Assembly: GCA_002428325.1 (NCBI GenBank)
Contig: DIVR01000065.1
Location: 149,597-213,596 of the forward strand
Direction: 5' to 3'
Source: a bacterium UBP4_UBA6127
GTDB lineage: Bacteria > UBP4 > UBA4092
Length of the DNA: 64,000 nt
Shown: positions 1-64,000 of the stretch, piece after piece
How the letters are laid out: each line of letters opens with the position of its first letter
How positions within the stretch are numbered: the first letter of the stretch is position 1
Translations under genes and position numbers: made by a program
The notes under the pieces: generated by a model
What the model was told of the DNA's origin: nothing
The model's input: only the letters and a program-made list of their open reading frames with translations
Databases searched by the model: none

Positions 1-358
<358 letters not shown>

Positions 359-432
359 ACGATTGTATGTTTATGAGTTAAAAGAAAAATATTGATAGAT
401 AAAAACAAGGCCATGCCTGGGAGGTCAGCCTA

Positions 433-915
433 ATGAGAACAGGATATGAAATCAATGAAATTCTCCGGGTGCAAAAAGGTCGTGCAGCCCATAAAAATCC
501 TAACATCGATAGTGGTAAAATTAATATGGTAATTATTACCATGGCGGGTGTTTTGATTTTTGCTCTGAGCTATTTATATCTGCAGACCTTAACGATCCAG
601 ACTTCCATGGACCTGGCCAAAACCCAGAAATCCTTCTTGGAACTGCAAAACAGGCAACTCCGACTGGTACAGGAAGTTGCTGAGTTGAAAGATCCAAGCC
701 GTATCCAGAAACTGGCATTGGTCATTGGAATGATTCCTCCCAACGAAGACCGGTTGGCTCATGTCTATATGGCGCCTTGGCAGGGAGAAGTTAAAACCTC
801 TGCGTCGATTGAGCCGGTTGCTTTGAAAACACCGAAAACTGAAAGAGCTTCAGTTTGGGGTCGAATTTTCTCTTTCACTACTCGAGCTGAGGCGAAAGCA
901 TCCGTCCTTCGTTAG
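433..915 (+). CDS. ftsL: cell division protein FtsL-like (single TM plus coiled coil)
   Basis: Position between rsmH and ftsI. One hydrophobic TM segment followed by a coiled-coil-like region (LELQNRQLRLVQEVAELK). True start may be downstream of the first ATG. Confidence 0.55.
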   Translation: MRTGYEINEILRVQKGRAAHKNPNIDSGKINMVIITMAGVLIFALSYLYLQTLTIQTSMDLAKTQKSFLELQNRQLRLVQEVAELKDPSRIQKLALVIGMIPPNEDRLAHVYMAPWQGEVKTSASIEPVALKTPKTERASVWGRIFSFTTRAEAKASVLR

Positions 916-1106
916 ATTGGTTGTTTTATCCAGTCGATCCCATTTGTTTACCGGCTGATGGTGTTTTAAATCCAAGATCAATTAAGACTCTTTCGGGAGC
1001 TTACTGAAAGGAAAGGACCCTCATAATGGGGGAATGGCATTCATCTAGGTTGTCGCAGACTTTCCTGTTGAGGGACAAGATGATTTAAGCCAGTCAAAAA
1101 ATAATC

Positions 1107-3308
1107 ATGATAGGCCGAGTAACAGATAAATACCATCGAAGGAAAATAGCCTTTATCTTTGGGCTATTTTTTTGTTTTATAGGATTAGTAGTGTATCGTC
1201 TCTGGTGCCTTCAGATGATGGATTATTCTTATTTTGCCCGGATTGCCAAAGGGGAACATACCAAAGGTGAATTCTATGAGCCTCGCCGGGGATGGATTTA
1301 TGATCGAAATGGCAAACCTCTGGCAACCAGTATTGTAGTGGATGCCTTGATTGCCTCTCCCAAAGATATTCAAATCCAGAAAACTGAAGCGGCAAAAAAG
1401 AAAAAATCTCCGAAGAAAAAACTGGATGTAAACCTATCAAGGGATTTAGCTCAACTTTTAGGTAAATCCCAGGATGAAATCTTTGCGGCATTGACTCGGG
1501 ATACCACCAGTGCCTGGCTTCCTTTAGCGCTTGAATTAAACGAAAATCAGTCGCTGAAAGTGGATGTGCTTAGGAAGAAATACCGATTAATTAACGAGTT
1601 GCGGAAAGAAAAATATTCTAAGCGTGTATATCCTAAGGGAGATGAAGCCTGTCATATTTTAGGCCCTGTCGGGATTGGTAGTATGGACTCCAATCTGGGA
1701 GGATGGGGAACCCATAGGCCACTGGGAGGATTGGAGTCGGTTTATCAGGAAACAGTGTCGGGAAGTTATGGGAAGATATCCAGTACAAAAGATGGTGCCG
1801 GCAGAGACCTGACTCCTATTGATGATGATTTATTAATGACACTTTCAGGAAATCAGATTTATCTAACGATTGATGAAAATATCCAAAGAGTGGCTGAAGA
1901 AGAATTGGCGGCTACCGTGGATTATTTTGGAGCTAAGTCCGGTTATGCAGTCGTGATGGATCCAAAGACAGGTGAAATCCTTGCGATGGCCAATTTCCCG
2001 AAATTCAACCTGGCAGAATATCGAAAGGTTCCCAGAGACCAGTGGCGAGAGGTTTCGGCTAATCGTGCGGTTGAATATGCTTTTGAACCGGGTTCGACAT
2101 TTAAGGTCTTTCCGGCAGCCGCAGCATTGGATATGGGGAAGGTTAAGGTAACGGATACCTTTGATGGTTATCATGGTAAAATAGTATTTGCCGGTAGAGT
2201 ACTGCGGGATTCTCACCCCTATGGAATGCTGACATTTCCACAAATAATTGAGGTTTCCAGTAATATTGGAATATATCAGGTCGCTCAGCGTTTAAACACC
2301 TCGACCCTGTATGATTATATAAAGGCATTCGGTTTTGGAAAACCAACAGGAATCGAATTGCCAGGAGAGTCCTCAGGGGTGGTTCAACCATTATCTGCAT
2401 GGAATACTCTGGTCGCTTCCCGGGTTTCATTTGGTCAAAGTATCTCTGTTAATGCGATACAAATGGTCTCTGCCATCAGTGTCATAGCGAATGGGGGAGT
2501 TTTGATGAAACCCCATATTGTGAAAGCGGTTTCTGATGAGAGAGGACATATCCGTAAGCAGTATGAACCTGAACCGGTTCGAAGGGTCATTCGTGAAGAT
2601 ACGGCCCAAACTATGCGGGAGATAATGGAAGGGGTTGTCGTTCGAGGTACCGGAAAAACAGCAGCTATTACAAATTGTCGGGTGGCGGGTAAAACCGGAA
2701 CAGCGCAGATTTGTGAAGAGGGTGGCCGTGGTTATAAATCTGGAAAATACCTGGCTTCTTTCATTGGTTTTTTACCCGTGGAAAACCCTCGATTAGTGGT
2801 GGGAGTCTTTATTGCAGAACCTTCAAAAAATGGACATTTCGGTGGAACAGTATCTGCTCCGACATTTAAAAGGATTGCTCAATCGGCTTTAAGCCAGTTA
2901 AAGATTCACCCTCGGATTCCCGATCCCGTTCAAATGGCGGAATTAAAGAATACTCCAGTTGCTCCCTTGGATGGAATGCCAGAAGAAGATTTTGCATCGG
3001 AACTGGTTCCGGTTGGATTTGATGAAGCGGCTTCTCCACAGACAGCCTTAACCCAAACTCTTAATAACAATACAACAATAATAAAGATGCCTGACTTAAA
3101 AGGGTTATCTAAACGGGTTGCCCTGGTAAGATTGGCTGGAAAAGGGGTCGTTGTTAACTGGAAAGGTAGTGGAATTGTAGTTGATCAGTCACCTAAACCC
3201 GGTATGAATATCAACCCGGGAGATGAATGCTTCATTATTTTAGGAAGCCATTATAAGCCGACCATACTCCCTAAACAGGATGTGGCTGCTTTTCAATCTA
3301 AACCATAA
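1107..3308 (+). CDS. ftsI: peptidoglycan D,D-transpeptidase FtsI (class B PBP) with C-terminal PASTA domain
   Basis: N-terminal TM, PBP dimerisation region, transpeptidase motifs (STFK, SSN, KTGT). The C-terminal about 70 aa (MPDLKGLSKRVALVRL...GSGIVVDQSPKPG) is PASTA-like. Confidence 0.85.
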   Translation: MIGRVTDKYHRRKIAFIFGLFFCFIGLVVYRLWCLQMMDYSYFARIAKGEHTKGEFYEPRRGWIYDRNGKPLATSIVVDALIASPKDIQIQKTEAAKKKKSPKKKLDVNLSRDLAQLLGKSQDEIFAALTRDTTSAWLPLALELNENQSLKVDVLRKKYRLINELRKEKYSKRVYPKGDEACHILGPVGIGSMDSNLGGWGTHRPLGGLESVYQETVSGSYGKISSTKDGAGRDLTPIDDDLLMTLSGNQIYLTIDENIQRVAEEELAATVDYFGAKSGYAVVMDPKTGEILAMANFPKFNLAEYRKVPRDQWREVSANRAVEYAFEPGSTFKVFPAAAALDMGKVKVTDTFDGYHGKIVFAGRVLRDSHPYGMLTFPQIIEVSSNIGIYQVAQRLNTSTLYDYIKAFGFGKPTGIELPGESSGVVQPLSAWNTLVASRVSFGQSISVNAIQMVSAISVIANGGVLMKPHIVKAVSDERGHIRKQYEPEPVRRVIREDTAQTMREIMEGVVVRGTGKTAAITNCRVAGKTGTAQICEEGGRGYKSGKYLASFIGFLPVENPRLVVGVFIAEPSKNGHFGGTVSAPTFKRIAQSALSQLKIHPRIPDPVQMAELKNTPVAPLDGMPEEDFASELVPVGFDEAASPQTALTQTLNNNTTIIKMPDLKGLSKRVALVRLAGKGVVVNWKGSGIVVDQSPKPGMNINPGDECFIILGSHYKPTILPKQDVAAFQSKP

Positions 3309-3318
3309 AGTTAAAAAA

Positions 3319-4824
3319 ATGATTATGAACATAAAAAATATTCAACAATTGATTCCTCGATCCGAACTTAGAATTAAATCAGAGGATATTCCCCTTACAG
3401 GCTTGTCTCATGACAGCCGAAAGGTGGACCCCGGATCCCTGTTTATCTGTATCTCCGGTGTGAAAATGGATGGCCATCAATTCGCCGAAGTTGCAGTAAA
3501 ATCAGGAGCTGTGGCTTTGGTTGTAGAGAAGTATTTACCGGAATTAAGCCATGTTCCCCAACTGATAGTGGAAGATGCCAGAAAAGCTGAATCTATCATC
3601 TCTGCCTGTTTCTATGGTTATCCTTCCCGTAAGATGTCTGTTATTGGCGTAACCGGGACAAATGGGAAAACTACCACCACATATCTGTTGGAAGCAATTT
3701 TAAAAGCAGCCGGACATAATCCTGGGGTGATTGGCACCATTGAATACCGATATGCCGGAAAATCGGTCCCTTCAAAAAATACCACCCCTTCCTCTCTGGA
3801 ACTAAATGCTCTTCTGGCGGAAATGGTGAAAGAAGGGTGTGACCAACTGATAATGGAAGTTTCATCTCATTCGTTAGTTCAGGAAAGAGTTGATGGGATA
3901 GATTTTGATTATGGGATATTCATGAATATCACCCGAGACCACTTGGATTATCATGAAACCATGGAAAACTATCTTGCCGCTAAATGCCTTCTTTTCGAGA
4001 AGTTAGGTCGGGATCATGATAAAGGCTTCCCCAAAAAGTCATTGATTAACCTAGACGATCCTATGGCAGAAAAAGTCATTACATCATCATCTGTTCCTGT
4101 ACTGACCTTCGGAATTGATAAAAAGGCTGATATCCAGGCCAGTAATATTAATTTATCGGTTTCTGGCGTTTCTTTTGATGTTGTAACTCCGTCAGGGAAA
4201 GCATCTTTGAAACTTCAGTTAAGTGGTCTATTCAATGTTTATAACTCGCTTGCAGCAATCAGTCTTGCTGAAGCTATGAGTATTCCCCTTGAGACTGCCT
4301 GCAAGGCTTTGGAATCAATAACCTGTATCCCTGGCCGATTTCAACAAGTTGATAAAGGACAGGATTTTCTGGTTGTGGTTGATTATGCTCATACGGATGA
4401 TGCATTGAAAAACCTTTTGAACGCTGCAAGGGATATTACCCAAGGGAAAATGATTATCGTATTTGGTGCGGGGGGAGATAGGGACCGGGGAAAACGTCCT
4501 TTGATGGGAGAAATCGCTGCAAGGAATGCTGACCAGATAATCATCACTTCTGATAATCCTAGAAATGAAGACCCTGCGCGTATTGCCCTGGATATAGAAA
4601 TTGGTGTAAAGCGAGTTTCAGATTCTGAGGGACGATATAAGGTTATCCTGGACCGGGATGAGGCTATCAAAGAAGCCATTTATCTGGCTCACCCGGGAGA
4701 TTCTGTCCTGATAGCCGGAAAAGGGCATGAAACTTACGAAACTTTCGCTAATAATTTCAGTATCCATTTTGATGATGTAGAAGTATCTGCCAAATACCTG
4801 GAAGAACGGATTGGAAAGAAATAA
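3319..4824 (+). CDS. murE: UDP-N-acetylmuramoyl-L-alanyl-D-glutamate--2,6-diaminopimelate ligase MurE (meso-DAP type)
   Basis: Mur ligase motifs (GVTGTNGKTTT). DNPR motif (SDNPRNEDP) indicates meso-DAP specificity. Start moved to ATG 3319 (MIMNIKN) to avoid a long overlap with ftsI. Confidence 0.9.
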   Translation: MIMNIKNIQQLIPRSELRIKSEDIPLTGLSHDSRKVDPGSLFICISGVKMDGHQFAEVAVKSGAVALVVEKYLPELSHVPQLIVEDARKAESIISACFYGYPSRKMSVIGVTGTNGKTTTTYLLEAILKAAGHNPGVIGTIEYRYAGKSVPSKNTTPSSLELNALLAEMVKEGCDQLIMEVSSHSLVQERVDGIDFDYGIFMNITRDHLDYHETMENYLAAKCLLFEKLGRDHDKGFPKKSLINLDDPMAEKVITSSSVPVLTFGIDKKADIQASNINLSVSGVSFDVVTPSGKASLKLQLSGLFNVYNSLAAISLAEAMSIPLETACKALESITCIPGRFQQVDKGQDFLVVVDYAHTDDALKNLLNAARDITQGKMIIVFGAGGDRDRGKRPLMGEIAARNADQIIITSDNPRNEDPARIALDIEIGVKRVSDSEGRYKVILDRDEAIKEAIYLAHPGDSVLIAGKGHETYETFANNFSIHFDDVEVSAKYLEERIGKK

Positions 4825-6271
4825 CGCTATGTTAGCAATGAAAACAAAGGAAATCTGTGATGCGGTTCAGGGCGTCTGGATCAGTGGAGACCCTGATAAA
4901 GTAGCAACAGGGATTTCGACTGACAGCCGGACCATTACCCCCGGTGAGTTTTTTATTCCTATTAAAGGAGAAAACTTTGATGGGAATGAGTATATTCTTA
5001 AAGCCGTTGGCAGAGGCGCCTCAGGTTTTTTTGTTCAGAGGGGCTTTGTTGTTAAAGGGATTGAGAATCGGAAAGATATCGCCGTAATTGAGGTTGCGGA
5101 TCCCAAGTATGCTATGGGAGATCTGGCTCAGGGCTATTTAAAGAAATTTAATGTCCAGGTGATTGGAGTAACTGGAAGTAATGGTAAAACCTCAACAAAA
5201 GAAATGATTGCTTCCATCCTCGAAAAAGCTATGCCTGTCCTTAAAAATGAGGGAAGTTTTAATAATGACATTGGTGTTCCCCTGACATTATTCAAACTGA
5301 CCCGATTGCACAAGGTTCTGGTTATTGAAATCGGCATGAATCATTCGGGTGAAATCCGGAGGTTGGTATCTATTTGTCCACCCAATATTGGAGTGGTAAC
5401 GAATGTGGGAGAAGCTCATGTTGAGTTTTTCGGTTCATTGGATAAAATCGCTGAGGCGAAATTTGAACTTCTTGAACAGATGACTGATAAAAACCTGGCA
5501 GTATTAAATGCTGAGGATAAAAGGGTTTCTGAGTTTGCAAAGAGAACCAAAGCCGAGTCTATTTTCTTTGGAATAAATGGAAGTAAGTCGACATTTTGGT
5601 CTTCAGAGATACAATTCAGTAATGATCCTTGGGGTGTTGGTTTTAAACTACATACTCCCGGAGGAGAAACAGATATCTTTTTACCAATTTTGGGTGAACA
5701 TCAGGTTTCCAATGCATTGGCTGCTGCTGCTGCCGCCTGGCAGGTGGTTCCCGACTTGAATATTATTAAAAGGGGATTGGAATCCTTTAAGCCGGCAAAA
5801 ATGAGAATGCAGTTGATACCTATTAAAGGATTCACCCTTATAAATGATGCTTATAATGCAAATCCCCGATCTATGGCCTCAGCTTTGGATACATTGAACC
5901 AGTTAATCCCCAAGGGAAGGAAAATGGTTGTGTTAGGTGATATGCGGGAACTGGGAAGTCAGGGAGAGCAGGCTCACCGGGATATTGGAGAACGAATTGC
6001 CCAAACTGGCGATATTGCTTGCTTGATTACAGTAGGGGATGCTGCCCAGAGGATAGCCCAGGGAGCGAAAGATTCCTCCATGGATCCCAGCCGGATTTTT
6101 ACCTGTGCTAATAACCAGGAGGCTATCGATATTTTAAAAAATGATATTAAACCCGGAGATCTGGTCTTATTAAAAGCATCCCGTAAATTAGAATTTGAAA
6201 AAATAGCTAATGCCTTAGTTTCCTGGGCAGATGAATCTGAAGAAAATATAAATAATCCGGTAAAGGATTAG
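4811..6271 (+). CDS. murF: UDP-N-acetylmuramoyl-tripeptide--D-alanyl-D-alanine ligase MurF
   Basis: Mur ligase P-loop (GVTGSNGKTSTKEM) and dcw position after murE. Start may be one of the Met codons at 4829 or 4838. Confidence 0.88.
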   Translation: MERNNAMLAMKTKEICDAVQGVWISGDPDKVATGISTDSRTITPGEFFIPIKGENFDGNEYILKAVGRGASGFFVQRGFVVKGIENRKDIAVIEVADPKYAMGDLAQGYLKKFNVQVIGVTGSNGKTSTKEMIASILEKAMPVLKNEGSFNNDIGVPLTLFKLTRLHKVLVIEIGMNHSGEIRRLVSICPPNIGVVTNVGEAHVEFFGSLDKIAEAKFELLEQMTDKNLAVLNAEDKRVSEFAKRTKAESIFFGINGSKSTFWSSEIQFSNDPWGVGFKLHTPGGETDIFLPILGEHQVSNALAAAAAAWQVVPDLNIIKRGLESFKPAKMRMQLIPIKGFTLINDAYNANPRSMASALDTLNQLIPKGRKMVVLGDMRELGSQGEQAHRDIGERIAQTGDIACLITVGDAAQRIAQGAKDSSMDPSRIFTCANNQEAIDILKNDIKPGDLVLLKASRKLEFEKIANALVSWADESEENINNPVKD

Positions 6272-6307
6272 GACCTAAATTTATGAAAAGAGACGAGTTG
6301 AGCAACG

Positions 6308-7420
6308 ATGCTTTATTTTCTGATTAATCAATACTTAGGAAAAATAATACATTTCCCAGGGTTTAATCTATTCAGATACATAACCTTCAGAGCAGCAACC
6401 GCTGCTTTTATTGCGTTTTTGATCAGTCTGTTATTGGGTCCCAGTGTGATTGAAAGACTACGTCAACTGAAGATTGGACAGTATATCCGTAAAATTGATC
6501 CTGATAAAGGTCCGGATCTCAGCCAGATGCATAAAGAAAAATCAGGTACTCCAACCATGGGGGGGATACTGATCCTACTATCGTTGTTAATTCCTGTGAT
6601 ACTTTTATGTGATTTTAGTAACCGATTGGTTGTATTGACGGTCATTGTGACTGTCTGGCTGGGTGGTGTCGGGTTCATGGATGATTATTTGAAGCTTATG
6701 AAACACCAGTCTGAGGGGTTAACTGCCACCTATAAAATGATGGGACAGCTGATTCTTGGTCTTGCTGTCGGAATTTATCTTTATTTTTGGCCGACCACTC
6801 CTGACCAGCATCTTTTGTATTTTCCCTTCTTTAAAAATATGCATCCGAATTTAGGTTTACTCTATATTCCCTTTGTCATGCTGGTTATTGTAGGAACATC
6901 AAATGCTGTTAATTTAACGGATGGACTGGATGGGCTGGCAATAGGATGTGTCACCATGAGTGCTTTATCCTATGTAGTGATGAGTTATCTGGTAGGCCGT
7001 ATTGATTTTGCCAATTACCTTCATATTCCCTATATTCCGGGAGCTGGAGAACTAACGATTATAATTTCTGCCCTGGTGGGAGCCGGCTTAGGCTTTCTCT
7101 GGTTCAATTCCCATCCTGCTCAGGTTTTTATGGGAGATACCGGTTCTCTGGCCCTGGGTGGAATTCTAGGGGTTATTGCTTTACTGATTAAGCAGGAATT
7201 ATCTTTAGTGATTGTGGGGGGGGTGTTTGTTGTTGAAGCATTCTCTGTCATTATCCAGGTTACCTCCTTTAAATTAAGGGGAAAAAGAGTTTTTCTGATG
7301 TCTCCGATTCATCACCATTTCGAAAGAGCAGGGTGGGCTGAATCAAAAATTATTGCCCGATTTTGGATTGTATCCGCTATCTTGGCCATGTTAGGCCTAG
7401 GTATGTTGAAGATTCGATAG
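6308..7420 (+). CDS. mraY: phospho-N-acetylmuramoyl-pentapeptide-transferase MraY
   Basis: Ten-TM protein with MraY motifs (NAVNLTDGLDGLA, MGDTGSLALG, HHHFE). Confidence 0.92.
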   Translation: MLYFLINQYLGKIIHFPGFNLFRYITFRAATAAFIAFLISLLLGPSVIERLRQLKIGQYIRKIDPDKGPDLSQMHKEKSGTPTMGGILILLSLLIPVILLCDFSNRLVVLTVIVTVWLGGVGFMDDYLKLMKHQSEGLTATYKMMGQLILGLAVGIYLYFWPTTPDQHLLYFPFFKNMHPNLGLLYIPFVMLVIVGTSNAVNLTDGLDGLAIGCVTMSALSYVVMSYLVGRIDFANYLHIPYIPGAGELTIIISALVGAGLGFLWFNSHPAQVFMGDTGSLALGGILGVIALLIKQELSLVIVGGVFVVEAFSVIIQVTSFKLRGKRVFLMSPIHHHFERAGWAESKIIARFWIVSAILAMLGLGMLKIR

Positions 7421-7424
7421 AGAG

Positions 7425-8789
7425 ATGAATACCATGGAATATAAAGGACGCAAAATAACCATATTAGGATTAGCCCGAAGCGGAGTGGCGGCTGCCAACT
7501 TTTTACATGATTCAGGAGCTAGGGTAAGGATCAGTGATACAAAATCCAGAGAAAAGCTGGAGCATTATATTAATCAATTATCCAGTCCGGAGATTATCGT
7601 ATCTCTTCAGGCAGATCAGGTTAAAGATATCCTGGATGCGGAAATGGTTGTTCTCAGCCCTGGTATTCCATCAGATATCCCTGCCTGTAGGAAATGCAGA
7701 GAATTGGGAATTCCTCTTATCAGTGAAGTGGAGTTGGCTTATCGTATCTGTCCTGCTCCTGTGGTAGCGATTACCGGTTCTAATGGGAAAACAACTACAA
7801 CCAGTTGGACAGGTGAAATATTTAAATCAATTTGGAAAGGTCCGGTACAAGTAGCTGGGAATATCGGTTTTCCCTTAACAGAAGGAGCCAGAAACCTTAC
7901 TCAAGAAGGTATCCTGGTGGCTGAGCTCAGCAGCTTTCAATTGGAAACAATTACCAGCTTCAAACCTAGAGTCGCCTCTATCTTGAATATCTCCCAAAAC
8001 CATCTGGATAGATATCCTGGGATGGATGAATATTCAAACGCAAAAATGCGGATATTTGACTATCAGTCAGAATCAGATTTTGCTGTACTGAATTTGGATA
8101 ATGAAGAATTAATGCGGCGGTTGCCCAAAACGATAAACTCAAAAAAAGTATTTTTTTCTCGTAAGCAGGAAGTTTCTGAAGGTGCGATGGTAAAGCAAGG
8201 GCAGATTATCCTTCGTAAAAATGGACATGAGTATCCTGTGTGTCCTGTGGCTGAATTATCTTTACCAGGTCCACATAACTTGGAAAATGCACTGGCGGCT
8301 GTTGCTATGGTGGGATGTTTTGATGTGAATCCCTCAGAAATGGCCCCAGTATTGAAGCAATTTGGCGGAGTGGAACATCGTATTGAGTTTGTCCGTGAAC
8401 TGAATGGGGTGAAGTACTACAATGATTCCAAGGCAACCACAGTTGTCTCGGTAGAAATTGCTGTAAGTGCTTTACCGGAACCTATCGTATTAATTATGGG
8501 AGGAAAGGATAAGGGAAGCAATTATAAGCCGCTCAAAACCCTTCTTTCTTCCAAGGTGAAGCATTTGATTCTGATTGGCCAAGCTCAGCATATTATCCAT
8601 AAAGATCTTGATGGGAGTTGTCCGATAAGTTTGTGTGGTTCTTTTGAAGAAGCTGTTTTGTTATCCCGGCAGCTTAGCCAACCGGGAGATTCCGTACTAT
8701 TATCTCCCGCCTGTTCCAGTTATGACATGTTTAATAATTTTGAAGAACGGGGATATGTTTTTAAAAAATTAGTGAGGGATTTGGCATGA
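7425..8789 (+). CDS. murD: UDP-N-acetylmuramoylalanine--D-glutamate ligase MurD
   Basis: Mur ligase (GSNGKTTTT) in the conserved position between mraY and ftsW. Confidence 0.9.
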   Translation: MNTMEYKGRKITILGLARSGVAAANFLHDSGARVRISDTKSREKLEHYINQLSSPEIIVSLQADQVKDILDAEMVVLSPGIPSDIPACRKCRELGIPLISEVELAYRICPAPVVAITGSNGKTTTTSWTGEIFKSIWKGPVQVAGNIGFPLTEGARNLTQEGILVAELSSFQLETITSFKPRVASILNISQNHLDRYPGMDEYSNAKMRIFDYQSESDFAVLNLDNEELMRRLPKTINSKKVFFSRKQEVSEGAMVKQGQIILRKNGHEYPVCPVAELSLPGPHNLENALAAVAMVGCFDVNPSEMAPVLKQFGGVEHRIEFVRELNGVKYYNDSKATTVVSVEIAVSALPEPIVLIMGGKDKGSNYKPLKTLLSSKVKHLILIGQAQHIIHKDLDGSCPISLCGSFEEAVLLSRQLSQPGDSVLLSPACSSYDMFNNFEERGYVFKKLVRDLA

Positions 8790-9952
8790 TTGAGTTTAAA
8801 ACCCGGACTCAGATGTATATTTTCTTCACAACCTTTGCTTTGATTATTATCGGCTTGGTGATGGTTACCAGTTCTTCTGTTTATCTGGGAGAACGAACCT
8901 ACCATAATCCTTATTATTTTCTTTTCCGGCAATTGGCCTGGATAGGGATTGGTTTGGTGGGGATGTTCTGGATCATGAAAAAAGATTATCAGTCTTTTCG
9001 AAGCCATAGTTTTATGTTTGTTTTAATAGCGGCAGTTCTCTTGATATGTGTTTTTATCCCGGGAATAGGCAAGCGGATTAATGGCGCCAATCGATGGATG
9101 GGATGGGGCCCACTTCAGATACAACCCTCAGAATTTGCCAAGTTGGTTTTGATTATTTATTTGTCAGATTTTTTAAGCCGAAAACCAGAACATCAAATTA
9201 AAGATGCCATTAAGGGATTTCTTCCTATTTTAGCAGTTATGGGATTGATTTCTCTTTTAGTCCTGAAAGAGCCTGACTTGGGGACTGCCGGGTTGTTATT
9301 TATACTGGGAACTGTATTATGTCTTGTGGCAGGAATGAGATATACTCATTTCATCTTAATTCTTCCCCTGACCATCCCCTATCTTATTTATGAAATACTC
9401 CAGCATTCTCATCAAAAAAGCAGGATCATGGTTTATTTTGAGATTCTGACCAATCCCCGAACGGTCCGGTATGATGAAGGTTATAATGTTTGGCAGTCCC
9501 TGGTGACCATTGGGTCCGGTGGTTTCTGGGGTAAAGGGTTGGGTGCGGGCTTACAAAAATATGGATATCTACCAGAGTGCCATACTGATTTTATTTTTCC
9601 GGTTATTTGTGAGGAATGGGGTTTTTTAGGGGCTTTGATTGTAATTAGTTTATTTGTCTTTTTAATCTGGCAGGGGATTCAAGTTGCCATTCGGTCATCG
9701 GAATTGTATTCCTCTCTGCTGGCAACCGGCATAACAGCTATGATAACGGCTCAGTTATGTATAAATCTGGGAATGTCATCTGGACTATTACCAGCCAAAG
9801 GAATGACCCTCCCCCTGGTGAGTTATGGAGGATCTTCTCTCTTATTTACCATGATTGGACTGGGTTTATTGATGAATATAGCTCAGTATGTCCCTGAATC
9901 GAATTCTGGCCGCCACACAATAAGGAATTATTTCTATGGGAAAAACACCTAA
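8786..9952 (+). CDS. ftsW: SEDS-family peptidoglycan glycosyltransferase / lipid II flippase FtsW
   Basis: Polytopic membrane protein of the FtsW/RodA family. 4-nt overlap with murD. Confidence 0.88.
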   Translation: MIEFKTRTQMYIFFTTFALIIIGLVMVTSSSVYLGERTYHNPYYFLFRQLAWIGIGLVGMFWIMKKDYQSFRSHSFMFVLIAAVLLICVFIPGIGKRINGANRWMGWGPLQIQPSEFAKLVLIIYLSDFLSRKPEHQIKDAIKGFLPILAVMGLISLLVLKEPDLGTAGLLFILGTVLCLVAGMRYTHFILILPLTIPYLIYEILQHSHQKSRIMVYFEILTNPRTVRYDEGYNVWQSLVTIGSGGFWGKGLGAGLQKYGYLPECHTDFIFPVICEEWGFLGALIVISLFVFLIWQGIQVAIRSSELYSSLLATGITAMITAQLCINLGMSSGLLPAKGMTLPLVSYGGSSLLFTMIGLGLLMNIAQYVPESNSGRHTIRNYFYGKNT

Positions 9953-11060
9953 ATTATTAATCTCTGGAGGAGGAACTGGTGGACACATCTACCCGGCAAT
10001 CGCCATTGCAGAAGAGTTTCTTAAACGATATCCCAATGGGTCTGTCGATTACATTGGCAAACAGAACAGCCGTGAACAGACGATTGTGGCTCAGTCGGAT
10101 CTTCCTATCCATTTTCATGCTATTCATGCGCAGGGAATCCCCAGACGTTTATCGGGAGAAATTTTTAAGGCGTTATATCAGAATTTTCTAGGGTATCGGG
10201 AAGCCTCTTTGATTCTTTCTTCTATTAAGCCTGATGTGGCTGTTGGAACAGGTGGATATGTTTCCGCCATGGCTTTAAAAACAGCCCAGAAAAATGGAAT
10301 CCCAACGGTGGTTCATGAGCAGAATGCTGTTCCCGGCATTACCAATCGGATTTTGGGAAAAAAAGCCAGATGGATTGCTAGTTCATATCAAGAATCAGAA
10401 AAATGGTTTTCTCGGGAAAAAATCAAGCTGACTGGAAATCCGGTTCGAAATGATATTCTTCATTTAGATCAGAAATCCGGACTCCAGGAATTCGGATTAA
10501 GTGACCACATTCCGACTTTATTGATATTTGGAGGAAGCCAGGGGGCTTTGGCTATCAATCGATCCGCTATTGAAGCGTTACATATTTTGAATGAGAGGAA
10601 AATTTCTTTACAGGCTATTTTACAGACTGGTGAAAAGGGTTTTGAAGAGGCCCAGCATCTCATGAATCGTTATCAATGGAATGATGTTTCTATAAAAATG
10701 ATGCCTTATTTACGCCGAATATATCTTGCTTATTCAGTGGCTGATTTAGTGGTTGCCCGGGCAGGGGCTATCTCCATCTCAGAAATTACTTGTTGTGGGT
10801 TGCCTTCGATTTTGATTCCTTATCCCTATGCCACGGCCAATCATCAGGAGAAAAATGCTAGAGCTATTGAAAACAGGAAAGCCGCTAAAGTAATTTTAGA
10901 GTCTGAATTGACAGGGCAGGGGCTTGCAGATGAAATTTCTAACTTGATTCAAAACAAGGATCTTTACCAACAGATGAAAATATCTAGTAAAAATCTGGCA
11001 AAACCTGACGCGGCACAAGCAATTTGTGATTTAATAGATAATTTAATTATCCAGGAATAA
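9936..11060 (+). CDS. murG: UDP-N-acetylglucosamine--N-acetylmuramyl-(pentapeptide) pyrophosphoryl-undecaprenol GlcNAc transferase MurG
   Basis: GT28 motifs (GGTGGHIYPAIA) and the C-terminal UDP-GlcNAc binding region. Confidence 0.9.
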   Translation: MGKTPKLLISGGGTGGHIYPAIAIAEEFLKRYPNGSVDYIGKQNSREQTIVAQSDLPIHFHAIHAQGIPRRLSGEIFKALYQNFLGYREASLILSSIKPDVAVGTGGYVSAMALKTAQKNGIPTVVHEQNAVPGITNRILGKKARWIASSYQESEKWFSREKIKLTGNPVRNDILHLDQKSGLQEFGLSDHIPTLLIFGGSQGALAINRSAIEALHILNERKISLQAILQTGEKGFEEAQHLMNRYQWNDVSIKMMPYLRRIYLAYSVADLVVARAGAISISEITCCGLPSILIPYPYATANHQEKNARAIENRKAAKVILESELTGQGLADEISNLIQNKDLYQQMKISSKNLAKPDAAQAICDLIDNLIIQE

Positions 11061-11061
11061 T

Positions 11062-13377
11062 ATGAACGAATCAATTAAAATAATCCATTTTATCGGGATT
11101 GGCGGAACAGGCATGAGTGGGTTAGCCCAAATCTATGCCCAGTTGGGATATACCATAACGGGTTCTGACCTTTCTGTTAATAAAATGACCCAGAAACTCT
11201 CTCAAATGGGAGTTCTGATTCATCGTTCCCATGAGCCTGAAAATATCGGGAAGGCAGATTTAGTCGTCATTTCTTCGGCTATCAAAGAAAATAATCCTGA
11301 ACTGCAGGAAGCCAGGCATTTAAACATTGAAGTATGGCATCGATCCCGGTTATTGCTGGATTTGATGTCCACTCGACAGGTGATTGCTGTCGCAGGCACT
11401 CATGGAAAAACAACCACCAGTTCCATGGTCTATTCCATGTTGTTAGCTGCGGGGTTACAGCCTACAGCGATTATCGGTGGGCGGGTTAAAGAAATATCCA
11501 GTGGAGCGACATTGGGAGAAGGTCCATGGCTGGTAGCAGAAGCAGATGAGAGTGATGGGACCTTCCTGACTTATTCACCTCAAATTTCTGTAATCAATAA
11601 TATCGAGGCCGATCATCTCGATTATTATAAAAATGATATCAATAACATAATAAAAGCGTTTCAGGAATTTGCTGATAAAGTTCCCAAGTCTGGAAAAGTG
11701 ATTATTGGAATTGATGAACCTAATGCTTATAATCTGTCACGAAACTGCCAAAAGCCATTCATTACCTTTGGTCTTCATCCCGAAGCGATGGTGAGGGCCC
11801 AGAATGTTGTTTATGAGAATTTTGGCAGTTCATCAGATATCTATCTGGAGCAAGAATTATTAGGCAGGTTATCTCTCCCTATGCCAGGTGAACATAATCT
11901 GAAGAATGCCCTGGCTTCAATTGCTGTTGGTTTTGCTGTGGGATTAACCTTTGAGCAAATCATTCCCGGGTTGGAATCTTTTAGCGGTGTTGACCGACGC
12001 TTTCAACTTCTGGGAGAAGTAAACAATATCCGGGTTTATGATGATTATGCCCATAATCCGGCTAAAGTTGCCGCTGCTATTAATGGGGCAGTAACCGGAG
12101 GCTCCAAGCGGGTCTTTGCCGTATTCCAACCCCACCGTTACACTCGGACTGAATCCTGTGCTTTAGAATTTGGAAAATCTTTTGATCATGCTTCCCAAAC
12201 AATTTTGACCAGTATTTATCCTGCGGGAGAAACACCTATCCCCGGGGTCAGTTCTCAAGTGATACTCGATTCCGCTCTGCAACATGGAAATCAGAATATT
12301 CAATTGATTCCTGATCGTGAAAAAATCAATGATTACCTGATGGAATTAATAGAGCCGGGTGATTTAGTGATATTTATGGGGGCCGGAGATATCTGGAAAA
12401 TTGGTGAAGACTTGGTCGAGCGTTTGAAAGTTCGATATTTGATTTCCGGTGATCCCGAAAAAGATTTAGCGATTACTGGCGAAGTCATAGTTAATGTCCC
12501 CCTAAGGAAATTCACTACGTTAAGAGTAGGGGGTAATGCTGATATTCTGGCAACAGCTGAATCAACGGAAGAAATCCAGAAAATCATTACTTATGCCTGT
12601 AAGCATAATATGAAATTGTTTGTATTGGGTGCTGGTTCAAACTTGTTGATTCTCGACAAAGGTATCAGGGGCATTGTTCTGAAAATGGGCCGGGGAATGG
12701 CTTATATCAATCCACTGGATGAATGTAGAATTCAATGCGGTGCGGGTATTTGGCTGGCTCAACTGGCCCGAAGCTGTGTAACCCTGGGACTCTCAGGGCT
12801 TGAACCCCTTGCGGGTATTCCTGCCACTTTGGGAGGAGCTGTCTGGATGAATGCCGGTGCCCATGGACGTACCTTGGGCGATTTAGTGGAAACTGTGAAA
12901 GTTATTACGGTTGAAGGGGAATTAAAAGAACTCCCTGCGGCAGAAATTGATTTTGCGTATCATCGGACTGATCTGAATGAATTAGTGGTAGCAGAAGCTA
13001 TCCTGAAACTCCAACCTGAAAATAAGGATGAGATTCAAAAGAAAATTGAACAGTTCCTGTCAAAGCGAAATGCTTCTCAGCCGGTTAATATGCCCAGTGC
13101 GGGATGTTTTTTTAGAAATCCCCAGATGGATTCGGCTGGGCGATTGATTGAAATGGCTGGACTGAAAGGGATGAAAATCGGGGATGCCATGATTTCTCCT
13201 AAACATGCCAATTTCTTTGTTAATACTGGACATGCTTCTGCTTTGGATTTTTTAAAGTTAATCATGCTGGTTCGAAATAAAGTTAAGCAAGAATTCAATG
13301 TTGATTTGGATTTGGAAGTGAAAATTGTGGGAGAGGGCCCTGTTCCTGAAGGATGGGATGAGGCTGGAATGCCATGA
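11062..13377 (+). CDS. murC-murB: bifunctional UDP-N-acetylmuramate--L-alanine ligase / UDP-N-acetylenolpyruvoylglucosamine reductase (MurC-MurB fusion)
   Basis: Residues 1 to about 455 are MurC (GIGGTGMSGLA, GTHGKTTT). Residues from about 470 are the MurB FAD-binding domain (LRKFTTLRVGGNADIL, GAGSNLL) and substrate domain. A single 771-aa ORF with no internal stop. Confidence 0.85.
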   Translation: MNESIKIIHFIGIGGTGMSGLAQIYAQLGYTITGSDLSVNKMTQKLSQMGVLIHRSHEPENIGKADLVVISSAIKENNPELQEARHLNIEVWHRSRLLLDLMSTRQVIAVAGTHGKTTTSSMVYSMLLAAGLQPTAIIGGRVKEISSGATLGEGPWLVAEADESDGTFLTYSPQISVINNIEADHLDYYKNDINNIIKAFQEFADKVPKSGKVIIGIDEPNAYNLSRNCQKPFITFGLHPEAMVRAQNVVYENFGSSSDIYLEQELLGRLSLPMPGEHNLKNALASIAVGFAVGLTFEQIIPGLESFSGVDRRFQLLGEVNNIRVYDDYAHNPAKVAAAINGAVTGGSKRVFAVFQPHRYTRTESCALEFGKSFDHASQTILTSIYPAGETPIPGVSSQVILDSALQHGNQNIQLIPDREKINDYLMELIEPGDLVIFMGAGDIWKIGEDLVERLKVRYLISGDPEKDLAITGEVIVNVPLRKFTTLRVGGNADILATAESTEEIQKIITYACKHNMKLFVLGAGSNLLILDKGIRGIVLKMGRGMAYINPLDECRIQCGAGIWLAQLARSCVTLGLSGLEPLAGIPATLGGAVWMNAGAHGRTLGDLVETVKVITVEGELKELPAAEIDFAYHRTDLNELVVAEAILKLQPENKDEIQKKIEQFLSKRNASQPVNMPSAGCFFRNPQMDSAGRLIEMAGLKGMKIGDAMISPKHANFFVNTGHASALDFLKLIMLVRNKVKQEFNVDLDLEVKIVGEGPVPEGWDEAGMP

Positions 13378-14252
13378 AAATCCTATATACACCAGGAAAT
13401 GAAGAATCTCAAAAGGTGAATTCCCGTCGCAAGTCGGACAAGAAACGCCGGGAATGGAAAGAAAGCTTTTATCTGATTTGTAATCGGATAATGCTTTTGG
13501 GAATTCTTATCTTGGTTTTGGCCGTTATTGGTGATATGTCCTTTTTTGTCTGGAAATCTCCTTATTTCTCAGTAGAAAAAGTAGTTTTAAATACCGTCGG
13601 ACATATAAATAAAGGCGAGATGATTCGTTCTACAGGGTTAGGTAAATCGGTTCATCTGGTCCGATATCCGGTCGGTCAGCTTAAAAATTATATCCAAAAG
13701 AATCCATGGGTCAGCCGGGTTAATATCGTTAAGGAATATCCTAACCGGATAAAGGTGTTTATCACTGAAAGAGTCCCTATTGCGCTCGTGGTTGGGAAAA
13801 ACACCTGGGGGATTGATGTTCAGGGGTATTTATTGCCAGGAATGCAAATGGAGTCCGCTCGACAGCTTCCCTTGATTACCTTGGGGGACCAGTGGGAACC
13901 AGGGACTACTTTACGGGTTGACCAGCCAGTCCTTCATAATGCATTGAGCATATTGACCCATATCAAAAAAGAAAAACCGGAAATGTTAATCATGATTTCA
14001 GAGATTGATTTATCCGATAAGGATAATATCCTGATATTTACCCAACCAGAGGGAACCGAGGTACGGATGGGGAATGAAAATATTCCAGACCGGTTACAGA
14101 ATTTCTATAAAACTATTGAAATGGCTAGGGAACAACAAATTGTTCTGGAATATATTGATCTTCGTTATGATGATCAAGGTATTGTTACTAAGCCTAGAAC
14201 TGCCCGATTTATAAAACCGGGCAGACAACCGAAGATGACTCCATCAACTTAA
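13374..14252 (+). CDS. ftsQ: cell division protein FtsQ/DivIB (POTRA domain)
   Basis: N-terminal TM followed by POTRA-like region. Position between murB and ftsA. 4-nt overlap with the murC-murB fusion. Confidence 0.75.
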   Translation: MKILYTPGNEESQKVNSRRKSDKKRREWKESFYLICNRIMLLGILILVLAVIGDMSFFVWKSPYFSVEKVVLNTVGHINKGEMIRSTGLGKSVHLVRYPVGQLKNYIQKNPWVSRVNIVKEYPNRIKVFITERVPIALVVGKNTWGIDVQGYLLPGMQMESARQLPLITLGDQWEPGTTLRVDQPVLHNALSILTHIKKEKPEMLIMISEIDLSDKDNILIFTQPEGTEVRMGNENIPDRLQNFYKTIEMAREQQIVLEYIDLRYDDQGIVTKPRTARFIKPGRQPKMTPST

Positions 14253-14294
14253 TGAATGATTTTAGTAAGGGGTTTCAAGAAGGGACAGATAGAT

Positions 14295-15515
14295 ATGATT
14301 GCCGCGCTTGATTTAGGAACCAGTAAAATCTGCGCTCTGATTGGCGAAAAAGATGAGCAGGGGAACCTGATGATCCATGGAGAAGGTACAGCACCTACCT
14401 TGGGGATCAAAGGGGGGATCATTGTGGATATGGAATCGGCTGTGAAATCTATCAATGAAGCCATCACAAAAGCAGAGAATAATGCGAATGCTGAAGCAGA
14501 TGAAGTAGTGATTGGGATTGCGGGCCGGAGTCTTCAGAGTCTTAATAATCGTAATGAAGTCACTGTAATCAGCCCCTTGAGGGGGATTACCGAAGAAGAT
14601 ATTAGAAAACTTGAGGATGGGGCCAGAAATGTGGTGATTCCTGAAGGACGGCAGCTATTGAGTGTCTTGAACCAGGGGTATTATGTGGATGATGATATCA
14701 GTGGGACGGATATCCCCCCTATTGGGATGGTAGGTTCTCGGTTGGCGTTGGATGTCCATATAGTCCATGGACAGTCCTCAGCTCTTCAAAATGTGGTTCG
14801 TTGTGTAAATCAAGCAGGTTTTGAGGTGAGTTCCATTATTCTGCAGCCTATGGCATCAGCAGCTTCGGTGTTGACACCTGACGAACGTCAGGGGGGAGTC
14901 ATTATGCTGGATATAGGAGCCGGTACTATGGACATGGTTCTTTATCAGAATAATGCCATTCGGCATACCCAGGTTATTCATATGGGCGGGAATCATATTA
15001 CTAATGATATCTCTTTTGGGCTTCGAATATCTAAAAACGATGCCGAATCCATTAAGGTTAAGTACGGATGTGCTACATTATCTTCTTTAGAACACAGTGA
15101 AGATTTTCCTATAACTCAATTGGTAGGGGGCGAAACATCCAATGTCCCGGAGAGAATCCTGGTGGAAATCATTTATCCCCGGTTGGTGGATATGTTTACT
15201 GAAGTCCAAAAAGAATTAGATAAGATTCCAACAAAATTCAAAACACCTATTGGAGTCATCATTACCGGAGGTGTTTCTAAAACCAAGGGCATTAAAGAAG
15301 TTGCTGAACGAATGTTCCAACTGCCGGTTCGCCTGGCTAATCCATCTCGATATGTTACTTATATCAAGGGATTAGATACCCCTGAATATGCAACAGCCAT
15401 TGGGCTTTTATCTCTGGCAGATGAAATGGGAATCAATACTGGAAAGAAATCAAATAAAGGCCAGTTTATTAAAGTATTCGGTTCGGTAAAACAGTTTTTT
15501 GAAAAGTATTTCTAA
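14295..15515 (+). CDS. ftsA: cell division protein FtsA (actin-like ATPase)
   Basis: MIAALDLGTSKI... actin fold. Start placed at ATG 14295, which has a GGGAC/AGAAGGG RBS. The longer ORF start at 14256 has no RBS. Confidence 0.88.
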   Translation: MIAALDLGTSKICALIGEKDEQGNLMIHGEGTAPTLGIKGGIIVDMESAVKSINEAITKAENNANAEADEVVIGIAGRSLQSLNNRNEVTVISPLRGITEEDIRKLEDGARNVVIPEGRQLLSVLNQGYYVDDDISGTDIPPIGMVGSRLALDVHIVHGQSSALQNVVRCVNQAGFEVSSIILQPMASAASVLTPDERQGGVIMLDIGAGTMDMVLYQNNAIRHTQVIHMGGNHITNDISFGLRISKNDAESIKVKYGCATLSSLEHSEDFPITQLVGGETSNVPERILVEIIYPRLVDMFTEVQKELDKIPTKFKTPIGVIITGGVSKTKGIKEVAERMFQLPVRLANPSRYVTYIKGLDTPEYATAIGLLSLADEMGINTGKKSNKGQFIKVFGSVKQFFEKYF

Positions 15516-15551
15516 TACTTAATATTCCTCGAAAAAGGGGAGGATCCTGAC

Positions 15552-16832
15552 ATGTCAATCATGATTGATTTTCCGGATCAGGAACAGCAGGTAGCAGTAA
15601 TTAAAGTAATTGGTTTAGGGGGAGGAGGCAGTAATGCTGTGGACAGCATGCTCCTTGCCGGTTTAGACAATATTGACTGTATTGTGGCCAATACTGATCG
15701 GCAGGCCTTAGGCAGCACCCGTACTCCGTACCGTATTCAACTGGGTGAATCCCTTACAAATGGACTGGGGAGCGGTGGTAAACCTGAAATTGGTGAAAAA
15801 GCCGCCCAAGAGTCCCGGGAAGCAATTCAGGCTGCTCTAAAGGGTTCTGATTTGGTCTTTATCGCCGCTGGAATGGGGGGAGGGACAGGAACTGGGGCCG
15901 CTCCTGTAATTGCTGATATTGCCCGGGAAATGGGTGCCTTATCCATTGCTGTGGTAACCAAGCCTTTTTCATTTGAGGGTCGGGAACGGATTAAAATTGC
16001 CGAAGCCGGCGCCCAACGGTTGAAAACTAAAGCAGATGCCTTAATGATTGTACCCAATGACCATTTGCTTCAGACTCATGGAGAAAAAATTTCCATGATG
16101 GATTCATTTGAAGTGGCCAACCGGGTATTGCATCAGGCTGTTATGAGTATTACCGAGTTGATTAATGTCCCGGGTAAAATTAATGTGGATTTTTCAGATA
16201 TTCGTTCTATCATTGGCAGTACCGGGGGGGCTATTATCGGGATTGGCAGTGGAAAGGGTGAAAACCGTGCTGAACAAGCCTTCCGAAAAGCCAGTTCCAG
16301 TCCCTTATTGGAGAAAACAGAAATCCAGGGTGCCCGCCGAATTCTCCTGAATGTTACCGGAGGAAACGATTTATCTCTCGTAGAGATATCCACTATAGCC
16401 CAGATGGCAAATGATTTAGCCCATCAGGATGCTCAGGTCAGAATTGGAACTGTCGTTGATAATAAAATGACGGATGAAATCAGGGTAACCCTCATTGCCA
16501 CCGGTTTTGATGGCAGTAGTGTTTCTGCGACCGCTGATTATGTGGCAAAAAGTTATGCCCGTCCTGCTCCAGCGGCTGTGTCTGTTCCTGAGCCGGTACC
16601 GGCTATTCAAGCTGAGATTGCACCTGAACCGGAGCCTGAACCTGATGAACCTAAGGAGCCGGAGTTTGAACCTGATGGACAGATGAGCTTAATTGCAGCC
16701 ATTCAACGCCGTACCCATGAAGATCACCTGCATAAAGGGTCTGATAAAGAAAATACTGAATCAGAAGAAGGGGAATCTAATGATTGGGATATCCCGGCTT
16801 TTAAGCGAATGAAAAATCTTGGATTGATGTAA
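15552..16832 (+). CDS. ftsZ: cell division GTPase FtsZ with long Pro/Glu-rich linker
   Basis: GGGTGTG tubulin signature. C-terminal conserved peptide DIPAFKRMK. About 90-aa PEPEPEP-rich linker. RBS GGGGAGGA upstream. Confidence 0.95.
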   Translation: MSIMIDFPDQEQQVAVIKVIGLGGGGSNAVDSMLLAGLDNIDCIVANTDRQALGSTRTPYRIQLGESLTNGLGSGGKPEIGEKAAQESREAIQAALKGSDLVFIAAGMGGGTGTGAAPVIADIAREMGALSIAVVTKPFSFEGRERIKIAEAGAQRLKTKADALMIVPNDHLLQTHGEKISMMDSFEVANRVLHQAVMSITELINVPGKINVDFSDIRSIIGSTGGAIIGIGSGKGENRAEQAFRKASSSPLLEKTEIQGARRILLNVTGGNDLSLVEISTIAQMANDLAHQDAQVRIGTVVDNKMTDEIRVTLIATGFDGSSVSATADYVAKSYARPAPAAVSVPEPVPAIQAEIAPEPEPEPDEPKEPEFEPDGQMSLIAAIQRRTHEDHLHKGSDKENTESEEGESNDWDIPAFKRMKNLGLM

Positions 16833-16856
16833 AGATTTATTGATCTTCAATTGAAT

Positions 16857-16892
16857 ATAAAAAACGTCGGTTTGTTGCCGGCGTTTTTTTTA
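16857..16892. terminator. bidirectional rho-independent terminator after ftsZ
   Basis: A-run, stem ACGTCGG/CCGGCGT (one G-U pair), 7-nt loop, then T8. Reads as a terminator on both strands. Confidence 0.7.
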
Positions 16893-16981
16893 TTCCCAGT
16901 AAAAACTTTGTAGACACAAAGAGGCGGCTTTCCCGATGGGGGGAGAACCGCCTTATGTTATCAAATCGAATATAAAAAGAA

Positions 16982-17071
16982 TTATCTGTGTTTGAAAGCG
17001 CCGGTACCTTTGCGTTTATTGGAGCGTTTGCATTTCCAACGCAGTTTTTTACGTTTTTTGCCTCGGTTCAT
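16982..17071 (-). CDS. 29-aa hyper-basic protein (MNRGKKRKKLRWKCKRSNKRKGTGAFKHR), possible small ribosome-associated protein
   Basis: 90-nt ORF too short for the ORF track. AAGGAA RBS 8-10 nt upstream. Shares the N-terminal motif M-x-x-GKKRK with a second mini-ORF at 29547..29642. Followed by a hairpin. Confidence 0.35.
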   Translation of the reverse strand: MNRGKKRKKLRWKCKRSNKRKGTGAFKHR

Positions 17072-17114
17072 TTTATCGGGATTCCTTTCCGCGGGAATTT
17101 AATTTACGAGCTTA

Positions 17115-17888
17115 TTATTTTAGCACAGATGAGGATATTTCGTCAGTAATGGGACCATGGGCTTCTCCCCGGACAAACTGACGAACCACCGGATCTTCGG
17201 GATCCATAAACTCTGATTTTGGTCCTACTTTGATTATTTTACCCTTATATAGCATGGCTATTCGATGGGCAATTTTAAAAACACTTTGCATATCATGGGT
17301 AACAACAATGGAGGTAACCCCTAATTTCTCATTCAATTCAATGATCAAGTTGTTAATGACATCAGCATTAATGGGGTCCAGACCGGTGGTGGGTTCATCA
17401 TAAAGAAGTATCTGAGGGTCTCTGGCCATGGCTCTGGCTAATCCGACCCTTTTTTTCATGCCTCCGGATAGTTCTGAGGGCATCATGTGCTCAATATTGG
17501 ATAAATGAACTAATTCTAGTTTCTCAGCAACGATACGGTTTTTTTCTTCATCAGATAAATCTGTATGTTCATCCAGGGCAAATCCGACATTTTCCCTGAC
17601 ATTGAGTGAATCAAAAAGGGCTGCATACTGGAAGAGCATCCCAAAGTTGCTTAGAATCTTATAAAGAGAGTCCTCTTCCATGGAAGAAACACATTCATTA
17701 TTGACCCAGACTTCTCCGGCATCGGGTTTCATCAGGCCCATGATGTGTTTCAGGGTAACGCTTTTTCCTTCTCCTGAACCTCCGATAATGACCATGATTT
17801 CACCTTCCCGGATGGTCAGGTTCATGCCATTTAGGACCTGCTTATCCCCCAGTTTCTTATATACATCTTTAAAAGTGATTATTTCCAT
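17115..17888 (-). CDS. mlaF: ABC transporter ATP-binding protein, MlaF/Mkl family
   Basis: Walker A GGSGEGKS, ABC signature LSGGMKKRV, Walker B LLYDEPT. Confidence 0.85.
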   Translation of the reverse strand: MEIITFKDVYKKLGDKQVLNGMNLTIREGEIMVIIGGSGEGKSVTLKHIMGLMKPDAGEVWVNNECVSSMEEDSLYKILSNFGMLFQYAALFDSLNVRENVGFALDEHTDLSDEEKNRIVAEKLELVHLSNIEHMMPSELSGGMKKRVGLARAMARDPQILLYDEPTTGLDPINADVINNLIIELNEKLGVTSIVVTHDMQSVFKIAHRIAMLYKGKIIKVGPKSEFMDPEDPVVRQFVRGEAHGPITDEISSSVLK

Positions 17889-18661
17889 AAGGCCAGAATA
17901 AAGGCTCCCATAATGTAATCAAATAATATTATTAAAATTGTGGAGGAAACCACTGCATTTCGAGTAGCTCTGCCTACTCCTTCAGCTCCGCCCCACGTCT
18001 TAAATCCCTGGTAACAGCCGATTAAAGCAATAAGCATCCCGAAAAAAGGGGTTTTGATGAGTCCGGCAAAAAATTCCTTAGGTTCAAGAAAGTCCTGGAT
18101 ATTGGAGAAATATATTTGTGTGGTTAAATTCAGGTTAGTCAGGGCAACAACCCATCCTCCCAGAATACCGACCAAATTCGCCAGGATGGTTAAAATCGGA
18201 AGCATGATAATGGCAGCCAGAAATCGTGGTACCACCAGATATTTCACTGGGTTGGTAGCCAGGGTCTTCATGGCATCAATCTGCTCTGTTACCTGCATGG
18301 TGCCTATTTCTGCCGCAATGGAGGCGCCGACTCGGGAGGCAATGGCCCAGGCGGTAAAAACCGGACCGATTTCTCGGGCAAAAGCAATGGCGCTGATTCC
18401 CCCGGCATAGATGGTGGCACCGAATTTGGATAGCTGGTATCCCGTTTGCAGGACAAATATCATCCCGATAAATGTGGCGGTTAATAACACTATTGGAGTA
18501 GATTCATATCCAAAATAAACCATCTGCTGGATAACATGCCGAAATCGGGGTTTACTTTTAAAGGTCCAGTGAATTGTCTGGATAAACAATTCGCTGATTT
18601 CTCCCGTTCTTTGCAATAATCGCATGGAGTTTTGGCCCAAGGCTGTTATTGGCTTCAACAT
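17879..18661 (-). CDS. mlaE: ABC transporter permease MlaE family
   Basis: Polytopic permease of the MlaE/YrbE/TGD1 family. Overlaps mlaF by 10 nt. Confidence 0.8.
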   Translation of the reverse strand: MLKPITALGQNSMRLLQRTGEISELFIQTIHWTFKSKPRFRHVIQQMVYFGYESTPIVLLTATFIGMIFVLQTGYQLSKFGATIYAGGISAIAFAREIGPVFTAWAIASRVGASIAAEIGTMQVTEQIDAMKTLATNPVKYLVVPRFLAAIIMLPILTILANLVGILGGWVVALTNLNLTTQIYFSNIQDFLEPKEFFAGLIKTPFFGMLIALIGCYQGFKTWGGAEGVGRATRNAVVSSTILIILFDYIMGAFILALWK

Positions 18662-20131
18662 TTAAAAAGGAACTCCTCCCTCAGAGACCTGATTGGGGTC
18701 CTCATCCATATCATCCTCCTCCGGGCCGTAAGCGTCATATCCCCCCGGAGGGGCCATATTCGCTGTTTCTACAAATCGAGTATAAGCATTGATAAAGGTT
18801 AAATCAATTTCATCGGTGGGACCATTACGTTGTTTTGCCACAATCAATTTCATGGGACGGTTCGAATCAGGCATTTCATCATTTTTATCAGCTATAGGCC
18901 GATGGAGAAACATGATAACATCGGCATCCTGTTCAATGGCGCCTGATTCCCGAAGATCTGACAATTGGGGTTTGGCATCTTTTCCACGCATTTCCACTTG
19001 CCGGTTCAGCTGGGACAAAGCAATAATGGGAGCGCTGATTTCCCTGGCCAGGGCCTTCAATGAACGGGAAATCTCAGATATTTCTTGTTGCCGGCTTTCT
19101 GACCGAGCCCTTGATGACATTAATTGCAGGTAATCGATAACAACCAATCCCAGTTCGGGACATTTTGATTTCAGCCGAAGAACCTTTGCCCGTAATTCCA
19201 TAATAGCAATGCCGGGGGTGTCATCAATATATAACTTGGTTTTCATCAATCTGTTGGCTGAATCCATGATATCTTTCAGATTTTTCTGGCTTAGCATACC
19301 ATCCCGAATCCTCTGGGATGAAACTCCCGCCTCCGTACAGAGCATACGCTGGACAATCTGTTCTTTGGACATTTCCAGGGAGAAGACCAGTACGGGAACC
19401 CCAGGATACGTCCCGATAGGGGTGGCGATATGAGTCCCGATATTTAATGCAAAAGATGTTTTACCAATGCTGGGCCGGGCTGCCAGGATAATCAGGTCTG
19501 ATTTCTGGAATCCACCGGTCAGGTTATTCAAGGTTTTGAAACCGGTTGGGAGACCTGTCAATCCGCCCCGTCGCTGATAAATCAAATCAATGTGGTCGAT
19601 GACCGTATGCATAATAGAATCAAGCGATTGGACATCGCTGTCCTGCTTTTGCTGGGCAATATCTAATATTAAACGTTCTGCTTCTTCTACTACAGTATCG
19701 ATTTTTAGGCTGGAATCGTAACTTTTCTGGGCAATCTCTTCAGCCGCAAGAATTAATCGGCGGGCAATGGCCTTTTCTTTTAAAATCTGGGCATAATCGA
19801 GTATATTGGCTGTGGTGACCACATTTTCAACCAGGGCTGTCAGGTAAGGGGCACCTCCAACAGCATCTAATTTCCCCATCCTGGACAGCTCTTCGGTCAT
19901 TGTGACCAGGTCAACCGATTGGTTGCGTTCAAAGAGATCCTCAATGGCTTTGAAAATGATGGTATGGTTGGTTGAATAGAAAAAGTCCGGAGTAATATAC
20001 CGGTAAATATCATTTATAGTGGAATTGTCCAGTAATAAGGCTCCCAGAAGGTTTCTCTCGGCATCCTCATTGTGGGGTAGCGTTCTTTCTTGCGACTGTA
20101 TCAGGGTGGAGTCTGAATAACGGGTCATCAT
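18662..20131 (-). CDS. dnaB: replicative DNA helicase DnaB
   Basis: DnaB N-terminal domain plus RecA-like core (GARPSIGKTSFALN, Walker B). Start set at MMTRY (20131), preceded by GAGGGG. The longer ORF would run through the rplI terminator. Confidence 0.88.
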   Translation of the reverse strand: MMTRYSDSTLIQSQERTLPHNEDAERNLLGALLLDNSTINDIYRYITPDFFYSTNHTIIFKAIEDLFERNQSVDLVTMTEELSRMGKLDAVGGAPYLTALVENVVTTANILDYAQILKEKAIARRLILAAEEIAQKSYDSSLKIDTVVEEAERLILDIAQQKQDSDVQSLDSIMHTVIDHIDLIYQRRGGLTGLPTGFKTLNNLTGGFQKSDLIILAARPSIGKTSFALNIGTHIATPIGTYPGVPVLVFSLEMSKEQIVQRMLCTEAGVSSQRIRDGMLSQKNLKDIMDSANRLMKTKLYIDDTPGIAIMELRAKVLRLKSKCPELGLVVIDYLQLMSSRARSESRQQEISEISRSLKALAREISAPIIALSQLNRQVEMRGKDAKPQLSDLRESGAIEQDADVIMFLHRPIADKNDEMPDSNRPMKLIVAKQRNGPTDEIDLTFINAYTRFVETANMAPPGGYDAYGPEEDDMDEDPNQVSEGGVPF

Positions 20132-20157
20132 GCCCCTCGGCCTATTTCTCTCATTAT

Positions 20158-20192
20158 AAAAAAAAAGGGGAAAATTTGAATCCATTTTCCCC
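20158..20192 (-). terminator. rho-independent terminator of rplI
   Basis: On the minus strand: GGGGAAAAT, 8-nt loop, ATTTTCCCC, then T9. A TATAAT-like box and the dnaB RBS follow. Confidence 0.7.
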
Positions 20193-20245
20193 TTTGTTGA
20201 TTCGGTTGTCAAACCTTTTTTATAAGGTTTGCCGGAAAACCAAAC

Positions 20246-20689
20246 TTATTCGCTGATGACTTCAACCTGAACGGTTGCTATAACATCAGGATGAACCTTG
20301 ATTTCCGCCGTGTAAGTGCCAACAGCCTTGATAGTTTCGGCTAGGTGGACTTTCTTGCGATCAATTTCATGTCCCAGTTTTACCAGTTCGGAAACAATGT
20401 CCGATGAAGTGACAGAGCCAAACAATTTACCTTCTTCGCCTGTTTTCGCTTTAATGGTTACCTTCAAAGCCGAAAGGGTGGCGGCAAACTGTTCTGCGCT
20501 GCCTTTCTGTTCAGCCAATACTTTGGCTCGTTTGGTCTTTTCCATCTCAAACAGTTGAACAGCATGGCGAGTCGCTTCCAGGGCCAGTTTACGGGGAATA
20601 AGATAGTTTCGGGCATATCCGGGAGCTACATTCACTGTATCGCCGTAATTCCCGAGACCTTCAATATCGTCTTTCAGTATGACCTTCAT
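20246..20689 (-). CDS. rplI: 50S ribosomal protein L9
   Basis: MKVILKDDIEGLGNYGDTVNVAPGYARNYLIP matches the L9 N-terminus. Confidence 0.92.
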   Translation of the reverse strand: MKVILKDDIEGLGNYGDTVNVAPGYARNYLIPRKLALEATRHAVQLFEMEKTKRAKVLAEQKGSAEQFAATLSALKVTIKAKTGEEGKLFGSVTSSDIVSELVKLGHEIDRKKVHLAETIKAVGTYTAEIKVHPDVIATVQVEVISE

Positions 20690-20713
20690 TGTGATTACCT
20701 TTCCTTCGTCAAT

Positions 20714-21073
20714 TTATTCGGCTGCAAACGGCAAAAGTGCAATGGTGCGAGCACGCTTAATAGCCACGGTTAACTGGCGTTGATGATGTGCGCAGGTGCC
20801 GGTGATTCGGCGGGGAATAATCTTGCCCCGTTCTGTGACAAACCGTTTTAACCGGGTAATGTCTTTATAATCAATGGTATCTACCTTATCCAGGCAGAAC
20901 CGGCAGACTTTACGGCGAACAAATCGCTGTCGACGGTTAGCCGGACGGGCAGGATAACGCGGTTGACGACTGGGAACATGTTCACTGCGGGTTACTGGCG
21001 CCGCGGGTATGATCGGTGCCGGTGTTTCAGTATTCGGAGTAACGGGTGTATTTTTGTTTTCTTCCATGGTCAT
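20714..21073 (-). CDS. rpsR: 30S ribosomal protein S18 with about 45-aa Pro-rich N-terminal extension
   Basis: Core CRFC...DYKD...[18 protein letters not shown] matches S18. The N-terminal [18 protein letters not shown] stretch is extra. Confidence 0.85.
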
Positions 21074-21116
21074 TTTCCTTTTTGGGTCGGTTTTCTAAAT
21101 CTTGAGCTCCCTTAGC

Positions 21117-21533
21117 TTAAAAGGGAACGTCCTCACTATTCTCATCAGAAGGGGGTGGGCCAAAATCAGTCGAAGGTGCCTGGCCTCCCATGTCACGGTT
21201 GGATCGTTCCAAGGGAATAAGGGTCTGGGCCACTACTTCCGTAGAGGACCGTTTCTGACCGTCTTGTCCCTGCCATGACCGAGTTCTCAGGTAACCTTCC
21301 ACAAATACTTCTTTGCCTTTGATGAGGATTTCCTGGAAATTGTCATATTGACGAAGCCAATATTCGACCCGGATAAAAAGGGTATCTTCTTGATAATTAC
21401 CGCTTTTGTCTTTCCATCGCCGGTTTACGGCAAGGTCAAATGTGGTGACAGAAGAGCCGCTTGGAATGACACGGGTTTCTGCATCCCGTGTTAATCTTCC
21501 AATCAGCGTCACCCGGTTGAGATTGTTAGCCAT
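21117..21533 (-). CDS. ssb: single-stranded DNA-binding protein SSB
   Basis: MANNLNRVTLIGRLTRD... OB fold. Acidic tail ending DVPF. Start set at MANN (21533), giving an 8-nt overlap with rpsF. Confidence 0.88.
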   Translation of the reverse strand: MANNLNRVTLIGRLTRDAETRVIPSGSSVTTFDLAVNRRWKDKSGNYQEDTLFIRVEYWLRQYDNFQEILIKGKEVFVEGYLRTRSWQGQDGQKRSSTEVVAQTLIPLERSNRDMGGQAPSTDFGPPPSDENSEDVPF

Positions 21534-21990
21534 TGTTGGACGTTTCCTCCGCTGCTGGGGTTTCCGCCGCGGGTTCGGAGTTGACCGGTGTTTCTGTGGA
21601 TTCAGCAGGTATCGCTTCAGCTTCAACGGCCGCCGCTTCAGCCTGAAGTGCTTCAGCCTTGGCAGCTTTAGCTTTCTTCGGGGTAAATCGGCTCTTTTTG
21701 ATCTCCTCCACCACGATGGTCATATGTTTCATGATGGTTTCATCAAAATGGAACAAGTTGATTAACTGTTCCACAACGGTCGGTTCGCTGTTATGGAGAA
21801 TATAAACATAGTAGCCTTCCCGTTTTTTACGGATTTCATAAGCTAATGTTTTCTTGCCCCATTTTTCCAGCTTGGTTATCTCACCGCTGTTGTTTTTGAT
21901 GACGGTTTCGACTTTCTGGATTTTCAGGTCAATGTTTGACTCATCCAGGCTGGTATCATAAATAATAATTGTTTCGTAATTACGTTTCAT
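21526..21990 (-). CDS. rpsF: 30S ribosomal protein S6 with Ala/Glu-rich C-terminal extension
   Basis: MKRNYETIIIYDTSLDE matches S6. The C-terminal about 50 aa is an AEA-rich tail. Confidence 0.88.
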   Translation of the reverse strand: MKRNYETIIIYDTSLDESNIDLKIQKVETVIKNNSGEITKLEKWGKKTLAYEIRKKREGYYVYILHNSEPTVVEQLINLFHFDETIMKHMTIVVEEIKKSRFTPKKAKAAKAEALQAEAAAVEAEAIPAESTETPVNSEPAAETPAAEETSNNG

Positions 21991-22580
21991 TCGTTTTCAT
22001 CTCCTGTAATATTATTCTTTCTCACATTAAACTGGTTCATGGCGGCCGAAAATCCCCGGGTCAGGATAGACTCTACCGCATCTGCGGCTTGTCTGATCAT
22101 TTCCTCCACTTCAGGTTGTTCACCTTTAGTGAAATGTCCCAGAACATAATCCGCCTGGTCCATAACGGGAGGCGGTTCATTAATTCCCATTCGAATCCGG
22201 TTGAATCGATTGGATCCGATTTGGCGTATAATGGATTTTAACCCATTATGGCCTCCATCAGAACCTGAAGCTCTCAGTCTCAACTGTCCCAGCGGAAGAT
22301 GAACATCATCACAAAGAACGAGGATATCTTCCGGAACTATTTTGAACCATTGCATCAGGGGAGAAACAGCATCCCCGCTCCGGTTCATATAGGTTATCGG
22401 TTTGACCAACACGGCCTCTTCGCCGGAGAGGGTCCCTTTGGCATATTCCGCATTAAATCCTGACTTGAAATGTTGAAGTCCGGCTTGTTGCGCCAATAAA
22501 TCAATGACCCTGAAACCGACATTATGCCGGGTGTTATCATATTGGCGGCCGGGATTACCGAGACCGACAATCAATTTCAT
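21987..22580 (-). CDS. pth: peptidyl-tRNA hydrolase
   Basis: MKLIVGLGNPG...HNG motifs. Stop overlaps the rpsF start (ATGA). Confidence 0.92.
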   Translation of the reverse strand: MKLIVGLGNPGRQYDNTRHNVGFRVIDLLAQQAGLQHFKSGFNAEYAKGTLSGEEAVLVKPITYMNRSGDAVSPLMQWFKIVPEDILVLCDDVHLPLGQLRLRASGSDGGHNGLKSIIRQIGSNRFNRIRMGINEPPPVMDQADYVLGHFTKGEQPEVEEMIRQAADAVESILTRGFSAAMNQFNVRKNNITGDENE

Positions 22581-22606
22581 ATGACAAAGAACTTTCTGGA
22601 ATCGGT

Positions 22607-23272
22607 TTAGGATTCCTTACCTTCTTCAGCGGTTTCTTCTTTCTTGCCCTTTTCAATGACTTCGGGCTCGGCGGCAGTCGCTTCAGCAGCCGGGGCGACT
22701 TCTTCTACTGTCGGAGGAACAATGCTGATTACGATATTGTTCGGATCTTCAAGTATAGTAACACCCTCGGGAACTGGAAGGTCTTTCACATGGACAGAAT
22801 CATGGATTTGAAGTGTGCTCACATTGATGAGGAATCTCTCCGGAATCAGGGTCGGGAGACACTCAACTTCGACTTCCCGAAGATTGAATTCCAGAATGCC
22901 ACCGGCTTTGACACCGATAGAAGCTCCTTCAATTTCAATACGAACAAAGGTTGTTAATTTCTTATCCATGGAAATACGATAGAAATCCAGGTGGATGAAA
23001 CTGGCTTTAATGGGATCGCGCTGGATATCTTTGACGATCACATTTTCAACGAGAGGGGAAGAACCCCCTTCGATTTCCATACTAATTAATACATTTAAAC
23101 CCGCGCTGGAGTGCAGAATGCGGTGCATGTCACGGTCGTTAATACTGATGGACAGAGGCTGGGCCTCCCCGCCGTAAATGACCGCAGGAACTTCTCCGGC
23201 CATCCGAAGCTGCCGGTTATTCCCTTTGGTAAGATTCTCGCGCGTTTTCGCTTTCAACGAGACTTGTTGCAT
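22607..23272 (-). CDS. rplY: 50S ribosomal protein L25 / general stress protein Ctc
   Basis: L25 N-terminal domain (PAVIYGG) plus the Ctc-type C-terminal domain and an acidic tail. Confidence 0.85.
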   Translation of the reverse strand: MQQVSLKAKTRENLTKGNNRQLRMAGEVPAVIYGGEAQPLSISINDRDMHRILHSSAGLNVLISMEIEGGSSPLVENVIVKDIQRDPIKASFIHLDFYRISMDKKLTTFVRIEIEGASIGVKAGGILEFNLREVEVECLPTLIPERFLINVSTLQIHDSVHVKDLPVPEGVTILEDPNNIVISIVPPTVEEVAPAAEATAAEPEVIEKGKKEETAEEGKES

Positions 23273-23302
23273 GGTAAATGACTCCTTTTAACTTCTTCTT
23301 GC

Positions 23303-24241
23303 TTAAACGAATAACGAACTTACTGACGTATAGCGATAAATACGATTAATCGCTTCCGCCAGCAATTCGGCGATGGAAAGCACCTTGATTTTGGAACACC
23401 GTTTGGACTCATCCAGAGCAATGGTATTGGTAACCACCAGCTCTTTGACGGGCGACTCCATTAATCGGCTGATTGCCGGTCCGCTGAGGACTGCGTGAGA
23501 ACATCCCGCATAGATTTCCTTAGCGCCAGCAGTTTTTAGTGCCTTTATAGCTTCGCACAATGTTCCCGCGGTGTCGACCATGTCATCCGCGATTATCAGG
23601 TTTTTGCCCTGGACATCGCCGATAATATTCATGACTTCCGCTTCACTCTGGCGGGGTCGGCGTTTATCTACGATGGCCAATGGGGCATTTAAGCGCCGGG
23701 CAATGGAACGGGCCCGTTTGACGCTTCCAATATCTGGGGAGACAACCATAATGTCTTCAAGGTTTAGACCTGCCCAATAGTCGGTTAGAATTTTGTCGGC
23801 AAACAGATTATCTACGGGAATATCAAAAAATCCCTGAATCTGGCCGGCATGCAGGTCCACCGTGACGACTCGGTCTGCTCCAGCGGTGGTGATTAAATTG
23901 GCAATTAATTTGGAACTGATGGCGACGCGAGGCTGGTCTTTCCGGTCTTGACGGGCATAGCCGTAATAAGGAAGGACCGCTGTAATGGTATGAGCCGAAG
24001 CTCTCCGAAGCGCGTCAATGATGATGAGTAATTCCACCAGATGTTCATTAACCGGAGGTGAAGTCGGTTGAATAACAAAGACTTCTGCCCCTCGGACGTT
24101 CTCATTGATCTTTGCGAATATTTCCGTGTCCGGGAATTTTTTGATCTCCAGCTGTCCCTGGGGAACGTTCAATGCCTGGCAGATTTCCTGGACCAAACCC
24201 GGATTGGCGCTACCGCCAAAAATCTTTAAGTCGTTTAACAC
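23303..24241 (-). CDS. prs: ribose-phosphate pyrophosphokinase (PRPP synthetase)
   Basis: PRPP-binding motif DLHAGQIQGFF and ribose-5-P loop. 312 aa. Confidence 0.92.
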   Translation of the reverse strand: MLNDLKIFGGSANPGLVQEICQALNVPQGQLEIKKFPDTEIFAKINENVRGAEVFVIQPTSPPVNEHLVELLIIIDALRRASAHTITAVLPYYGYARQDRKDQPRVAISSKLIANLITTAGADRVVTVDLHAGQIQGFFDIPVDNLFADKILTDYWAGLNLEDIMVVSPDIGSVKRARSIARRLNAPLAIVDKRRPRQSEAEVMNIIGDVQGKNLIIADDMVDTAGTLCEAIKALKTAGAKEIYAGCSHAVLSGPAISRLMESPVKELVVTNTIALDESKRCSKIKVLSIAELLAEAINRIYRYTSVSSLFV

Positions 24242-24311
24242 AATAGCTCCTACGGTCTCTATTTGTAATATCTAATCTTACTGAAAAAAGCCAATACTTG
24301 ATGAAGACAAT

Positions 24312-24386
24312 TGGCTGCCCCGCTAGGATTCGAACCTAGTCACGCAGCTCCAAAGGCTGCTGTGCTACCAGTTACACTACGGGGCA
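24312..24386 (-). tRNA. tRNA-Gln (anticodon UUG), CCA encoded
   Basis: Minus-strand sequence UGCCCCGUAGUGUAACUGGUAGCACAGCAGCCUUUGGAGCUGCGUGACUAGGUUCGAAUCCUAGCGGGGCAGCCA. Acceptor stem 7 bp. Anticodon stem GCAGC/GCUGC with loop CUUUGGA. T-loop GGUUCGAAUCC. Confidence 0.85.
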
Positions 24387-24742
24387 GTAAACTCTATCGG
24401 TTACCTGTACGATTTATCTTTATTAATTCTAAAATGGGAAAGATAAAATCTTATAAAAAATAAGGCAAAAATGTCAAGAAGAGAAAGGCGTGATATGATA
24501 TCCAATCCCCATCGAATTCAGGTCATATTTTTAATTAAATTCAGTTTTTAGATTATATCATATAATTTTGATAGAAATAAGAAAACTCCTGAAGAGCCTC
24601 TTGGGTTCAGACAGCGGCCTGAATGGTTTTGACAGCTGTCAAAATGACTTTAAATAACTTTAACTATACAGGGTTAACATAAATAATATCAATTAATATG
24701 CCGAAAAGTCAGGTAACCCCACAGGATTTCAGTATTTTAATA

Positions 24743-27700
24743 TCAAAGCTGGATATATTTAGGGTTATTAATGGCATCCATGAGTTTATCGGCTAATTCC
24801 TGATCATTGTCTTTTAAGTAGTTATATTCTTCCCAGGCTCCATTCTTATTGTTATTTAATAAGTGGATATATCCAAGGCCCAGGTGAGCTTTATTGAACT
24901 CAGGGGAGACTTCCAAGGCTTTATTCAGCTGCCGGATTGCTTCGGAATATTGTCCCATTTTTCCATAACCCAGGGCTAGACTGTAATATCCATCCGGGAA
25001 AGTTGGGTATTTCTGGATGACTTGTTGATATTCTTCCATGGCTTTGGCGGTCTTTTTTAAATCAAAGTAACTGTCACCTATCAAAAGATTAATTTCAGGG
25101 AAATCCTGTTTTAATCTAAGGGCTTCCTCATAACAGCGGATAGCATCATTGGGTTGGGAAATCCGGGCATAGGTTTTCCCCAGCCAAAGGTGGGCTTCCA
25201 TCATTTCTGGTTGGATTCTGACGGCCTGTTGTAAGGCATTCAATGCATCGTTATACATGGCTATATTGTAATTGGAGACTCCCAACAGGTAATAAGCTTC
25301 TGCCATCTGTGGATCATATTTTAAGGTGTTTTTGAATATGGTGATGGCTGTTTCATATTGTTTCATTCGGAGATAAGTCAGGGCCATCTGGTAATAGGCT
25401 TCTGCCATATCAGGTTTTTGGGTGGTGGCTTTGGCAAAAGCAGCAATAGCTTCGGGATAATGGCTTAATATCAACTGGCAGTTCCCCAGATTATAATAGG
25501 CCATGGTATAGGTCGGACTATAATGGATGGCTTGGGTATAATTCTCGATTCCTTCCTGGAATTTCCCTGCTTTGGAATAATGCGAGGCCAGATTGTAATA
25601 GGCTTCTGGGTAATCATTTTTAACTTGAATAGCTTTTAAAAAGGCTTTTTCCGATTCCTTTGGTTTATTGGCTCTTTCATAAATTGAGCCTAGTTCATTA
25701 TAAGCCTGGGCAAATTTAGGATTGACCTGGATCGCGGCTTTCAAAGCTGTTATGGCATCATTGTCCCGTTTAGCTTTCACATAGGTGATTCCTAATTCAT
25801 AATGGGCTTCCGGCATATCCGGTTTAATCCGGGTGGCTTTCTGGAAATCCTGGATAGCGCTGTCTAAATCTCCCATTCCCCGGGAAGATAATCCCATTTG
25901 ATACCAAGCTTCGGCATATTCAGGCCTGACTTTGACGGCTTGTTTGAATGATTTTAAAGCTTCCGGGTATCGTTCCATGGCATACAAGGAAAGCCCCATC
26001 CGGTATAAGGCTTCTTCCAGGTTGGGATGATATTTTAAGGTCATTTTATAGGTTTGAATGGCTTCGGAATATCGATGCTGGTCATGGAGAATGATCCCCA
26101 GATTATAGGAAGCTTCAATATAATCAGGTTTATAACTCAGGGCCGTCTTTATAGACTCAATGGCTTTGTCGGTTTCTTGCAGGTCCCGGTAAGCCAGTCC
26201 CCGAATATAATAAACTTCCGGCAGGTCTGATTTTTGTTTCAGAGCCTCTTCCAGGATTTCCACTGCTTTTTGGGGTTCTCCCAATCCCCGGTATATCGTA
26301 CCCAGTTGATAATAGGCTTTGATAAAATCTTTCTTCAGAGCAATGGTGTCTTCCAGGATTTTTACAGATTCCCTGAACTGATTTGTTTTATGGTAGGCTA
26401 TACTAAGGTTAAATCGGGCATCCAGATAATCTGGTTGAATTTCCACTGCTTTTTGAAGGGGACTAACAGCTTCCTGGTCTCGTGTTTGTAATAAATAAGC
26501 GGTTCCCAGATTATAATAGGCTTTGGCATATTGGGGGTTAAGTCGAACAGCTTCAAGTAATGAACCAATAGCTTCCGTTCCTTTTCCTGTTTTCAACAGC
26601 TCCACTCCCAGGTCGTTATGGGCTTCAGCCATCTTGGAATTTAAGCTGATGGCCGACTTGTAGGCTGAGAGGGCATCAGAACATCGGTTTAGTTTGGAAT
26701 AGGTTACTCCCAGATTGTAATAGGCAGAGGCTGAATTGGCATCGATGTGGAGGGCCTTTTTCAAATACTTAATGCTTTCGGGATATTGGTAATTATCCCG
26801 AAAAGAGATGCCGGCATTGATGTAGGCATTCAAGTAATCGGGGCGAATCCGTATGGCATCCAGATAAGCTTCTGAAGATTCCTTATCCCTGCCCAGTTGA
26901 TGATAGGCATATCCCAGGTTGTAATAGGCTTCGGCAAAGTCAGTTCGAAAACGGATAGCCCTCTGGTATTCTTTAATTGCTTCCATGGGCCGCTGTGTCA
27001 GGAGATAGAGACTCCCCAGTTCATATTGGCCCTGAGCTAAACGAGGATGGTAATGATTTGCTAACTTATAAGCGTCTTCTGCTTCAGCCCAATTTCGGGA
27101 ATTAGTATAAAACCGGCCCATCTGGAGGTGGGCTTCCCATAATTCAGGTTTCAACTGGACCGCTTTTTGATAGGCCTGCAGGGCATCGGCCCGTTTTCCC
27201 AGCTTTTCATCAATGATTCCGATTCGGTAGTAACTTTCACCCATCCCTGGCTCAAGTTGTAAGGCCTGTTGGTAACTGTTCAATGCTTTATCAAATTTAG
27301 CTTTGTTCTCATGGCAGAATCCTATTCCATAAAGGGTTCTGGCATCGGTTGGATTCTTTTCGGATGCCTGGGTCAGGAGACTTAAGGCTTCATCATATTT
27401 TTCCTGCCAGGCTCTGACCATGCCCTGCCAGTACAATCCATCAGAAGAATGATACCAATCACCCTGAGGAGTCTTTTTCCAGTTATCCCAAGAGACCAGG
27501 GAATCAGTGGATAAACTTAATATTTTGTAGGCGGGCAGGGATAGTTTCAGGTGATTGCCAGATTTCATGAATTGAGCATGGATTCCTACCAAAGAACCTC
27601 TTTCATCCAGGACCGGGCTGCCTCCATCCATATCGGGCAGGTTAGCTTTGACCGAGTAAATATTTCCCAATCCGGGAGCTGTAAAGACTTTCTCAATGAT

Positions 27701-28156
27701 ACCGGTTCGAATCTTCTTCCCGGGTTCCGGCTGAGTGTATATCAGTTGGTCTTCTGCCATGGGTGTGGAGGATATTGAAAAGGCTGGTGGTGTCTTTTCC
27801 GGTGGAGTGACCGATAGTTTTATCAAATCTGACTGGATATCTTCGGCTAATATTCCCTTTATTTTTAACTCGTTACCACTGGCATCCATTATTTTCAGGG
27901 TGGATGCTCCTAAAATTCCATGCCGAATGGTAATAACTTCCCCTTTAGCGGGTTTAATAAAAAAGCCACTGAGTTCGTTGGCGGTTTTTCCCCGGGAATC
28001 TATTACCAGAATTTTTACACTGTTATCCCGGGTAGCCTTAATTATTTCAGGGATTATATTTCTTGCGGTTGATAAGTAAATGCCTGTTCCGATTATTAGG
28101 AGTCCTGCAAAAATTCCTGTTCCTGCTAAAATGCGTATTTTTTTACCCCGTAGCAT
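24743..28156 (-). CDS. large TPR-repeat protein (more than 25 TPRs) with N-terminal TM anchor and trypsin-like (possibly non-catalytic) domain
   Basis: 1137 aa. N-terminal hydrophobic segment. Residues about 40-200 resemble HtrA/S1C (DLIKLSV, DGGSPVLDERGSLVGIH), but the GDSGGP motif is permuted to DGGSP. The rest is an uninterrupted TPR array (repeated AYYNLG, ALxxYxxA patterns). Confidence 0.7.
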   Translation of the reverse strand: MLRGKKIRILAGTGIFAGLLIIGTGIYLSTARNIIPEIIKATRDNSVKILVIDSRGKTANELSGFFIKPAKGEVITIRHGILGASTLKIMDASGNELKIKGILAEDIQSDLIKLSVTPPEKTPPAFSISSTPMAEDQLIYTQPEPGKKIRTGIIEKVFTAPGLGNIYSVKANLPDMDGGSPVLDERGSLVGIHAQFMKSGNHLKLSLPAYKILSLSTDSLVSWDNWKKTPQGDWYHSSDGLYWQGMVRAWQEKYDEALSLLTQASEKNPTDARTLYGIGFCHENKAKFDKALNSYQQALQLEPGMGESYYRIGIIDEKLGKRADALQAYQKAVQLKPELWEAHLQMGRFYTNSRNWAEAEDAYKLANHYHPRLAQGQYELGSLYLLTQRPMEAIKEYQRAIRFRTDFAEAYYNLGYAYHQLGRDKESSEAYLDAIRIRPDYLNAYINAGISFRDNYQYPESIKYLKKALHIDANSASAYYNLGVTYSKLNRCSDALSAYKSAISLNSKMAEAHNDLGVELLKTGKGTEAIGSLLEAVRLNPQYAKAYYNLGTAYLLQTRDQEAVSPLQKAVEIQPDYLDARFNLSIAYHKTNQFRESVKILEDTIALKKDFIKAYYQLGTIYRGLGEPQKAVEILEEALKQKSDLPEVYYIRGLAYRDLQETDKAIESIKTALSYKPDYIEASYNLGIILHDQHRYSEAIQTYKMTLKYHPNLEEALYRMGLSLYAMERYPEALKSFKQAVKVRPEYAEAWYQMGLSSRGMGDLDSAIQDFQKATRIKPDMPEAHYELGITYVKAKRDNDAITALKAAIQVNPKFAQAYNELGSIYERANKPKESEKAFLKAIQVKNDYPEAYYNLASHYSKAGKFQEGIENYTQAIHYSPTYTMAYYNLGNCQLILSHYPEAIAAFAKATTQKPDMAEAYYQMALTYLRMKQYETAITIFKNTLKYDPQMAEAYYLLGVSNYNIAMYNDALNALQQAVRIQPEMMEAHLWLGKTYARISQPNDAIRCYEEALRLKQDFPEINLLIGDSYFDLKKTAKAMEEYQQVIQKYPTFPDGYYSLALGYGKMGQYSEAIRQLNKALEVSPEFNKAHLGLGYIHLLNNNKNGAWEEYNYLKDNDQELADKLMDAINNPKYIQL

Positions 28157-28401
28157 AAATCTATTCCCTGTCTTTAGGCAAAATATTAAAATATCAAAAA
28201 TTCATCCTCTGCCCCCACAGCAGATGATTCTTACCGGATATATATAACGTATCCTCTTTATTGTCAATTAATTTCTTCAGTTCGCGACCCTTTTGACCCC
28301 TCTCCATTTCATCTTGGATGAGTCTGTTTGAGCTGTTTTTCTCTCTTTCCGACCTAAATCATTTATTTGTTTCCCTGATTATATCCCTTGGGTCCGGACT
28401 G

Positions 28402-28433
28402 GGACCCAGGCTGATGGTTACAGCCTGGGTCTG
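28402..28433. repeat. 32-nt palindromic repeat GGGACCCAGGCTGATGGTTACAGCCTGGGTCT, copy 1
   Basis: Identical 32-mer also at 40927..40958. It forms a 10-bp GC-rich stem (ACCCAGGCTG/CAGCCTGGGT) with a 7-nt loop. Confidence 0.7.
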
Positions 28434-28574
28434 GTTCCAATCATGTTCTTAAGTTTCCAGGTCCCAGGTGAAGGGTCATTTCCTGCCTAGGGTTCTCAAA
28501 GTCATGAGGGGAATAAATATCTCTTTAGAAGATTGAAAATAATTAAGATAATAGTACCTGTTTCAACAAAATCT

Positions 28575-29426
28575 TTAATCAATGAAGGGCATGGCCTGGC
28601 ACCAGTACCCGGTTTTTTGAGAGAGCTGCATGGCAAAAGATTCAGCTTGAGTCACTGATTCGCAAATTCCAAAGATAGAAGAGCCGCTTCCGCTCATTAA
28701 GCTACCCAGGCAACCAAGGGATTGAATCTGGCTTTTAATGGACTCTAACTGGGGATAAAGGGAAAAAGAAGCCGTTTCCAATCGGTTAAAAAGGCTGGAT
28801 GAAATATCCTGAAGGTTGCCGATTTGGAGAGCTGCCTTCATTTTATCAACTTTTTGGAGAGGCCCTATGGGAAGCCTGTCAATCTCCTGATAGACTTTTT
28901 GGGTGCTGACAAAAAGATTTGGGTAAACCAGTACTATCCATCCGGAAGGGATTGGAAGGTTTTCCCTGAGGATTTCCCCTCGGCCCTCGGCATAAACAGT
29001 CCCCCCTCGGACACAGAAAGGAACATCCATCCCTAACTGGGTCCCTAAGGACTCCAGTTCTTCCGGAGAGGCTTTGAGTTCCCAGAGTTCATTTAGTCCT
29101 CGAAGAACGGTTGCCGCATCGGTGCTGCCCCCGCCTAATCCGGCTCCTATGGGGATTCTTTTTTCCAGGTGAATCGAGGCTCCCCGGGAGACCTTGAAAG
29201 TCTCTTTTAACAGGACGGCTGCCCGATAGACCAGATTTCCTGTATCTACCGGTAACTGGGAATCACTGCAGGCCAGGAGGATTTCGCCTGAAGTAGGCTC
29301 AAAAGAAAGAGTGTCTGATAAACCGATGGATTGGAAAAGGGTCCATAACTCATGATACCCATCGGGTCGGACTCCCGGGACTTCTAAAAATAAATTGATT
29401 TTGGCAAACGCTTCGAGTTTCAGCAT
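28575..29426 (-). CDS. ispE: 4-diphosphocytidyl-2-C-methyl-D-erythritol kinase IspE
   Basis: GHMP kinase motifs (PIGAGLGGGSTDAAT). KINLFL N-terminus typical of IspE. Confidence 0.88.
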   Translation of the reverse strand: MLKLEAFAKINLFLEVPGVRPDGYHELWTLFQSIGLSDTLSFEPTSGEILLACSDSQLPVDTGNLVYRAAVLLKETFKVSRGASIHLEKRIPIGAGLGGGSTDAATVLRGLNELWELKASPEELESLGTQLGMDVPFCVRGGTVYAEGRGEILRENLPIPSGWIVLVYPNLFVSTQKVYQEIDRLPIGPLQKVDKMKAALQIGNLQDISSSLFNRLETASFSLYPQLESIKSQIQSLGCLGSLMSGSGSSIFGICESVTQAESFAMQLSQKTGYWCQAMPFID

Positions 29427-29546
29427 GTAAAAGATACCTAAGTTCTGTCAAATGAGAATAAACCGTATCCGGAGAGAAAAAGAAATATCCCTTTGAGGCC
29501 GTGGGACCGCCAAAGGGATAATAATTCAAATCTGTTCGAAAACAGA

Positions 29547-29642
29547 TTAACGTAGTTTCTTTTTGTGACGATCACGTTTACGGCGTTTACGTAATTTATG
29601 TTTGGCCATTTTGGCCCGTTTACGCTTTTTTCCACAGGGCAT
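29547..29642 (-). CDS. 31-aa hyper-basic protein (MPCGKKRKRAKMAKHKLRKRRKRDRHKKKLR), paralog of the 16982..17071 mini-ORF
   Basis: 96-nt ORF with a strong RBS (GAGAGGGGGG) 8 nt upstream. A perfect hairpin ATCTGTT-cgaa-AACAGAT lies immediately 3'. The 65-aa track ORF 29438..29635 in another frame looks spurious. Confidence 0.4.
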   Translation of the reverse strand: MPCGKKRKRAKMAKHKLRKRRKRDRHKKKLR

Positions 29643-29668
29643 GGATAACAACCCCCCTCTCTTTAAAT

Positions 29669-31090
29669 TTATAAACCTAAATTTCGGAAATCAGTTAATA
29701 ATGATTCCAGACGAGATTCTGAAAGGGTCTCAACATAACAGCGAAGCAAAGGTTCTGTCCCCGAAGGGCGAACCAGAGTATAACTGCCGTCTTCCAGTTT
29801 CCATCCAATCCCGTCAACTTCTTTGTGTTCGATAATCTTGGAGCCTGCAAACTGTGTCTGGGGTTCACTGGAAAGCTTTTTCCAGAGGGCATCCTTCTTT
29901 TCAGGAGTCAGCCTGAGATCTACACGGCCTGTATAGAATTTACCATATTTTGCTTCCAGAGACATTAAAATCTGTGATAAAGGCTGGCCCTTGGCTGCAA
30001 CCAGTTCCGCTGCCAACAGGCAGGCAATCAGTCCATCTTTCTCCGGGACATGCCCCATGATGCTCAGGCCGCCGCTTTCTTCTCCACCGATAATGACCGG
30101 TTCTTTTTCCATCCATTCACCGATATATTTAAAGCCAACCGGCGTTTCCCGGACGGTAATTCCATTTTTCTCGGCAATGGCATCAATAAAATGGGTGGTC
30201 GCCACAGTGCGGACAACAGACCCCTTCCATCCCCGGGTCTCCATCAGGTGAACCATTAACAGGGCTACCAGCTGATTGGGTGTAATATAGGTTCCATCTG
30301 AATCAATAATTCCAAATCGGTCGGCATCTCCATCGGTCGCTAGACCCAAATGGGCTCCCGTCTGTTTGACTCGGGAAATCAAATCTCCCAAATGCTCTTC
30401 ATTGGGTTCAGGAATATCGTTGCCAAAGTAAGGGTCTCTATACCCATGGATTAATTCAACCTCAACCCCGGCATCTTGTAAGAGGACATCCAGATAATCC
30501 CGTCCGGTCCCGTAAAGGGTGTCGGCTACAACTTTCAACCGGGCTTTACGAATCAGTTCCATATCCAGTTTCCCCCTGATTTCATCCAGATAACGGGGAC
30601 GGATATCAATTATTTCAATCAGCCCTCTGGCCGTGGCTTCAGCGACTGGCATGGTGGCAGGAGTGGCATTATCAGCCAATAATTTATTGGCAATGGATTC
30701 AATTCGGGAAGTTACTTCCGGGGTGGCAGGACCGCCCCAGGCCGGAGAAAACTTAATCCCATTATATTCTGGAGGATTATGGCTGGCGGTCAGGTTGATT
30801 CCCCCGGCGGTTTGGCGATGACGAATCTCAGAAGCAATTGCCGGGGTGGGGGTATCTCGGATTGTTAGAAAAGATTTAATGCCATTAGCTGCCAGAACTT
30901 CAGCCACTGCCTCGGCAAATCGTTCTGACATAAAACGGGTATCATAGCCAATTATCAGTCCTTTATCAGTCAGACCTGATTCTTTGACATAATCAGCAAT
31001 CGCCTGAGTGGCAATGCGGACATTGTTATATGTGAATTCATCGGAGACGATGGCCCGCCATCCGGATGTGCCAAATTTAATATTCATCAA
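29669..31090 (-). CDS. phosphoglucomutase/phosphomannomutase family (alpha-D-phosphohexomutase)
   Basis: FGTSGWR substrate loop, TASHNP active-site serine loop and Mg site (DGDADR). 473 aa. Confidence 0.85.
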   Translation of the reverse strand: MMNIKFGTSGWRAIVSDEFTYNNVRIATQAIADYVKESGLTDKGLIIGYDTRFMSERFAEAVAEVLAANGIKSFLTIRDTPTPAIASEIRHRQTAGGINLTASHNPPEYNGIKFSPAWGGPATPEVTSRIESIANKLLADNATPATMPVAEATARGLIEIIDIRPRYLDEIRGKLDMELIRKARLKVVADTLYGTGRDYLDVLLQDAGVEVELIHGYRDPYFGNDIPEPNEEHLGDLISRVKQTGAHLGLATDGDADRFGIIDSDGTYITPNQLVALLMVHLMETRGWKGSVVRTVATTHFIDAIAEKNGITVRETPVGFKYIGEWMEKEPVIIGGEESGGLSIMGHVPEKDGLIACLLAAELVAAKGQPLSQILMSLEAKYGKFYTGRVDLRLTPEKKDALWKKLSSEPQTQFAGSKIIEHKEVDGIGWKLEDGSYTLVRPSGTEPLLRCYVETLSESRLESLLTDFRNLGL

Positions 31091-31122
31091 TTCTTCCTTG
31101 AAAAAGCATAATTATACCATGG

Positions 31123-32256
31123 TTATGGGTTCCTGCCGGAATGGATGTTATCCCCCATAAGGAATTCCAGGAACTTGGATTCATTCTCAGGTTGGGCCAG
31201 AATAGGCAGGCAAAACCAATCGAATGGCGATTTATCAATCAAGCCCTTTAATTTTAATCCATCCTTTTCTGTGGTGACCAGTCCTTTAACCTTCTTTTTT
31301 TGGCAAAGCTCTTCCATTTGGGCAATATCGGCAGAGGTGTACGTGTGATGGTCAGGGAAAATCATCATATCCGCAATGGTAATTGAAGCTGTTTCCAGAG
31401 TCTTTTTGAATCCATGTGGATTTCCAATTCCACAAAAAGCCAGTAGGGGATCAGTGCTTGCCGTCCAGGAATCAGAATTTGACTCTTTTAGAGCATATAA
31501 AGGCCCCGGTTGAAATATAAACCGAAAGACAGGACAGGTTATACCTGTTTTATTTAATAACCCTTCTATCTTTTGATAGGATTGGCCCTTCTCACAGCGA
31601 GTCAATAGAATTGCGGAAGCCCTTTTCAGGGAACTTACCGGTTCTCGCAAGAGACCCCTGGGCAGTAAATACCCATATCCCAAGGGTTCGGTTACATCTA
31701 AAAGCACTAAATCCATATCCCGATGAAAACGGCGATGGGAAAACCCATCATCCATAATCAACACATCCGGCGAATCTGATTTCAGGGCTGCCAAGGCGCT
31801 TTGGTATCGGTCAGAATGAATAAAAATAGGGGTGTTCTGCAGCATTTGGGCCAGTAGAGCCGGTTCATCCCCAATATGGGTCCAGCTTTGGGAACCCAAT
31901 TCATTATATATAACCCTTAGCGGTTGGTGAGGGTTTTCTTCCATTGCGACCCTCTTATATCCTCTGGTCAGAATGGCTGCTTTTTTTCCTTTTTTTGAAA
32001 ACTGTTCAGTGATGTAGCGGACTATGGGGGTCTTGCCGGTGCCTCCGGTGGTGAGATTGCCGACACATATGACAGGAATTTGAATCCGGCGGGTGGGCAA
32101 TAATCCAATATCATAAATCCACCTGCGAATCAGGATGATCATCCCATAAAACAGGGAAATGCCCCATAGGATAATCTGATATACCCGATTAATGAACGAA
32201 GGGGATTTATCAGATATGATTCTGTTGTATCGATAATTAATTTTTTTTAGATTCAT
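31123..32256 (-). CDS. lpxK: tetraacyldisaccharide 4'-kinase LpxK
   Basis: VICVGNLTTGGTGKTP P-loop, DDGFSH, LLPRGLLREP, VTTEKD. Start set at MNLKK (32256). The ORF extends further 5'. Confidence 0.8.
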   Translation of the reverse strand: MNLKKINYRYNRIISDKSPSFINRVYQIILWGISLFYGMIILIRRWIYDIGLLPTRRIQIPVICVGNLTTGGTGKTPIVRYITEQFSKKGKKAAILTRGYKRVAMEENPHQPLRVIYNELGSQSWTHIGDEPALLAQMLQNTPIFIHSDRYQSALAALKSDSPDVLIMDDGFSHRRFHRDMDLVLLDVTEPLGYGYLLPRGLLREPVSSLKRASAILLTRCEKGQSYQKIEGLLNKTGITCPVFRFIFQPGPLYALKESNSDSWTASTDPLLAFCGIGNPHGFKKTLETASITIADMMIFPDHHTYTSADIAQMEELCQKKKVKGLVTTEKDGLKLKGLIDKSPFDWFCLPILAQPENESKFLEFLMGDNIHSGRNP

Positions 32257-32308
32257 TATTTCTGGTTCTTCCGGAAGCTGATTTGATTTCAGCTGGGGGC
32301 TAACCTGT

Positions 32309-33466
32309 TTATTGCATTCCCAAATTTTGACGGGCTGGACTATAGGTGGAATCAATAGTCAGAGACTGAATCCATGCTTTCCATGCTGCCGTTGTATCTC
32401 CACTGGCCCTGTAACAAAGGCCCATACCATTATATGCCTCGGCGGATTGAGGATACTCTTTTACGATTGTCTTAAATTCTAAAATGGCCTTATCAAAATC
32501 ACCGCTGTTATAAATTTTCCAGGCATTCTTCATCCGGTTTTTATACTCTGGATTGGTAGAAAAAGAAGGTGTTGGTACCGGGGCGGGTGTGGTAGAAGCT
32601 ACAAACCCAATCTTCTTCTGAGGTGCAGCCTGAGGCTTATGAAGAGGGGTTCCTTCCAGTTTGATATTGTCATAGAAAACAAACCCGGATTTTACTTTTC
32701 CATTCGGGTCCGGCAACCCACCCATGTTAAAACCAGGATAAATTCTCATGCTTCTGGCATATTCGATATGTCCTATCGTAGATTTGTCGATACATAACAT
32801 AATCGTTTCATCATCAGGGGTTACGGCAATATCAAAATGATGTTTTGGACGGTTAAGTTTTTCATCCGGCCAAGGCGGAAGATTAAAGGAACGATATTTC
32901 CCATCCCCTCGGGGGTCATAAGATAAATTGGGAATCTGATCTATCAGGCGAAGCCTGATATGGCCCAGGTTGACCAAATCAATAGGTCCTGAACCTGAAA
33001 AATCAAAGGATAAAACATAGGGCTTTTTATAATTAAATGATAAGGATGTCTTTGTCGCATAATACATTCGAGGCTCTTCTGTGGTGGGTGTAAATTCAAA
33101 ACCCTCTGTTGGTTTTAAATCCTTACCGGCAAACAACCCCTTGCTTCTGGAGACTCGGTCCTGATATATTCCAATCCAATTTCCTACCCATCCATCCAAA
33201 GAGGATTCTTCAAAGTCTTCCGTCCAAATGACTCCCTGAGGCAGGATTTCCTCAATTTCAGCAACGGGTTGGGTGGGCGATATATTGGGAAGGGGAGCTG
33301 GTTTGTGAGGTAAAAAGGCTATTACTAGAAATATTAAGGATACACAGGTAAATAGTCCCCATACCCAGAAAACCCATTTTGGAAGACCACTTGGAGATAA
33401 TGGGGTTTCTTGTGATGAAGCAGTCTCCTGAGTAACTGCCTTTTTATTTTTATGGGGATGTTTCAT
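32309..33466 (-). CDS. membrane-anchored hypothetical protein with beta-rich ectodomain and C-terminal TPRs
   Basis: One N-terminal TM (WVFWVWGLFTCVSLIFLVIAFL). C-terminal TPRs (AEAYNGMGLCY). Confidence 0.5.
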   Translation of the reverse strand: MKHPHKNKKAVTQETASSQETPLSPSGLPKWVFWVWGLFTCVSLIFLVIAFLPHKPAPLPNISPTQPVAEIEEILPQGVIWTEDFEESSLDGWVGNWIGIYQDRVSRSKGLFAGKDLKPTEGFEFTPTTEEPRMYYATKTSLSFNYKKPYVLSFDFSGSGPIDLVNLGHIRLRLIDQIPNLSYDPRGDGKYRSFNLPPWPDEKLNRPKHHFDIAVTPDDETIMLCIDKSTIGHIEYARSMRIYPGFNMGGLPDPNGKVKSGFVFYDNIKLEGTPLHKPQAAPQKKIGFVASTTPAPVPTPSFSTNPEYKNRMKNAWKIYNSGDFDKAILEFKTIVKEYPQSAEAYNGMGLCYRASGDTTAAWKAWIQSLTIDSTYSPARQNLGMQ

Positions 33467-33541
33467 TATCTGTCCGGAAATAAATTTTCCTTCAATGTAA
33501 ATTGACTCTTTCCTTCTATCAGGGTAAGAACAAATCCCTTT

Positions 33542-34759
33542 TTAGTAGGAATCAGTATACCAGTATAACCATTCAGTTTTTGGTAAAGCTAAATCCATTT
33601 GGTTCATATCTATCAAAGATAAATCCTGAAACTTTACTTCTTCAAAGAAGAGGGGAAGTTCAGAGAATAATTTCCTGCCTAATACCCATTGGGTCAGAGC
33701 TGGATGATTCAGGGTTACCTGACAGGAAGAATCTCCATCTTTTACCTGGAATTTCCCATTTTGCTGAGTGATAAGAAAGGACTCCTCAGGAGTCCTGATC
33801 TGGAAAGTTCCTTTCCAATCCCCGGCCGGTTTCCCTTGTAATAATTTAGTGAATATCATGCTGGGTTTAAGGAGCCGTAACATCTGGCCATTGTTGTTTC
33901 GATAAGAAACCAGCCCTCCCATTCTTCTAAATGCCTCGGTCAGTGGATGATGGGTAAAGCACCCCGGCATTCTGATTTTTCCATTACAACCTTGTTGCCT
34001 GAATTCCTTTAACACTGAGAGCAGGAGTGTGTCCCATACTTTGGGGTCATCTTGATTCCCCCAGGCTTCCCTGATCCACGACTGAGTACGGTCTTTGCTG
34101 TACCCTGCGCGTAAATATGCCAGCAGAGTTCCCTTTTGATCGAATGCTCCAAGAAAAATAAAATCCCTCAGAATATTCCATTGTAGAGATTTCTCCCAAT
34201 ATGACTTGTCCCTGCATACAGGTCCTGTGTAACGGAGTGCCTTCTGGTCATAAAGACGGAATACTTTGGTTTGGTCTTTTTTCTCAATGGGTACAATTCT
34301 CAATTGGGGACTTTTAATTTTTACTGCTGTGTCAATATTAGATGTATCAATGAAGGTATCTTTCTGCGGCCAAATCTCGTATCCATGTGGCCGATAAACA
34401 TCATGGACCCCGGTATAGAGACCGGACATCTCCATCCCCTGGTTTTTTATGAATTGGATTACATCCTTAAAAAGCTTTTCATTGATTCCCCGGTGCCGAT
34501 ATTCGGGCAAAGTCCCGACATTGGCAATTGCACCCAGGGAAACCGGAACCCCCCTGAGATATATTTTTTTCGTGAATATCTGGACAGAGGCTGCCAGGAC
34601 ATCATTTATAATCGCTAGTCTTGTATGTTCAGGTTTTCTGCCAGGATGAAGCTGGAATTGGGGGAGAAACAGGGATGAGGGAAAATTAAAAGATAGAACA
34701 ACCTGTTCAAGGATTTTCTCTGATTCATTCTGATTTGCGCCTCGAATTTCTATATTCAT
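33542..34759 (-). CDS. Eis-like GNAT N-acetyltransferase (GNAT plus SCP2-like C-terminus)
   Basis: GNAT motif A (VGTLPEYRHRGINEKLF) and the roughly 400-aa tripartite length typical of the Eis/Acetyltransf_9 family. Confidence 0.5.
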   Translation of the reverse strand: MNIEIRGANQNESEKILEQVVLSFNFPSSLFLPQFQLHPGRKPEHTRLAIINDVLAASVQIFTKKIYLRGVPVSLGAIANVGTLPEYRHRGINEKLFKDVIQFIKNQGMEMSGLYTGVHDVYRPHGYEIWPQKDTFIDTSNIDTAVKIKSPQLRIVPIEKKDQTKVFRLYDQKALRYTGPVCRDKSYWEKSLQWNILRDFIFLGAFDQKGTLLAYLRAGYSKDRTQSWIREAWGNQDDPKVWDTLLLSVLKEFRQQGCNGKIRMPGCFTHHPLTEAFRRMGGLVSYRNNNGQMLRLLKPSMIFTKLLQGKPAGDWKGTFQIRTPEESFLITQQNGKFQVKDGDSSCQVTLNHPALTQWVLGRKLFSELPLFFEEVKFQDLSLIDMNQMDLALPKTEWLYWYTDSY

Positions 34760-34795
34760 TCAACACGTCTCCATTGATATTATGAATTCACATGT

Positions 34796-35359
34796 TTAAG
34801 GAAATTGGTTTATCCATTGGGTCTCTGGTTGTTTGCGTCGATGATTGCTGACTCTGGCCAGCACAAACAGAAAATCTGATAATCGGTTCAGGTATTCCAG
34901 GATATGGGGATTAATCTGTTCCTGGTCCATGAGCGAGACAATGACCCTTTCAGTCCGTCGGCAAACACATCTGGCTAAATGAAATCGGCTGGCAGCTTCA
35001 GAACCGCCAGGTAATATAAAATGCCTAAGCGGAGGAAGCTCCCGGCTGAATTGATCAATAGATTTTTCCAAGTTTAAAACCTGTTCAGAGGCGACCCGGG
35101 GGACGGTTTTATGTTTATCAGATTTGATTTCAGTTTCGGGTGTTGCCAAGTCGCTGCCTAATTCGAAAAGCTCTTTTTGTATTTGAATCAAGGCTTCTCT
35201 AATATCTTCTTCAGGCACAGCCGACCGAATAAGTCCCAACCAGGAACTCAATTCATCGATCATCCCATAAGCTTCAATACGCAAATGGGATTTGGGAACC
35301 CTGGTTCCTGTAAAAAGTGAGGTTTGCCCCTTGTCGCCAGAACGTGTATATATCTTCAT
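34796..35359 (-). CDS. ATP:cob(I)alamin adenosyltransferase, PduO/MMAB type
   Basis: MKIYTRSGDKGQTSLFTG...VPKSHLRIEAYGMIDELSSWLG is the hallmark PduO-type N-terminus. Confidence 0.82.
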   Translation of the reverse strand: MKIYTRSGDKGQTSLFTGTRVPKSHLRIEAYGMIDELSSWLGLIRSAVPEEDIREALIQIQKELFELGSDLATPETEIKSDKHKTVPRVASEQVLNLEKSIDQFSRELPPLRHFILPGGSEAASRFHLARCVCRRTERVIVSLMDQEQINPHILEYLNRLSDFLFVLARVSNHRRKQPETQWINQFP

Positions 35360-35411
35360 GATTAATTTGAGGATAGGGAATCCCGCCTAGACTGTCAAGG
35401 GTTTCCTGTCA

Positions 35412-35897
35412 TTAAGATGATTGAATAGATTCTATTAAGACTACTGATTGGACAGCAATCGCTTTAGCTTCTCCCAGGACACCCAGGTGTTTGGCAGTGG
35501 TTGCCTTTACATTAATCCTGTCAGGAGGAATCTCCAGTATCCGGGAAATGTTCTCTATCATGCCTGGAATGTGGGGAGTGATTTTAGGTTTCTGGGCTAT
35601 GATAGTGGAGTCTGTATTTATCACCTGATAGCCGGAATCTTTGAGAATCTTCATGGTTCTTTCCAAGAGAAGAACACTAGCAATTCCTATTACCTCAGGA
35701 GTGCCGACTCCAAAGACCCTGCCAATGTCCCCTTTTCCTGCCGCACCCAGAAGCGCATCGATCAGTGAATGGACCAGGACATCCGCATCCGAATCTCCAT
35801 CCAGCCCCATCTCATAAGGAATCCGGACGCCACCCAGTATCAGAGGGCGTCCGGAAATAAAGGGATGCATATCAAAACCAAATCCGATTCGATTCAT
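35412..35897 (-). CDS. ispF: 2-C-methyl-D-erythritol 2,4-cyclodiphosphate synthase IspF
   Basis: IGFGFDMHPF...DGDSDADVLVHSLIDALLGAAG are IspF zinc and substrate motifs. Confidence 0.92.
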   Translation of the reverse strand: MNRIGFGFDMHPFISGRPLILGGVRIPYEMGLDGDSDADVLVHSLIDALLGAAGKGDIGRVFGVGTPEVIGIASVLLLERTMKILKDSGYQVINTDSTIIAQKPKITPHIPGMIENISRILEIPPDRINVKATTAKHLGVLGEAKAIAVQSVVLIESIQSS

Positions 35898-35907
35898 ATA
35901 GGTGGCC

Positions 35908-36609
35908 TTATTCTGCAGTCCGATTCTTTAAAATCAATTCAGCCATCATTAAATCTTCCGGAGTGGTGATTTTGATATTTAAAGGAGAACTTGGAATTAT
36001 CTGGATGGACTTGCCATAACGTTCAACCAGACTGGCATCATCCGTAAATTGAATCTTGCCATCAAAAGCCCATTGATATGCCTCAATTAATGTGGGGTAA
36101 CGGAAAACCTGAGGCGTCTGCACAGCCCAAAGGGCATCTCGGGGAATTGTTTTTTGCACCAAGAGGTCCTCATTGACTAATTTAATGGTATCGGTAATTT
36201 TAGTTCCCACAATGGCTCCCTCAGTTTTATCGAGGGCATTATGGCATTGTTCAATCATCATTTCGGTCAGGAAAGGCCGGGCCGCATCCTGAATCAGGAC
36301 TGATTCAGGTGCTTTATAAATGGCTTTCAATCCCTCTTTAACGGAATCTTGCCTTTCTCTGCCGCCTAAAACAACCTGATCTACTTTTGAAAGCTTGGAA
36401 TCAGGTATCAATTCATTTTCAAAGAAATCCACCAAATCTCGTGATGTGACGAGTATGATTCGGTCCACTAAGGTTGATTTCTGGAAAACCTCCAAACTAT
36501 AAAGAACCAGTGGTTTCCCTCCTAAATCAACCATTATCTTGGGGGTTTCACTGCCGAATCGTTCACCTTTCCCGGCAGCCACCACAATCGCTACGATTTT
36601 ATCGCTCAT
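35908..36609 (-). CDS. ispD: 2-C-methyl-D-erythritol 4-phosphate cytidylyltransferase IspD
   Basis: IVAIVVAAGKGERFG nucleotide-binding motif. Start set at MSDKIV (36609) with an AAGGA RBS. Confidence 0.88.
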   Translation of the reverse strand: MSDKIVAIVVAAGKGERFGSETPKIMVDLGGKPLVLYSLEVFQKSTLVDRIILVTSRDLVDFFENELIPDSKLSKVDQVVLGGRERQDSVKEGLKAIYKAPESVLIQDAARPFLTEMMIEQCHNALDKTEGAIVGTKITDTIKLVNEDLLVQKTIPRDALWAVQTPQVFRYPTLIEAYQWAFDGKIQFTDDASLVERYGKSIQIIPSSPLNIKITTPEDLMMAELILKNRTAE

Positions 36610-36625
36610 GAATGCCATCCTTTGG

Positions 36626-37630
36626 CTAGATTTCTTCGTCAGATACCCGGGCAAATATCATACGTCCGGCCGTGGTTTGCAGGACACTGGTAACCACTAC
36701 TTCAACTTTTTGGTTCATATGATTTCGACCACTGTCCACCACAACCATTGTTCCATCATCAAGGTAACCAACCCCCTGGTTATATTCCTTACCCTCCCGG
36801 AGAATAAAGACTTTAAATTCTTCTCCTGGCAGGACCACTGGCCTGAGGGCATTGGCCAGATCATTAATATTCAGGACTTTGACTCCCTGGAGTTCAGCGA
36901 CTTTATTCAGGTTGAAATCGTTGGTAACAATCGGGCTGGTCATAGCTTTAGCCAGCTCAATCAATTTAGAATCAACTGCAGGCACTGAAGGAAAATCGGT
37001 TTCAATGATTTCGACCGGATAATTGCTTTTCTGAAGTTTGTTTAGGATATCCAGTCCTCTCCGGCCCCGTTTACGCCTCATCGGGTCTGATGAATCAGCA
37101 ATATGCTGGAGTTCCAGAAGTACGAATCTGGGAATGACAAAAGCTCCGGTTACGAATCCGGTTTCAGCAATATCCGCAATACGTCCATCGATGATGACAC
37201 TGGTATCCAGAATTTTATATTCACCCAAGGATGGGGATTTAGAAGCTTTCCCATAGGTCAAACCTGCATCTCCAAGCTGTAGTTGATCGGATTTGCTGAT
37301 GCTGACCGCCATTCCAAGGTATCCAAGAATCAATGGTATTAGGACTTTGGATAAATCGGAATAATTAGATGGTAGAACAGATTCAAATATATTGACTAAT
37401 AATAACCCGGTAATCAGGCCAATAATCAACCCTATAATTCCCAAAAAAATAATTTTAAATCGAACCTTACGCATGGAGATCTCTATTCCAATAATGGCAA
37501 GGGCAGCAATAAATCCCAATAACCCGCCAGCGATCGCCCCGCCGTAAGTCAATTTCCCTGAAGTAGATAACATATAGAATGTGAATGTGCCGCACAGAAT
37601 GGCGAAAATAGCACGTATTATATACAGCAT
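36626..37630 (-). CDS. PIN/TRAM domain membrane protein (YacL-like)
   Basis: N-terminal TM segments, PIN domain (DTSVIIDGRIADI) and C-terminal TRAM-like domain. Adjacent to ispD/ispF as in Firmicutes yacL. Confidence 0.7.
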   Translation of the reverse strand: MLYIIRAIFAILCGTFTFYMLSTSGKLTYGGAIAGGLLGFIAALAIIGIEISMRKVRFKIIFLGIIGLIIGLITGLLLVNIFESVLPSNYSDLSKVLIPLILGYLGMAVSISKSDQLQLGDAGLTYGKASKSPSLGEYKILDTSVIIDGRIADIAETGFVTGAFVIPRFVLLELQHIADSSDPMRRKRGRRGLDILNKLQKSNYPVEIIETDFPSVPAVDSKLIELAKAMTSPIVTNDFNLNKVAELQGVKVLNINDLANALRPVVLPGEEFKVFILREGKEYNQGVGYLDDGTMVVVDSGRNHMNQKVEVVVTSVLQTTAGRMIFARVSDEEI

Positions 37631-37855
37631 AGCTTTAACAGCACCCCCTCTCTCGGTAGTTTTATTTATTAAGCAATCAGGCGGTGAAGAGATTCCCTCC
37701 TGGCCTGAATTAAAATATTAACCCTGATATGGATAAATACTATTATTAGTTATAAGGGTTGATATATATCGTCTTACATCCTGTATTTGAACCATTTTTA
37801 CATTATTTTGCATGGATGTAAAGTGAAAAAGGCAATAATAGATGATTTTAGAGAT

Positions 37856-39238
37856 TCAACGGATACCCAATGTATCAAGGGCTTCAAGGATGGTTGTGAC
37901 AGGATGCAGTTTGATTCCGTTGCGAATCAGTTTGGAATCATAATTTCCTTTGGCGAGAACACAGTCAGTAAAACCCAGTTTCTGAGCTTCAGCCAACCTT
38001 TTTTCAATCCAGTTGACCGAGCGGATTTCTCCGGAAAGTCCCACTTCTCCGACCGCTGTCCATGTCGTAGGAATAGGCAGGTTCCGGAAACTAGATGCCA
38101 GTGAGGCAGCGATTCCCAGGTCTACGGCGGGTTCTTCAATGGTTACGCCCCCAGCAATATTCACAAATACATCCCAGGTATTGGTATGCAGGCCGGCTCT
38201 TTTTTCCAGGACTGCCATCAGAAGGCTGACTCTTCGGGAGTCCACTCCGCTGGTCATACGGCGGGGTGCGCCGAAGCCGCTTCCTGGAGTGACCAATGCC
38301 TGCAGTTCCACCATCAAGGGCCGGGTTCCCTCAACACTGGGGACCACAATGGAACCGGATGAGTTTTCAGGCCTTTCAGAAAGAAGTATCTGGGAAGGAT
38401 TATCCACCTCCACCATACCTTCTTCCCGCATCTCAAACATACCCAATTCCTGAGTTGAACCGAACCTGTTTTTGACAGAGCGAAGTATCCGGTATTTCTG
38501 ATACCGTTCTCCCTCCAGATAAAGAACCGTATCTACCAAGTGTTCGAGGACTCTGGGACCGGCGATATTTCCATCTTTGGTAACATGCCCCACCAGGAAA
38601 ACTGCGATATTCTCGTTTTTCGCCAGGTACATCAGTTGAGCAGCCGATTCTCTGACCTGTCCCACTGAACCTGGAGCCGATGCCATATCCGGCTTATAGA
38701 CAGTCTGGATAGAATCCACTATGCAGGCAGCGGGTTTCATGTCATAGATCTGATTGGCTATCTGGTTAACATCCGTTTCTGTGAAAAGCATCAGGTTATC
38801 TGAATGGATACCCAGCCTGTCTGCCCGTAATTTAACCTGAGAGGCAGACTCTTCCGCCGATACATATAAAAGTTTCCCATGCCGATTGCTGATGGCATCA
38901 GCACATTGTAAGAGCAGGGTGGACTTACCGATGCCCGGTTCACCGCCGATCAGGACCAGGGACCCTGGAACAATGCCTCCGCCCAAGACCCGGTCAAATT
39001 CCCCAATGCCGGTTTCAATTCGTTCTTGAGCCAGCAATTTAACATCATTGAGAGACTGGGGAGTTTTAATGCCGATATCGATTTTCCGCCGTAAATTTGA
39101 GATGGAAGATTTATCAGGAGGAGCTTCTATCTCTTCGACCATGGAATTCCATGCCTGGCAATAGGGGCATTTCCCGACCCATTTCAGGGATTCTCCCCCG
39201 CATTCCTGGCAGACAAATCGAGTGGTTGGTTTGCTCAT
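37856..39238 (-). CDS. radA: DNA repair protein RadA/Sms
   Basis: C4 zinc finger (CQECGGESLKWVGKCPYC), RecA-like Walker A (GGEPGIGKSTLLLQ), KNRFG motif and Lon-protease-like C-terminal domain. Start set at MSKPT (39238). Confidence 0.9.
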   Translation of the reverse strand: MSKPTTRFVCQECGGESLKWVGKCPYCQAWNSMVEEIEAPPDKSSISNLRRKIDIGIKTPQSLNDVKLLAQERIETGIGEFDRVLGGGIVPGSLVLIGGEPGIGKSTLLLQCADAISNRHGKLLYVSAEESASQVKLRADRLGIHSDNLMLFTETDVNQIANQIYDMKPAACIVDSIQTVYKPDMASAPGSVGQVRESAAQLMYLAKNENIAVFLVGHVTKDGNIAGPRVLEHLVDTVLYLEGERYQKYRILRSVKNRFGSTQELGMFEMREEGMVEVDNPSQILLSERPENSSGSIVVPSVEGTRPLMVELQALVTPGSGFGAPRRMTSGVDSRRVSLLMAVLEKRAGLHTNTWDVFVNIAGGVTIEEPAVDLGIAASLASSFRNLPIPTTWTAVGEVGLSGEIRSVNWIEKRLAEAQKLGFTDCVLAKGNYDSKLIRNGIKLHPVTTILEALDTLGIR

Positions 39239-39270
39239 AACAGCTTTCCAGTGAAATGAAGTGTCACTTA

Positions 39271-40701
39271 TTAATATCGAATTTGGATGCCAGCATTGGC
39301 AGTGGCATCCCGGGTAAGATTCTCTCCGCCGACAATACCATACCAATCCACATCGAAATAATGGCCCAGCCTGAACTGGGTTTGAACATCCAGCCGGGGT
39401 TTTTTCTCTGTCAGCCCAACTCCTGTGACACCGATGGTCCAATCTTTATCCTTGATATGGTAATCCAGTCCGGCGGCGGCTTCCGATTCCAAGATACCCA
39501 GCTTAATATCAAAAGGGCCTTCTCTTCGGGCATAAATCAAATCCAGTCCCACATCTTTTCCGATATCGCTGGCGCCAATCAAGTAATATTTACTATCATT
39601 GGGAGAAATTCGAAGATGAATATCATTTCTCATCCGGTCCAGGCTGTCCCGGTATCTCATTTCATATTCAAATTGGGTGTTGGAAAGAATCCTTCCGCTG
39701 GATGAAATGGATAATGCCATATTACGAATGGCGCTGACCGTCTCAGTGGTTTGTCCATACAGGGTTTCATCCGTCATTATCTTGCCGACGGTTCCTTCCC
39801 CTTTTTCCACTTTTCCGGCAATGTTGTCCAGCCGTTTCATGGCGGTTTTAAAATCTTCCGATGCTTCCCGGAAATTAGTCAGAGTTTTTTGGAGTTCAGG
39901 TTTCCCCTGAAGGGCTGTTTCATTAAGCTGTCCGGAAAGCTTATCCAGATTTTCCATGATGGATGTGCTGTGATTTCTCATTTCCAGGCTGACAGCGGAA
40001 AGGTTGGCAATCAGGGCCCGAGTATCTTGCTTATTGTCCTGCAGGATGGTGTTGACCGCCAGGATAGTCTTATTCATATTATCGGAAAGGATTCTCAAAT
40101 TCTGGGCAAAGAGTTCAATATCGCCTCTTCGGCTGGAAATGGTCTCATCAATATTACGGCTGATGGAATCAATCCGGGTAATCACATTTTGCAGGGACAT
40201 CCGGGTCGATTCCTGGGTAAATAGATCCGCAATGACAGACATGGTCCTGGCAAGGTCTGTGGCTACTTGTTTACTGGCCTGAAGGACATCCTGAAGTTCT
40301 GTCGGGCTTTCACCGACAATGGAGTCTCCAGAACCCAGGTAGGGTTGCCCCCTGGTGCCGGCATAAATCTCAACATATTTTTCGCCCATCAATCCCAGGG
40401 TATTGATGAAAGCTTTGGCATCTTTATGCAGTCGGGCTGTCTTATTGAGTTGGATGGTAACGACAATCGGGGGACTCTGTTCGGTATGGATAGAAATACC
40501 TTTGACAGCACCCACCCGTACGCCGTTAAGACGAACCGGGGCGCCTTCCTGCAAACCGCTGACAAAATCAAACTGGATATTCATCTCATAGGTTTGCTTA
40601 AACCATTGGAATTTGCCTACAAAAAGGGTGCCGGTAGCCAATACTAATAAGGCAACCAGGGTAAGAATTCCTACTTTCAGCTCCGGTGTAAATTGTTTCA
40701 T
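39271..40701 (-). CDS. MCE-domain protein (MlaD-like) with about 250-aa coiled coil and beta-barrel-like C-terminal domain
   Basis: N-terminal TM plus MCE domain (PVRLNGVRVGAVKGI). Long helical middle. C-terminal about 130 aa of alternating polarity ending ...AGIQIRY, an OMP beta-signal-like terminus. Confidence 0.7.
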   Translation of the reverse strand: MKQFTPELKVGILTLVALLVLATGTLFVGKFQWFKQTYEMNIQFDFVSGLQEGAPVRLNGVRVGAVKGISIHTEQSPPIVVTIQLNKTARLHKDAKAFINTLGLMGEKYVEIYAGTRGQPYLGSGDSIVGESPTELQDVLQASKQVATDLARTMSVIADLFTQESTRMSLQNVITRIDSISRNIDETISSRRGDIELFAQNLRILSDNMNKTILAVNTILQDNKQDTRALIANLSAVSLEMRNHSTSIMENLDKLSGQLNETALQGKPELQKTLTNFREASEDFKTAMKRLDNIAGKVEKGEGTVGKIMTDETLYGQTTETVSAIRNMALSISSSGRILSNTQFEYEMRYRDSLDRMRNDIHLRISPNDSKYYLIGASDIGKDVGLDLIYARREGPFDIKLGILESEAAAGLDYHIKDKDWTIGVTGVGLTEKKPRLDVQTQFRLGHYFDVDWYGIVGGENLTRDATANAGIQIRY

Positions 40702-40926
40702 TTATACGGACTCCCTTTTTTGAGGCTCCTATTCCCTTTTCCATGGGTAAAAGAATACCTTGTCATGCCATTATAATTTTGATTCCACTTAATTTCAATG
40801 TAAGTTCAAGGTTTTAAAAAATCTTTTCTATTTTTTACCGGATTTCAAGGGGCATTTTTCAGCGATATTCGGCTTCAGAAGAACTCCTAAACTGATTCCA
40901 TTATTACCTACCACCGGTTTCGTAGA

Positions 40927-40958
40927 GGGACCCAGGCTGATGGTTACAGCCTGGGTCT
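40927..40958. repeat. 32-nt palindromic repeat, copy 2 (same orientation)
   Basis: Exact match to 28402..28433. Lies in the 480-nt divergent intergenic region between the MCE gene and rseP. Confidence 0.7.
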
Positions 40959-41183
40959 CTCCAGGGGAGGGAGAGGCAGGAAAAGGAATAGTTCGCAATC
41001 AGGGAAAAACTGTTTATAATGAACTGGGGAACCTGTATTTCCGAATATCGAAGGCAGATTCAGGAGATGGACAGGTTTAATGACGGCATATTTTCCCTTT
41101 CCAAGGTATATGGATAGAGCCAGGAAAGGAACCCGAAGTTTTGTAATATTATGGTAAGGTAGAAACAGAGGAAGGTTTAGGGA

Positions 41184-42503
41184 ATGATTACACTATTAGC
41201 CACATTACTTTTATTAGGTATTGCCATTATATTTCATGAGCTGGGTCATTTTGTAGTAGCGAAGCTCTTGAAAATCAGAGTTGAACGTTTTTCCATTGGG
41301 ATGGCCCCCCGATTATTTGGAGTCAAAATCGGAGAAACCGATTATTGTGTCAGCGCAATTCCCCTGGGGGGATATGTAAAGCTCTCAGGGATGGAGCCTT
41401 CCGAAGATAAACCCAGTGAACCCTGGGAATATAATTCCAAAACCCCTTTTCAGAGAATGTTGGTGGTTGCCGCCGGCCCTTTTATGAATTTTGTGGTTGC
41501 TTATGTATTGATTGTCTTGGCGTTGATGATGGGAATGCCAACCTTTTCACCTGTAATAGACCGGGTTACCTCCGGGAAGCCAGCCGCCGAGGCGGGATTA
41601 TTGGCTGGAGATGTGTTGGTCAGCGTCAATGGAAAGAGTATCACTTCCATGGATGGAGCGGGTTTACTCTTATCCCAGAATGAAGGAAAGACTGTTGAAT
41701 TAGGAGTTACCCGGGATAAAGAACGGATTCTTTTTCAGATGAAGGTTCCCAATAACCTGAAAGATGTTGAAGATTTAGGGTTTGATTTTAAAATTCCTTC
41801 GGTGGTTGGAATCGTCCAACCTAATAAACCTGCCTCTCGGGCAGGGGTCCTGCTAGGGGATGAGATTACTGCGGTGAATGGAGTCCCGACCGAAGGTCGA
41901 TGGCAGACGGTCTCGAAACTGATTCGGGACGGTAAAGGTAAACCCGTGGAATTGACGCTGCGTCGAAAAGGCCAGGAGGTAATAATCAATATTCAACCAG
42001 AATATTCGACGATGGAAAAAGCCTACTTAGTGGGAATAACCCCCCAACCTTTCAGCGCCGGAGGAATCATCCGGTTCTCACCATTGGAATCCATAGGGAG
42101 AGGATTTAATGTCCTTATCGGCCAGGTTGTCATGCTATATGAAGGAATCAAAAGCATGTTTACCGGTGCTATTCCCGTCAAGGAAGCTTTTGGGGGTCCT
42201 CAGACAATTGCCAATATTGCCGGCCAATATATCCGGTTTGGATTATCCTATTACTTTATGTTTACAGGTTCTATTTCCCTGACGATTGGGATTTTAAATC
42301 TTCTCCCTATCCCGGTGCTGGATGGAGGCCATATCCTGTTTTGCGGCATAGAGATGGTTCGAAGACGCGCTGTTTCCCGCAAAACATTGGAAATTACCAC
42401 AAAGATTGGTATGGCGTTGCTGGTAACCCTGATGGTCTATGTCCTCTTAAATGACTTTGTAAATTCAGGCGTATTGGGAAAACTCTTTGGCATTGGGCAT
42501 TAG
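41184..42503 (+). CDS. rseP: RIP metalloprotease RseP (site-2 protease, two PDZ domains)
   Basis: HELGH zinc motif at the N-terminus, two PDZ domains, and LDG motif near the C-terminus. Confidence 0.88.
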   Translation: MITLLATLLLLGIAIIFHELGHFVVAKLLKIRVERFSIGMAPRLFGVKIGETDYCVSAIPLGGYVKLSGMEPSEDKPSEPWEYNSKTPFQRMLVVAAGPFMNFVVAYVLIVLALMMGMPTFSPVIDRVTSGKPAAEAGLLAGDVLVSVNGKSITSMDGAGLLLSQNEGKTVELGVTRDKERILFQMKVPNNLKDVEDLGFDFKIPSVVGIVQPNKPASRAGVLLGDEITAVNGVPTEGRWQTVSKLIRDGKGKPVELTLRRKGQEVIINIQPEYSTMEKAYLVGITPQPFSAGGIIRFSPLESIGRGFNVLIGQVVMLYEGIKSMFTGAIPVKEAFGGPQTIANIAGQYIRFGLSYYFMFTGSISLTIGILNLLPIPVLDGGHILFCGIEMVRRRAVSRKTLEITTKIGMALLVTLMVYVLLNDFVNSGVLGKLFGIGH

Positions 42504-42590
42504 TCGATTTCAAAAAATACCTGTAAAATAGTAGAATATTAGTTTTAATCTATCCTGTTTGATTCATAACAATAAAAGGATTATATAAAT

Positions 42591-44321
42591 ATGCGTGTAT
42601 CCAAAGCATTTATTCCGACCTTAAAAGAAGTGCCGGCAGAAGCTGAAATTGCTTCCCATAAGCTGATGTTGCGAGCCGGCTTAATAAGAAAACTGGCTTC
42701 AGGGCTTTATACCTATTTACCGGTGGGATGGAGATTTATCCGAAAAATAGAAGCCATTGTCCGGGAAGAAATGGATCGGGCCGGGGCCCTGGAACTGGTT
42801 ATGCCCCAGCTGCAGCCTATTGAGTTATGGGAACAGTCCGGCCGGGCGAAAATCATGGGCCGGGAAATGATGCGGTTAAATGACCGTAATGAGCGCCCTT
42901 TTGTGTTAGGACCTACCCATGAGGAAATCATTACCAATTTGGCGGCCAATGAAATCCGCTCTTATAAACAACTGCCTAAAAATTATTATCAAATTGCCAC
43001 GAAATTCCGGGATGAGATCCGGCCTCGGTTTGGGGTCATGAGAGCCCGTGAATTTATAATGAAAGATGCTTACAGTTTTGATGCGACGGATGCCGGAGCT
43101 AATTTATCTTATAAAGCGATGTATGAAGCTTATACCCGGATTTTCCACCGATGTGGATTGGATGCTGTTCCTGTGGAGGCCGATACCGGCGCCATGGGCG
43201 GTTCCTCATCCCATGAATTTATGGTCCCTGCCAGTGTAGGGGAAGACCAAATGGTCAGGTGTTCCGATTGCGGGTATTCTGCCAATTTGGAAAAGGCTGA
43301 ATGTGTAGCTGAAAATCCCTCTGAGTTAACAGGGGACAGGACTGCATTACAGCCTCGGGAAGTACTGACTCCCGGACAGAAGACGATTGAACAGGTGGCT
43401 GCTTTCCTGAAAGTTCAACCTTGTGACCTTATCAAAACCCTTATTTATGAGGCAGATGGCAAGGCAACGGCTGTGCTGATTCGCGGCGACCATGAAGTCA
43501 ATGAAGTGAAATTGAAAAATATTCTTGGTTGTGAAGAATTGTCACTGGCTAATGCCGAGGTCATTGAATCCGTTACCGGGGGACCTCTTGGTTTCTCGGG
43601 TCCGGTGGGGCTGAAAAATGTTCCCTTGGTGGCAGATATTTCTGTGATGTCCATGAAAGTAGGCGCGACCGGCGCGAATAAGGCCGATACTCATTTGATG
43701 GATGTCCAGCCCGGTAAGGATTTTACTCCGTTAAAAACCGCTGACCTTCGAGTGGCGAAGGACCAGGATATCTGTCCTCGTTGCGGCAAAAAAGTGACCC
43801 TTTCCTGGGGAATTGAAGTTGGCCATTGCTTTAAACTGGGGACCAAATACAGTCAGGCATTTAATGCCACCTATCTGGATGAAAATGGCAAAGAACAGAT
43901 CATGATAATGGGATGTTATGGTATCGGGGTCACCCGGACCGCCGCCTCTGTCATTGAAGTCCATAATGATAAGGATGGTATCATCTTCCCTTATTCAGTG
44001 GCTCCCTACCATATTGCCCTGCTGAATTTGAATCCTTCTGTCACCCCCATGACAGAGTATTGCGAAAAGCTATATAATGAGTTTCAGGCATTAGGATACG
44101 AAGTTCTTTATGATGACCGGGATGAACGGCCGGGATTCAAGTTTAAAGATGCGGATCTCCTGGGACTGCCGATTCGAGTCACAGTGGGTGAGAGGAATTT
44201 CAATCAGGAGATGGTGGAAGTGGTTCGCCGGTCAAATAAAGAATCAGTCCTTGTCAGTCAGGGAGAACTGATTGCGACTCTCTCGAAAATCAAAGAGGAT
44301 TTATTAAAAGAACTTTGCTAG
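42591..44321 (+). CDS. proS: proline--tRNA ligase (bacterial type with INS editing domain)
   Basis: Class II aaRS motifs. 576 aa with an insertion domain. N-terminus MRVSKAFIPTLKE typical of ProRS. Confidence 0.92.
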   Translation: MRVSKAFIPTLKEVPAEAEIASHKLMLRAGLIRKLASGLYTYLPVGWRFIRKIEAIVREEMDRAGALELVMPQLQPIELWEQSGRAKIMGREMMRLNDRNERPFVLGPTHEEIITNLAANEIRSYKQLPKNYYQIATKFRDEIRPRFGVMRAREFIMKDAYSFDATDAGANLSYKAMYEAYTRIFHRCGLDAVPVEADTGAMGGSSSHEFMVPASVGEDQMVRCSDCGYSANLEKAECVAENPSELTGDRTALQPREVLTPGQKTIEQVAAFLKVQPCDLIKTLIYEADGKATAVLIRGDHEVNEVKLKNILGCEELSLANAEVIESVTGGPLGFSGPVGLKNVPLVADISVMSMKVGATGANKADTHLMDVQPGKDFTPLKTADLRVAKDQDICPRCGKKVTLSWGIEVGHCFKLGTKYSQAFNATYLDENGKEQIMIMGCYGIGVTRTAASVIEVHNDKDGIIFPYSVAPYHIALLNLNPSVTPMTEYCEKLYNEFQALGYEVLYDDRDERPGFKFKDADLLGLPIRVTVGERNFNQEMVEVVRRSNKESVLVSQGELIATLSKIKEDLLKELC

Positions 44322-44334
44322 AATAGGATTTCCT

Positions 44335-44733
44335 ATGGCAGACGATAAAATGAATGAAGGTTATATTCTGATTGCTGACGACCAGCCTGATATTGGGTTT
44401 GCCTTGAAGGTGCTGTTTGAAACCAGCGGCTACAGGGTCAAGGTCGTAGAAAACGGCAAATTGGCAATGGATGAGGTCAAAAAAGAGAATCCCATATTGG
44501 TGATTTCTGATATCCTGATGCCTCAGATGAATGGTTTTAAATTATGTGAATTAATCAAGCAAAACGCTAAGACCTCCACGATTCCGGTGATTTTGCTGAC
44601 GGCAGTCTATCGCAAAGACCATCATGTGGATATGGGATTCAGCCATGGCGCGGATGCCTATTTTTCCAAGCCTTTTAAACCTGAGCAGATATTGCAAGTT
44701 GCTAAAAAATTAATGTCAGGCCGAGGGGCATAA
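44335..44733 (+). CDS. standalone response-regulator receiver (CheY-like)
   Basis: Acidic pocket (ADDQPD...D...K) in a 132-aa single-domain protein. Confidence 0.8.
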   Translation: MADDKMNEGYILIADDQPDIGFALKVLFETSGYRVKVVENGKLAMDEVKKENPILVISDILMPQMNGFKLCELIKQNAKTSTIPVILLTAVYRKDHHVDMGFSHGADAYFSKPFKPEQILQVAKKLMSGRGA

Positions 44734-44771
44734 CTCCTCGACCTGATAGATTTATTTTCTCATCTACTATT

Positions 44772-45482
44772 TTATTTTCCAGCTTCCCTGACGAAGGCCC
44801 TAAACAGTAAAGAATGACCCTCATGTTCCTGAAGTTCTTCGGGATGCCATTGAATCCCCAGAATAAATCGGTTGTCATCAGCTTCAACAGATTCAATGAC
44901 TCCATCCTCAGCTTTTGCTGAAATCACCAATCCTTTTCCCGGTTGACGAACTGCCTGATGGTGGAAGCTGTTGGTTTGGATTTCATCTTTCCCAAGGATT
45001 TGATACAGCCTGGAGGGTTTATCAATAAAGACTTTATGGGTCAGGGTGTTTCGAGTTTCTTTCTGGCTGTGGATTATGGTGGATTCCACCTGGGATGGAA
45101 TATCCTGGATAAGTCTCCCTCCCAGGCCCACATTGATAGTCTGGCAGCCCAGGCAGATACCCAGAACGGGAATCTTTTTTTGTAAGGCTTCCCTGAAATA
45201 GTTCAATTCATAATCCTGCCTGATTTCATGCATTACCTGGGTCTTTTCATGTTTTTCTTCCTGATAAATAGAAGGATTATGGTCATTTCCCCCAGTCAAT
45301 AGAAGCCCGTCAATCAGGGAAACTGCTTCTCTGTAATCCTCCGGTTGTGTTTGTTGGGTAAGAATGAGAGGAATCCCCCCTGCTTGCAAAATTGCTCTTG
45401 AATAAGCATTGTTCAGGTAATACCGGTCCCGGTTATCTTTAGTCTCAAAATCAGGGGTAATTCCAATAATTGGTTTTTTCAT
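44772..45482 (-). CDS. class I glutamine amidotransferase, gamma-glutamyl-GABA hydrolase (PuuD/peptidase C26)-like
   Basis: GICLGCQ catalytic Cys and C-terminal His/Glu. 236 aa. Confidence 0.75.
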   Translation of the reverse strand: MKKPIIGITPDFETKDNRDRYYLNNAYSRAILQAGGIPLILTQQTQPEDYREAVSLIDGLLLTGGNDHNPSIYQEEKHEKTQVMHEIRQDYELNYFREALQKKIPVLGICLGCQTINVGLGGRLIQDIPSQVESTIIHSQKETRNTLTHKVFIDKPSRLYQILGKDEIQTNSFHHQAVRQPGKGLVISAKAEDGVIESVEADDNRFILGIQWHPEELQEHEGHSLLFRAFVREAGK

Positions 45483-47398
45483 GTGACGCTCCTGGCAATC
45501 TTATGCTATTGATAATAGGGAAATCTTATCTTAAAACAGGAACTGAGAACAATCTGATTATGGGAACTGAAGAAACATCAAAGCCTACGGGTACAAATCT
45601 AGTGGAAACTATTTTTCATAAGAATTGGCTGAAAGCGGGGTTGATGATTCTGCTAACCCTGTTGGCATTCAGTTCCATATTTCAGGCGGGTTATTTATGG
45701 GATGATGAAATTATCAGCCTCAATTCAAACCTATTTCAAAGCGGAGCGGGTTTATTGAAGATATGGACTCAACCCGGGACTATTATTGGGGATGAGCATT
45801 TCTGGCCCATGGAATATACCACTTTCTGGCTGGAAGCCCACATTTGGGGACTTCATCCCATTACCCTGCATAGTGTCAATCTTTTGATCCATCTACTCAA
45901 TGCTATCCTGGTCTGGCAGGTCCTTAAAAAACTGGAAATTCCGGGAAGCTGGATTGCCGGATTGATATTTGCTTTACATCCGGTTCAAGTAGAATCGGTA
46001 GCCTGGATCTTTGAAAGAAAAGGTTTGTTATCAACTTTCTTTTATCTTATGGCTGGCTGGTGTTATCTGGAATATTCTCACAACCGGAGGAAAAGTGTTC
46101 TTTTAGTATCAATGATTTGCCTGGGATTTTCATTGCTAAGTAAAAGTATTGGAGTAACCTTCCCTTTAGCATTGATACTTATTATGGGATGGAAGAAAGG
46201 GAAAATATTTAAATCAGATTGGATAGAAATGATACCTTTCTTTCTGGTAACCGGATTGATTGTGGGGGGAGATTATTGGATTCATGCAAGAGTCAATCCT
46301 GCTAACTTAGGATGGGGGCTTGGGGAAAGAATAGCCCATGCTTTTTATGGTCTCAGCCTATATTTTGAGACTTTCTTCATTCCCCTGAAGCTTATGGGAT
46401 TTTATCCTTCTTTGGCTCATTCAACCAGCCATTGGCCCATTGCCGGAACCTTGATTTTGATGGCTCTGGGCGGAGGGGGATTATATTACTGGATCGTTAA
46501 GCAAAAGAGGGGAATCCTGACCGGATTCCTTTTTTATTGCCTGACTCTCTTACCGGTTCTGGGCTTCATGGAATTTTCCTTTTTAAGATTATCCCCGGTT
46601 GCTGACCGATATCAGTATCTGGCTTGTCTGGGGCTGGTTGTCCTGGTCTCTGCTGGATTGGGACAGGTGACAGATTACCTGGAAAACCATCAGAAAGAGT
46701 TAAAAACTATTGGGATGATGCTTACAGCGGGATATATCCTTACCCTGGGAAGTATGACCCTGGTACATGCGGAAAATTATAAAGATAATGAACACTTCTT
46801 TGGATATTGTGTGAAAGAGAATCCTCAGTCCTGGTATGCACGTTCCATGCTGGGAAAGAGTTTGATGGAAAAGGGTGAAGTGAAAGAAGCTGAATACCAA
46901 TTCACGAAAGCCCTGGAAATTTGGCCGGAATGTCCTGATGCCCGGATATTTCTGGCTTCTCTAAAACAAAAGCAGACTCAATATACCGAGGCGCTTCAAT
47001 TATATCGTTCTGTTAAAACCGGGAATCCCCGGATGCTCTATTTTGCCCAAGTCCAGTCAGGTTGGATTTTAATGGCCCTCAATCGTCCTCAGGAAGCGAT
47101 AGATACCCTCCGTAAAGCGAGTGTGTATTTTCCGAATAATCCCGATGCTTATATCCAAATGGGGATGGTATATGACCGGTTGAACCAATTTGATAAGGCT
47201 AATCAGGCTTATCAAAAGGCCCTTGAACTCGATTGGAACCTTGCCCTGGCTCATAACAACCTGGGAGTAAATCTGGCTCAATCAGGCAAATTGAGAGAAG
47301 CAGATAAACATTTTGATGAAGCTCTTAGGATCAATCCTCAATATGAGTCAGCCCGGAGAAATTCGACATCTGTCAAAAGAGCTCTGAAAGAACTTTAA
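45470..47398 (+). CDS. GT-C fold membrane glycosyltransferase-like protein (PMT/TMTC-like, DUF1736-type) with C-terminal TPR domain
   Basis: About 10 TM N-terminal region with YLWDDE in the first loop. C-terminal TPRs (about residues 480-640). The likely start is the Met at 45560 (MGTEET). Confidence 0.65.
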   Translation: MVFSCDAPGNLMLLIIGKSYLKTGTENNLIMGTEETSKPTGTNLVETIFHKNWLKAGLMILLTLLAFSSIFQAGYLWDDEIISLNSNLFQSGAGLLKIWTQPGTIIGDEHFWPMEYTTFWLEAHIWGLHPITLHSVNLLIHLLNAILVWQVLKKLEIPGSWIAGLIFALHPVQVESVAWIFERKGLLSTFFYLMAGWCYLEYSHNRRKSVLLVSMICLGFSLLSKSIGVTFPLALILIMGWKKGKIFKSDWIEMIPFFLVTGLIVGGDYWIHARVNPANLGWGLGERIAHAFYGLSLYFETFFIPLKLMGFYPSLAHSTSHWPIAGTLILMALGGGGLYYWIVKQKRGILTGFLFYCLTLLPVLGFMEFSFLRLSPVADRYQYLACLGLVVLVSAGLGQVTDYLENHQKELKTIGMMLTAGYILTLGSMTLVHAENYKDNEHFFGYCVKENPQSWYARSMLGKSLMEKGEVKEAEYQFTKALEIWPECPDARIFLASLKQKQTQYTEALQLYRSVKTGNPRMLYFAQVQSGWILMALNRPQEAIDTLRKASVYFPNNPDAYIQMGMVYDRLNQFDKANQAYQKALELDWNLALAHNNLGVNLAQSGKLREADKHFDEALRINPQYESARRNSTSVKRALKEL

Positions 47399-47586
47399 AT
47401 AGAATAACCTAACTCTTATTATATTAGTCATATATATCATTTTATCAGAAGCCCTTTTTGCTATCTCAGAAAGGTTGTTACCGGTAGTTTTGACTCAAGG
47501 TCTAATCTGTTATACTGATTAACAATATAGATAACCTGTTCCTGGCGAACAGGGGTATTAATCCTCTCTAAGAGGCTATTATTATT

Positions 47587-49668
47587 ATGAATGAACCGAT
47601 TAACAGCAAAAACAATCTAAACATCTCTGCCGTTATCTTTTTTGTAATGACCCTGTTGATTTCAGGAGGAGTTTATCTTTACACCCTGGCTCCAACTGTT
47701 ACCTTTGGGGATAGTGGGGACTTTATTACAGCCGCTTATGCCTTGAGGTTTGCTCATCCGCCAGGGTATCCTGTATTTATTATCTTAGGCAAATTATTTT
47801 CTCTTCTGCCCATATCCGGTGAGATTGCTTACCGAATCAATTTTATGTCAGCTTTTTTTTCAACTCTATCAGTTGGGATGGTCTATATCCTTGTCCTCTT
47901 TTTGGTCAGTGGTGGGAAGTCTATATTCAAGAAACAAAATAACGGCCCGTTATCGGAAAACCAGGAAATATTAAATCCGGGGATTCATGCTTGTGCTATG
48001 TTGGGAGCCTTAAGCTTTGCTTTCTCAGGTACTTTCTGGTCCCAGGCCCTGGTGGCTAAAGTTCATCCATTGGCAGCCTTTTTAACCGCTGTAGTATTTC
48101 TGCTTATTTTGAAATATGGGTGGACAGGAGAACGAAAATTCTGGTTTGCTTCTGTATTTATTTGGGGATTCAGCCTGGGGACCCACTTTACACCTGTTTT
48201 GTATATCCTCCCGGTGCTTCTTTTCTTATGGTATGAAAAAAAGTTAAAAGATATATTGAGTGGAAGTTCTTTGATATATGGAGTATCGTTGGCTTTATTG
48301 GGTTTTTCAGTAAATCTTATGATTCCTTTGGTGAGTCCTCATTTAATTGAAGTGGAATGGGGCTTAGGAGATAGTTGGCAGGGATTTAAACATATCCTAT
48401 TGCGGGGGGATTATGCTCCATATGAGTGGGCACGTCCTTTTTCAGCTTTAGCTGAACAGATATCCACAGCGGCCGGGACCCTGATCACAGGACAATCCAC
48501 CTCTCTCTTGGGTTTGTTATATGGATTAATCATTACTTGTATGGGCTTGCTGGGGATTCTCTGGCTGATAAAGAACCGTCGAGGTGAATTGGCTCTTCTG
48601 GCCGGAGCCGCTTTCATGGTCTGGGGATTTTATATTGCCAACAGTAATCATCCGATGACCCGGCAACTTTCCCTGGAAACAAGAGATATCTTCTTTATTC
48701 CGGCCTATATGATTTTTGGTATTTGGGTTGGACTGGGGCTTGTGGGAATATATCAAAAAAAGTTCCTGGAGGGAGAAAGTCCAACCGGCAATAATAAAAC
48801 CGGAGTGATCATCTGGATGATTGTGATTATCTTTCTTTCTTGCCTTGGTTTCAGTATCCAAATCCAAAGGCATAATGAGAGGGAATATTTCCTGGCTAAA
48901 GATTACGCCCGATGCCTTATGGATACCATGGAAAAAGATGCTATCTATATTGGGGACGATGATATGCACTTGTTCCCTTTATGGTATCTGCAGCAAGTTG
49001 AAGGGTATCGAACGGATATTTTGATATTTTCCAGGACTTCTTTCTATAAGCAATGGTATTATGACAACCTTAAAAAAAGAAACCTTCCTCAATTTCAGCT
49101 GCCGGCTTTTTCAGAAGGTATGGTTCCCAAAGATATCTTGAAAGCCCAGGCTTTCCTGGATAAACAATTATTTGCTCTGTTTACCCTGAATCTGGCCGAA
49201 CGCCCCTGTTATTTCTATCAGAAATATCCACTGAAGATAACTCCACCCTTACCTGTTAGCCAGGTTGGATTATTATATCGAGTTACTCAGAATCCCCTGA
49301 AGGGAAGCATTCAAGCAGAGCCTTACCCCTATCTGCCTCCTGCCAATTCATATCAATACCAGTTGGGACTTCAACCCTTAGGTGAAAGAGATTTCTGGAG
49401 AAACTGGGCCATTGAACGGTTGTCAGATTACCATGATCTGGAAGGGCAATATTGGATGGGCCAAATGAACCTTATCCGGGCTGAAGCAGAACTCCTGCAA
49501 GCAGTTGATCTGAATCCTTTTAATGCCAGGGGACATTTCGATCTGGGTGAGTATTATCTTACTCAGGGAGAATTTGAAAAAGCCAGAGATTCTTATGCCA
49601 GAGCTTTATACATTAATCCCGATATGGAGAAAGCTCGGGTCGCCATAGATAAACTTAAGATTAGATAA
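47587..49668 (+). CDS. DUF2723/TMEM260-like GT-C membrane protein with C-terminal TPR domain
   Basis: Hallmark APTVTFGDSGDFITAA...HPPGYP N-terminal motifs of DUF2723. Polytopic. C-terminal TPRs (AELLQAVDLNP..., ARALYINPD). Confidence 0.7.
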   Translation: MNEPINSKNNLNISAVIFFVMTLLISGGVYLYTLAPTVTFGDSGDFITAAYALRFAHPPGYPVFIILGKLFSLLPISGEIAYRINFMSAFFSTLSVGMVYILVLFLVSGGKSIFKKQNNGPLSENQEILNPGIHACAMLGALSFAFSGTFWSQALVAKVHPLAAFLTAVVFLLILKYGWTGERKFWFASVFIWGFSLGTHFTPVLYILPVLLFLWYEKKLKDILSGSSLIYGVSLALLGFSVNLMIPLVSPHLIEVEWGLGDSWQGFKHILLRGDYAPYEWARPFSALAEQISTAAGTLITGQSTSLLGLLYGLIITCMGLLGILWLIKNRRGELALLAGAAFMVWGFYIANSNHPMTRQLSLETRDIFFIPAYMIFGIWVGLGLVGIYQKKFLEGESPTGNNKTGVIIWMIVIIFLSCLGFSIQIQRHNEREYFLAKDYARCLMDTMEKDAIYIGDDDMHLFPLWYLQQVEGYRTDILIFSRTSFYKQWYYDNLKKRNLPQFQLPAFSEGMVPKDILKAQAFLDKQLFALFTLNLAERPCYFYQKYPLKITPPLPVSQVGLLYRVTQNPLKGSIQAEPYPYLPPANSYQYQLGLQPLGERDFWRNWAIERLSDYHDLEGQYWMGQMNLIRAEAELLQAVDLNPFNARGHFDLGEYYLTQGEFEKARDSYARALYINPDMEKARVAIDKLKIR

Positions 49669-49677
49669 GTTTATTAT

Positions 49678-50061
49678 CTAATTGATTTTGTGAGTAGAGA
49701 ATTCCTTACTGGTCGGATTGTAATTTGGACAGGTAATGGGATCCCCTATGACTCCTGAGGCGGCACCGTTGATGGTATATTCATCTTCTGTTGTTGGGCA
49801 TCGGGCGGATTGTGGATTTCTCAAGTAAGCGGTTAACTCTGACAGGGTCAAACTATCTTCATTTGTCTTTTTGTTTTCTATCGCATATTGAGCTTTTGCA
49901 TCTTCCATGATCCTGAGATTGTTAATACAGGATTTTGCATTAGCTTGCAGCCTACTTTTCATGTAATAAGGAATAGCTATTGAAGCCAGAATCCCAATAA
50001 TTCCCACCACAATCATAATCTCAATGAGGGTAAATCCTTTTTGATTGCGTTGCTTCTGCAT
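49678..50061 (-). CDS. type IV pilin-like protein (prepilin N-terminal cleavage/methylation domain), paralog 1
   Basis: Class III signal MQKQRNQKG|FTLIEIMIVVGIIGILASIAIP (Phe+1, Glu+5). Four Cys. Conserved C-terminal CPNY motif shared with the upstream paralog. Confidence 0.85.
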   Translation of the reverse strand: MQKQRNQKGFTLIEIMIVVGIIGILASIAIPYYMKSRLQANAKSCINNLRIMEDAKAQYAIENKKTNEDSLTLSELTAYLRNPQSARCPTTEDEYTINGAASGVIGDPITCPNYNPTSKEFSTHKIN

Positions 50062-50086
50062 AATGTCTATCCTTTTTTTAATAAAT

Positions 50087-50124
50087 AAGGCGTCATGTGA
50101 TCTCGGCGAACACCATGACGCCTT
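50087..50124 (-). promoter_or_regulatory. intercistronic stem-loop between the tandem pilin genes
   Basis: Perfect 11-bp stem AAGGCGTCATG/CATGACGCCTT with a 16-nt loop, between the pilin-2 stop and the pilin-1 RBS. Confidence 0.55.
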
Positions 50125-50157
50125 ATAAACTTTTTTTAAATGAAGAACTTATCAGGT

Positions 50158-50526
50158 TTATGGATATTTGTGACCTGTAAATTCATCACCAGTTCCATAG
50201 TTCGGGCAAACCGGCGGAGTCCCAACAATGGTCAATGTATAAGAAGAGCCATTGGACGGACAAACAAAAGAACCAACGGAATCACGCATGTAAGGTTCCA
50301 AGTCAGTCTGGGTTACCGATGCGGAATTGTCTTTCTTTTCTTCCAGGGCCCACTGCTGCTGTGCGCCATCAATCTGTTTCAGATTATTGACGCAGGCTTT
50401 GGCGTTCGCCTGAATACGGGCACGAATGAAGTTCGGGATCGCGATAGCGGCCAGAATACCAATGATGGCGACTACGATCATGATTTCAACGAGTGTAAAA
50501 CCTTTTTGGTTACGTAAGGATTTCAT
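50158..50526 (-). CDS. type IV pilin-like protein, paralog 2
   Basis: MKSLRNQKG|FTLVEIMIVVAIIGILAAIAIP. Start set at MKSLRN (50526). Preceded by a sigma-54 promoter. Confidence 0.85.
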   Translation of the reverse strand: MKSLRNQKGFTLVEIMIVVAIIGILAAIAIPNFIRARIQANAKACVNNLKQIDGAQQQWALEEKKDNSASVTQTDLEPYMRDSVGSFVCPSNGSSYTLTIVGTPPVCPNYGTGDEFTGHKYP

Positions 50527-50584
50527 TAATCTTACCCCCCTTCTACATTCAATTTTCACTAATTATAAAGACAACCTATCTATA

Positions 50585-50600
50585 AAGCAACCTCTATGCC
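50585..50600 (-). promoter_or_regulatory. sigma-54 (RpoN) promoter upstream of pilin paralog 2
   Basis: Minus strand reads TGGCAT-AGAGG-TTGCT. GG and GC are spaced exactly as in TGGCAC-N5-TTGC. It lies about 60 nt upstream of the pilin-2 ATG and next to a sigma-54 activator gene. Confidence 0.65.
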
Positions 50601-50772
50601 AAAAAAAAATCTATTTATTTGTGATGAGATAACATGAATAAACTCAAGCATAATATTGAATTTACGATTTTCTTGGTAAGAGATAAGGCTTATAAAAATG
50701 AGTTATTCTGTAACCATAAGTAGGCAACCTGTCACTTTAGTTATACATAAAAATCTTCTGATAGGTGATAAA

Positions 50773-52149
50773 TCAATCAGAGATATTATATTTGGCTAAC
50801 TTATCATAAAGGCATTTTCGGCTTAAACCGAGAGCTTTAGCGGCCTGCGAACGATTACCTCCAGCGCTTTGAAGAGCTTTGATAATGATGCGTTTTTCCG
50901 CTTCCGCTGTGATGTGATTGATATGGTCCGATAAATTAATGTCTTCAGAAGGCAGGGTTATCGAGGGAGAAGGGATTGTGGTTCCTGGTTTGATTTCAAT
51001 GGGAATAGCATCTTCCTCAATAATATCTGAGGGTGAAAGGGCAATGGCTCTTTGAATGAAATTCTCAAATTCTCTAACATTGCCGGGCCAGGAATACTCT
51101 TGGATGAATTTCAAGACTGGGGTAGATATTTTTTGAATGTTTTTTCCAAACTTATTATTATATTTTTCCCTGAAATATTCGAATAAGAGAGGGAGGTCAT
51201 CTCTTCGTTCCCGGAGGGGAGGGAGGAAAATGGAGATGACATTTAGCCGGAAATAAAGGTCTTCCCGGAATGATTTCTCTTCCACTGCTTTTACTAGGTC
51301 CTTATTAGTAGCAGCAACCACCCTGACATCGACCTTGATGACATTATTACCTCCAACCCGTTCAAATTCCCTTTCCTGAATGACTCTCAGAAGTTTGGCC
51401 TGGGTCGGTAGGGTCATATCCCCAATTTCATCCAGAAATATGGTTCCGCCCTGGGCCATCTCAAATTTACCCAGCCTGCGTTCAGAAGCCCCGGTAAAAG
51501 CGCCTCGTTCATGGCCAAAGAGCTCAGATTCCAGCAATCCTTCGGGGATAGCGACACAATTCATCTTAATAAAAGGTTTTTTCTGGCGATAACTATTGAT
51601 ATGGATGGCATGGGATACCAACTCTTTACCGGTTCCGCTTTCGCCAATAATCAAAACGGTCACATCCAGTTTGGATACCTGGGATATCAGCCGATAGACT
51701 TCTTTCATCCGTTCGCTGGTGCCGATAATATTTTCGTATTCGCGTTCCTGCTGTTTTAATGCCTGCAGTTCTCTTTGTAGAAGATTTTTTTCCAAAGCGC
51801 GGCGGACGACCACCCGCATTTCATTAATATCGAAAGGTTTGGTGAAATAATCATAGGCGCCAATATCCATAGACTGATAGGCAATTTCCCGGGAACCGAA
51901 AGCTGTCATCATAATGACTGTCGATTCCTTATCTATTTTTCTGATTTCCAACAGAGTCTGAATCCCATCCATCCGGGGCATTTTCATGTCCAGTATGACA
52001 ACATCAAAGGATTTATTTTTGATTTTCTCCAGAGCCTTCAAACCATCTTCTGCAGTTTCAACGTAATAACCTTCTTTATTCATTAATTCTGACAAGGTGA
52101 AACGAAGATCTTCTTCATCATCAACAATCAGGATTTTAGACTGGTTCAT
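50773..52149 (-). CDS. sigma-54-dependent response regulator (NtrC/PilR family: REC, AAA+, Fis-type HTH)
   Basis: Receiver domain, AAA+ with GESGTGKE and the GAFTGA sigma-54 contact motif, and C-terminal HTH (QAAKALGLSRKCLYDKL). Confidence 0.9.
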   Translation of the reverse strand: MNQSKILIVDDEEDLRFTLSELMNKEGYYVETAEDGLKALEKIKNKSFDVVILDMKMPRMDGIQTLLEIRKIDKESTVIMMTAFGSREIAYQSMDIGAYDYFTKPFDINEMRVVVRRALEKNLLQRELQALKQQEREYENIIGTSERMKEVYRLISQVSKLDVTVLIIGESGTGKELVSHAIHINSYRQKKPFIKMNCVAIPEGLLESELFGHERGAFTGASERRLGKFEMAQGGTIFLDEIGDMTLPTQAKLLRVIQEREFERVGGNNVIKVDVRVVAATNKDLVKAVEEKSFREDLYFRLNVISIFLPPLRERRDDLPLLFEYFREKYNNKFGKNIQKISTPVLKFIQEYSWPGNVREFENFIQRAIALSPSDIIEEDAIPIEIKPGTTIPSPSITLPSEDINLSDHINHITAEAEKRIIIKALQSAGGNRSQAAKALGLSRKCLYDKLAKYNISD

Positions 52150-53750
52150 ACGATATCCTCTTTATCTGGTATTACCGGCAGCCAGATTTGGAAAGTGGTT
52201 AGCTCCCCTTGTTGGCTGTCAACTTCAATCCACCCGCTATGGGCTGCGATTATCTGATGGGAAATAGCTAAACCTAATCCCGATCCCGTATTTTTGGTGG
52301 TAAAGAACGGATCAAAGATTTTTTCGGTTAATTCTGGGGGAATGGCCGGGCCGTTATTGGATATTTCAACCACGATAAAACCGGTATGGGGAATCCTATA
52401 GTCCTGTCGGGGAGGAGCTTGATAACTCCGGACCCTTATCAGAGCCTTTTGCGGCATATTAGGGGTAACCGCATCTATGGCATTCAGGAAAATATTTAAT
52501 AAAGCCTGCATGATTTTATCTTTTTCTATCCGAAGCCTCGGAAGGGGATTATCCATTATCTCATCGATTTCAATGCTGGATAAATATTTAGGGGATTGTT
52601 TGGCAACAAAAAGGGCATCCTTCAGGACATCTTCCAGATGGGACCATTGGGTTCCCCCTTCAGTAGCATGGGAAAAATCCAATAACTCTTCTACGACATG
52701 ATTGAGTCGATCAATTTCTTTGACAATAATGGTGGCGTATTTATGGTTTTTATCATCCAAGGGGGTATCCTCGGAAATCATTTGGGCCAACCCCTTCATA
52801 GAACCCAGAGGATTCCTGATTTCATGGGCTAGCCCGGTGGAAAGGGTCCCGATAGCGGCCAATCGGTCAGACCGGTGCAGTTGCTGCTGGATTTGTTTGA
52901 TACGACTCAAGTCCTTGAAGGATGCGACTACTCCCAGTAATATATCGTTTGTATCTTTCATCAGGTTGATACTGATGCCGATGGGAATCAACCCGGTTGA
53001 AGGAGTATTGATGGAAACCTCTTCTGAAGAATAAACAACCTTTCCTTCCAGGGTTTGCTTGAACATTGCCCGAACCCTTTGGTTTTCCAGCACATCAGGG
53101 ATTATATCAAAGATGGATTTCCCTTCCGCATAGCTTTCGGGAAGGCCCAGAATGGTTTCAGCCGCTGTATTAATCGTATTGATGGTTCCCTGGTTGTCCA
53201 GGGTCAGCAATCCTCCCCCCAGGCTTTCGAATATGTATTTATTCCGTTCATGGACATAAGTCCTCAGGTTCTGGACCATGATATTGAAATTATCCTGTAA
53301 GACACCGATTTCCTCATGGGCAGATATTTTGGGAGGGGTTACCCATTCACCAGTGGAAAGTTTTTTGATGATTTCATTTATCTGTTTCAGAGGTTTGACC
53401 ACCACATAACTCAGGAGGAATCCAACGATAGCCGATAGAAGAGCGCCTCCCAGCAGAAGAGAAAATAAAGAATCGGTTATTCGAAGGGTATCTTCATGAG
53501 TTACTCCTGTCCGGGGAAGATTGGTGCCCAGGTATTGGATCATGATAATTCCAATGAATAATACCAGCAGACAGAATAGCAGGGGGGTGGCAAAAATCAG
53601 CCTGACCCGCCATTGTTCTTTTTGGTAATTGGGAGGTGCATCCGGTGGATTTGTTTTTATATCAGGTTTTTCAGGGACCCCAAGCCTCGATTGCTTTTCA
53701 GCCTTTCCAGGGTCAGGCGATTTCCTGTTATTATTTTTTAGCAGGGGCAT
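52146..53750 (-). CDS. sensor histidine kinase (TM, HAMP, PAS, HisKA, HATPase; PilS/NtrB-like)
   Basis: Two TM segments. H-box (LSTGLAHEIRNPL). N, G1 and G2 boxes (NAIDA, GSGLGL). 4-nt overlap with the downstream regulator. Confidence 0.85.
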   Translation of the reverse strand: MPLLKNNNRKSPDPGKAEKQSRLGVPEKPDIKTNPPDAPPNYQKEQWRVRLIFATPLLFCLLVLFIGIIMIQYLGTNLPRTGVTHEDTLRITDSLFSLLLGGALLSAIVGFLLSYVVVKPLKQINEIIKKLSTGEWVTPPKISAHEEIGVLQDNFNIMVQNLRTYVHERNKYIFESLGGGLLTLDNQGTINTINTAAETILGLPESYAEGKSIFDIIPDVLENQRVRAMFKQTLEGKVVYSSEEVSINTPSTGLIPIGISINLMKDTNDILLGVVASFKDLSRIKQIQQQLHRSDRLAAIGTLSTGLAHEIRNPLGSMKGLAQMISEDTPLDDKNHKYATIIVKEIDRLNHVVEELLDFSHATEGGTQWSHLEDVLKDALFVAKQSPKYLSSIEIDEIMDNPLPRLRIEKDKIMQALLNIFLNAIDAVTPNMPQKALIRVRSYQAPPRQDYRIPHTGFIVVEISNNGPAIPPELTEKIFDPFFTTKNTGSGLGLAISHQIIAAHSGWIEVDSQQGELTTFQIWLPVIPDKEDIV

Positions 53751-54528
53751 TAGGTTTCTCTTGGATGACTTTTATCTGGGTTTGCAGCTCGGGAATATGG
53801 GATTGAGCCGCTTTGGCATAGGGTTGAATATTTAATTTTTTAACTTCTTTCCAGGCTTCCAGGGCTCCTGCCGGGTCTTTCAGCCTTTCCAGGGTGAAAG
53901 CCAGATACTCCATGACATTGGCTCGGTCCCAATCTTCCATCTTTTTTCGGGAAGCCAGCCGGAACTGGATTTTAGCATTGGAATAATCCTGGAGTTTATG
54001 AAAATAGAGCAAGCCTAAATCATAATTTAATTCATATCGGTCAGGATTATTTCTCAATCCTTCCTGGAGAAAATCGATGGCTTGTTGAGGGGCATTTAAT
54101 TTCTTCCAGAGCCACCAGCTTCCCACCCGATAGGCTTCTAAAAATTGAGGGTCTAACCTGGTTACTACCTCGATTAAAGGCATCAGGTCCGCATCATGAG
54201 ACTTTGAATGTGATGAATGTTCATGCCCATGCAAATGTTCAGGGTGTCCCGGGTGAATCATTTCATGTTCTTCAGGGGTGACCGAGGCATGAAAATAATC
54301 ATCGACTTTAATCCAGGCCAAATCGGCCAGGGTCACTCGGATTTCTCTGAAGGCTCCGGAAACCACTTTACCGGGGGTGATCCGGCTGGAGCCATGGGAA
54401 TTTTCATCATGACCACTCATTTCTTTTTTCTGCCTGTTTAGCTGGCTGCTTATCATAACTAAGAGGATAGCCAATATCAGCAGGCTGAACCATAAAACTC
54501 GGTTATTTTTGTCCAAGATAGATTTCAT
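53731..54528 (-). CDS. His-rich membrane-anchored TPR protein
   Basis: N-terminal TM. His-rich segment HPGHPEHLHGHEHSSHSKSH. C-terminal TPRs. Overlaps the start of the histidine kinase by 20 nt. Confidence 0.55.
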   Translation of the reverse strand: MKSILDKNNRVLWFSLLILAILLVMISSQLNRQKKEMSGHDENSHGSSRITPGKVVSGAFREIRVTLADLAWIKVDDYFHASVTPEEHEMIHPGHPEHLHGHEHSSHSKSHDADLMPLIEVVTRLDPQFLEAYRVGSWWLWKKLNAPQQAIDFLQEGLRNNPDRYELNYDLGLLYFHKLQDYSNAKIQFRLASRKKMEDWDRANVMEYLAFTLERLKDPAGALEAWKEVKKLNIQPYAKAAQSHIPELQTQIKVIQEKPNAPAKK

Positions 54529-54708
54529 AATAAATATCAGTAATATTAACCTCGGCCGTATTTTGGGATGTCAGGGAACAGTCAATTCCCGGGTATCATC
54601 TGAAATTGTATCAAAAAAACATACTTTCAGTTCATTTGTTCTGTGGAATATGCCCATCTAAAAAAAACTTAGGTTTTGTTCCTGATTGAACCAACGGATT
54701 TATTCTCT

Positions 54709-55020
54709 CTATTCAGGGAGTCTGACTTTGATAATGTTATTTTCAATGGTCCATTCCAGCTTTTTCAAGTGGATGGAATTGATTAAGTCCAACTCTCCGG
54801 TTACCAGGCTGAATTTCCAGCCATGCCAGGGACAGGTAACCTGAGTTCCCTCCAGGAATCCTTCACTGAGAGGCCCTCCCGTATGCGGACATGAATCTAG
54901 AATGACATGGTAAGTTCCCTCAATATTAAACACAGCAATGGGAACATCTTCAATGATTTTGGATTTTACAGAACCAGGGGGAATATCAGAAACCGGGCAA
55001 AAATCATAATATGGGGCCAT
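54709..55020 (-). CDS. Rieske [2Fe-2S] domain protein (NirD-like small ferredoxin)
   Basis: CPH...CPWHGW (CXH-Xn-CXXH) Rieske ligands in a 103-aa protein. Confidence 0.8.
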   Translation of the reverse strand: MAPYYDFCPVSDIPPGSVKSKIIEDVPIAVFNIEGTYHVILDSCPHTGGPLSEGFLEGTQVTCPWHGWKFSLVTGELDLINSIHLKKLEWTIENNIIKVRLPE

Positions 55021-55021
55021 A

Positions 55022-55774
55022 TTACAAGGATTCCTTACTGATGAGTTTCTCCGGGGTGATGGAGATTTTAGGGATCATGGACATATCAAATTGATGTATC
55101 CTGTCTTTACCCAGATTTTCCATCCTAATAAGGCATTTTCGGGTCTGGAGATAAAAAGCTTCAAGTTCCAGTCCTGATTCACGGGGAAGAAAAGGTTCCA
55201 TTCGGGAGGTTCCATCTTTCAGCAGAGAAGATGCTCCTGCATAATTTTGGTTAAGCAGATGATAAAATCCAACGGCAATCTGGATGATTCCCTGCAATAA
55301 GGGACGCAAAGGGCCGTTCTCTTCCAACCAGTGTTCTTCCAGTATTTCATGGGTTTCAAAGAAAAGATGCTGATTGAATAAGAAAGCTCCCAATCTGAAA
55401 CCCTTTTCCAAGGGAGGCAGTTTACCCCAATCTGGGTTTTCCCGGATATCCCGGATTATCTCACATGCGGCAACAGCTTTTGTGTGGATTTCCTTTATCT
55501 CATTAAGATACTCCCTCTTTAATTGAGGAAGATTATGGGATTTATCATCTTTCGGGGAGACATTAAAAATGGATTTGGAAATAAGGGATTTGTAGGCAGG
55601 CAGGGTAGTATAGGGTTTAATATCTAATATCGTGGTCTTCCCAGAAGTGGGACCTTCCCATATCTTACACAGGAGTTCAAGCATCTCTACCGGAGACAAT
55701 GAAGATGGGTACTTAAGTGATTCCAGGATGATTTCAGCCAGTTGGTTGCGCAGTTCGATTTCCATCATGTTCAA
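55022..55774 (-). CDS. DUF309 domain protein
   Basis: C-terminal FLFNQHLFFETHEILEEHW... matches the DUF309 HE..LE..W signature. Confidence 0.5.
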   Translation of the reverse strand: MNMMEIELRNQLAEIILESLKYPSSLSPVEMLELLCKIWEGPTSGKTTILDIKPYTTLPAYKSLISKSIFNVSPKDDKSHNLPQLKREYLNEIKEIHTKAVAACEIIRDIRENPDWGKLPPLEKGFRLGAFLFNQHLFFETHEILEEHWLEENGPLRPLLQGIIQIAVGFYHLLNQNYAGASSLLKDGTSRMEPFLPRESGLELEAFYLQTRKCLIRMENLGKDRIHQFDMSMIPKISITPEKLISKESL

Positions 55775-55845
55775 TACCCGGGAACTTTTGGGGTCTGGAA
55801 CCTCCTGCCGAATATGAATCGAGTGATTATATTACTTCCGATAGT

Positions 55846-56382
55846 TTATTCTTCATCCAGTCCGTATCGGGCTAGTTCTTTTAGAAAAGTCAGGGATTTC
55901 ATGTCTTCCATCCGGTCAATGAAAAGAATACCTTTCAGATGATCTGTTTCATGCTGGATGATGACAGCATGAAATCCGGTTGCTTTCAGGGTTATTTCTT
56001 TCCCATTCCGGTCCCATGCCTTCACTTGAACTTTCGTATGTCGGGGGACTTTCCCACGGATATCCGGGATGGAAAGACATCCTTCCCAGCTTTCTTGCTT
56101 ATCATCTGACAGGGGGGTAACTACTGGATTGACCAGCACTGTCAAAGGCAAATCCCCCCGGGACTTCCGTCCGGGTTCTTCAATATATTCCATAATGACG
56201 ATTGATTTTGATTCATGAACCTGGGGAGCGGCTAATCCGACTCCGTCAAATTCATGCAAGGTCTCTACCATATCATCAATTAATTTCTGTATTAAGGGGC
56301 TTTTTAATTCGGCCAGGGTCAAATCCTTGGTTTTCTTCCGTAATACCGGATGACCCAGATGGGATATTTTTAATATTGACAT
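55846..56382 (-). CDS. def: peptide deformylase
   Basis: The three PDF motifs: GVGLAAPQ, EGCLSIP, QHETDH. Confidence 0.92.
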   Translation of the reverse strand: MSILKISHLGHPVLRKKTKDLTLAELKSPLIQKLIDDMVETLHEFDGVGLAAPQVHESKSIVIMEYIEEPGRKSRGDLPLTVLVNPVVTPLSDDKQESWEGCLSIPDIRGKVPRHTKVQVKAWDRNGKEITLKATGFHAVIIQHETDHLKGILFIDRMEDMKSLTFLKELARYGLDEE

Positions 56383-56632
56383 AATACCTTAATTTTATAG
56401 TAAATTAGTTGGTTTTGCCAGTTGGGCATGTTTATCTGCCTCTGAGGGAATTGTCCGGCAGCAGAAGAATCCCCTGGTGCCGCCCTCGATTCCGTGAAGG
56501 AGGTTCACTAAGGATTGAAAAAGTGGAAGAAAACTCATAGAAGTCTGAAAACATATCAGAAAACAGATATTTATCAGGATCATGGGAAGGGAATTAACAG
56601 TTAAATGGGGGAATTGGATATAATAAAAAGCC

Positions 56633-58369
56633 ATGAAAAAAATTAGATTTATATGGATAGCCTTTGGGATTGGACTTTTATGCGCCTATCTGGGATTTAA
56701 GGGATTAGGTAATGCCTATTTCTGGGATGACGAGTCCTTGGTCGGAATCACAGCCACCAATCTCCTGGAAACCGGGAAAATGGCAGCCTGGGATGGGGTG
56801 AATCTCTATAGTTATCGAAATGGCGGGATGGTTACTGATGATTTACGGATGAATACCCCACCTTTGGATGTATGGGTTTGCGCACTTTCCTTTAAAATAA
56901 TGGGACCCTCAGTATTATCCGGCCGACTCCCTTTTGTCCTGGCAGGATTGTTAGCCCTGATGTTTTTCTTCCTGATATTAGAGAAGGAATTTCCCCAGCA
57001 AGACTCTCTGAAAGTCTATATGCTGGTGAGTTTTGCCTTTTCGACTCTTTTTCTGTTGAACATTAGACAGTGCCGGTATAACTCTTTTGCCATAATGAGT
57101 TCCCTGGGATGTTTTTATTTCTATTTAAAAACCTTGGATGATAAAAAAATCTGGCCGTTTGCAGGGATGGCCTTGATGGGTGTCCTCCTTTTTTATGCCA
57201 ATTCCATGTTTTGCGCGGCCTTTCTGGTCTCCATTGGAATGATGCACCTGATATTCCATCACCGGGAGTATTCTGGGTTTCAATGGAAAGCTATTTCTCT
57301 GGCTATCGCCGGATTTCTGGCGCTGACGGTCCCTTATGCCCTTTATTATAAAATCTGGATTCGGCATGATTTCGATTTTATATATGCCGATTCTTCTCTG
57401 ATTCGAAAATGTAAACTGATTTTCTGGTATCTGCGAGATATGAATCTCATCAATGCCCTTCCCTGGATGTTCCTGGTCCTTCTGGGAATCCTCAAAGGGA
57501 GAGAGAAAACAGCCCTTCCCCATGGGAACAAAATCATTCAATGGGGATTCATTGGGGTAATGAATATTCTGATGATAGCCCTGATATCGCCTCAACCAAC
57601 CAATAATCCAGGGTATGGGGATGTCCGGTACTTGATGGTTTCCTATGCTTTTATGATAGGGATATCCGGATATATTCTCTGGCTCCTTTACCGTAAATAT
57701 CCATTGGCAGGGCATCTTTTACTGGTGATATATATCTTTTCAAATATCTTTACCTTGATTCCTTTTTCTAAGCAATTGAAACTGATTCCTTATAACCTGA
57801 ATTTCCAGTGGCTGTTGCCGGCCTATCTGGTGGAAATCCATTCAGAGTATCCTACCGGCACTCCCCCAGTAGCGGAATTTCTGTTGCAGAATGTAAAACC
57901 AGGAGAAATGGTAATGAGCTGGCCGGAGCATACGGTTTATCCTCTGCGTTTTATCACCGGGAAGAAAATATTCTACGGCTGTGGGCTGAACCGATATACC
58001 CACTTGGACCCTGCGAAGATTCGAGCTTTGGATTCCCGCTTACTTCTGGAGGATAATTATCCTGACTGGTTTGTCTCTTATGGATTGAGAAATGATACCC
58101 CGTCTTTGCTGGAGATGTTTCAGCGAACCCATTGGGAGGGGGATAGGGAGATTCAATATCGGTATCGAATGGTGAAATATATTGACTATTACTGGGACCA
58201 GACCCAACGGCCGGAAATATATTGGCACCATTTTGGACCGAAACGGGATTTTGCTCCGGTGCTGGAGGGAATCTATATCTTTAAAAGGGTCCGTCCGGAA
58301 GAAGACCAGACTCGAAGAACTGAGCCTGAAAGGGATAGGGCAGCATCAGAATCAAAAGCAGGAAGATAA
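56633..58369 (+). CDS. GT-C membrane glycosyltransferase, ArnT/PMT_2 (GT83/GT39-like) family
   Basis: YFWDDES in the first periplasmic loop and PPLDVW in the second. About 12 TM. Charged C-terminal tail. Confidence 0.65.
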   Translation: MKKIRFIWIAFGIGLLCAYLGFKGLGNAYFWDDESLVGITATNLLETGKMAAWDGVNLYSYRNGGMVTDDLRMNTPPLDVWVCALSFKIMGPSVLSGRLPFVLAGLLALMFFFLILEKEFPQQDSLKVYMLVSFAFSTLFLLNIRQCRYNSFAIMSSLGCFYFYLKTLDDKKIWPFAGMALMGVLLFYANSMFCAAFLVSIGMMHLIFHHREYSGFQWKAISLAIAGFLALTVPYALYYKIWIRHDFDFIYADSSLIRKCKLIFWYLRDMNLINALPWMFLVLLGILKGREKTALPHGNKIIQWGFIGVMNILMIALISPQPTNNPGYGDVRYLMVSYAFMIGISGYILWLLYRKYPLAGHLLLVIYIFSNIFTLIPFSKQLKLIPYNLNFQWLLPAYLVEIHSEYPTGTPPVAEFLLQNVKPGEMVMSWPEHTVYPLRFITGKKIFYGCGLNRYTHLDPAKIRALDSRLLLEDNYPDWFVSYGLRNDTPSLLEMFQRTHWEGDREIQYRYRMVKYIDYYWDQTQRPEIYWHHFGPKRDFAPVLEGIYIFKRVRPEEDQTRRTEPERDRAASESKAGR

Positions 58370-58662
58370 GTTTACCTTAGCCGGAAGATTGTTTTCCTTT
58401 GGCTCTCCTTGAGGATTTTATTCTATCTTCGTTATAATTATCTATTACTTATGAAACAACCTTAACTGTATGAAATCTACTATCTCAGGAGTTCCCTGGT
58501 CTGACTGGCAGGATAAATTGCCGCCTGAGAGGTTTATTTTTAACTTCAACCAACCTTTCCTCCATTGGATTTCGGTCATAAGAAATCATTTTCTGTAGAA
58601 ATGGGTTTATGCAATGAAGGGAAAGAGGTAGAAGTCCATGGCTGGGAGGCCAACCTTATTAT

Positions 58663-60630
58663 ATGGATTTTAACCGGGTTAAAGAAATAGTGTTGGGAAG
58701 AGGAAGAAACCCCCGAGATCCCCATGTGTTCCACCAGATTTCATTGATAGCCTTTCTGGCATGGATTGGACTGGGAGCTGATGGGCTTTCTTCTTCCTGT
58801 TATGGTCCTGAAGAAGCCTTTTATGCCTTGGGTGTCCATTCTCATTTTGCCCTGTTCCTGGCTTTGGCGACCGCGGTTACTGTTTTTGTCATCTCGGCCA
58901 GTTACTCACAGCTGATAGAGCTGTTTCCGACCGGCGGCGGGGGGTACCTGGTGGCAACTAAGCTCTTAGGCCCATATCCCGGGTTAGTGGCCGGTTGCGC
59001 CCTGGTGGTGGATTATGTTCTGACTATTGCGGTCTCGGTCTCCAGCGGAGCCGATGCCATTTTTAGTTTTCTGCCTTCTGCCTGGCTGCCTTTAAAACTC
59101 TGGTTCATTACGGCTGTGATTCTCTTATTGATTATCCTGAATCTCCGGGGGGTCAAGGAATCGGTCATTATTTTGACCCCGATATTTCTGACTTTTGTGG
59201 CAACTCACCTGATATTGATTCTATATAGTATTGTTCCCCACCTGGCAAATGTGCATGGTCTGGTCAGCAATACCATCCATGAGACTCATACCACCCTGCA
59301 AAACCAGGGATTCCTGGCCGTTGTGTTTATCCTGATGCGGGCTTACAGCATGGGCGGAGGAACTTATACCGGGATTGAAGCGGTCAGTAACGGTATCCAA
59401 ATCCTTCGGGAACCGAAGGTCCATACAGCTAAAAAAACCATGTTGTATATGGCCATTTCCCTGGCTTTTACCGCCGGTGGTATTATGGTGGCATATCTCC
59501 TGATGGGAGTTCACCGACAGCCGGGAATGACCCTGAACGCTGTCCTGGTCTCCATGATATCCCAGGAGTTAAACCAAAGCGGATTACCCATCGGAACCAT
59601 CTTTTTTTATGTGACTCTGGTGTCTGAAGGACTGTTATTATTCGTGGCCGCCCAGACCGGGTTCATTGATGGTCCCAGGGTCCTTGCCAATATGGCGCAG
59701 GATTCCTGGGTTCCCCGTAAATTCTCTCTGCTGAGTGACCAGTTGGTTATTAAAAATGGGATTCTATTGATGGGGTTTGCGACCCTGGTAGTGGCTCTCT
59801 GGAGCCATGGGTCAGTCAGATTCCTGGTAGTCCTTTACAGTATTAATGTCTTTCTGACCTTCACTCTCACCCAGCTGGGGATGTGTGTCCATTGGTGGCA
59901 GGAACGTAATGCCAATCCAGCCTGGAAAAAGAAAATGGCAATTAACGGGATGGGTCTTTTAATGACCCTGAGCATCCTGATTGCCACGGTCATCATCAAG
60001 TTTGAAGAAGGGGGCTGGGTTACCCTGATTATCACTTCCTTCTTTATCGGGGGATGCCTCTGGATCAAATCCCATTACAATCGGATGACCCAGCTGATTA
60101 AAAGGCTCAATGCCAGTATGTTCAGTATTCCTCTGCCGCCCTCGGTACCCAGCACTCCTTTGCGGGACCCGAAAGCGGCTACGGCTGTTCTTATGGTCAG
60201 CGGTTTTAACGGGTTGGGACTGCATTCTTTGCTGGATATCATCAAGACTTTCCCTAAGCAATATAAAAATATCGTTTTTGTATCAGTCGGCATTCTGGAT
60301 AATGCTAAATTTAAAGGAGTCAGCGAGGTCTCCAACCTGGAAGCTGATACCGTAGATAACCTTAAAAAATATGTGGATTATGCTACCCGATGGGGATTCT
60401 ATTCCGAATATCGGTATTCTATCGGAGTGGATACCATTGATGAACTGGAAAAAATTGCCAAAGAAATCAGTGAGGATTACTCTTCGGTGGTCTTTTTTGC
60501 CGGGAAACTGATGTTTAAAGAAGAAAATTTCCTGAGCCGGTTATTGCATAATCAGGCTTCCATGGCAATTCAGCGGCGGCTCTTGTATAGTGGATTTAAA
60601 ATGGTGGTATTGCCGATTCGAGCCTATTAA
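58663..60630 (+). CDS. APC-superfamily transporter with C-terminal cytoplasmic domain (KimA-like K+/H+ symporter candidate), paralog A
   Basis: About 12 TM. GADGLSSSCYGPEE and LFPTGGGGY motifs. About 200-aa soluble C-terminal domain. Confidence 0.55.
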   Translation: MDFNRVKEIVLGRGRNPRDPHVFHQISLIAFLAWIGLGADGLSSSCYGPEEAFYALGVHSHFALFLALATAVTVFVISASYSQLIELFPTGGGGYLVATKLLGPYPGLVAGCALVVDYVLTIAVSVSSGADAIFSFLPSAWLPLKLWFITAVILLLIILNLRGVKESVIILTPIFLTFVATHLILILYSIVPHLANVHGLVSNTIHETHTTLQNQGFLAVVFILMRAYSMGGGTYTGIEAVSNGIQILREPKVHTAKKTMLYMAISLAFTAGGIMVAYLLMGVHRQPGMTLNAVLVSMISQELNQSGLPIGTIFFYVTLVSEGLLLFVAAQTGFIDGPRVLANMAQDSWVPRKFSLLSDQLVIKNGILLMGFATLVVALWSHGSVRFLVVLYSINVFLTFTLTQLGMCVHWWQERNANPAWKKKMAINGMGLLMTLSILIATVIIKFEEGGWVTLIITSFFIGGCLWIKSHYNRMTQLIKRLNASMFSIPLPPSVPSTPLRDPKAATAVLMVSGFNGLGLHSLLDIIKTFPKQYKNIVFVSVGILDNAKFKGVSEVSNLEADTVDNLKKYVDYATRWGFYSEYRYSIGVDTIDELEKIAKEISEDYSSVVFFAGKLMFKEENFLSRLLHNQASMAIQRRLLYSGFKMVVLPIRAY

Positions 60631-60755
60631 AATCAACTTGATATGCATTATTCTGGCAGGGGTTGAACCAAGTCCATGATACCGACTTGGTAAACTCTGA
60701 ATCCTTCTTATGCCTTGTATTATAGGCGAGGACTCTTTATAATTTTTTTGTATTT

Positions 60756-62717
60756 ATGAAATCCATTAAAGAAATGTTATTAGGAAAACGGCGGAATCCT
60801 CTGGATCCCCATATTTTCCATCAGATATCCTTAATTGCGCTTCTGGCCTGGATTGGCCTGGGTGCCGATGGACTGAGTTCTTCGGCTTATGGTCCTGAAG
60901 AAGCCTTTCTGGCTTTAGGGCAATATACCCATCTTGCCCTTTACCTGGCCGTTGCCACCGCAGCGACTGTCTTTATTATTTCCGCCAGCTATTCCCAGCT
61001 GATTGAATTATTTCCCACCGGGGGTGGGGGATACCTGGTGGCGACTAAACTTTTGGGACCCTTTCCTGGTTTGGTAACAGGGTCTGCTTTGGTAGTCGAT
61101 TATGTTCTGACCATCGCTATCTCCATTTCCAGCGGTGTGGATGCTATCTTCAGTTTCCTTCCTCCGGCTTTAGCTATCTATAAGTTATATGTCAAAGCTT
61201 TTATGGTCATTGTTCTGGTGATTCTGAACCTCAGAGGGGTCAAAGAATCCGTAGTCATACTCACGCCTATCTTTATTACCTTTGTCGTAACCCATATTTT
61301 CCTGATTTTTTACAGTATCTTTGGGCATCTGGGTGAACTGCCCCTGATGTTGGGAGATACGGTCCGGGAGACTCATCAGGCTATTCAGACCCAGGGATTT
61401 TTTGCCATGCTCTTCATATTGTTGAGGGCATACAGTCTTGGCGGCGGTACTTATACCGGGATTGAAGCGGTCAGTAATGGAATGCAGATTCTCCGGGAAC
61501 CCAGGGTCCATACCGCCAAGAAAACCATGCTTTATATGGCAACCTCCCTTGCCTTTACCGCAGGGGGAATCCTGGTGGGATATCTGCTGATAAGAGTTCG
61601 TCCCCAGGAGGGAATGACCCTGAATGCCGTCCTGATTAATATGATTTCCCAGAATTGGAATTGGTTTGGCATTCCCATAGGAACCCTGTTTTTTTATATC
61701 ACCCTGATATCTGAAGGGTTATTGCTCTTTGTGGCTGCCCAAAGCGGATTTTTGGCAGGTCCCCGAGTTCTGGCCAATATGGCTCAGGATTCCTGGGTGC
61801 CCCATCGGTTCTCGCATCTTAGCGACCAGCTGGTAACCAAGAATGGGATATGGTTGATGGGAATGGCGGCAGTAGCTGTCATCTTGGGGTCCCATGGTTC
61901 TGTGCATGTCCTGGTAGTTCTTTATTCAATCAATGTATTTTTGACCTTTACCTCTGCCCAGTTGGGGATGTGTGTCCATTGGTGGAAGGTAAAGGATGAG
62001 GTGGACCATTGGAAACGCAAACTGACCATTAATGGCGTAGGCATGGTTCTGACTTTTGGGATATTGATAGCGACGATTACTATTAAATTTATGGAAGGCG
62101 GCTGGGTTACCCTGGCCATTACAACTTCCCTGATTGGTGTCTGTCTCTGGATTCGGGCCCATTATACCCAGATGGGGAAATATCTGAAACGGCTGGATAA
62201 AACCCTGATGAGTATTCCCCTGCCTCCGGCCGCTTCCAGTTCTCCTTTGAAAGATGCCAAAGCTCCCACAGCAGTATTGTTGGTTTCCGGATATAACGGG
62301 TTGGGTATCCATTCTCTTCTGGCTATCATCAAGGCATTCGGAAAACATTACAAGAATATTGTGTTTATCTCGGTGGGTGTCATTGATACCAGTAAATTCA
62401 AAGGGGTTCGGGAAGTCGAGAACCTTACGGAAAATACAGTTTCCAATCTTAAGAAATATGTGGATTTAGCCTCCCGGCTGGGGTACTATTCCGAATACCA
62501 TTACACCATCGGGGTGGATGTCATGGATGAGATTGAAAAGATTTGCCGGGAAACAGTGGCTGAATATCCCAACTCTATCATCTATGCCGGAAAACTGATT
62601 TTCAAAGAAGAAAACTTTATTAATCGGCTTCTCCATAACCAGGCGGCCTTGACCATCCAGAGCCGTCTTCTTTACAGTGGCATCCAAGTAGTGGTCCTTC
62701 CGATTCGAGCTCTCTAA
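60756..62717 (+). CDS. APC-superfamily transporter with C-terminal cytoplasmic domain, paralog B (tandem duplicate)
   Basis: Colinear with paralog A and highly similar throughout (same motifs, same length). A TTGTAT-17-TATAAT promoter lies immediately upstream. Confidence 0.55.
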   Translation: MKSIKEMLLGKRRNPLDPHIFHQISLIALLAWIGLGADGLSSSAYGPEEAFLALGQYTHLALYLAVATAATVFIISASYSQLIELFPTGGGGYLVATKLLGPFPGLVTGSALVVDYVLTIAISISSGVDAIFSFLPPALAIYKLYVKAFMVIVLVILNLRGVKESVVILTPIFITFVVTHIFLIFYSIFGHLGELPLMLGDTVRETHQAIQTQGFFAMLFILLRAYSLGGGTYTGIEAVSNGMQILREPRVHTAKKTMLYMATSLAFTAGGILVGYLLIRVRPQEGMTLNAVLINMISQNWNWFGIPIGTLFFYITLISEGLLLFVAAQSGFLAGPRVLANMAQDSWVPHRFSHLSDQLVTKNGIWLMGMAAVAVILGSHGSVHVLVVLYSINVFLTFTSAQLGMCVHWWKVKDEVDHWKRKLTINGVGMVLTFGILIATITIKFMEGGWVTLAITTSLIGVCLWIRAHYTQMGKYLKRLDKTLMSIPLPPAASSSPLKDAKAPTAVLLVSGYNGLGIHSLLAIIKAFGKHYKNIVFISVGVIDTSKFKGVREVENLTENTVSNLKKYVDLASRLGYYSEYHYTIGVDVMDEIEKICRETVAEYPNSIIYAGKLIFKEENFINRLLHNQAALTIQSRLLYSGIQVVVLPIRAL

Positions 62718-62802
62718 TTATTTTCTCTCCCTTTATGGTATCCTAAGGTTTTAGGAGGATACGGATGAAAGTTTGGGTATTCTATGAACGTGGGGATATT
62801 CC

Positions 62803-62835
62803 ATTCACTCCTTAGCCTGTTGAGTGAATTTTAAT
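62803..62835 (+). terminator. rho-independent terminator after transporter paralog B
   Basis: Stem ATTCACTC/GAGTGAAT with an 11-nt loop, followed by TTTTAATAT. Confidence 0.55.
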
Positions 62836-62937
62836 ATAGTTCCAAATTCTTGTGATATCTTGTTTATAAGCGGGGCTCTCCGTTGGCTTGAGATCCTGTT
62901 TAAACCAAAGAATCTTCCCTCAAGGTGGGTATGCATA

Positions 62938-63822
62938 ATGGAACTGAATAATAAGAAAATCCTGATTACAGGCGCCAGTGGCCTGGTAGGGTCAGAATTA
63001 TGCCGTCAACTGACTGCTAATAATGAAGTCTGGGGATTGGCTGGATTTCGAGTTCCTGAAATTAAAAATAAACTGGAATCCCAGGGAGTGAAAATCATTC
63101 AAAAAGATGTTATCCGGGAATCTATTTTTGACCTCCCTAAAGATTTTGATGTGATTTTCCATCAGCTGGTGATTTTATATGATGCCGATGTGGACCCTAT
63201 CCGGACTCAGAATGCCAATGCCTATTTCACCGGGAAATTGATGGAACAATGTAATGAATCAGGACTGGTGATTCTTGCTTCAACAGGAGGCGTTTATCGG
63301 GCTTCGACCGAATATGCCAGTGAGTCAGATGCCCCGGGACCCCAGGGTTGGTATTGCACTTCCAAACTGGGCATGGAATATCTGGGGACTTATATGAGCC
63401 GAAAATACCGGATTCCAGGAGTCATCTTAAGATATTACTGGCCTTATGGCATTGAGCAGGGGCGTATCACCCGAATGATAAAATCAATCCATCACGGAGA
63501 AGAAATTTCCATCAGCGCGGCTCAAGAAGACCGGTATCAACCTATTCATATTGAAGATTTGGCGAGGCTGACCATCGAATCCGTTAATCGGGCCGATATT
63601 GATCCGCCTGTTTATAATATCGCCGGGTTGGAGGAGATTACCTGGAGCCAGATGGCCCGGATGATTGGGGAAGAACTGGGTATGGAACCGAAATTTAAAA
63701 CCGATGAGGCGACACGGCTTTCCCACCTGGCGGATTTGACTCGGATGAAAGAAGAAATCGGGACACCGCATATCTCCCTCAAAGAAGGAATCCATCGGGT
63801 CAGGGTGGGACTGGGATTCTGA
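62938..63822 (+). CDS. NAD-dependent epimerase/dehydratase family protein (extended SDR)
   Basis: Rossmann motif ILITGASGLVGSEL and YxxxK-like catalytic region. Start set at MELNNKK (62938) with an AGGTGGG RBS. Confidence 0.75.
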   Translation: MELNNKKILITGASGLVGSELCRQLTANNEVWGLAGFRVPEIKNKLESQGVKIIQKDVIRESIFDLPKDFDVIFHQLVILYDADVDPIRTQNANAYFTGKLMEQCNESGLVILASTGGVYRASTEYASESDAPGPQGWYCTSKLGMEYLGTYMSRKYRIPGVILRYYWPYGIEQGRITRMIKSIHHGEEISISAAQEDRYQPIHIEDLARLTIESVNRADIDPPVYNIAGLEEITWSQMARMIGEELGMEPKFKTDEATRLSHLADLTRMKEEIGTPHISLKEGIHRVRVGLGF

Positions 63823-63867
63823 TTTTTGATTAACTCGTCCGTCCTATATGATCAAGAGCCGGTGCTT

Positions 63868-63999
63868 TCATATCGTTTCAAACCTAGCTGCCAGACGGTA
63901 AACCCCACTCCCAGGCAGCAGAATGCCACTACTGGTGTGATCCAGATAAAATGCCAGAATTCCTGCTGCCTCAAAAACCAGGTGGAAGGATAAAACCCG
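63868..63999 (-). CDS. C-terminal fragment of a hydrophobic (membrane) protein, gene continues beyond the window
   Basis: Open minus-strand frame ...RVLSFHLVFEAAGILAFYLDHTSSGILLPGSGVYRLAARFETI* running off the window end. Confidence 0.3.
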   Translation of the reverse strand, partial: RVLSFHLVFEAAGILAFYLDHTSSGILLPGSGVYRLAARFETI

Positions 64000-64000
64000 A

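Follow-up and report, generated by a model that had tools for sequence, protein, structure and literature searches.

A candidate pilin O-glycosylation locus: GT117/TMEM260-family and TMTC-like enzymes encoded beside a sigma-54 pilin module

The stretch of DNA analysed here (the window, 64 kb in length) carries genes for two membrane glycosyltransferases with TPR domains, GT-C1 and GT-C2, directly beside two genes for pilin-like proteins (Table 1). We read the locus, with moderate confidence, as a pilin module under sigma-54 and PilS/PilR-type control, whose two pilin-like subunits probably receive O-linked sugar in the periplasm from one or two GT-C enzymes dedicated to them. Pilin O-glycosylation is the best-supported function because the synteny test was positive. 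The pilins would be the acceptors, the donor would be a polyprenyl-phosphate monosaccharide, and the reaction would precede pilin folding and assembly. The features on which an earlier, sequence-only reading of this DNA had built its proposal of pilin glycosylation (both GT-C genes, their motifs, the pilins and a third GT-C gene) were all found in place.

Table 1. Features of the locus, with positions in the window
Feature	Position	Strand	Details
GT-C1	45560..47398	+	Polytopic GT-C glycosyltransferase, 612 aa; ~11 TM helices; C-terminal periplasmic TPR array
YLWDDE motif	45692-45709	+	GT-C1, periplasmic loop 1; the acidic motif (DD/DDx) known from GT-C enzymes
GT-C2	47587..49668	+	GT117 (TMEM260/DUF2723-family) glycosyltransferase, 693 aa; TM GT-C domain aa 1-430, Rossmann-like domain ~aa 436-600, TPR domain ~aa 603-693
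FGDSGDF...AHPPGYP signature	47704..47772	+	GT-C2; FGDSGDF 47704-47724, HPPGYP 47755-47772
LLRGDY	48397..48414	+	GT-C2; R273 = human R264 (phosphate contact), Y276 = human Y267 (mannose contact)
GDDDMH	48952..48969	+	GT-C2, Rossmann-like domain; D459 = human D441, proposed catalytic base
Pilin 2	49678..50061	-	Prepilin-type protein, 127 aa; KGFTLIE; 'PYY/PWW..RS' paralogue type; N_methyl PF07963
Stem-loop	50085..50126	-	Between the two pilin genes; -26.5 kcal/mol, z -4.5, 0/200 shuffles as stable
Pilin 1	50158..50526	-	Prepilin-type protein, 122 aa; KGFTLVE; N_methyl motif
Sigma-54 promoter	50586..50601	-	Consensus element TGGCATAGAGGTTGCT (TGGCAT-N5-TTGCT); ~60 nt upstream of Pilin 1 ATG
PilR-type response regulator	50773..52149	-	Receiver, sigma-54 AAA+ activator and Fis HTH domains
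PilS-type sensor kinase	52146..53750	-	HAMP, PAS, HisKA and HATPase domains
Conserved protein	53731..54528	-	265 aa; weak TPR signal
Third GT-C gene	56633-58369		PMT_2, 35 bits

The assignment of GT-C2 to the DUF2723/TMEM260 family was confirmed by several comparisons. The protein matched Pfam PF11028 (TMEM260-like) at aa 42-221 with 139.5 bits (E 1.3e-40, cut-off 24.2), PF28495 is on record for it, and Pfam also found the C-terminal TPR domain. Comparison with the solved human TMEM260 (PDB 9rql) gave an E value of 9.9e-29 over query residues 27-508, which span the TM and Rossmann-like domains, and bird TMEM260 (P0089) matched with an E value of 5e-18 at 77% coverage and 25% identity. The AF2 model (pLDDT 82, pTM 0.85) showed a region of strands and helices (436-566) and, after it, TPR helices (603-692), and its best Foldseek matches were PglB, STT3, ArnT and Pmt4. 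The GT-C fold proposed for both enzymes was borne out by structure comparison, in which GT-C1 was ArnT/PMT-like.

Five of the six donor-binding and catalytic residues of human TMEM260 were kept in GT-C2. In the residue-by-residue alignment to 9rql, D42 and H57 correspond to human D52 and H67; across the bacterial GT117 proteins the first position was D in 162 of 164 and the second was H in all 164. D459 falls on human D441. The sixth residue, the mannose-contacting R355, is not conserved and is I368 in GT-C2. Judged from its sequence, GT-C2 is a true GT117/TMEM260-family enzyme with its active-site residues intact. The literature search found no paper on bacterial DUF2723/GT117, which agrees with the earlier description of these proteins as essentially uncharacterised, and no bacterial member of the family is known to have an assigned substrate. 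The one characterised GT117 member found was animal TMEM260, which acts on protein.

Human and animal TMEM260 (CAZy GT117) is the ER protein O-mannosyltransferase of IPT domains. GT-C2 shares its family by sequence (PF11028 and PF28495), its build of an 11-helix GT-C domain followed by Rossmann-like and TPR domains, and the counterparts of D52, H67, R264, Y267 and D441. However, GT-C2 is bacterial, its carrier would be of the undecaprenyl type and not dolichol, its probable client is a type IV pilin, and the window pilins do not have the IPT sequon P-x5-P-x3-G-P-x2-G/A-G-G-x2-T/S. Mannose is not indicated as the sugar, since R355 is not conserved and a related locus of Nitrospirota (L009, described below) carries an aminotransferase and an ArnC-like synthase. 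The sugar need not be mannose.

The mechanical call for GT-C1 started at a TTG at 45470 (ORF 45470-47398). The ATG at 45560 is likely the true start since a protein begun at the TTG would overlap with the C26 peptidase gene, which is divergent, and public gene calls also gave a protein of 612 aa starting at 45560. In Pfam, GT-C1 showed a strong TPR array at roughly aa 410-612 and a PMT_2 match of 28.8 bits, barely over the cut-off of 26.1. W47, D48 and D49 of its acidic motif showed no variation across 18 homologs. The comparison with animal TMTC1-4, the cadherin O-mannosyltransferases (CAZy GT105), held in part. GT-C1 has the architecture of these enzymes, with its N-terminus in the cytoplasm, the DD motif in loop 1, ~11 TM helices, a GT-C/PMT-type fold and a C-terminal TPR array, and it lies in the PMT_2 clan with an ArnT/PMT-like fold; homology is shown at clan level only. 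However, the DUF1736 loop (PF08409, between TM7 and TM8), which matches all human TMTCs at E < 1e-30, was not among the best 25 of 30 GT-C1 matches at E <= 1 (down to E 0.021), and the first 25 of 88 families to which 17 GT-C1 homologs matched did not include it either. GT-C1 is TMTC-like in architecture only. Its family (bacterial PMT_2 plus TPR, 'TMTC-like') is very large, with several paralogues per genome. JGI gives homologs a TMTC orthology name, and some homologs carry the JGI name 'Tfp pilus assembly protein PilF'.

Pilin 1 and Pilin 2 were the only prepilin-type ORFs across the 64-kb window. Both carry a class III signal peptide with G-1, F+1, E+5 and a hydrophobic helix (KG/FTLVE in Pilin 1, KG/FTLIE in Pilin 2) and matched PF07963 (39 and 41 bits) and TIGR02532. 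In Pilin 1, probably the major subunit, three Cys and a Ser/Thr-rich stretch, 'CPxxGSxYT', are conserved; with its globular region as query, 13 protein clusters only were found, and it therefore represents a rare subfamily. Pilin 2 showed weak N-terminal matches to GspG/PilA/ComGC, and alignment showed that its paralogue type is kept beside the GT117 gene in relatives. Its gene is convergent with that of GT-C2, and the two stop codons are 9 nt apart (49669-49677) where about 10 nt had been reported; no terminator structure was found in this 9-nt junction. The strong stem-loop between the two pilin genes is a probable terminator, perhaps a partial one, after the first pilin gene.

The sigma-54 element upstream of Pilin 1 was the single match in the window, with 0.14 expected. 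The same element was found in the same position in L006, L167-L170 and L178; in L003 and L009 it had one mismatch. A -24/-12 promoter before the pilin gene, together with adjoining genes for a sigma-54 activator and a sensor kinase, is the arrangement expected of PilS/PilR-sigma54 control. Wherever the gene ahead of the kinase could be seen in other loci, it encoded a counterpart (229-278 aa) of the 265-aa protein.

We compared the layout of the locus in relatives whose GT117 protein was 35-69% identical. The window shares with L167 and L169 the order GT-C1 > GT117 > < pilins. In L178, and probably in L175, the order was GT117 > < GT-C1-family < pilins, while L003, L005, L006 and L176 showed GT117 > < pilins with GT-C1 absent. 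GT-C1 was split or frameshifted in L169/L170 and L175. The junction between GT117 and the pilins persisted in relatives down to 35-40% identity, and the pilin side was constant, whereas the flank beyond the GT-C genes varied by locus (C26 peptidase, GH44 genes or DUF1611). In the second of these layouts the pilins, GT117 and the TMTC-like gene recur together in rearranged order in another genome. From the pilin side, a search of the 13-cluster subfamily showed a GT117 or GT-C1-family gene adjoining the pilins in all loci with readable downstream DNA except L174, which has the pilin pair and no adjoining GT-C gene. Throughout the lineage, gene order was kept from the pilins past the regulators as far as a deformylase gene; because the close relatives are one lineage, part of this synteny may be merely inherited.

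Distant lineages also had GT117 genes within type IV pilus operons, where they share the strand of the pilins. The cases are one MAG each from Nitrospirota and Patescibacteria, and three metagenome contigs without classification. The Nitrospirota locus (L009) contains PilS-PilR-PilC, four pilins homologous to those of the window, GT117-TPR, GT2, DegT, an ArnC/PgfS-like polyprenyl-P-sugar synthase and a deacetylase; an aminotransferase and ArnB-, ArnC- and ArnD-like genes are among them. The Patescibacteria locus (L073) reads PilT-PilC-pilin-pilin-YfhO...GT117-pilin-PilD, and the metagenome contigs read PilB-PilT-PilC-pilin-GT117 (L147), PilC-pilin-pilin-GT117 (L153) and GT117-pilin (L130). Pilus assembly genes adjoin in L009, L147, L153 and L073; the 64-kb window showed none (PilB/C/D/M-Q) in a Pfam scan of the ORFs outside 1-16832. 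GT-C and pilin genes are convergent in the window, and hence not co-transcribed there, whereas they are co-directional in L009, L147, L153, L073 and L178. Among 150 distant non-redundant GT117 loci, a pilin gene lay within 1 kb in 6, where 1.4 were expected from flank density (Poisson P 0.003), and in the GT117 tree the pilin-adjacent loci were spread over four or more separate branches. The remaining 144 had no nearby pilin, and the GT117 family overall is therefore not dedicated to pilins. The proposed conservation of the GT-C and pilin neighbourhood was thus borne out in relatives, in two gene orders and, for GT117, in unrelated lineages.

The GT-C enzymes could instead glycosylate other periplasmic or outer-membrane proteins, as a general O-glycosylation system or for one particular client, with the pilin adjacency being inherited order of no functional meaning. 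The convergent, separately transcribed genes of the window, the 144 of 150 GT117 loci away from any pilin, the size of the GT-C1 family with its several paralogues per genome and the pilin pair of L174 are all consistent with this explanation, and inertia of the pilin-to-deformylase block could account for part of the pattern. Inherited order does not readily explain why the pilin junction persists through three changes on the far side of the GT-C genes, why the same three partners reappear in rearranged order, or why GT117 genes are embedded on the same strand in pilus operons of unrelated lineages, with GT117-pilin adjacency at about four times the flank-based expectation. We consider another protein client rather unlikely.

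The acceptor could also be something other than protein (for instance lipid A, peptidoglycan or a surface polysaccharide), which is how ArnT and the Emb/Aft enzymes act. The structural matches included ArnT, AftA and Emb enzymes, the L009 cluster has its ArnB-, ArnC- and ArnD-like genes, and the third GT-C gene of the window, which encodes no TPRs, is ArnT/PMT-like. However, both enzymes here carry TPR domains, as do the protein-modifying TMTC, TMEM260 and TfpW, and GT-C2 keeps the Rossmann-like domain and catalytic aspartate that, with the TPR domain, form the peptide-binding groove of human TMEM260, the sole characterised GT117 member found and one that works on protein. A non-protein acceptor is accordingly improbable. 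Still less probable, to the point of being very doubtful, is that the GT-C proteins serve chiefly as TPR scaffolds while the pilus is built (like PilF/PilW), with transferase domains that are inactive or irrelevant. The TPR regions gave weak matches to PilW/PilF-type models, to which the PilF names in JGI can be added, but these matches fell under the family cut-offs and reflect generic TPR similarity, and the strict conservation of the GT-C2 donor-binding and catalytic residues and of the GT-C1 WDD would be unexpected in inactive domains.

For pilin O-glycosylation, a scheme modelled on human TMEM260 acting on unfolded IPT-domain strands would make GT-C2 the core enzyme of the module. On the outer side of the inner membrane, its membrane domain would bind the polyprenyl-phosphate monosaccharide via D42, H57, R273 and Y276, its periplasmic Rossmann-like and TPR 'hand' would grip an extended stretch of the newly translocated pilin, and D459 would activate a Ser or Thr hydroxyl of the pilin. 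GT-C1 would be a second, not always present enzyme and may target another site or the other pilin paralogue.

Bacterial GT117 enzymes, joined here by a TMTC-like GT-C/TPR enzyme, may form a dedicated O-glycosylation system for type IV pilins, a proposal that we put forward tentatively. If true, pilins would have a third enzymatic route to glycosylation, besides the Wzy_C-type O-oligosaccharyltransferases and TfpW, and a bacterial GT117 would for the first time have a natural substrate. The two animal O-mannosyltransferase families described as 'non-canonical' would then be descended from prokaryotic enzymes that decorate the subunits of surface filaments, or have a common ancestry with them.

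The sequence-only reading had set this route apart from PglL/TfpO/PilO, and these do belong to another protein family, but it overlooked a precedent. PglL, TfpO (PilO) and PglS also glycosylate type IV pilins in the periplasm, and tfpO also adjoins pilA, but they belong to the unrelated Wzy_C family, and what they transfer is an oligosaccharide preassembled on undecaprenyl-pyrophosphate. GT-C1, GT-C2 and the other scanned window ORFs gave no significant match to Wzy_C (PF04932); the sole related match of the GT-C proteins was Wzy_C_2 at chance level (E 0.016), inside the TPR region. The precedent overlooked is Pseudomonas aeruginosa TfpW, the group IV pilin D-arabinofuranosyltransferase and the closest functional analogue. 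TfpW is a GT-C protein with ~11 TM helices, whose first periplasmic loop bears an acidic motif and whose C-terminal TPR domain lies in the periplasm; it is encoded beside the major pilin gene pilA and O-glycosylates pilin Ser/Thr from a polyprenyl-phosphate-linked sugar. GT-C1 and GT-C2 are likewise GT-C proteins with TPRs, and GT-C2 abuts the pilin genes. This likeness is one of architecture. TfpW is described as distantly Emb-like, with DDx and Yx6PFx7P motifs; GT-C2 is a GT117 protein. TfpW also builds Araf oligomers and needs DprE1/DprE2, whereas the Pfam-scanned window ORFs (outside 1-16832) showed no match to DprE1/DprE2 or DPPR synthase. The translation of GT-C1 does contain DDE and a similar Y-x6-P-x7-P stretch, a resemblance only.

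The third GT-C gene, which the sequence-only reading had drawn into the same system, exists and has an ArnT- or PMT-like look; its tie to the pilins is limited to lineage synteny. The expected co-occurrence with a polyprenyl-P-sugar synthase was seen elsewhere than in the window, where none was found among the ORFs scanned with Pfam (outside 1-16832). In this the window differs from three-component Und-P-sugar systems, which combine a GT2 synthase, a flippase and a GT-C enzyme (ArnC/ArnT, GtrB/GtrA/Gtr, PgfS/PgfM). The L009 locus resembles them in pairing its GT117 gene with an ArnC/PgfS-like GT2, which fits a monosaccharide carried on polyprenyl-phosphate.

The window carries a GT-C gene with a TPR tail (GT-C1), a second GT-C gene belonging to family GT117 (GT-C2) and two pilin genes. 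The sequence-only reading had reported these four genes in this arrangement, which was confirmed, with 9 nt between the stop of GT-C2 and the stop of the nearer, convergent pilin gene.

Features of the locus and of its surroundings, in window coordinates
Feature	Position	Strand	Description
GT-C1	45560-47398	+	612 aa; ATG used by public gene calls and protein database
Mechanical ORF of GT-C1	45470-47398	+	TTG start, overlapping the divergent C26 peptidase gene
YLWDDE motif	45692-45709	+	GT-C1 membrane domain
GT-C2	47587-49668	+	693 aa; PF11028 'TMEM260-like', C-terminal TPR repeats
FGDSGDF...AHPPGYP signature	47704-47772	+	GT-C2
Pilin 2	49678-50061	-	127 aa; prepilin signal KG/FTLIE; PF07963, TIGR02532
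Stem-loop between pilin genes	50085-50126	-	13 bp, -26.5 kcal/mol, z -4.5; then AUUUAUU
Pilin 1	50158-50526	-	122 aa; prepilin signal KG/FTLVE; PF07963, TIGR02532
Sigma-54 promoter	50586-50601	-	TGGCATAGAGGTTGCT; consensus; ~60 nt before first pilin ATG
Response regulator	50773-52149	-	sigma-54 activator domain; upstream of pilins
Histidine kinase	52146-53750	-	HAMP-PAS; upstream of pilins
265-aa protein	53731-54528	-	weak TPR signal, no NCBIfam match; overlaps sensor-kinase start by 20 nt
Third GT-C gene	56633-58369	+	PMT_2, without TPR
Antisense ORF	50140-50517	+	antisense to pilin 1
Antisense ORF	48526-48969	-	antisense to GT-C2
TPR protein	24743-28156	-	1137 aa
TPR-tailed ORF	32309-33466
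Receiver-domain protein	44335-44733	+	132 aa, stand-alone
Amino-acid permease	58663-60630	+	655 aa
Amino-acid permease	60756-62717	+	653 aa

The two pilin genes were the only prepilin-type ORFs in the 64-kb window, and with the adjoining regulator and kinase genes they form the classical pilS-pilR-pilA layout. The sigma-54 consensus was matched once in the window against 0.14 matches expected, and the element is kept at the same place in relatives. Because a very stable hairpin separates the pilin genes, pilin 1 looks like a major subunit expressed at a high level, from which transcription would read through into pilin 2; the hairpin is likely an attenuating terminator that sets the ratio of the two pilins. 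Near the locus, scans for sigma-70 promoters and terminators did not rise above chance, and the convergent GT-C2/pilin junction showed no terminator-like structure. In those related loci whose upstream gene was visible, a counterpart of the 265-aa protein (229-278 aa) occupied the same position. The two long antisense ORFs are missing from the public gene calls and are most likely shadow ORFs.

The host is a diderm (LpxK, Mla) of about 43% GC, and the contig originated from a toluene-degrading enrichment metagenome. The remaining window ORFs scanned were diderm housekeeping genes (MlaE/F/D, DnaB, ribosomal proteins, LpxK, IspD/E/F, RadA, RseP, ProRS). No pilus-assembly gene, GT2 polyprenyl-phosphate-sugar synthase or Wzy_C-type transferase was found among the window ORFs scanned, all of which lie beyond 16832.

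The assignment of GT-C2 to the TMEM260/DUF2723 family holds. The protein matched PF11028 'TMEM260-like' in Pfam with 139.5 bits and the solved human TMEM260 (PDB 9rql) with E 9.9e-29, in both the membrane domain and the luminal domain after it, and animal TMEM260 proteins matched it across 77% of its length. Its bacterial homologs are named 'glycosyltransferase family 117 protein' or 'DUF2723 domain-containing protein' by NCBI. In human TMEM260, according to a 2026 cryo-EM study, D52 and H67 contact the donor, R264 and Y267 of the donor loop contact the phosphate and the mannose, respectively, and D441 of the Rossmann-like domain serves as catalytic base. HMMER aligned these five residues with D42, H57, R273, Y276 and D459 of GT-C2, and D42, H57 and Y276 were nearly invariant among the 164 bacterial GT117 proteins gathered. 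Human R355, a further mannose contact, aligns to I368, and the sugar used by GT-C2 may therefore differ. The AlphaFold model (pLDDT 82, pTM 0.85) showed membrane helices, a mixed alpha/beta domain and a TPR tail, and its best PDB matches were all GT-C enzymes (PglB, STT3, ArnT, Pmt4 and ALG9). By family, GT-C2 is a bona fide GT117 enzyme with predicted activity.

GT-C1 had been likened to the TMTCs, which are defined by 11 TM helices, a DD loop, a DUF1736 loop (E < 1e-30 for every human TMTC) and a TPR tail. The WDD loop (W47-D48-D49, invariant), the TPR tail (a strong array over roughly the final 200 residues) and about 11 TM helices agree with this likeness, but the remaining defining element, DUF1736, was not among the 25 matches listed at E <= 1 (down to E 0.021). 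The PMT_2 match was barely over the Pfam threshold (28.8 vs 26.1 bits). The membrane domain alone drew more than 4000 homologs, almost all of them combining PMT_2 with TPR; one genome often has several, and JGI names some 'protein O-mannosyl-transferase'. Against the PDB this domain gave no sequence-level match. Since DUF1736 was not listed and the PDB gave no sequence match, we filed GT-C1 under PMT_2/TPR rather than TMTC: judged by its sequence, it is a member of this bacterial family, TMTC-like in build. In a close relative the GT-C1 orthologue is broken in two, a membrane ORF of 359 aa and a TPR ORF of 242-253 aa, and this form appeared in two independent samples (L169:10001-11817 and L170:10001-11817); the GT-C1-like gene of another related contig (L175:2828-3509) is frameshifted. 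These copies could represent decay, a functional split or assembly error, and they suggest that GT-C1 can be lost more readily than the GT117 gene.

A survey of gene order in relatives, a check proposed with the sequence-only reading, showed that the GT117-pilin junction is kept and that its partners recur rearranged. The window and the related loci L167 and L169, whose GT117 proteins are about 69% identical to GT-C2, share layout A: C26 peptidase on the reverse strand, GT-C1 and GT117 forward, then two pilins, response regulator and kinase in reverse. In layout C (L003/L007, L005, L006 and L176; GT117 40-49% identical) GT117 again faces the pilins, without GT-C1, and the far flank holds three GH44 genes or DUF1611. 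Layout B was seen in L178 (GCA_026416715.1; GT117 35% identical), in which a reverse DUF1611 and a forward GT117 are followed, all in reverse, by a GT-C1-family gene (FAGFIWDDD and TPR), two pilins, regulator and kinase; L175 has the same regulator-pilin-pilin-GT-C1-like order up to its contig end. The GT117-pilin neighbourhood was thus constant across relatives while the outer flank varied, the convergent gap remained very short (3-33 nt), and the GT-C1-family gene kept the same partners in another order and orientation in layout B than in layout A. Partners kept through rearrangement are the usual signature of functional coupling. The scan of species-representative genomes, which do not include the genome of the window itself, found only one close relative.

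We also searched from the pilin side, where the globular part of pilin 1 matched only 13 protein clusters of 5.8 billion, and looked up the hits outside the window's own and the L169/L170 clusters. GT117 lay next to the pilins in L176 and a GT-C1-family gene in L175, while in L171 and L177 the contig ended before the neighbour could be read. L174 was a counter-example, with a pilin pair and no adjacent GT-C gene of either the GT117 or the GT-C1 family; the convergent neighbour of its pilins (L174:3976-4992, reverse strand) encodes 338 aa with no Pfam match. This protein has an 'FLDDG' stretch reminiscent of the GT-A DxD motif.

The pilin link proposed for the window was also borne out beyond its lineage. 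Another 160 GT117 loci, drawn from genomes and metagenomes, were scanned for prepilin N-termini; the metagenome relatives served as a background sample, with none closer than 31% identity among the matches listed. A pilin lay within 1 kb of the GT117 gene in six loci, on at least four separate branches of a neighbour-joining tree. With near-duplicates removed this is 6 of 150 loci against 1.4 expected from the pilin density of the farther flanks (Poisson P 0.003), a baseline inflated by extensions of the same clusters. In L009 (Nitrospirota) a kinase, a sigma-54 regulator, PilC, four tandem pilins, GT117-TPR and then sugar genes follow on one strand. The sugar genes (L009:9587-16019) encode a GT2, an ATPase, a DegT (PseC/ArnB-like) aminotransferase, an ArnC/PgfS/AglJ-like polyprenyl-phosphate glycosyltransferase, a polysaccharide deacetylase and a GT4; this candidate donor pathway suggests an amino sugar made via an ArnB/ArnC-like route. 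The L009 pilins are homologous to those of the window and share the C-x2-NL motif, the 'CP-x-x-G-S-S-Y-x-T' stretch and a C-terminal Cys-Pro...His. The orders elsewhere were PilB-PilT-PilC-pilin-GT117 (L147), PilC-pilin-pilin-GT117 (L153) and, in L073 (Patescibacteria), PilT-PilC-pilin-pilin-YfhO-x-methyltransferase-GT117-pilin-PilD. A T4a-type pilin follows GT117 in L130, and L034 is a weaker case with GidB between the GT117 and pilin genes. YfhO-family GT-C genes lie in or beside the GT117-bearing pilin operons of L073 (3703-5961) and L147 (7973-10147), so two different GT-C enzymes beside pilins are a recurring pattern and not specific to the window.

Combining the locus anatomy with established knowledge of GT-C enzymes and TMEM260, we propose a mechanism in which acceptor, donor and timing are what we infer. 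The N-terminal helix would insert the pilins into the inner membrane, and the C-terminal part would be translocated unfolded. D42, H57, R273 and Y276 of GT-C2 would bind a polyprenyl-phosphate monosaccharide in the periplasmic leaflet, the Rossmann-like and TPR domains would hold an extended pilin segment, and D459 would deprotonate a pilin Ser or Thr for attack on the anomeric carbon with inversion. GT-C1, where present, may act on the other pilin paralogue or introduce a further modification. Our guess at the glycosylation site is the conserved Ser/Thr-rich 'CPxxGSxYT' stretch after the second Cys; compared by eye, the pilins had no match to the IPT sequon of TMEM260. Mannose is not established as the sugar, given the isoleucine at the position of R355 and the amino sugar suggested by the L009 cluster.

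The same gene order could reflect inherited synteny, with the GT-C enzymes serving other protein clients. We regard this explanation as rather doubtful; in its favour are the convergence of the GT-C and pilin genes, the pilins of L174 that lack an adjacent GT-C gene, and the fact that the majority of GT117 genes have no pilin gene nearby. An acceptor other than protein is less likely, and indeed improbable, as the peptide-handling domains are conserved. Strict conservation of the catalytic residues makes a purely structural TPR role very unlikely. Glycosylation of the pilins by GT-C2 is the reading we prefer. The sequence-only interpretation is supported in part: the GT-C2 family and the pilin linkage stand well; the TMTC label of GT-C1, mannose as the sugar and any part played by the third GT-C gene are not established.

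Pilin glycosylation is known via the Wzy_C-type transferases PglL, TfpO and PglS and via TfpW. This last is a GT-C enzyme that has 11 TM helices, carries its TPR domain in the periplasm and depends on a DDx motif; its gene directly follows pilA, and its donor is a polyprenyl-phosphate sugar. By its published description TfpW is the closest functional precedent for the window enzymes. The sequence-only reading, which did not include TfpW, had suggested a distinct route; given this precedent the kind of route is already known, and the claim shrinks to a new enzyme family within it. GT117 itself is already known as a family, and animal TMEM260 was the only characterised member found in the literature searched. 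We found no study of bacterial members there, and the TMEM260 discovery paper mentions bacteria merely as having 'distant homologs'. The bacterial relatives form 6714 clusters (E <= 1e-10) with no substrate known in the literature searched. Our reading is linked to two human disease-gene families; if correct, it would give this very large uncharacterised bacterial family its first substrate and add a new way of glycosylating pilins in little-studied lineages, most of them uncultured (that of the window, Nitrospirota and Patescibacteria), where pilin glycans could influence susceptibility to phages, the stability of the filaments and their surface properties. The enzymology of the disease genes TMEM260 and TMTC is only beginning to be resolved. 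The recurrent pilin link makes the hypothesis specific and cheaply testable, and it offers a tractable prokaryotic model for the enzyme class.

The third GT-C gene, also noticed from sequence, is present, and its role in the pilin system is not established. It has 'AYFWDDESL' near the N-terminus, resembling the GT-C1 loop, is kept after the deformylase gene in L006, with a similar-sized gene there in L167, and probably encodes an ArnT/PMT-like envelope glycosyltransferase unrelated to pilins. Two further candidates for GT-C/TPR enzymes were rejected: the 1137-aa protein, nearly all TPR from about residue 390 and without a family match in its N-terminal part, and the TPR-tailed ORF had no similarity to the GT-C1 membrane domain. 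The receiver-domain gene directly follows the prolyl-tRNA synthetase gene, a position kept in L167 and L169. The two permeases are tandem paralogs, each running some 200 residues past the Pfam permease domain.

Follow-up and report, generated by a model that had tools for sequence, protein, structure and literature searches.

A Two-Component Cassette with a Membrane-Anchored TPR Protein and a Putative Sigma-54 Switch for Small Pilin Genes

Results

What controls two small type IV pilin genes that lie next to a two-component system, and what does the TPR protein whose ORF overlaps the kinase ORF have to do with it? I analyzed a 64-kb stretch of DNA (the window) together with related loci. As shown in Table 1, the minus strand encodes a transmembrane (TM) TPR protein, a HAMP-PAS histidine kinase, and an NtrC-family activator, followed by a σ54 promoter, pilin-2, a hairpin, and pilin-1. 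The first-pass annotation had listed these features in this order, and each of them was found at the position given there. The kinase ORF overlaps the TPR ORF by 20 nt (53731-53750), as had been claimed, and the activator ORF by 4 nt. Neither rpoN nor any pilus assembly gene was found in the 64-kb window.

Table 1. Positions of the genes and sequence elements in the window.
Feature	Position	Strand	Details
TPR protein gene	53731-54528	minus	265 aa
Kinase gene	52146-53750	minus	534 aa
Activator gene	50773-52149	minus	458 aa
Pilin-2 gene	50158-50526	minus	122 aa counted from ATG
Pilin-1 gene	49678-50061	minus	127 aa
TMEM260-like GT-C glycosyltransferase gene, with C-terminal TPR	47587-49668	plus	PF11028, 1.3e-40
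Candidate extended -10 element of the TPR-kinase-activator operon	54605-54613	minus	TGaTACAAT, read from sequence
His/Glu-rich loop of the TPR protein	54196-54279	minus	residues 84-111: TPEEHEMIHPGHPEH + LHGHEHSSHSKSH
Candidate enhancer (UAS) dyad	50730-50747	minus	TGTATAACTAAAGTGACA; one mismatch to TGTA-N10-TACA; 146 nt upstream of the -24 element
Sigma-54 promoter	50586-50601	minus	TGGCATAGAGGTTGCT; GG 50600-50599, GC 50588-50587
Stem-loop after pilin-2	50085-50126	minus	13-bp stem, then UUAUU

Is this arrangement conserved? The four-gene arrangement recurs, and the synteny of the cassette is complete, in six diverged lineages (window/L001, L005, L007, L008, L009, and L019), whose TPR proteins are 38-93% identical. 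Whether the TPR gene stays with the kinase gene in relatives had been set beforehand as a test, and it lies directly upstream of the kinase gene in every lineage with a TPR identity of at least 38%. The overlap is lost in L008, L009, and L019. In two lineages, L009 and L019, the exporter, TPR, kinase, activator, and pilin genes stand in one row. These lineages share a common ancestry, and part of the synteny may reflect descent and not selection. The TMEM260-like gene is convergent to the pilin genes in the window, L001, L005/L006, L007, L008, and L019, even where the other flanks differ; a functional tie between this glycosyltransferase and the pilins is speculative.

The promoter of pilin-2 had been described as near-consensus. 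It was revealed that TGGCATAGAGGTTGCT is the sole exact match to TGGCAY-N5-TTGCW in the 64 kb, with 0.14 expected; shuffled sequence contained at least one match in 13 of 100 cases, and this uniqueness, taken alone, is weak evidence. The exact consensus was found once per locus in the activator-pilin spacer of all seven related loci that reach the spacer (L001, L005, L006, L007, L008, L009, and L019) and nowhere else in 22 loci, and it stays aligned inside diverged DNA. The start site of pilin-2 is predicted near 50575. Further upstream, a TGTA-N10-TACA dyad is found at -146 or -147 in the window, L005, L007, and L019, at -160 in L009, at -116 in L008, and at -115 in L024. Such a dyad lies inside 220 nt in seven of eight regions (0.04 expected per region; background 0.19 per kb), and it is most likely the site to which the activator would bind.

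Unlinked pilin genes in L024 and L025 have related -24/-12 elements at -76 and -81. They encode the same pilin type behind a σ54-like promoter without an adjacent kinase, activator, or TPR gene. Thus, σ54 control of this pilin type does not, in general, depend on the TPR partner. The TPR-kinase-activator operon itself may be transcribed from the TGaTACAAT element, whose counterpart in L005 is TGcTACAAT within otherwise diverged upstream DNA.

The two-component system had been called PilS/PilR-like. The logic of a kinase, a σ54 activator, a σ54 promoter, and a pilin was borne out, but the sensor part of the kinase is not PilS-like. The activator (Pfam Sigma54_activat, 7.8e-73; Response_reg, 4.6e-32; HTH_8, 8.4e-14; and AAA_lid_14) is an NtrC-family sigma-54 enhancer-binding response regulator composed of REC, AAA+, and Fis-type HTH domains; the GAFTGA motif of the AAA+ domain, Walker A (GESGTGKE), and the receiver aspartate are present in its translation. 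Its best curated matches are of the AtoC/NtrC type, below cut-off, and its nearest solved structures are Aquifex NtrC4 and NtrC1. The kinase (Pfam HAMP, PAS, HisKA, and HATPase_c) consists of a cytoplasmic tail, TM1, a variable loop of about 25 residues, TM2, HAMP, PAS, HisKA (H309), and HATPase_c. In an alignment of six orthologues, TM1 is conserved and the loop is variable. Among curated matches, AtoS scores best (312 bits, below cut-off), and the nearest solved structure is ZraS. A PilS-like kinase was rejected on account of the two TM helices, the short variable loop, the HAMP and PAS domains, and these AtoS/ZraS-type matches. As a periplasmic sensor domain is lacking, the signal for the kinase should come from within the membrane or from the cytoplasmic PAS domain.

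The TPR protein is a single-pass protein with an N-terminal TM helix, a long helix carrying an FRE..W.K.D.YFH motif, the His/Glu-rich loop, and an eight-helix TPR solenoid. Its Pfam TPR matches are under the thresholds at the sequence level, while the solenoid is evident from the AlphaFold model (pLDDT 85.4, pTM 0.73; helices 9-38, 52-82, and 116-257) and from a Foldseek search, which returned only generic TPR proteins. The source annotation gives a 229-aa form starting at M37. Because the TM helix was found in all aligned close homologues and in 52 of 54 parsed family members, M1 is preferred as the start. The sequence of this helix is not strongly conserved. Its N-terminal flank is net positive and its C-terminal flank acidic in five of six close homologues, and these charges favor a periplasmic TPR domain; the family-wide charge count is crude and does not settle the topology. 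The protein had been suggested to be a novel accessory sensor. It is not a one-off sensor and belongs to a large, uncharacterized family (432 representatives at E<=1e-10) whose genes usually follow an ABC-2 exporter.

Both pilins have an N_methyl domain (Pfam; 1e-10 for pilin-2 and 4.9e-10 for pilin-1), three invariant Cys residues, and a near-invariant His residue. In the ORF list, pilin-2 extends to a GTG at 50559; the Shine-Dalgarno sequence and the ATG are conserved, and the leader MKSLRNQKG is followed by FTLVEIM. Pilin-2 is 100% identical in L001 and 69-84% identical among orthologues, is present in three tandem copies in L007, and has more than 6,000 homologues. It is probably the major subunit. 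Pilin-1 is a second conserved paralogue (orthologues 60-78% identical, versus about 50% to pilin-2 types), which is probably expressed by read-through. The intervening hairpin (-26.5 kcal/mol, z = -4.5 to -4.8), most plausibly an intrinsic terminator or attenuator, has equally strong counterparts, usually with a U-tract, behind every pilin-2-type gene in L005, L007, L008, and L019. Many of these have stems of unrelated sequence (L019, L008, and the first two L007 copies), and a GGCGUCAU core is common to the window hairpin and those of L005 and the third L007 copy.

Discussion

The explanation that I favor, with somewhat better than even confidence, is that small type IV pilin genes are governed here by a self-contained cassette, a two-component σ54 switch in which the TPR protein acts as a signaling partner. 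The TPR, kinase, and activator genes would form one operon with overlapping frames, probably under its own σ70-type promoter. The kinase would phosphorylate the activator, which, most likely bound to the dyad about 147 nt upstream, would use ATP to open the σ54 promoter before pilin-2. Most transcripts would end at the strong hairpin, and read-through would give a lower level of pilin-1. The likeliest membrane partner of the kinase is the co-translated TPR protein. Presumably descended from an accessory subunit of an ABC-2 exporter, it may report the envelope state to the kinase, be it exporter activity, pilin load, or possibly metal bound by the His/Glu-rich loop.

Does the TPR protein really signal to the kinase? 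It may instead serve pilin biogenesis as the accessory subunit of a PilGHI-like ABC-2 exporter, its place in the kinase operon being no more than an evolutionary relic or a means of co-expression, while the kinase senses otherwise, for example through membrane pilin helices, as PilS does, or a PAS cue. Every distant family member examined is encoded behind an ABC ATPase and an ABC-2 permease, and the exporter still adjoins the TPR gene in L009 and L019. In Myxococcus, the pilA operon encodes an ABC exporter whose annotated accessory factor, PilG, is required for piliation (PMC3546991, PMC3724824). Pilins act on PilS within the membrane (PMC11960060), and the conserved TM1 of the kinase would also suit the sensing of pilin helices. 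However, the four lineages without an adjacent exporter (window/L001, L005, L007, and L008) keep the TPR gene directly upstream of the kinase gene, with a 17-20 nt overlap in three of them, and no ABC-2 permease was found in the window. I regard this explanation as possible but on balance unlikely.

It is quite improbable, in my estimate, that the TPR protein works in the periplasm as a metal sensor or chaperone and that its loop makes pilin expression metal-responsive, as ZraP acts on ZraSR. The His-rich stretch pointed out in the first-pass annotation is present (HPGHPEHLHGHEHSSHSKSH, residues 92-111). TPEEHExIHPGHPEH is invariant across the five closest homologues in the alignment, and the kinase-linked clade, including L019 and L009, retains a core of E-[ED]-H-x-x-I-H-P-x-H. 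Family-wide, His is enriched about four-fold in long inserts at this position (10% versus 2.4%), some of which contain HHHHHHHH or HEHEHIHEHE runs; the kinase has ZraS as its nearest solved relative, and the Cys and His residues of the pilins could form a metal site. On the other hand, the HGHEHSSHSKSH tail is unconserved even at 66% identity, the inserts are short with 0-2 His residues in 23 of 54 parsed family members, and no similarity of the TPR protein to ZraP/CpxP or any metal-binding family was detected. The loop is modeled at low confidence, and its periplasmic location is itself inferred. Since the stretch is conserved only in part, with a variable tail, metal sensing is treated here as a possible function of the loop. 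I likewise doubt that pilin-1 and pilin-2 are something other than fiber-forming pilins, either pseudopilins (from a type II secretion-like system or another type IV filament system) or abundant secreted or periplasmic proteins sharing only a class III signal peptide. They are short (about 113 residues when mature), no named pilin family is matched above its cut-off (GspG, 43-46 versus 88.85 bits; Myxococcus PilA, 59 versus 400), their head domain is poorly modeled with no significant fold match, and the window lacks assembly genes. Yet among solved sequences they come closest to true pilins (Geobacter PilA-N, Myxococcus PilA, and PAK pilin), and σ54 control, a strong terminator, and the tandem amplification in L007 are typical of highly expressed major subunits. 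Thermus narrow-pilus PilA5, with 111 aa, shows that pilins so small can form fibers.

How does the proposed switch compare with known systems? In the PilS-PilR-pilA systems of Pseudomonas aeruginosa, Myxococcus xanthus, and Geobacter, a kinase and an NtrC-family activator are likewise encoded immediately upstream of the major pilin gene, with a -24/-12 promoter, an upstream dyad at enhancer distance, and a terminator after the pilin. However, the membrane domain of PilS is multi-helical, with six TM helices as opposed to the two of the HAMP-PAS kinase described here; the kinase and the activator are closest to AtoSC/ZraSR/NtrC-type proteins, below cut-offs, and the cassette adds a co-translated TM-TPR protein. 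The L009 and L019 loci and M. xanthus pilSR-pilA-pilGHI share a parts list: an ABC ATPase, an ABC-2-type permease, a small accessory membrane protein, a kinase, a σ54 activator, and a pilin. In M. xanthus, the exporter and accessory protein genes come after pilA, while they precede the kinase gene in L009/L019 and the exporter genes are not adjacent in the window lineage. In ZraP-ZraS-ZraR, too, a small accessory protein bearing metal-ligand residues accompanies a σ54 two-component system, and ZraS and ZraR are among the nearest characterized relatives of the kinase and the activator. In contrast, ZraS has its own periplasmic sensor domain, and ZraP is soluble and not a TM-TPR protein.

Intramembrane-sensing kinases that rely on accessory membrane proteins, such as BceS with BceAB and LiaS with LiaF, are found in Firmicutes, work with OmpR-type regulators, and respond to peptide antibiotics. 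They too are two-TM kinases with a minimal extracytoplasmic loop, encoded beside a membrane protein or transporter component able to supply the signal. They differ in that the signal here leads to a σ54 activator and pilin genes, in a diderm host (LpxK and Mla genes are present in the window), and there is no sequence relationship. The PilR/σ54/pilA-type regulatory logic is already known. The less familiar part is that the kinase is paired with a TPR protein anchored in the membrane, of a kind that goes with ABC-2 exporters elsewhere.

A five-gene pilin cassette

The first-pass annotation had described a His-rich TPR membrane protein (hereafter TM-TPR), a histidine kinase, a sigma-54 activator and two tandem pilins on the minus strand. 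It was found that all five genes are present and co-directional, with the coordinates and Pfam domains listed in the table below. Two overlaps occur, one of 20 nt between the TPR and kinase genes and one of 4 nt between the kinase and activator genes. The four Pfam domains of the activator all lie far above cut-off, and the GAFTGA and Walker A motifs are readable in the translation. These features mark the protein as an NtrC-family enhancer-binding response regulator, with a receiver domain, an AAA+ domain carrying GAFTGA and a Fis-type HTH. An extended -10-like element about 75 nt 5′ of the TPR gene is kept in the related locus L005 and is likely the promoter of the TPR-kinase-activator operon.

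No known RNA family was found within positions 49400-54800, and rpoN does not lie in the 64-kb window. Elsewhere the window carries housekeeping genes, among them a dcw cell-division cluster that includes FtsZ, ribosomal protein genes, LpxK and Mla genes. Inside the otherwise standard dcw cluster (ftsI to ftsZ, 1107-16832), MurC and MurB are fused in one 771-aa ORF (11062-13377, plus strand) with Mur ligase domains, FAD_binding_4 and MurB_C. TPR-containing envelope proteins are unusually abundant in the window, and a 1,137-aa protein (24743-28156, minus strand) consists almost entirely of TPR repeats.

Features of the pilin cassette and its flanks in the window, and positions of the upstream dyad in the window and in related loci
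Feature	Coordinates or position	Strand	Remarks
GT-C-type gene	45470-47398	+	
GT-C-type gene	47587-49668	+	
Pilin-1 prepilin	49678-50061	-	ORF; Pfam N_methyl
Hairpin after pilin-2	50126-50085	-	strong stem, interrupted U-tract (UUAUU)
Pilin-2 prepilin	50158-50526	-	ORF; Pfam N_methyl
Sigma-54 element	50601-50586	-	TGGCATAGAGGTTGCT
Response regulator (activator)	50773-52149	-	ORF, 458 aa; Pfam Response_reg, Sigma54_activat, AAA_lid_14, HTH_8
Histidine kinase	52146-53750	-	ORF, 534 aa; Pfam HAMP, PAS, HisKA, HATPase_c
TM-TPR protein	53731-54528	-	ORF, 265 aa
Extended -10-like element	54605-54613	-	TGaTACAAT
GT-C-type gene	56633-58369	+	
Dyad, window	-146 from TGGCA		1 mismatch
Dyad, L005	-147 from TGGCA		0 mismatches
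Dyad, L007	-147 from TGGCA		1 mismatch
Dyad, L019	-147 from TGGCA		0 mismatches
Dyad, L009	-160 from TGGCA		0 mismatches
Dyad, L008	-116 from TGGCA		1 mismatch
Dyad, L024	-115 from TGGCA		0 mismatches

A conserved, predicted sigma-54 promoter and an upstream dyad

The element before pilin-2 is the sole exact match to TGGCAY-N5-TTGCW in the window. The expected number of exact matches is 0.14, and at least one arose in 13 of 100 shuffles, so that by itself the match is no more than suggestive. Sites with one mismatch are no commoner in the rest of the window than chance predicts. Among the related loci, which were gathered through the TPR protein, each of the seven that contain the activator-pilin spacer (L001, L005, L006, L007, L008, L009 and L019) has a single exact copy of the consensus, and no copy was found outside this spacer among 22 loci. 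The -24/-12 element is conspicuous in the alignment against otherwise strongly diverged DNA. Thus, the proposed sigma-54 promoter is upheld by the agreement of related loci, not by the window match alone. The predicted transcription start lies near 50575, giving a leader of about 49 nt, and a Shine-Dalgarno sequence is conserved before the pilin-2 ATG at 50526.

Upstream of the promoter, an 18-bp dyad (TGTA-N10-TACA) was found in the window and in related loci (see the table). At the same stringency the background of 0.19 per kb would yield about 0.04 dyads per region by chance. Since its distance from the promoter is normal for enhancer-binding protein sites, the dyad is proposed as a candidate target site of the activator.

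Two groups of pilins

Both prepilins have a short basic leader ending in Gly, followed by Phe+1 and Glu+5, and they match N_methyl (PF07963) with 39-41 bits against a cut-off of 21.2. G9, F10 and E14 are invariant in the pilin alignments, and the pilin model has a helix at residues 12-62. By their sequences, pilin-1 and pilin-2 carry the features of type IV pilins with a class III signal peptide. Type IVa major pilins have an αβ head with a disulfide-bonded D-region at the C-terminus; here the head domain was modelled with a pLDDT of 47-69, and its best fold match is not significant (E = 5). An identity as GspG (TIGR01710) was considered and rejected; the scores are 42.7-45.7 bits against 88.85 and cover the N-terminal helix only. 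In pilin-2 numbering, C45 and C107 are invariant, C89 is invariant in the 12-sequence alignment A8 and conserved to at least 90% in alignment A9, H119 is near-invariant, and Glu115 is invariant in A8. The odd number of cysteines together with the histidine suggests a possible Cys3-His metal site and not only a disulfide; the organism comes from anoxic cultures.

Pilin-2-type orthologues are 69-84% identical and pilin-1-type orthologues 60-78%, with about 50% identity across the groups; the two appear as separate conserved orthologue groups. L007 has three tandem pilin-2-type copies and one pilin-1-type gene. These copies (L007, 14012-16159) are nearly identical, lie upstream of the pilin-1-type gene and are each followed by a separate terminator hairpin. 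The third copy also carries a sigma-54-like element (CGGCATGGTAATTGCT), while the second has a sigma-70-like TTGACA instead.

A strong stem-loop follows every pilin-2-type gene (z -2.9 to -4.8). Because such stem-loops recur with stem sequences that are often unrelated between lineages, and with a U-tract after most of them, the window hairpin is read as a putative intrinsic terminator or attenuator. Its loop exceeds 8 nt, and a simple terminator scanner omitted it. Clear U-runs follow the hairpins of the L007 and L008 copies. A terminator or attenuator after the gene is typical for highly expressed major pilins.

This pilin type is very common, with more than 6,000 matches at E<=1e-10. In two distant genomes (L024 and L025) it stands alone without the cassette, and these lone pilins keep a sigma-54-like -24/-12 element at -76 and -81 from the ATG; L024 also keeps the dyad. 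Therefore, sigma-54 control seems to be a general property of the pilin type. In L024, a pilin gene fragment (FTLLEILLVVAIIGILMAIAIPNFIRS, then a stop codon; about 8580-8670) lies roughly 350 nt 5′ of the intact sigma-54-driven pilin.

The kinase differs from PilS

The six kinase orthologues share a common plan of a variable cytoplasmic tail, TM1, a loop, TM2, HAMP, PAS and a catalytic core. TM1 is conserved, with R50, A54, P56, L58, V63 and G67 invariant, and the TM1-TM2 loop is about 25 residues long and poorly conserved. No periplasmic sensor domain was found in the six orthologues, which have two hydrophobic helices only. The sensor of PilS is an N-terminal domain of about six TM helices without HAMP. 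The cassette kinase, by contrast, has two helices with HAMP and PAS in all six orthologues.

The curated matches are to AtoC/NtrC for the activator and to AtoS for the kinase, all of them below cut-off; the best NCBIfam matches reach 513 of the 714 bits needed for AtoC and 312 of 646 for AtoS. No PilR- or PilS-specific NCBIfam model was matched, and such models may be absent from the library. The closest solved structures are ZraS for the kinase and Aquifex NtrC1 and NtrC4 for the activator. The cassette pair probably works like PilSR; I do not file it under PilS/PilR orthologues. Of the PilS/PilR-like system of the first-pass annotation, the kinase, the sigma-54 activator and the adjacent -24/-12 pilin promoter stand, but the kinase sensor is not of the PilS type. 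As in PilS/PilR systems, the kinase and the sigma-54 activator adjoin a pilin gene with a -24/-12 promoter, and pilin control by sigma-54 through an adjacent two-component system is textbook knowledge. The regulatory logic is already known; the new elements are the build of the kinase, the apparent recruitment of an ABC-2 accessory protein and the GT-C neighbour that accompanies the pilins across lineages.

The TM-TPR protein and its family

In the AlphaFold model of TM-TPR (pLDDT 85.4, pTM 0.73), residues 9-38 form a TM helix and residues 52-82 a long helix; a loop of low order (about 92-115) comes next, and then an eight-helix solenoid with a pLDDT of 95-99. The solenoid matches consensus TPR (CTPR), the OGT TPR domain, MamA and PilF, and the C-terminus is, as modelled, a TPR solenoid; the Pfam TPR matches are all below cut-off. 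No solved structure covers the N-terminal module. A PilF-like pilotin role was rejected, as the PDB fold search gave generic TPR only and there is no lipobox Cys. The start of the TPR gene differs by source: M37 (54420) would give 229 aa and no TM helix, as against 265 aa from 54528. The 265-aa form is preferred, given that the TM helix is conserved; relatives are annotated at 306 aa. The N-flank of the TM helix is net positive and the C-flank acidic in five of the six close homologues. This distribution of charge speaks for a TPR domain on the periplasmic side; crude counts over the whole family (17, 21 and 16) gave no information on topology.

A word-indexed search gave only four close homologues; an exhaustive profile search brought 2,409 representatives at E<=0.001, 432 of them at E<=1e-10. 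In the genome collection, a scan with the close-family profile gave no match, and a search with an intermediate alignment gave three loci. The family shares an N-terminal TM helix, a W-x-K-x-D-x-Y-F-H motif, an insert of variable length and C-terminal TPR-like helices preceded by a second motif (MPLIRLVT-LDP-F--AY, or MPL..T.LDP.F..AY). W72, Y78, H80, D126, Y133, G136 and N161 are invariant across 16 diverse members. Apart from a single weak BACON match, Pfam scans of larger fusion members gave TPR only.

Wherever a member shares 38% or more identity with the window protein, its gene is immediately followed by those for the kinase and the activator, then the sigma-54 promoter and the pilins. 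The TPR gene is conserved directly upstream of the kinase in six lineages (window/L001, L005/L006, L007, L008, L009 and L019), the L009 sequence ending inside the first pilin; a lack of such conservation would have counted against the first reading. In more distant members the gene stands third, behind genes for an ABC ATPase and an ABC2_membrane_2 permease (L010, L013, L014, L016 and L017/L018/L020/L021). Overall, TM-TPR directly follows such an ATPase/permease pair in L009, L010, L012-L014 and L016-L022, but not in the window, L001, L005, L007 or L008. Some exporter-linked genes are then followed by a gene for a small protein or for a Wzy_C protein with TPR. In L009 and L019 the exporter, TM-TPR, kinase, activator and pilins stand in one row. 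Because these bridging loci join the two contexts, the ancestral role of TM-TPR was most likely that of an ABC-2 exporter accessory subunit, with the kinase linkage derived.

Two radical SAM genes, one with SPASM, lie directly 5′ of the exporter/TM-TPR operon in L010 (4093-6455) and L014 (1562-3904), an arrangement found in a Planctomycetia-labelled MAG and relatives.

Glycosyltransferase neighbours

Three GT-C-type genes flank the cassette in the window; the flanking types are TMEM260-like and PMT_2 with TPR tails. A TMEM260-like glycosyltransferase gene is convergent on the pilins in every lineage whose sequence reaches it, even where the other flanks differ. The enzyme could be a pilin modifier; a literature search found no paper linking TMEM260-like enzymes to pilins. 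Some distant TM-TPR genes overlap a downstream gene for a 640-660-aa Wzy_C (O-antigen ligase-like) protein with a TPR tail (L020, 7686-9617; L021; L022, 1093-3078). The Wzy_C superfamily includes pilin O-glycosylases. The Wzy_C partners and the GT-C neighbours hint at a glycan-related role for the exporter and TM-TPR module.

Proposed circuit and alternatives

In the core circuit, the kinase would phosphorylate the sigma-54 activator, which would act via the dyad and the -24/-12 promoter on pilin-2, and pilin-1 would be expressed through attenuated read-through. I consider this circuit highly probable. That TM-TPR is a functional partner of the kinase is a tentative proposal, with somewhat less than an even chance of being right. 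The statement as a whole, joining circuit and partner, is moderately favoured. Both pilins score below every named equivalog cut-off, no pilus assembly gene was found in the 64-kb window, and the closest solved relatives, matched via the N-terminal helix, are Geobacter PilA-N, Myxococcus PilA and PAK pilin; it is improbable that the proteins are pseudopilins or other non-fibre proteins. It is known that in Myxococcus xanthus, pilS and pilR precede a sigma-54-dependent pilA co-transcribed with three more genes, and that pilG (ABC exporter accessory factor), pilH (ATPase) and pilI (permease) are all needed for piliation (PMC3546991; PMC3724824; PMC6060248). L009 and L019 reproduce the parts list of this pilSR-pilA-pilGHI locus, the parallel between TM-TPR and PilG being one of locus composition. 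L019 also has a second kinase/sigma-54-activator pair (1807-4983, minus strand) a few kb 5′ of its exporter-TPR-kinase-activator-pilin row, on the opposite strand and with two unrelated genes between the pair and the exporter, which recalls the two PilSR pairs of Myxococcus. The window TPR gene overlaps the kinase gene despite the lack of an adjacent exporter, and no ABC-2 permease was found anywhere in the 64-kb window. A purely PilG-like biogenesis factor is a rather doubtful reading of TM-TPR.

The first reading also saw a possible metal sensor in the His-rich stretch, which corresponds to residues 92-111 of TM-TPR. The stretch is present and part of it is conserved: TPEEHExIHPGHPEH is invariant in the five closest proteins, and E-[ED]-H-x-x-I-H-P-x-H reaches the L019/L009 clade. 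The following HGHEHSSHSKSH tail, however, is variable. The insert is bimodal, being short with 0-2 His in 23 of 54 parsed members, and in long inserts His makes up 10% of the residues, compared with 2.4% elsewhere in the protein. Such enrichment, recurring at one and the same loop, would fit the binding of metal or protons. TM-TPR matched neither ZraP/CpxP-like (LTXXQ) nor other metal-binding families in Pfam or NCBIfam; ZraP/CpxP-type proteins have an LTXXQ/CpxP-like fold, while TM-TPR is modelled as a TM helix plus TPR. That TM-TPR is specifically a metal sensor is very doubtful. A broader view, still unlikely, is that an ABC-2 exporter subunit was recruited as a co-sensor for a kinase without its own sensor domain and links pilin export or modification to transcription. 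Pilin transcription might then be tuned to the activity of a PilGHI-like exporter, to how far pilins have been processed in the periplasm or glycosylated by the GT-C enzymes encoded nearby, or to metal bound by the EEHxxIHPxH loop.

The core circuit mainly carries a known logic over to small pilins of a very abundant class and to an uncultured lineage that comes from methanogenic cultures degrading hydrocarbons. Reporter assays could draw directly on its conserved promoter, dyad and terminator. What is new and useful is the partner protein, through which a large family of ABC-2 exporter accessory proteins, so far unnamed, becomes connected with pilus regulation. The role of Myxococcus PilGHI has been unclear since 1998, and if TM-TPR is a relative of PilG or a co-sensor of the kinase, it would suggest what such exporters do for pili. 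If the co-sensor view is true, the module would parallel transporter-coupled "flux sensing" in a diderm and for pili specifically, and would give a first functional handle on several hundred uncharacterised proteins, possibly including Myxococcus PilG.
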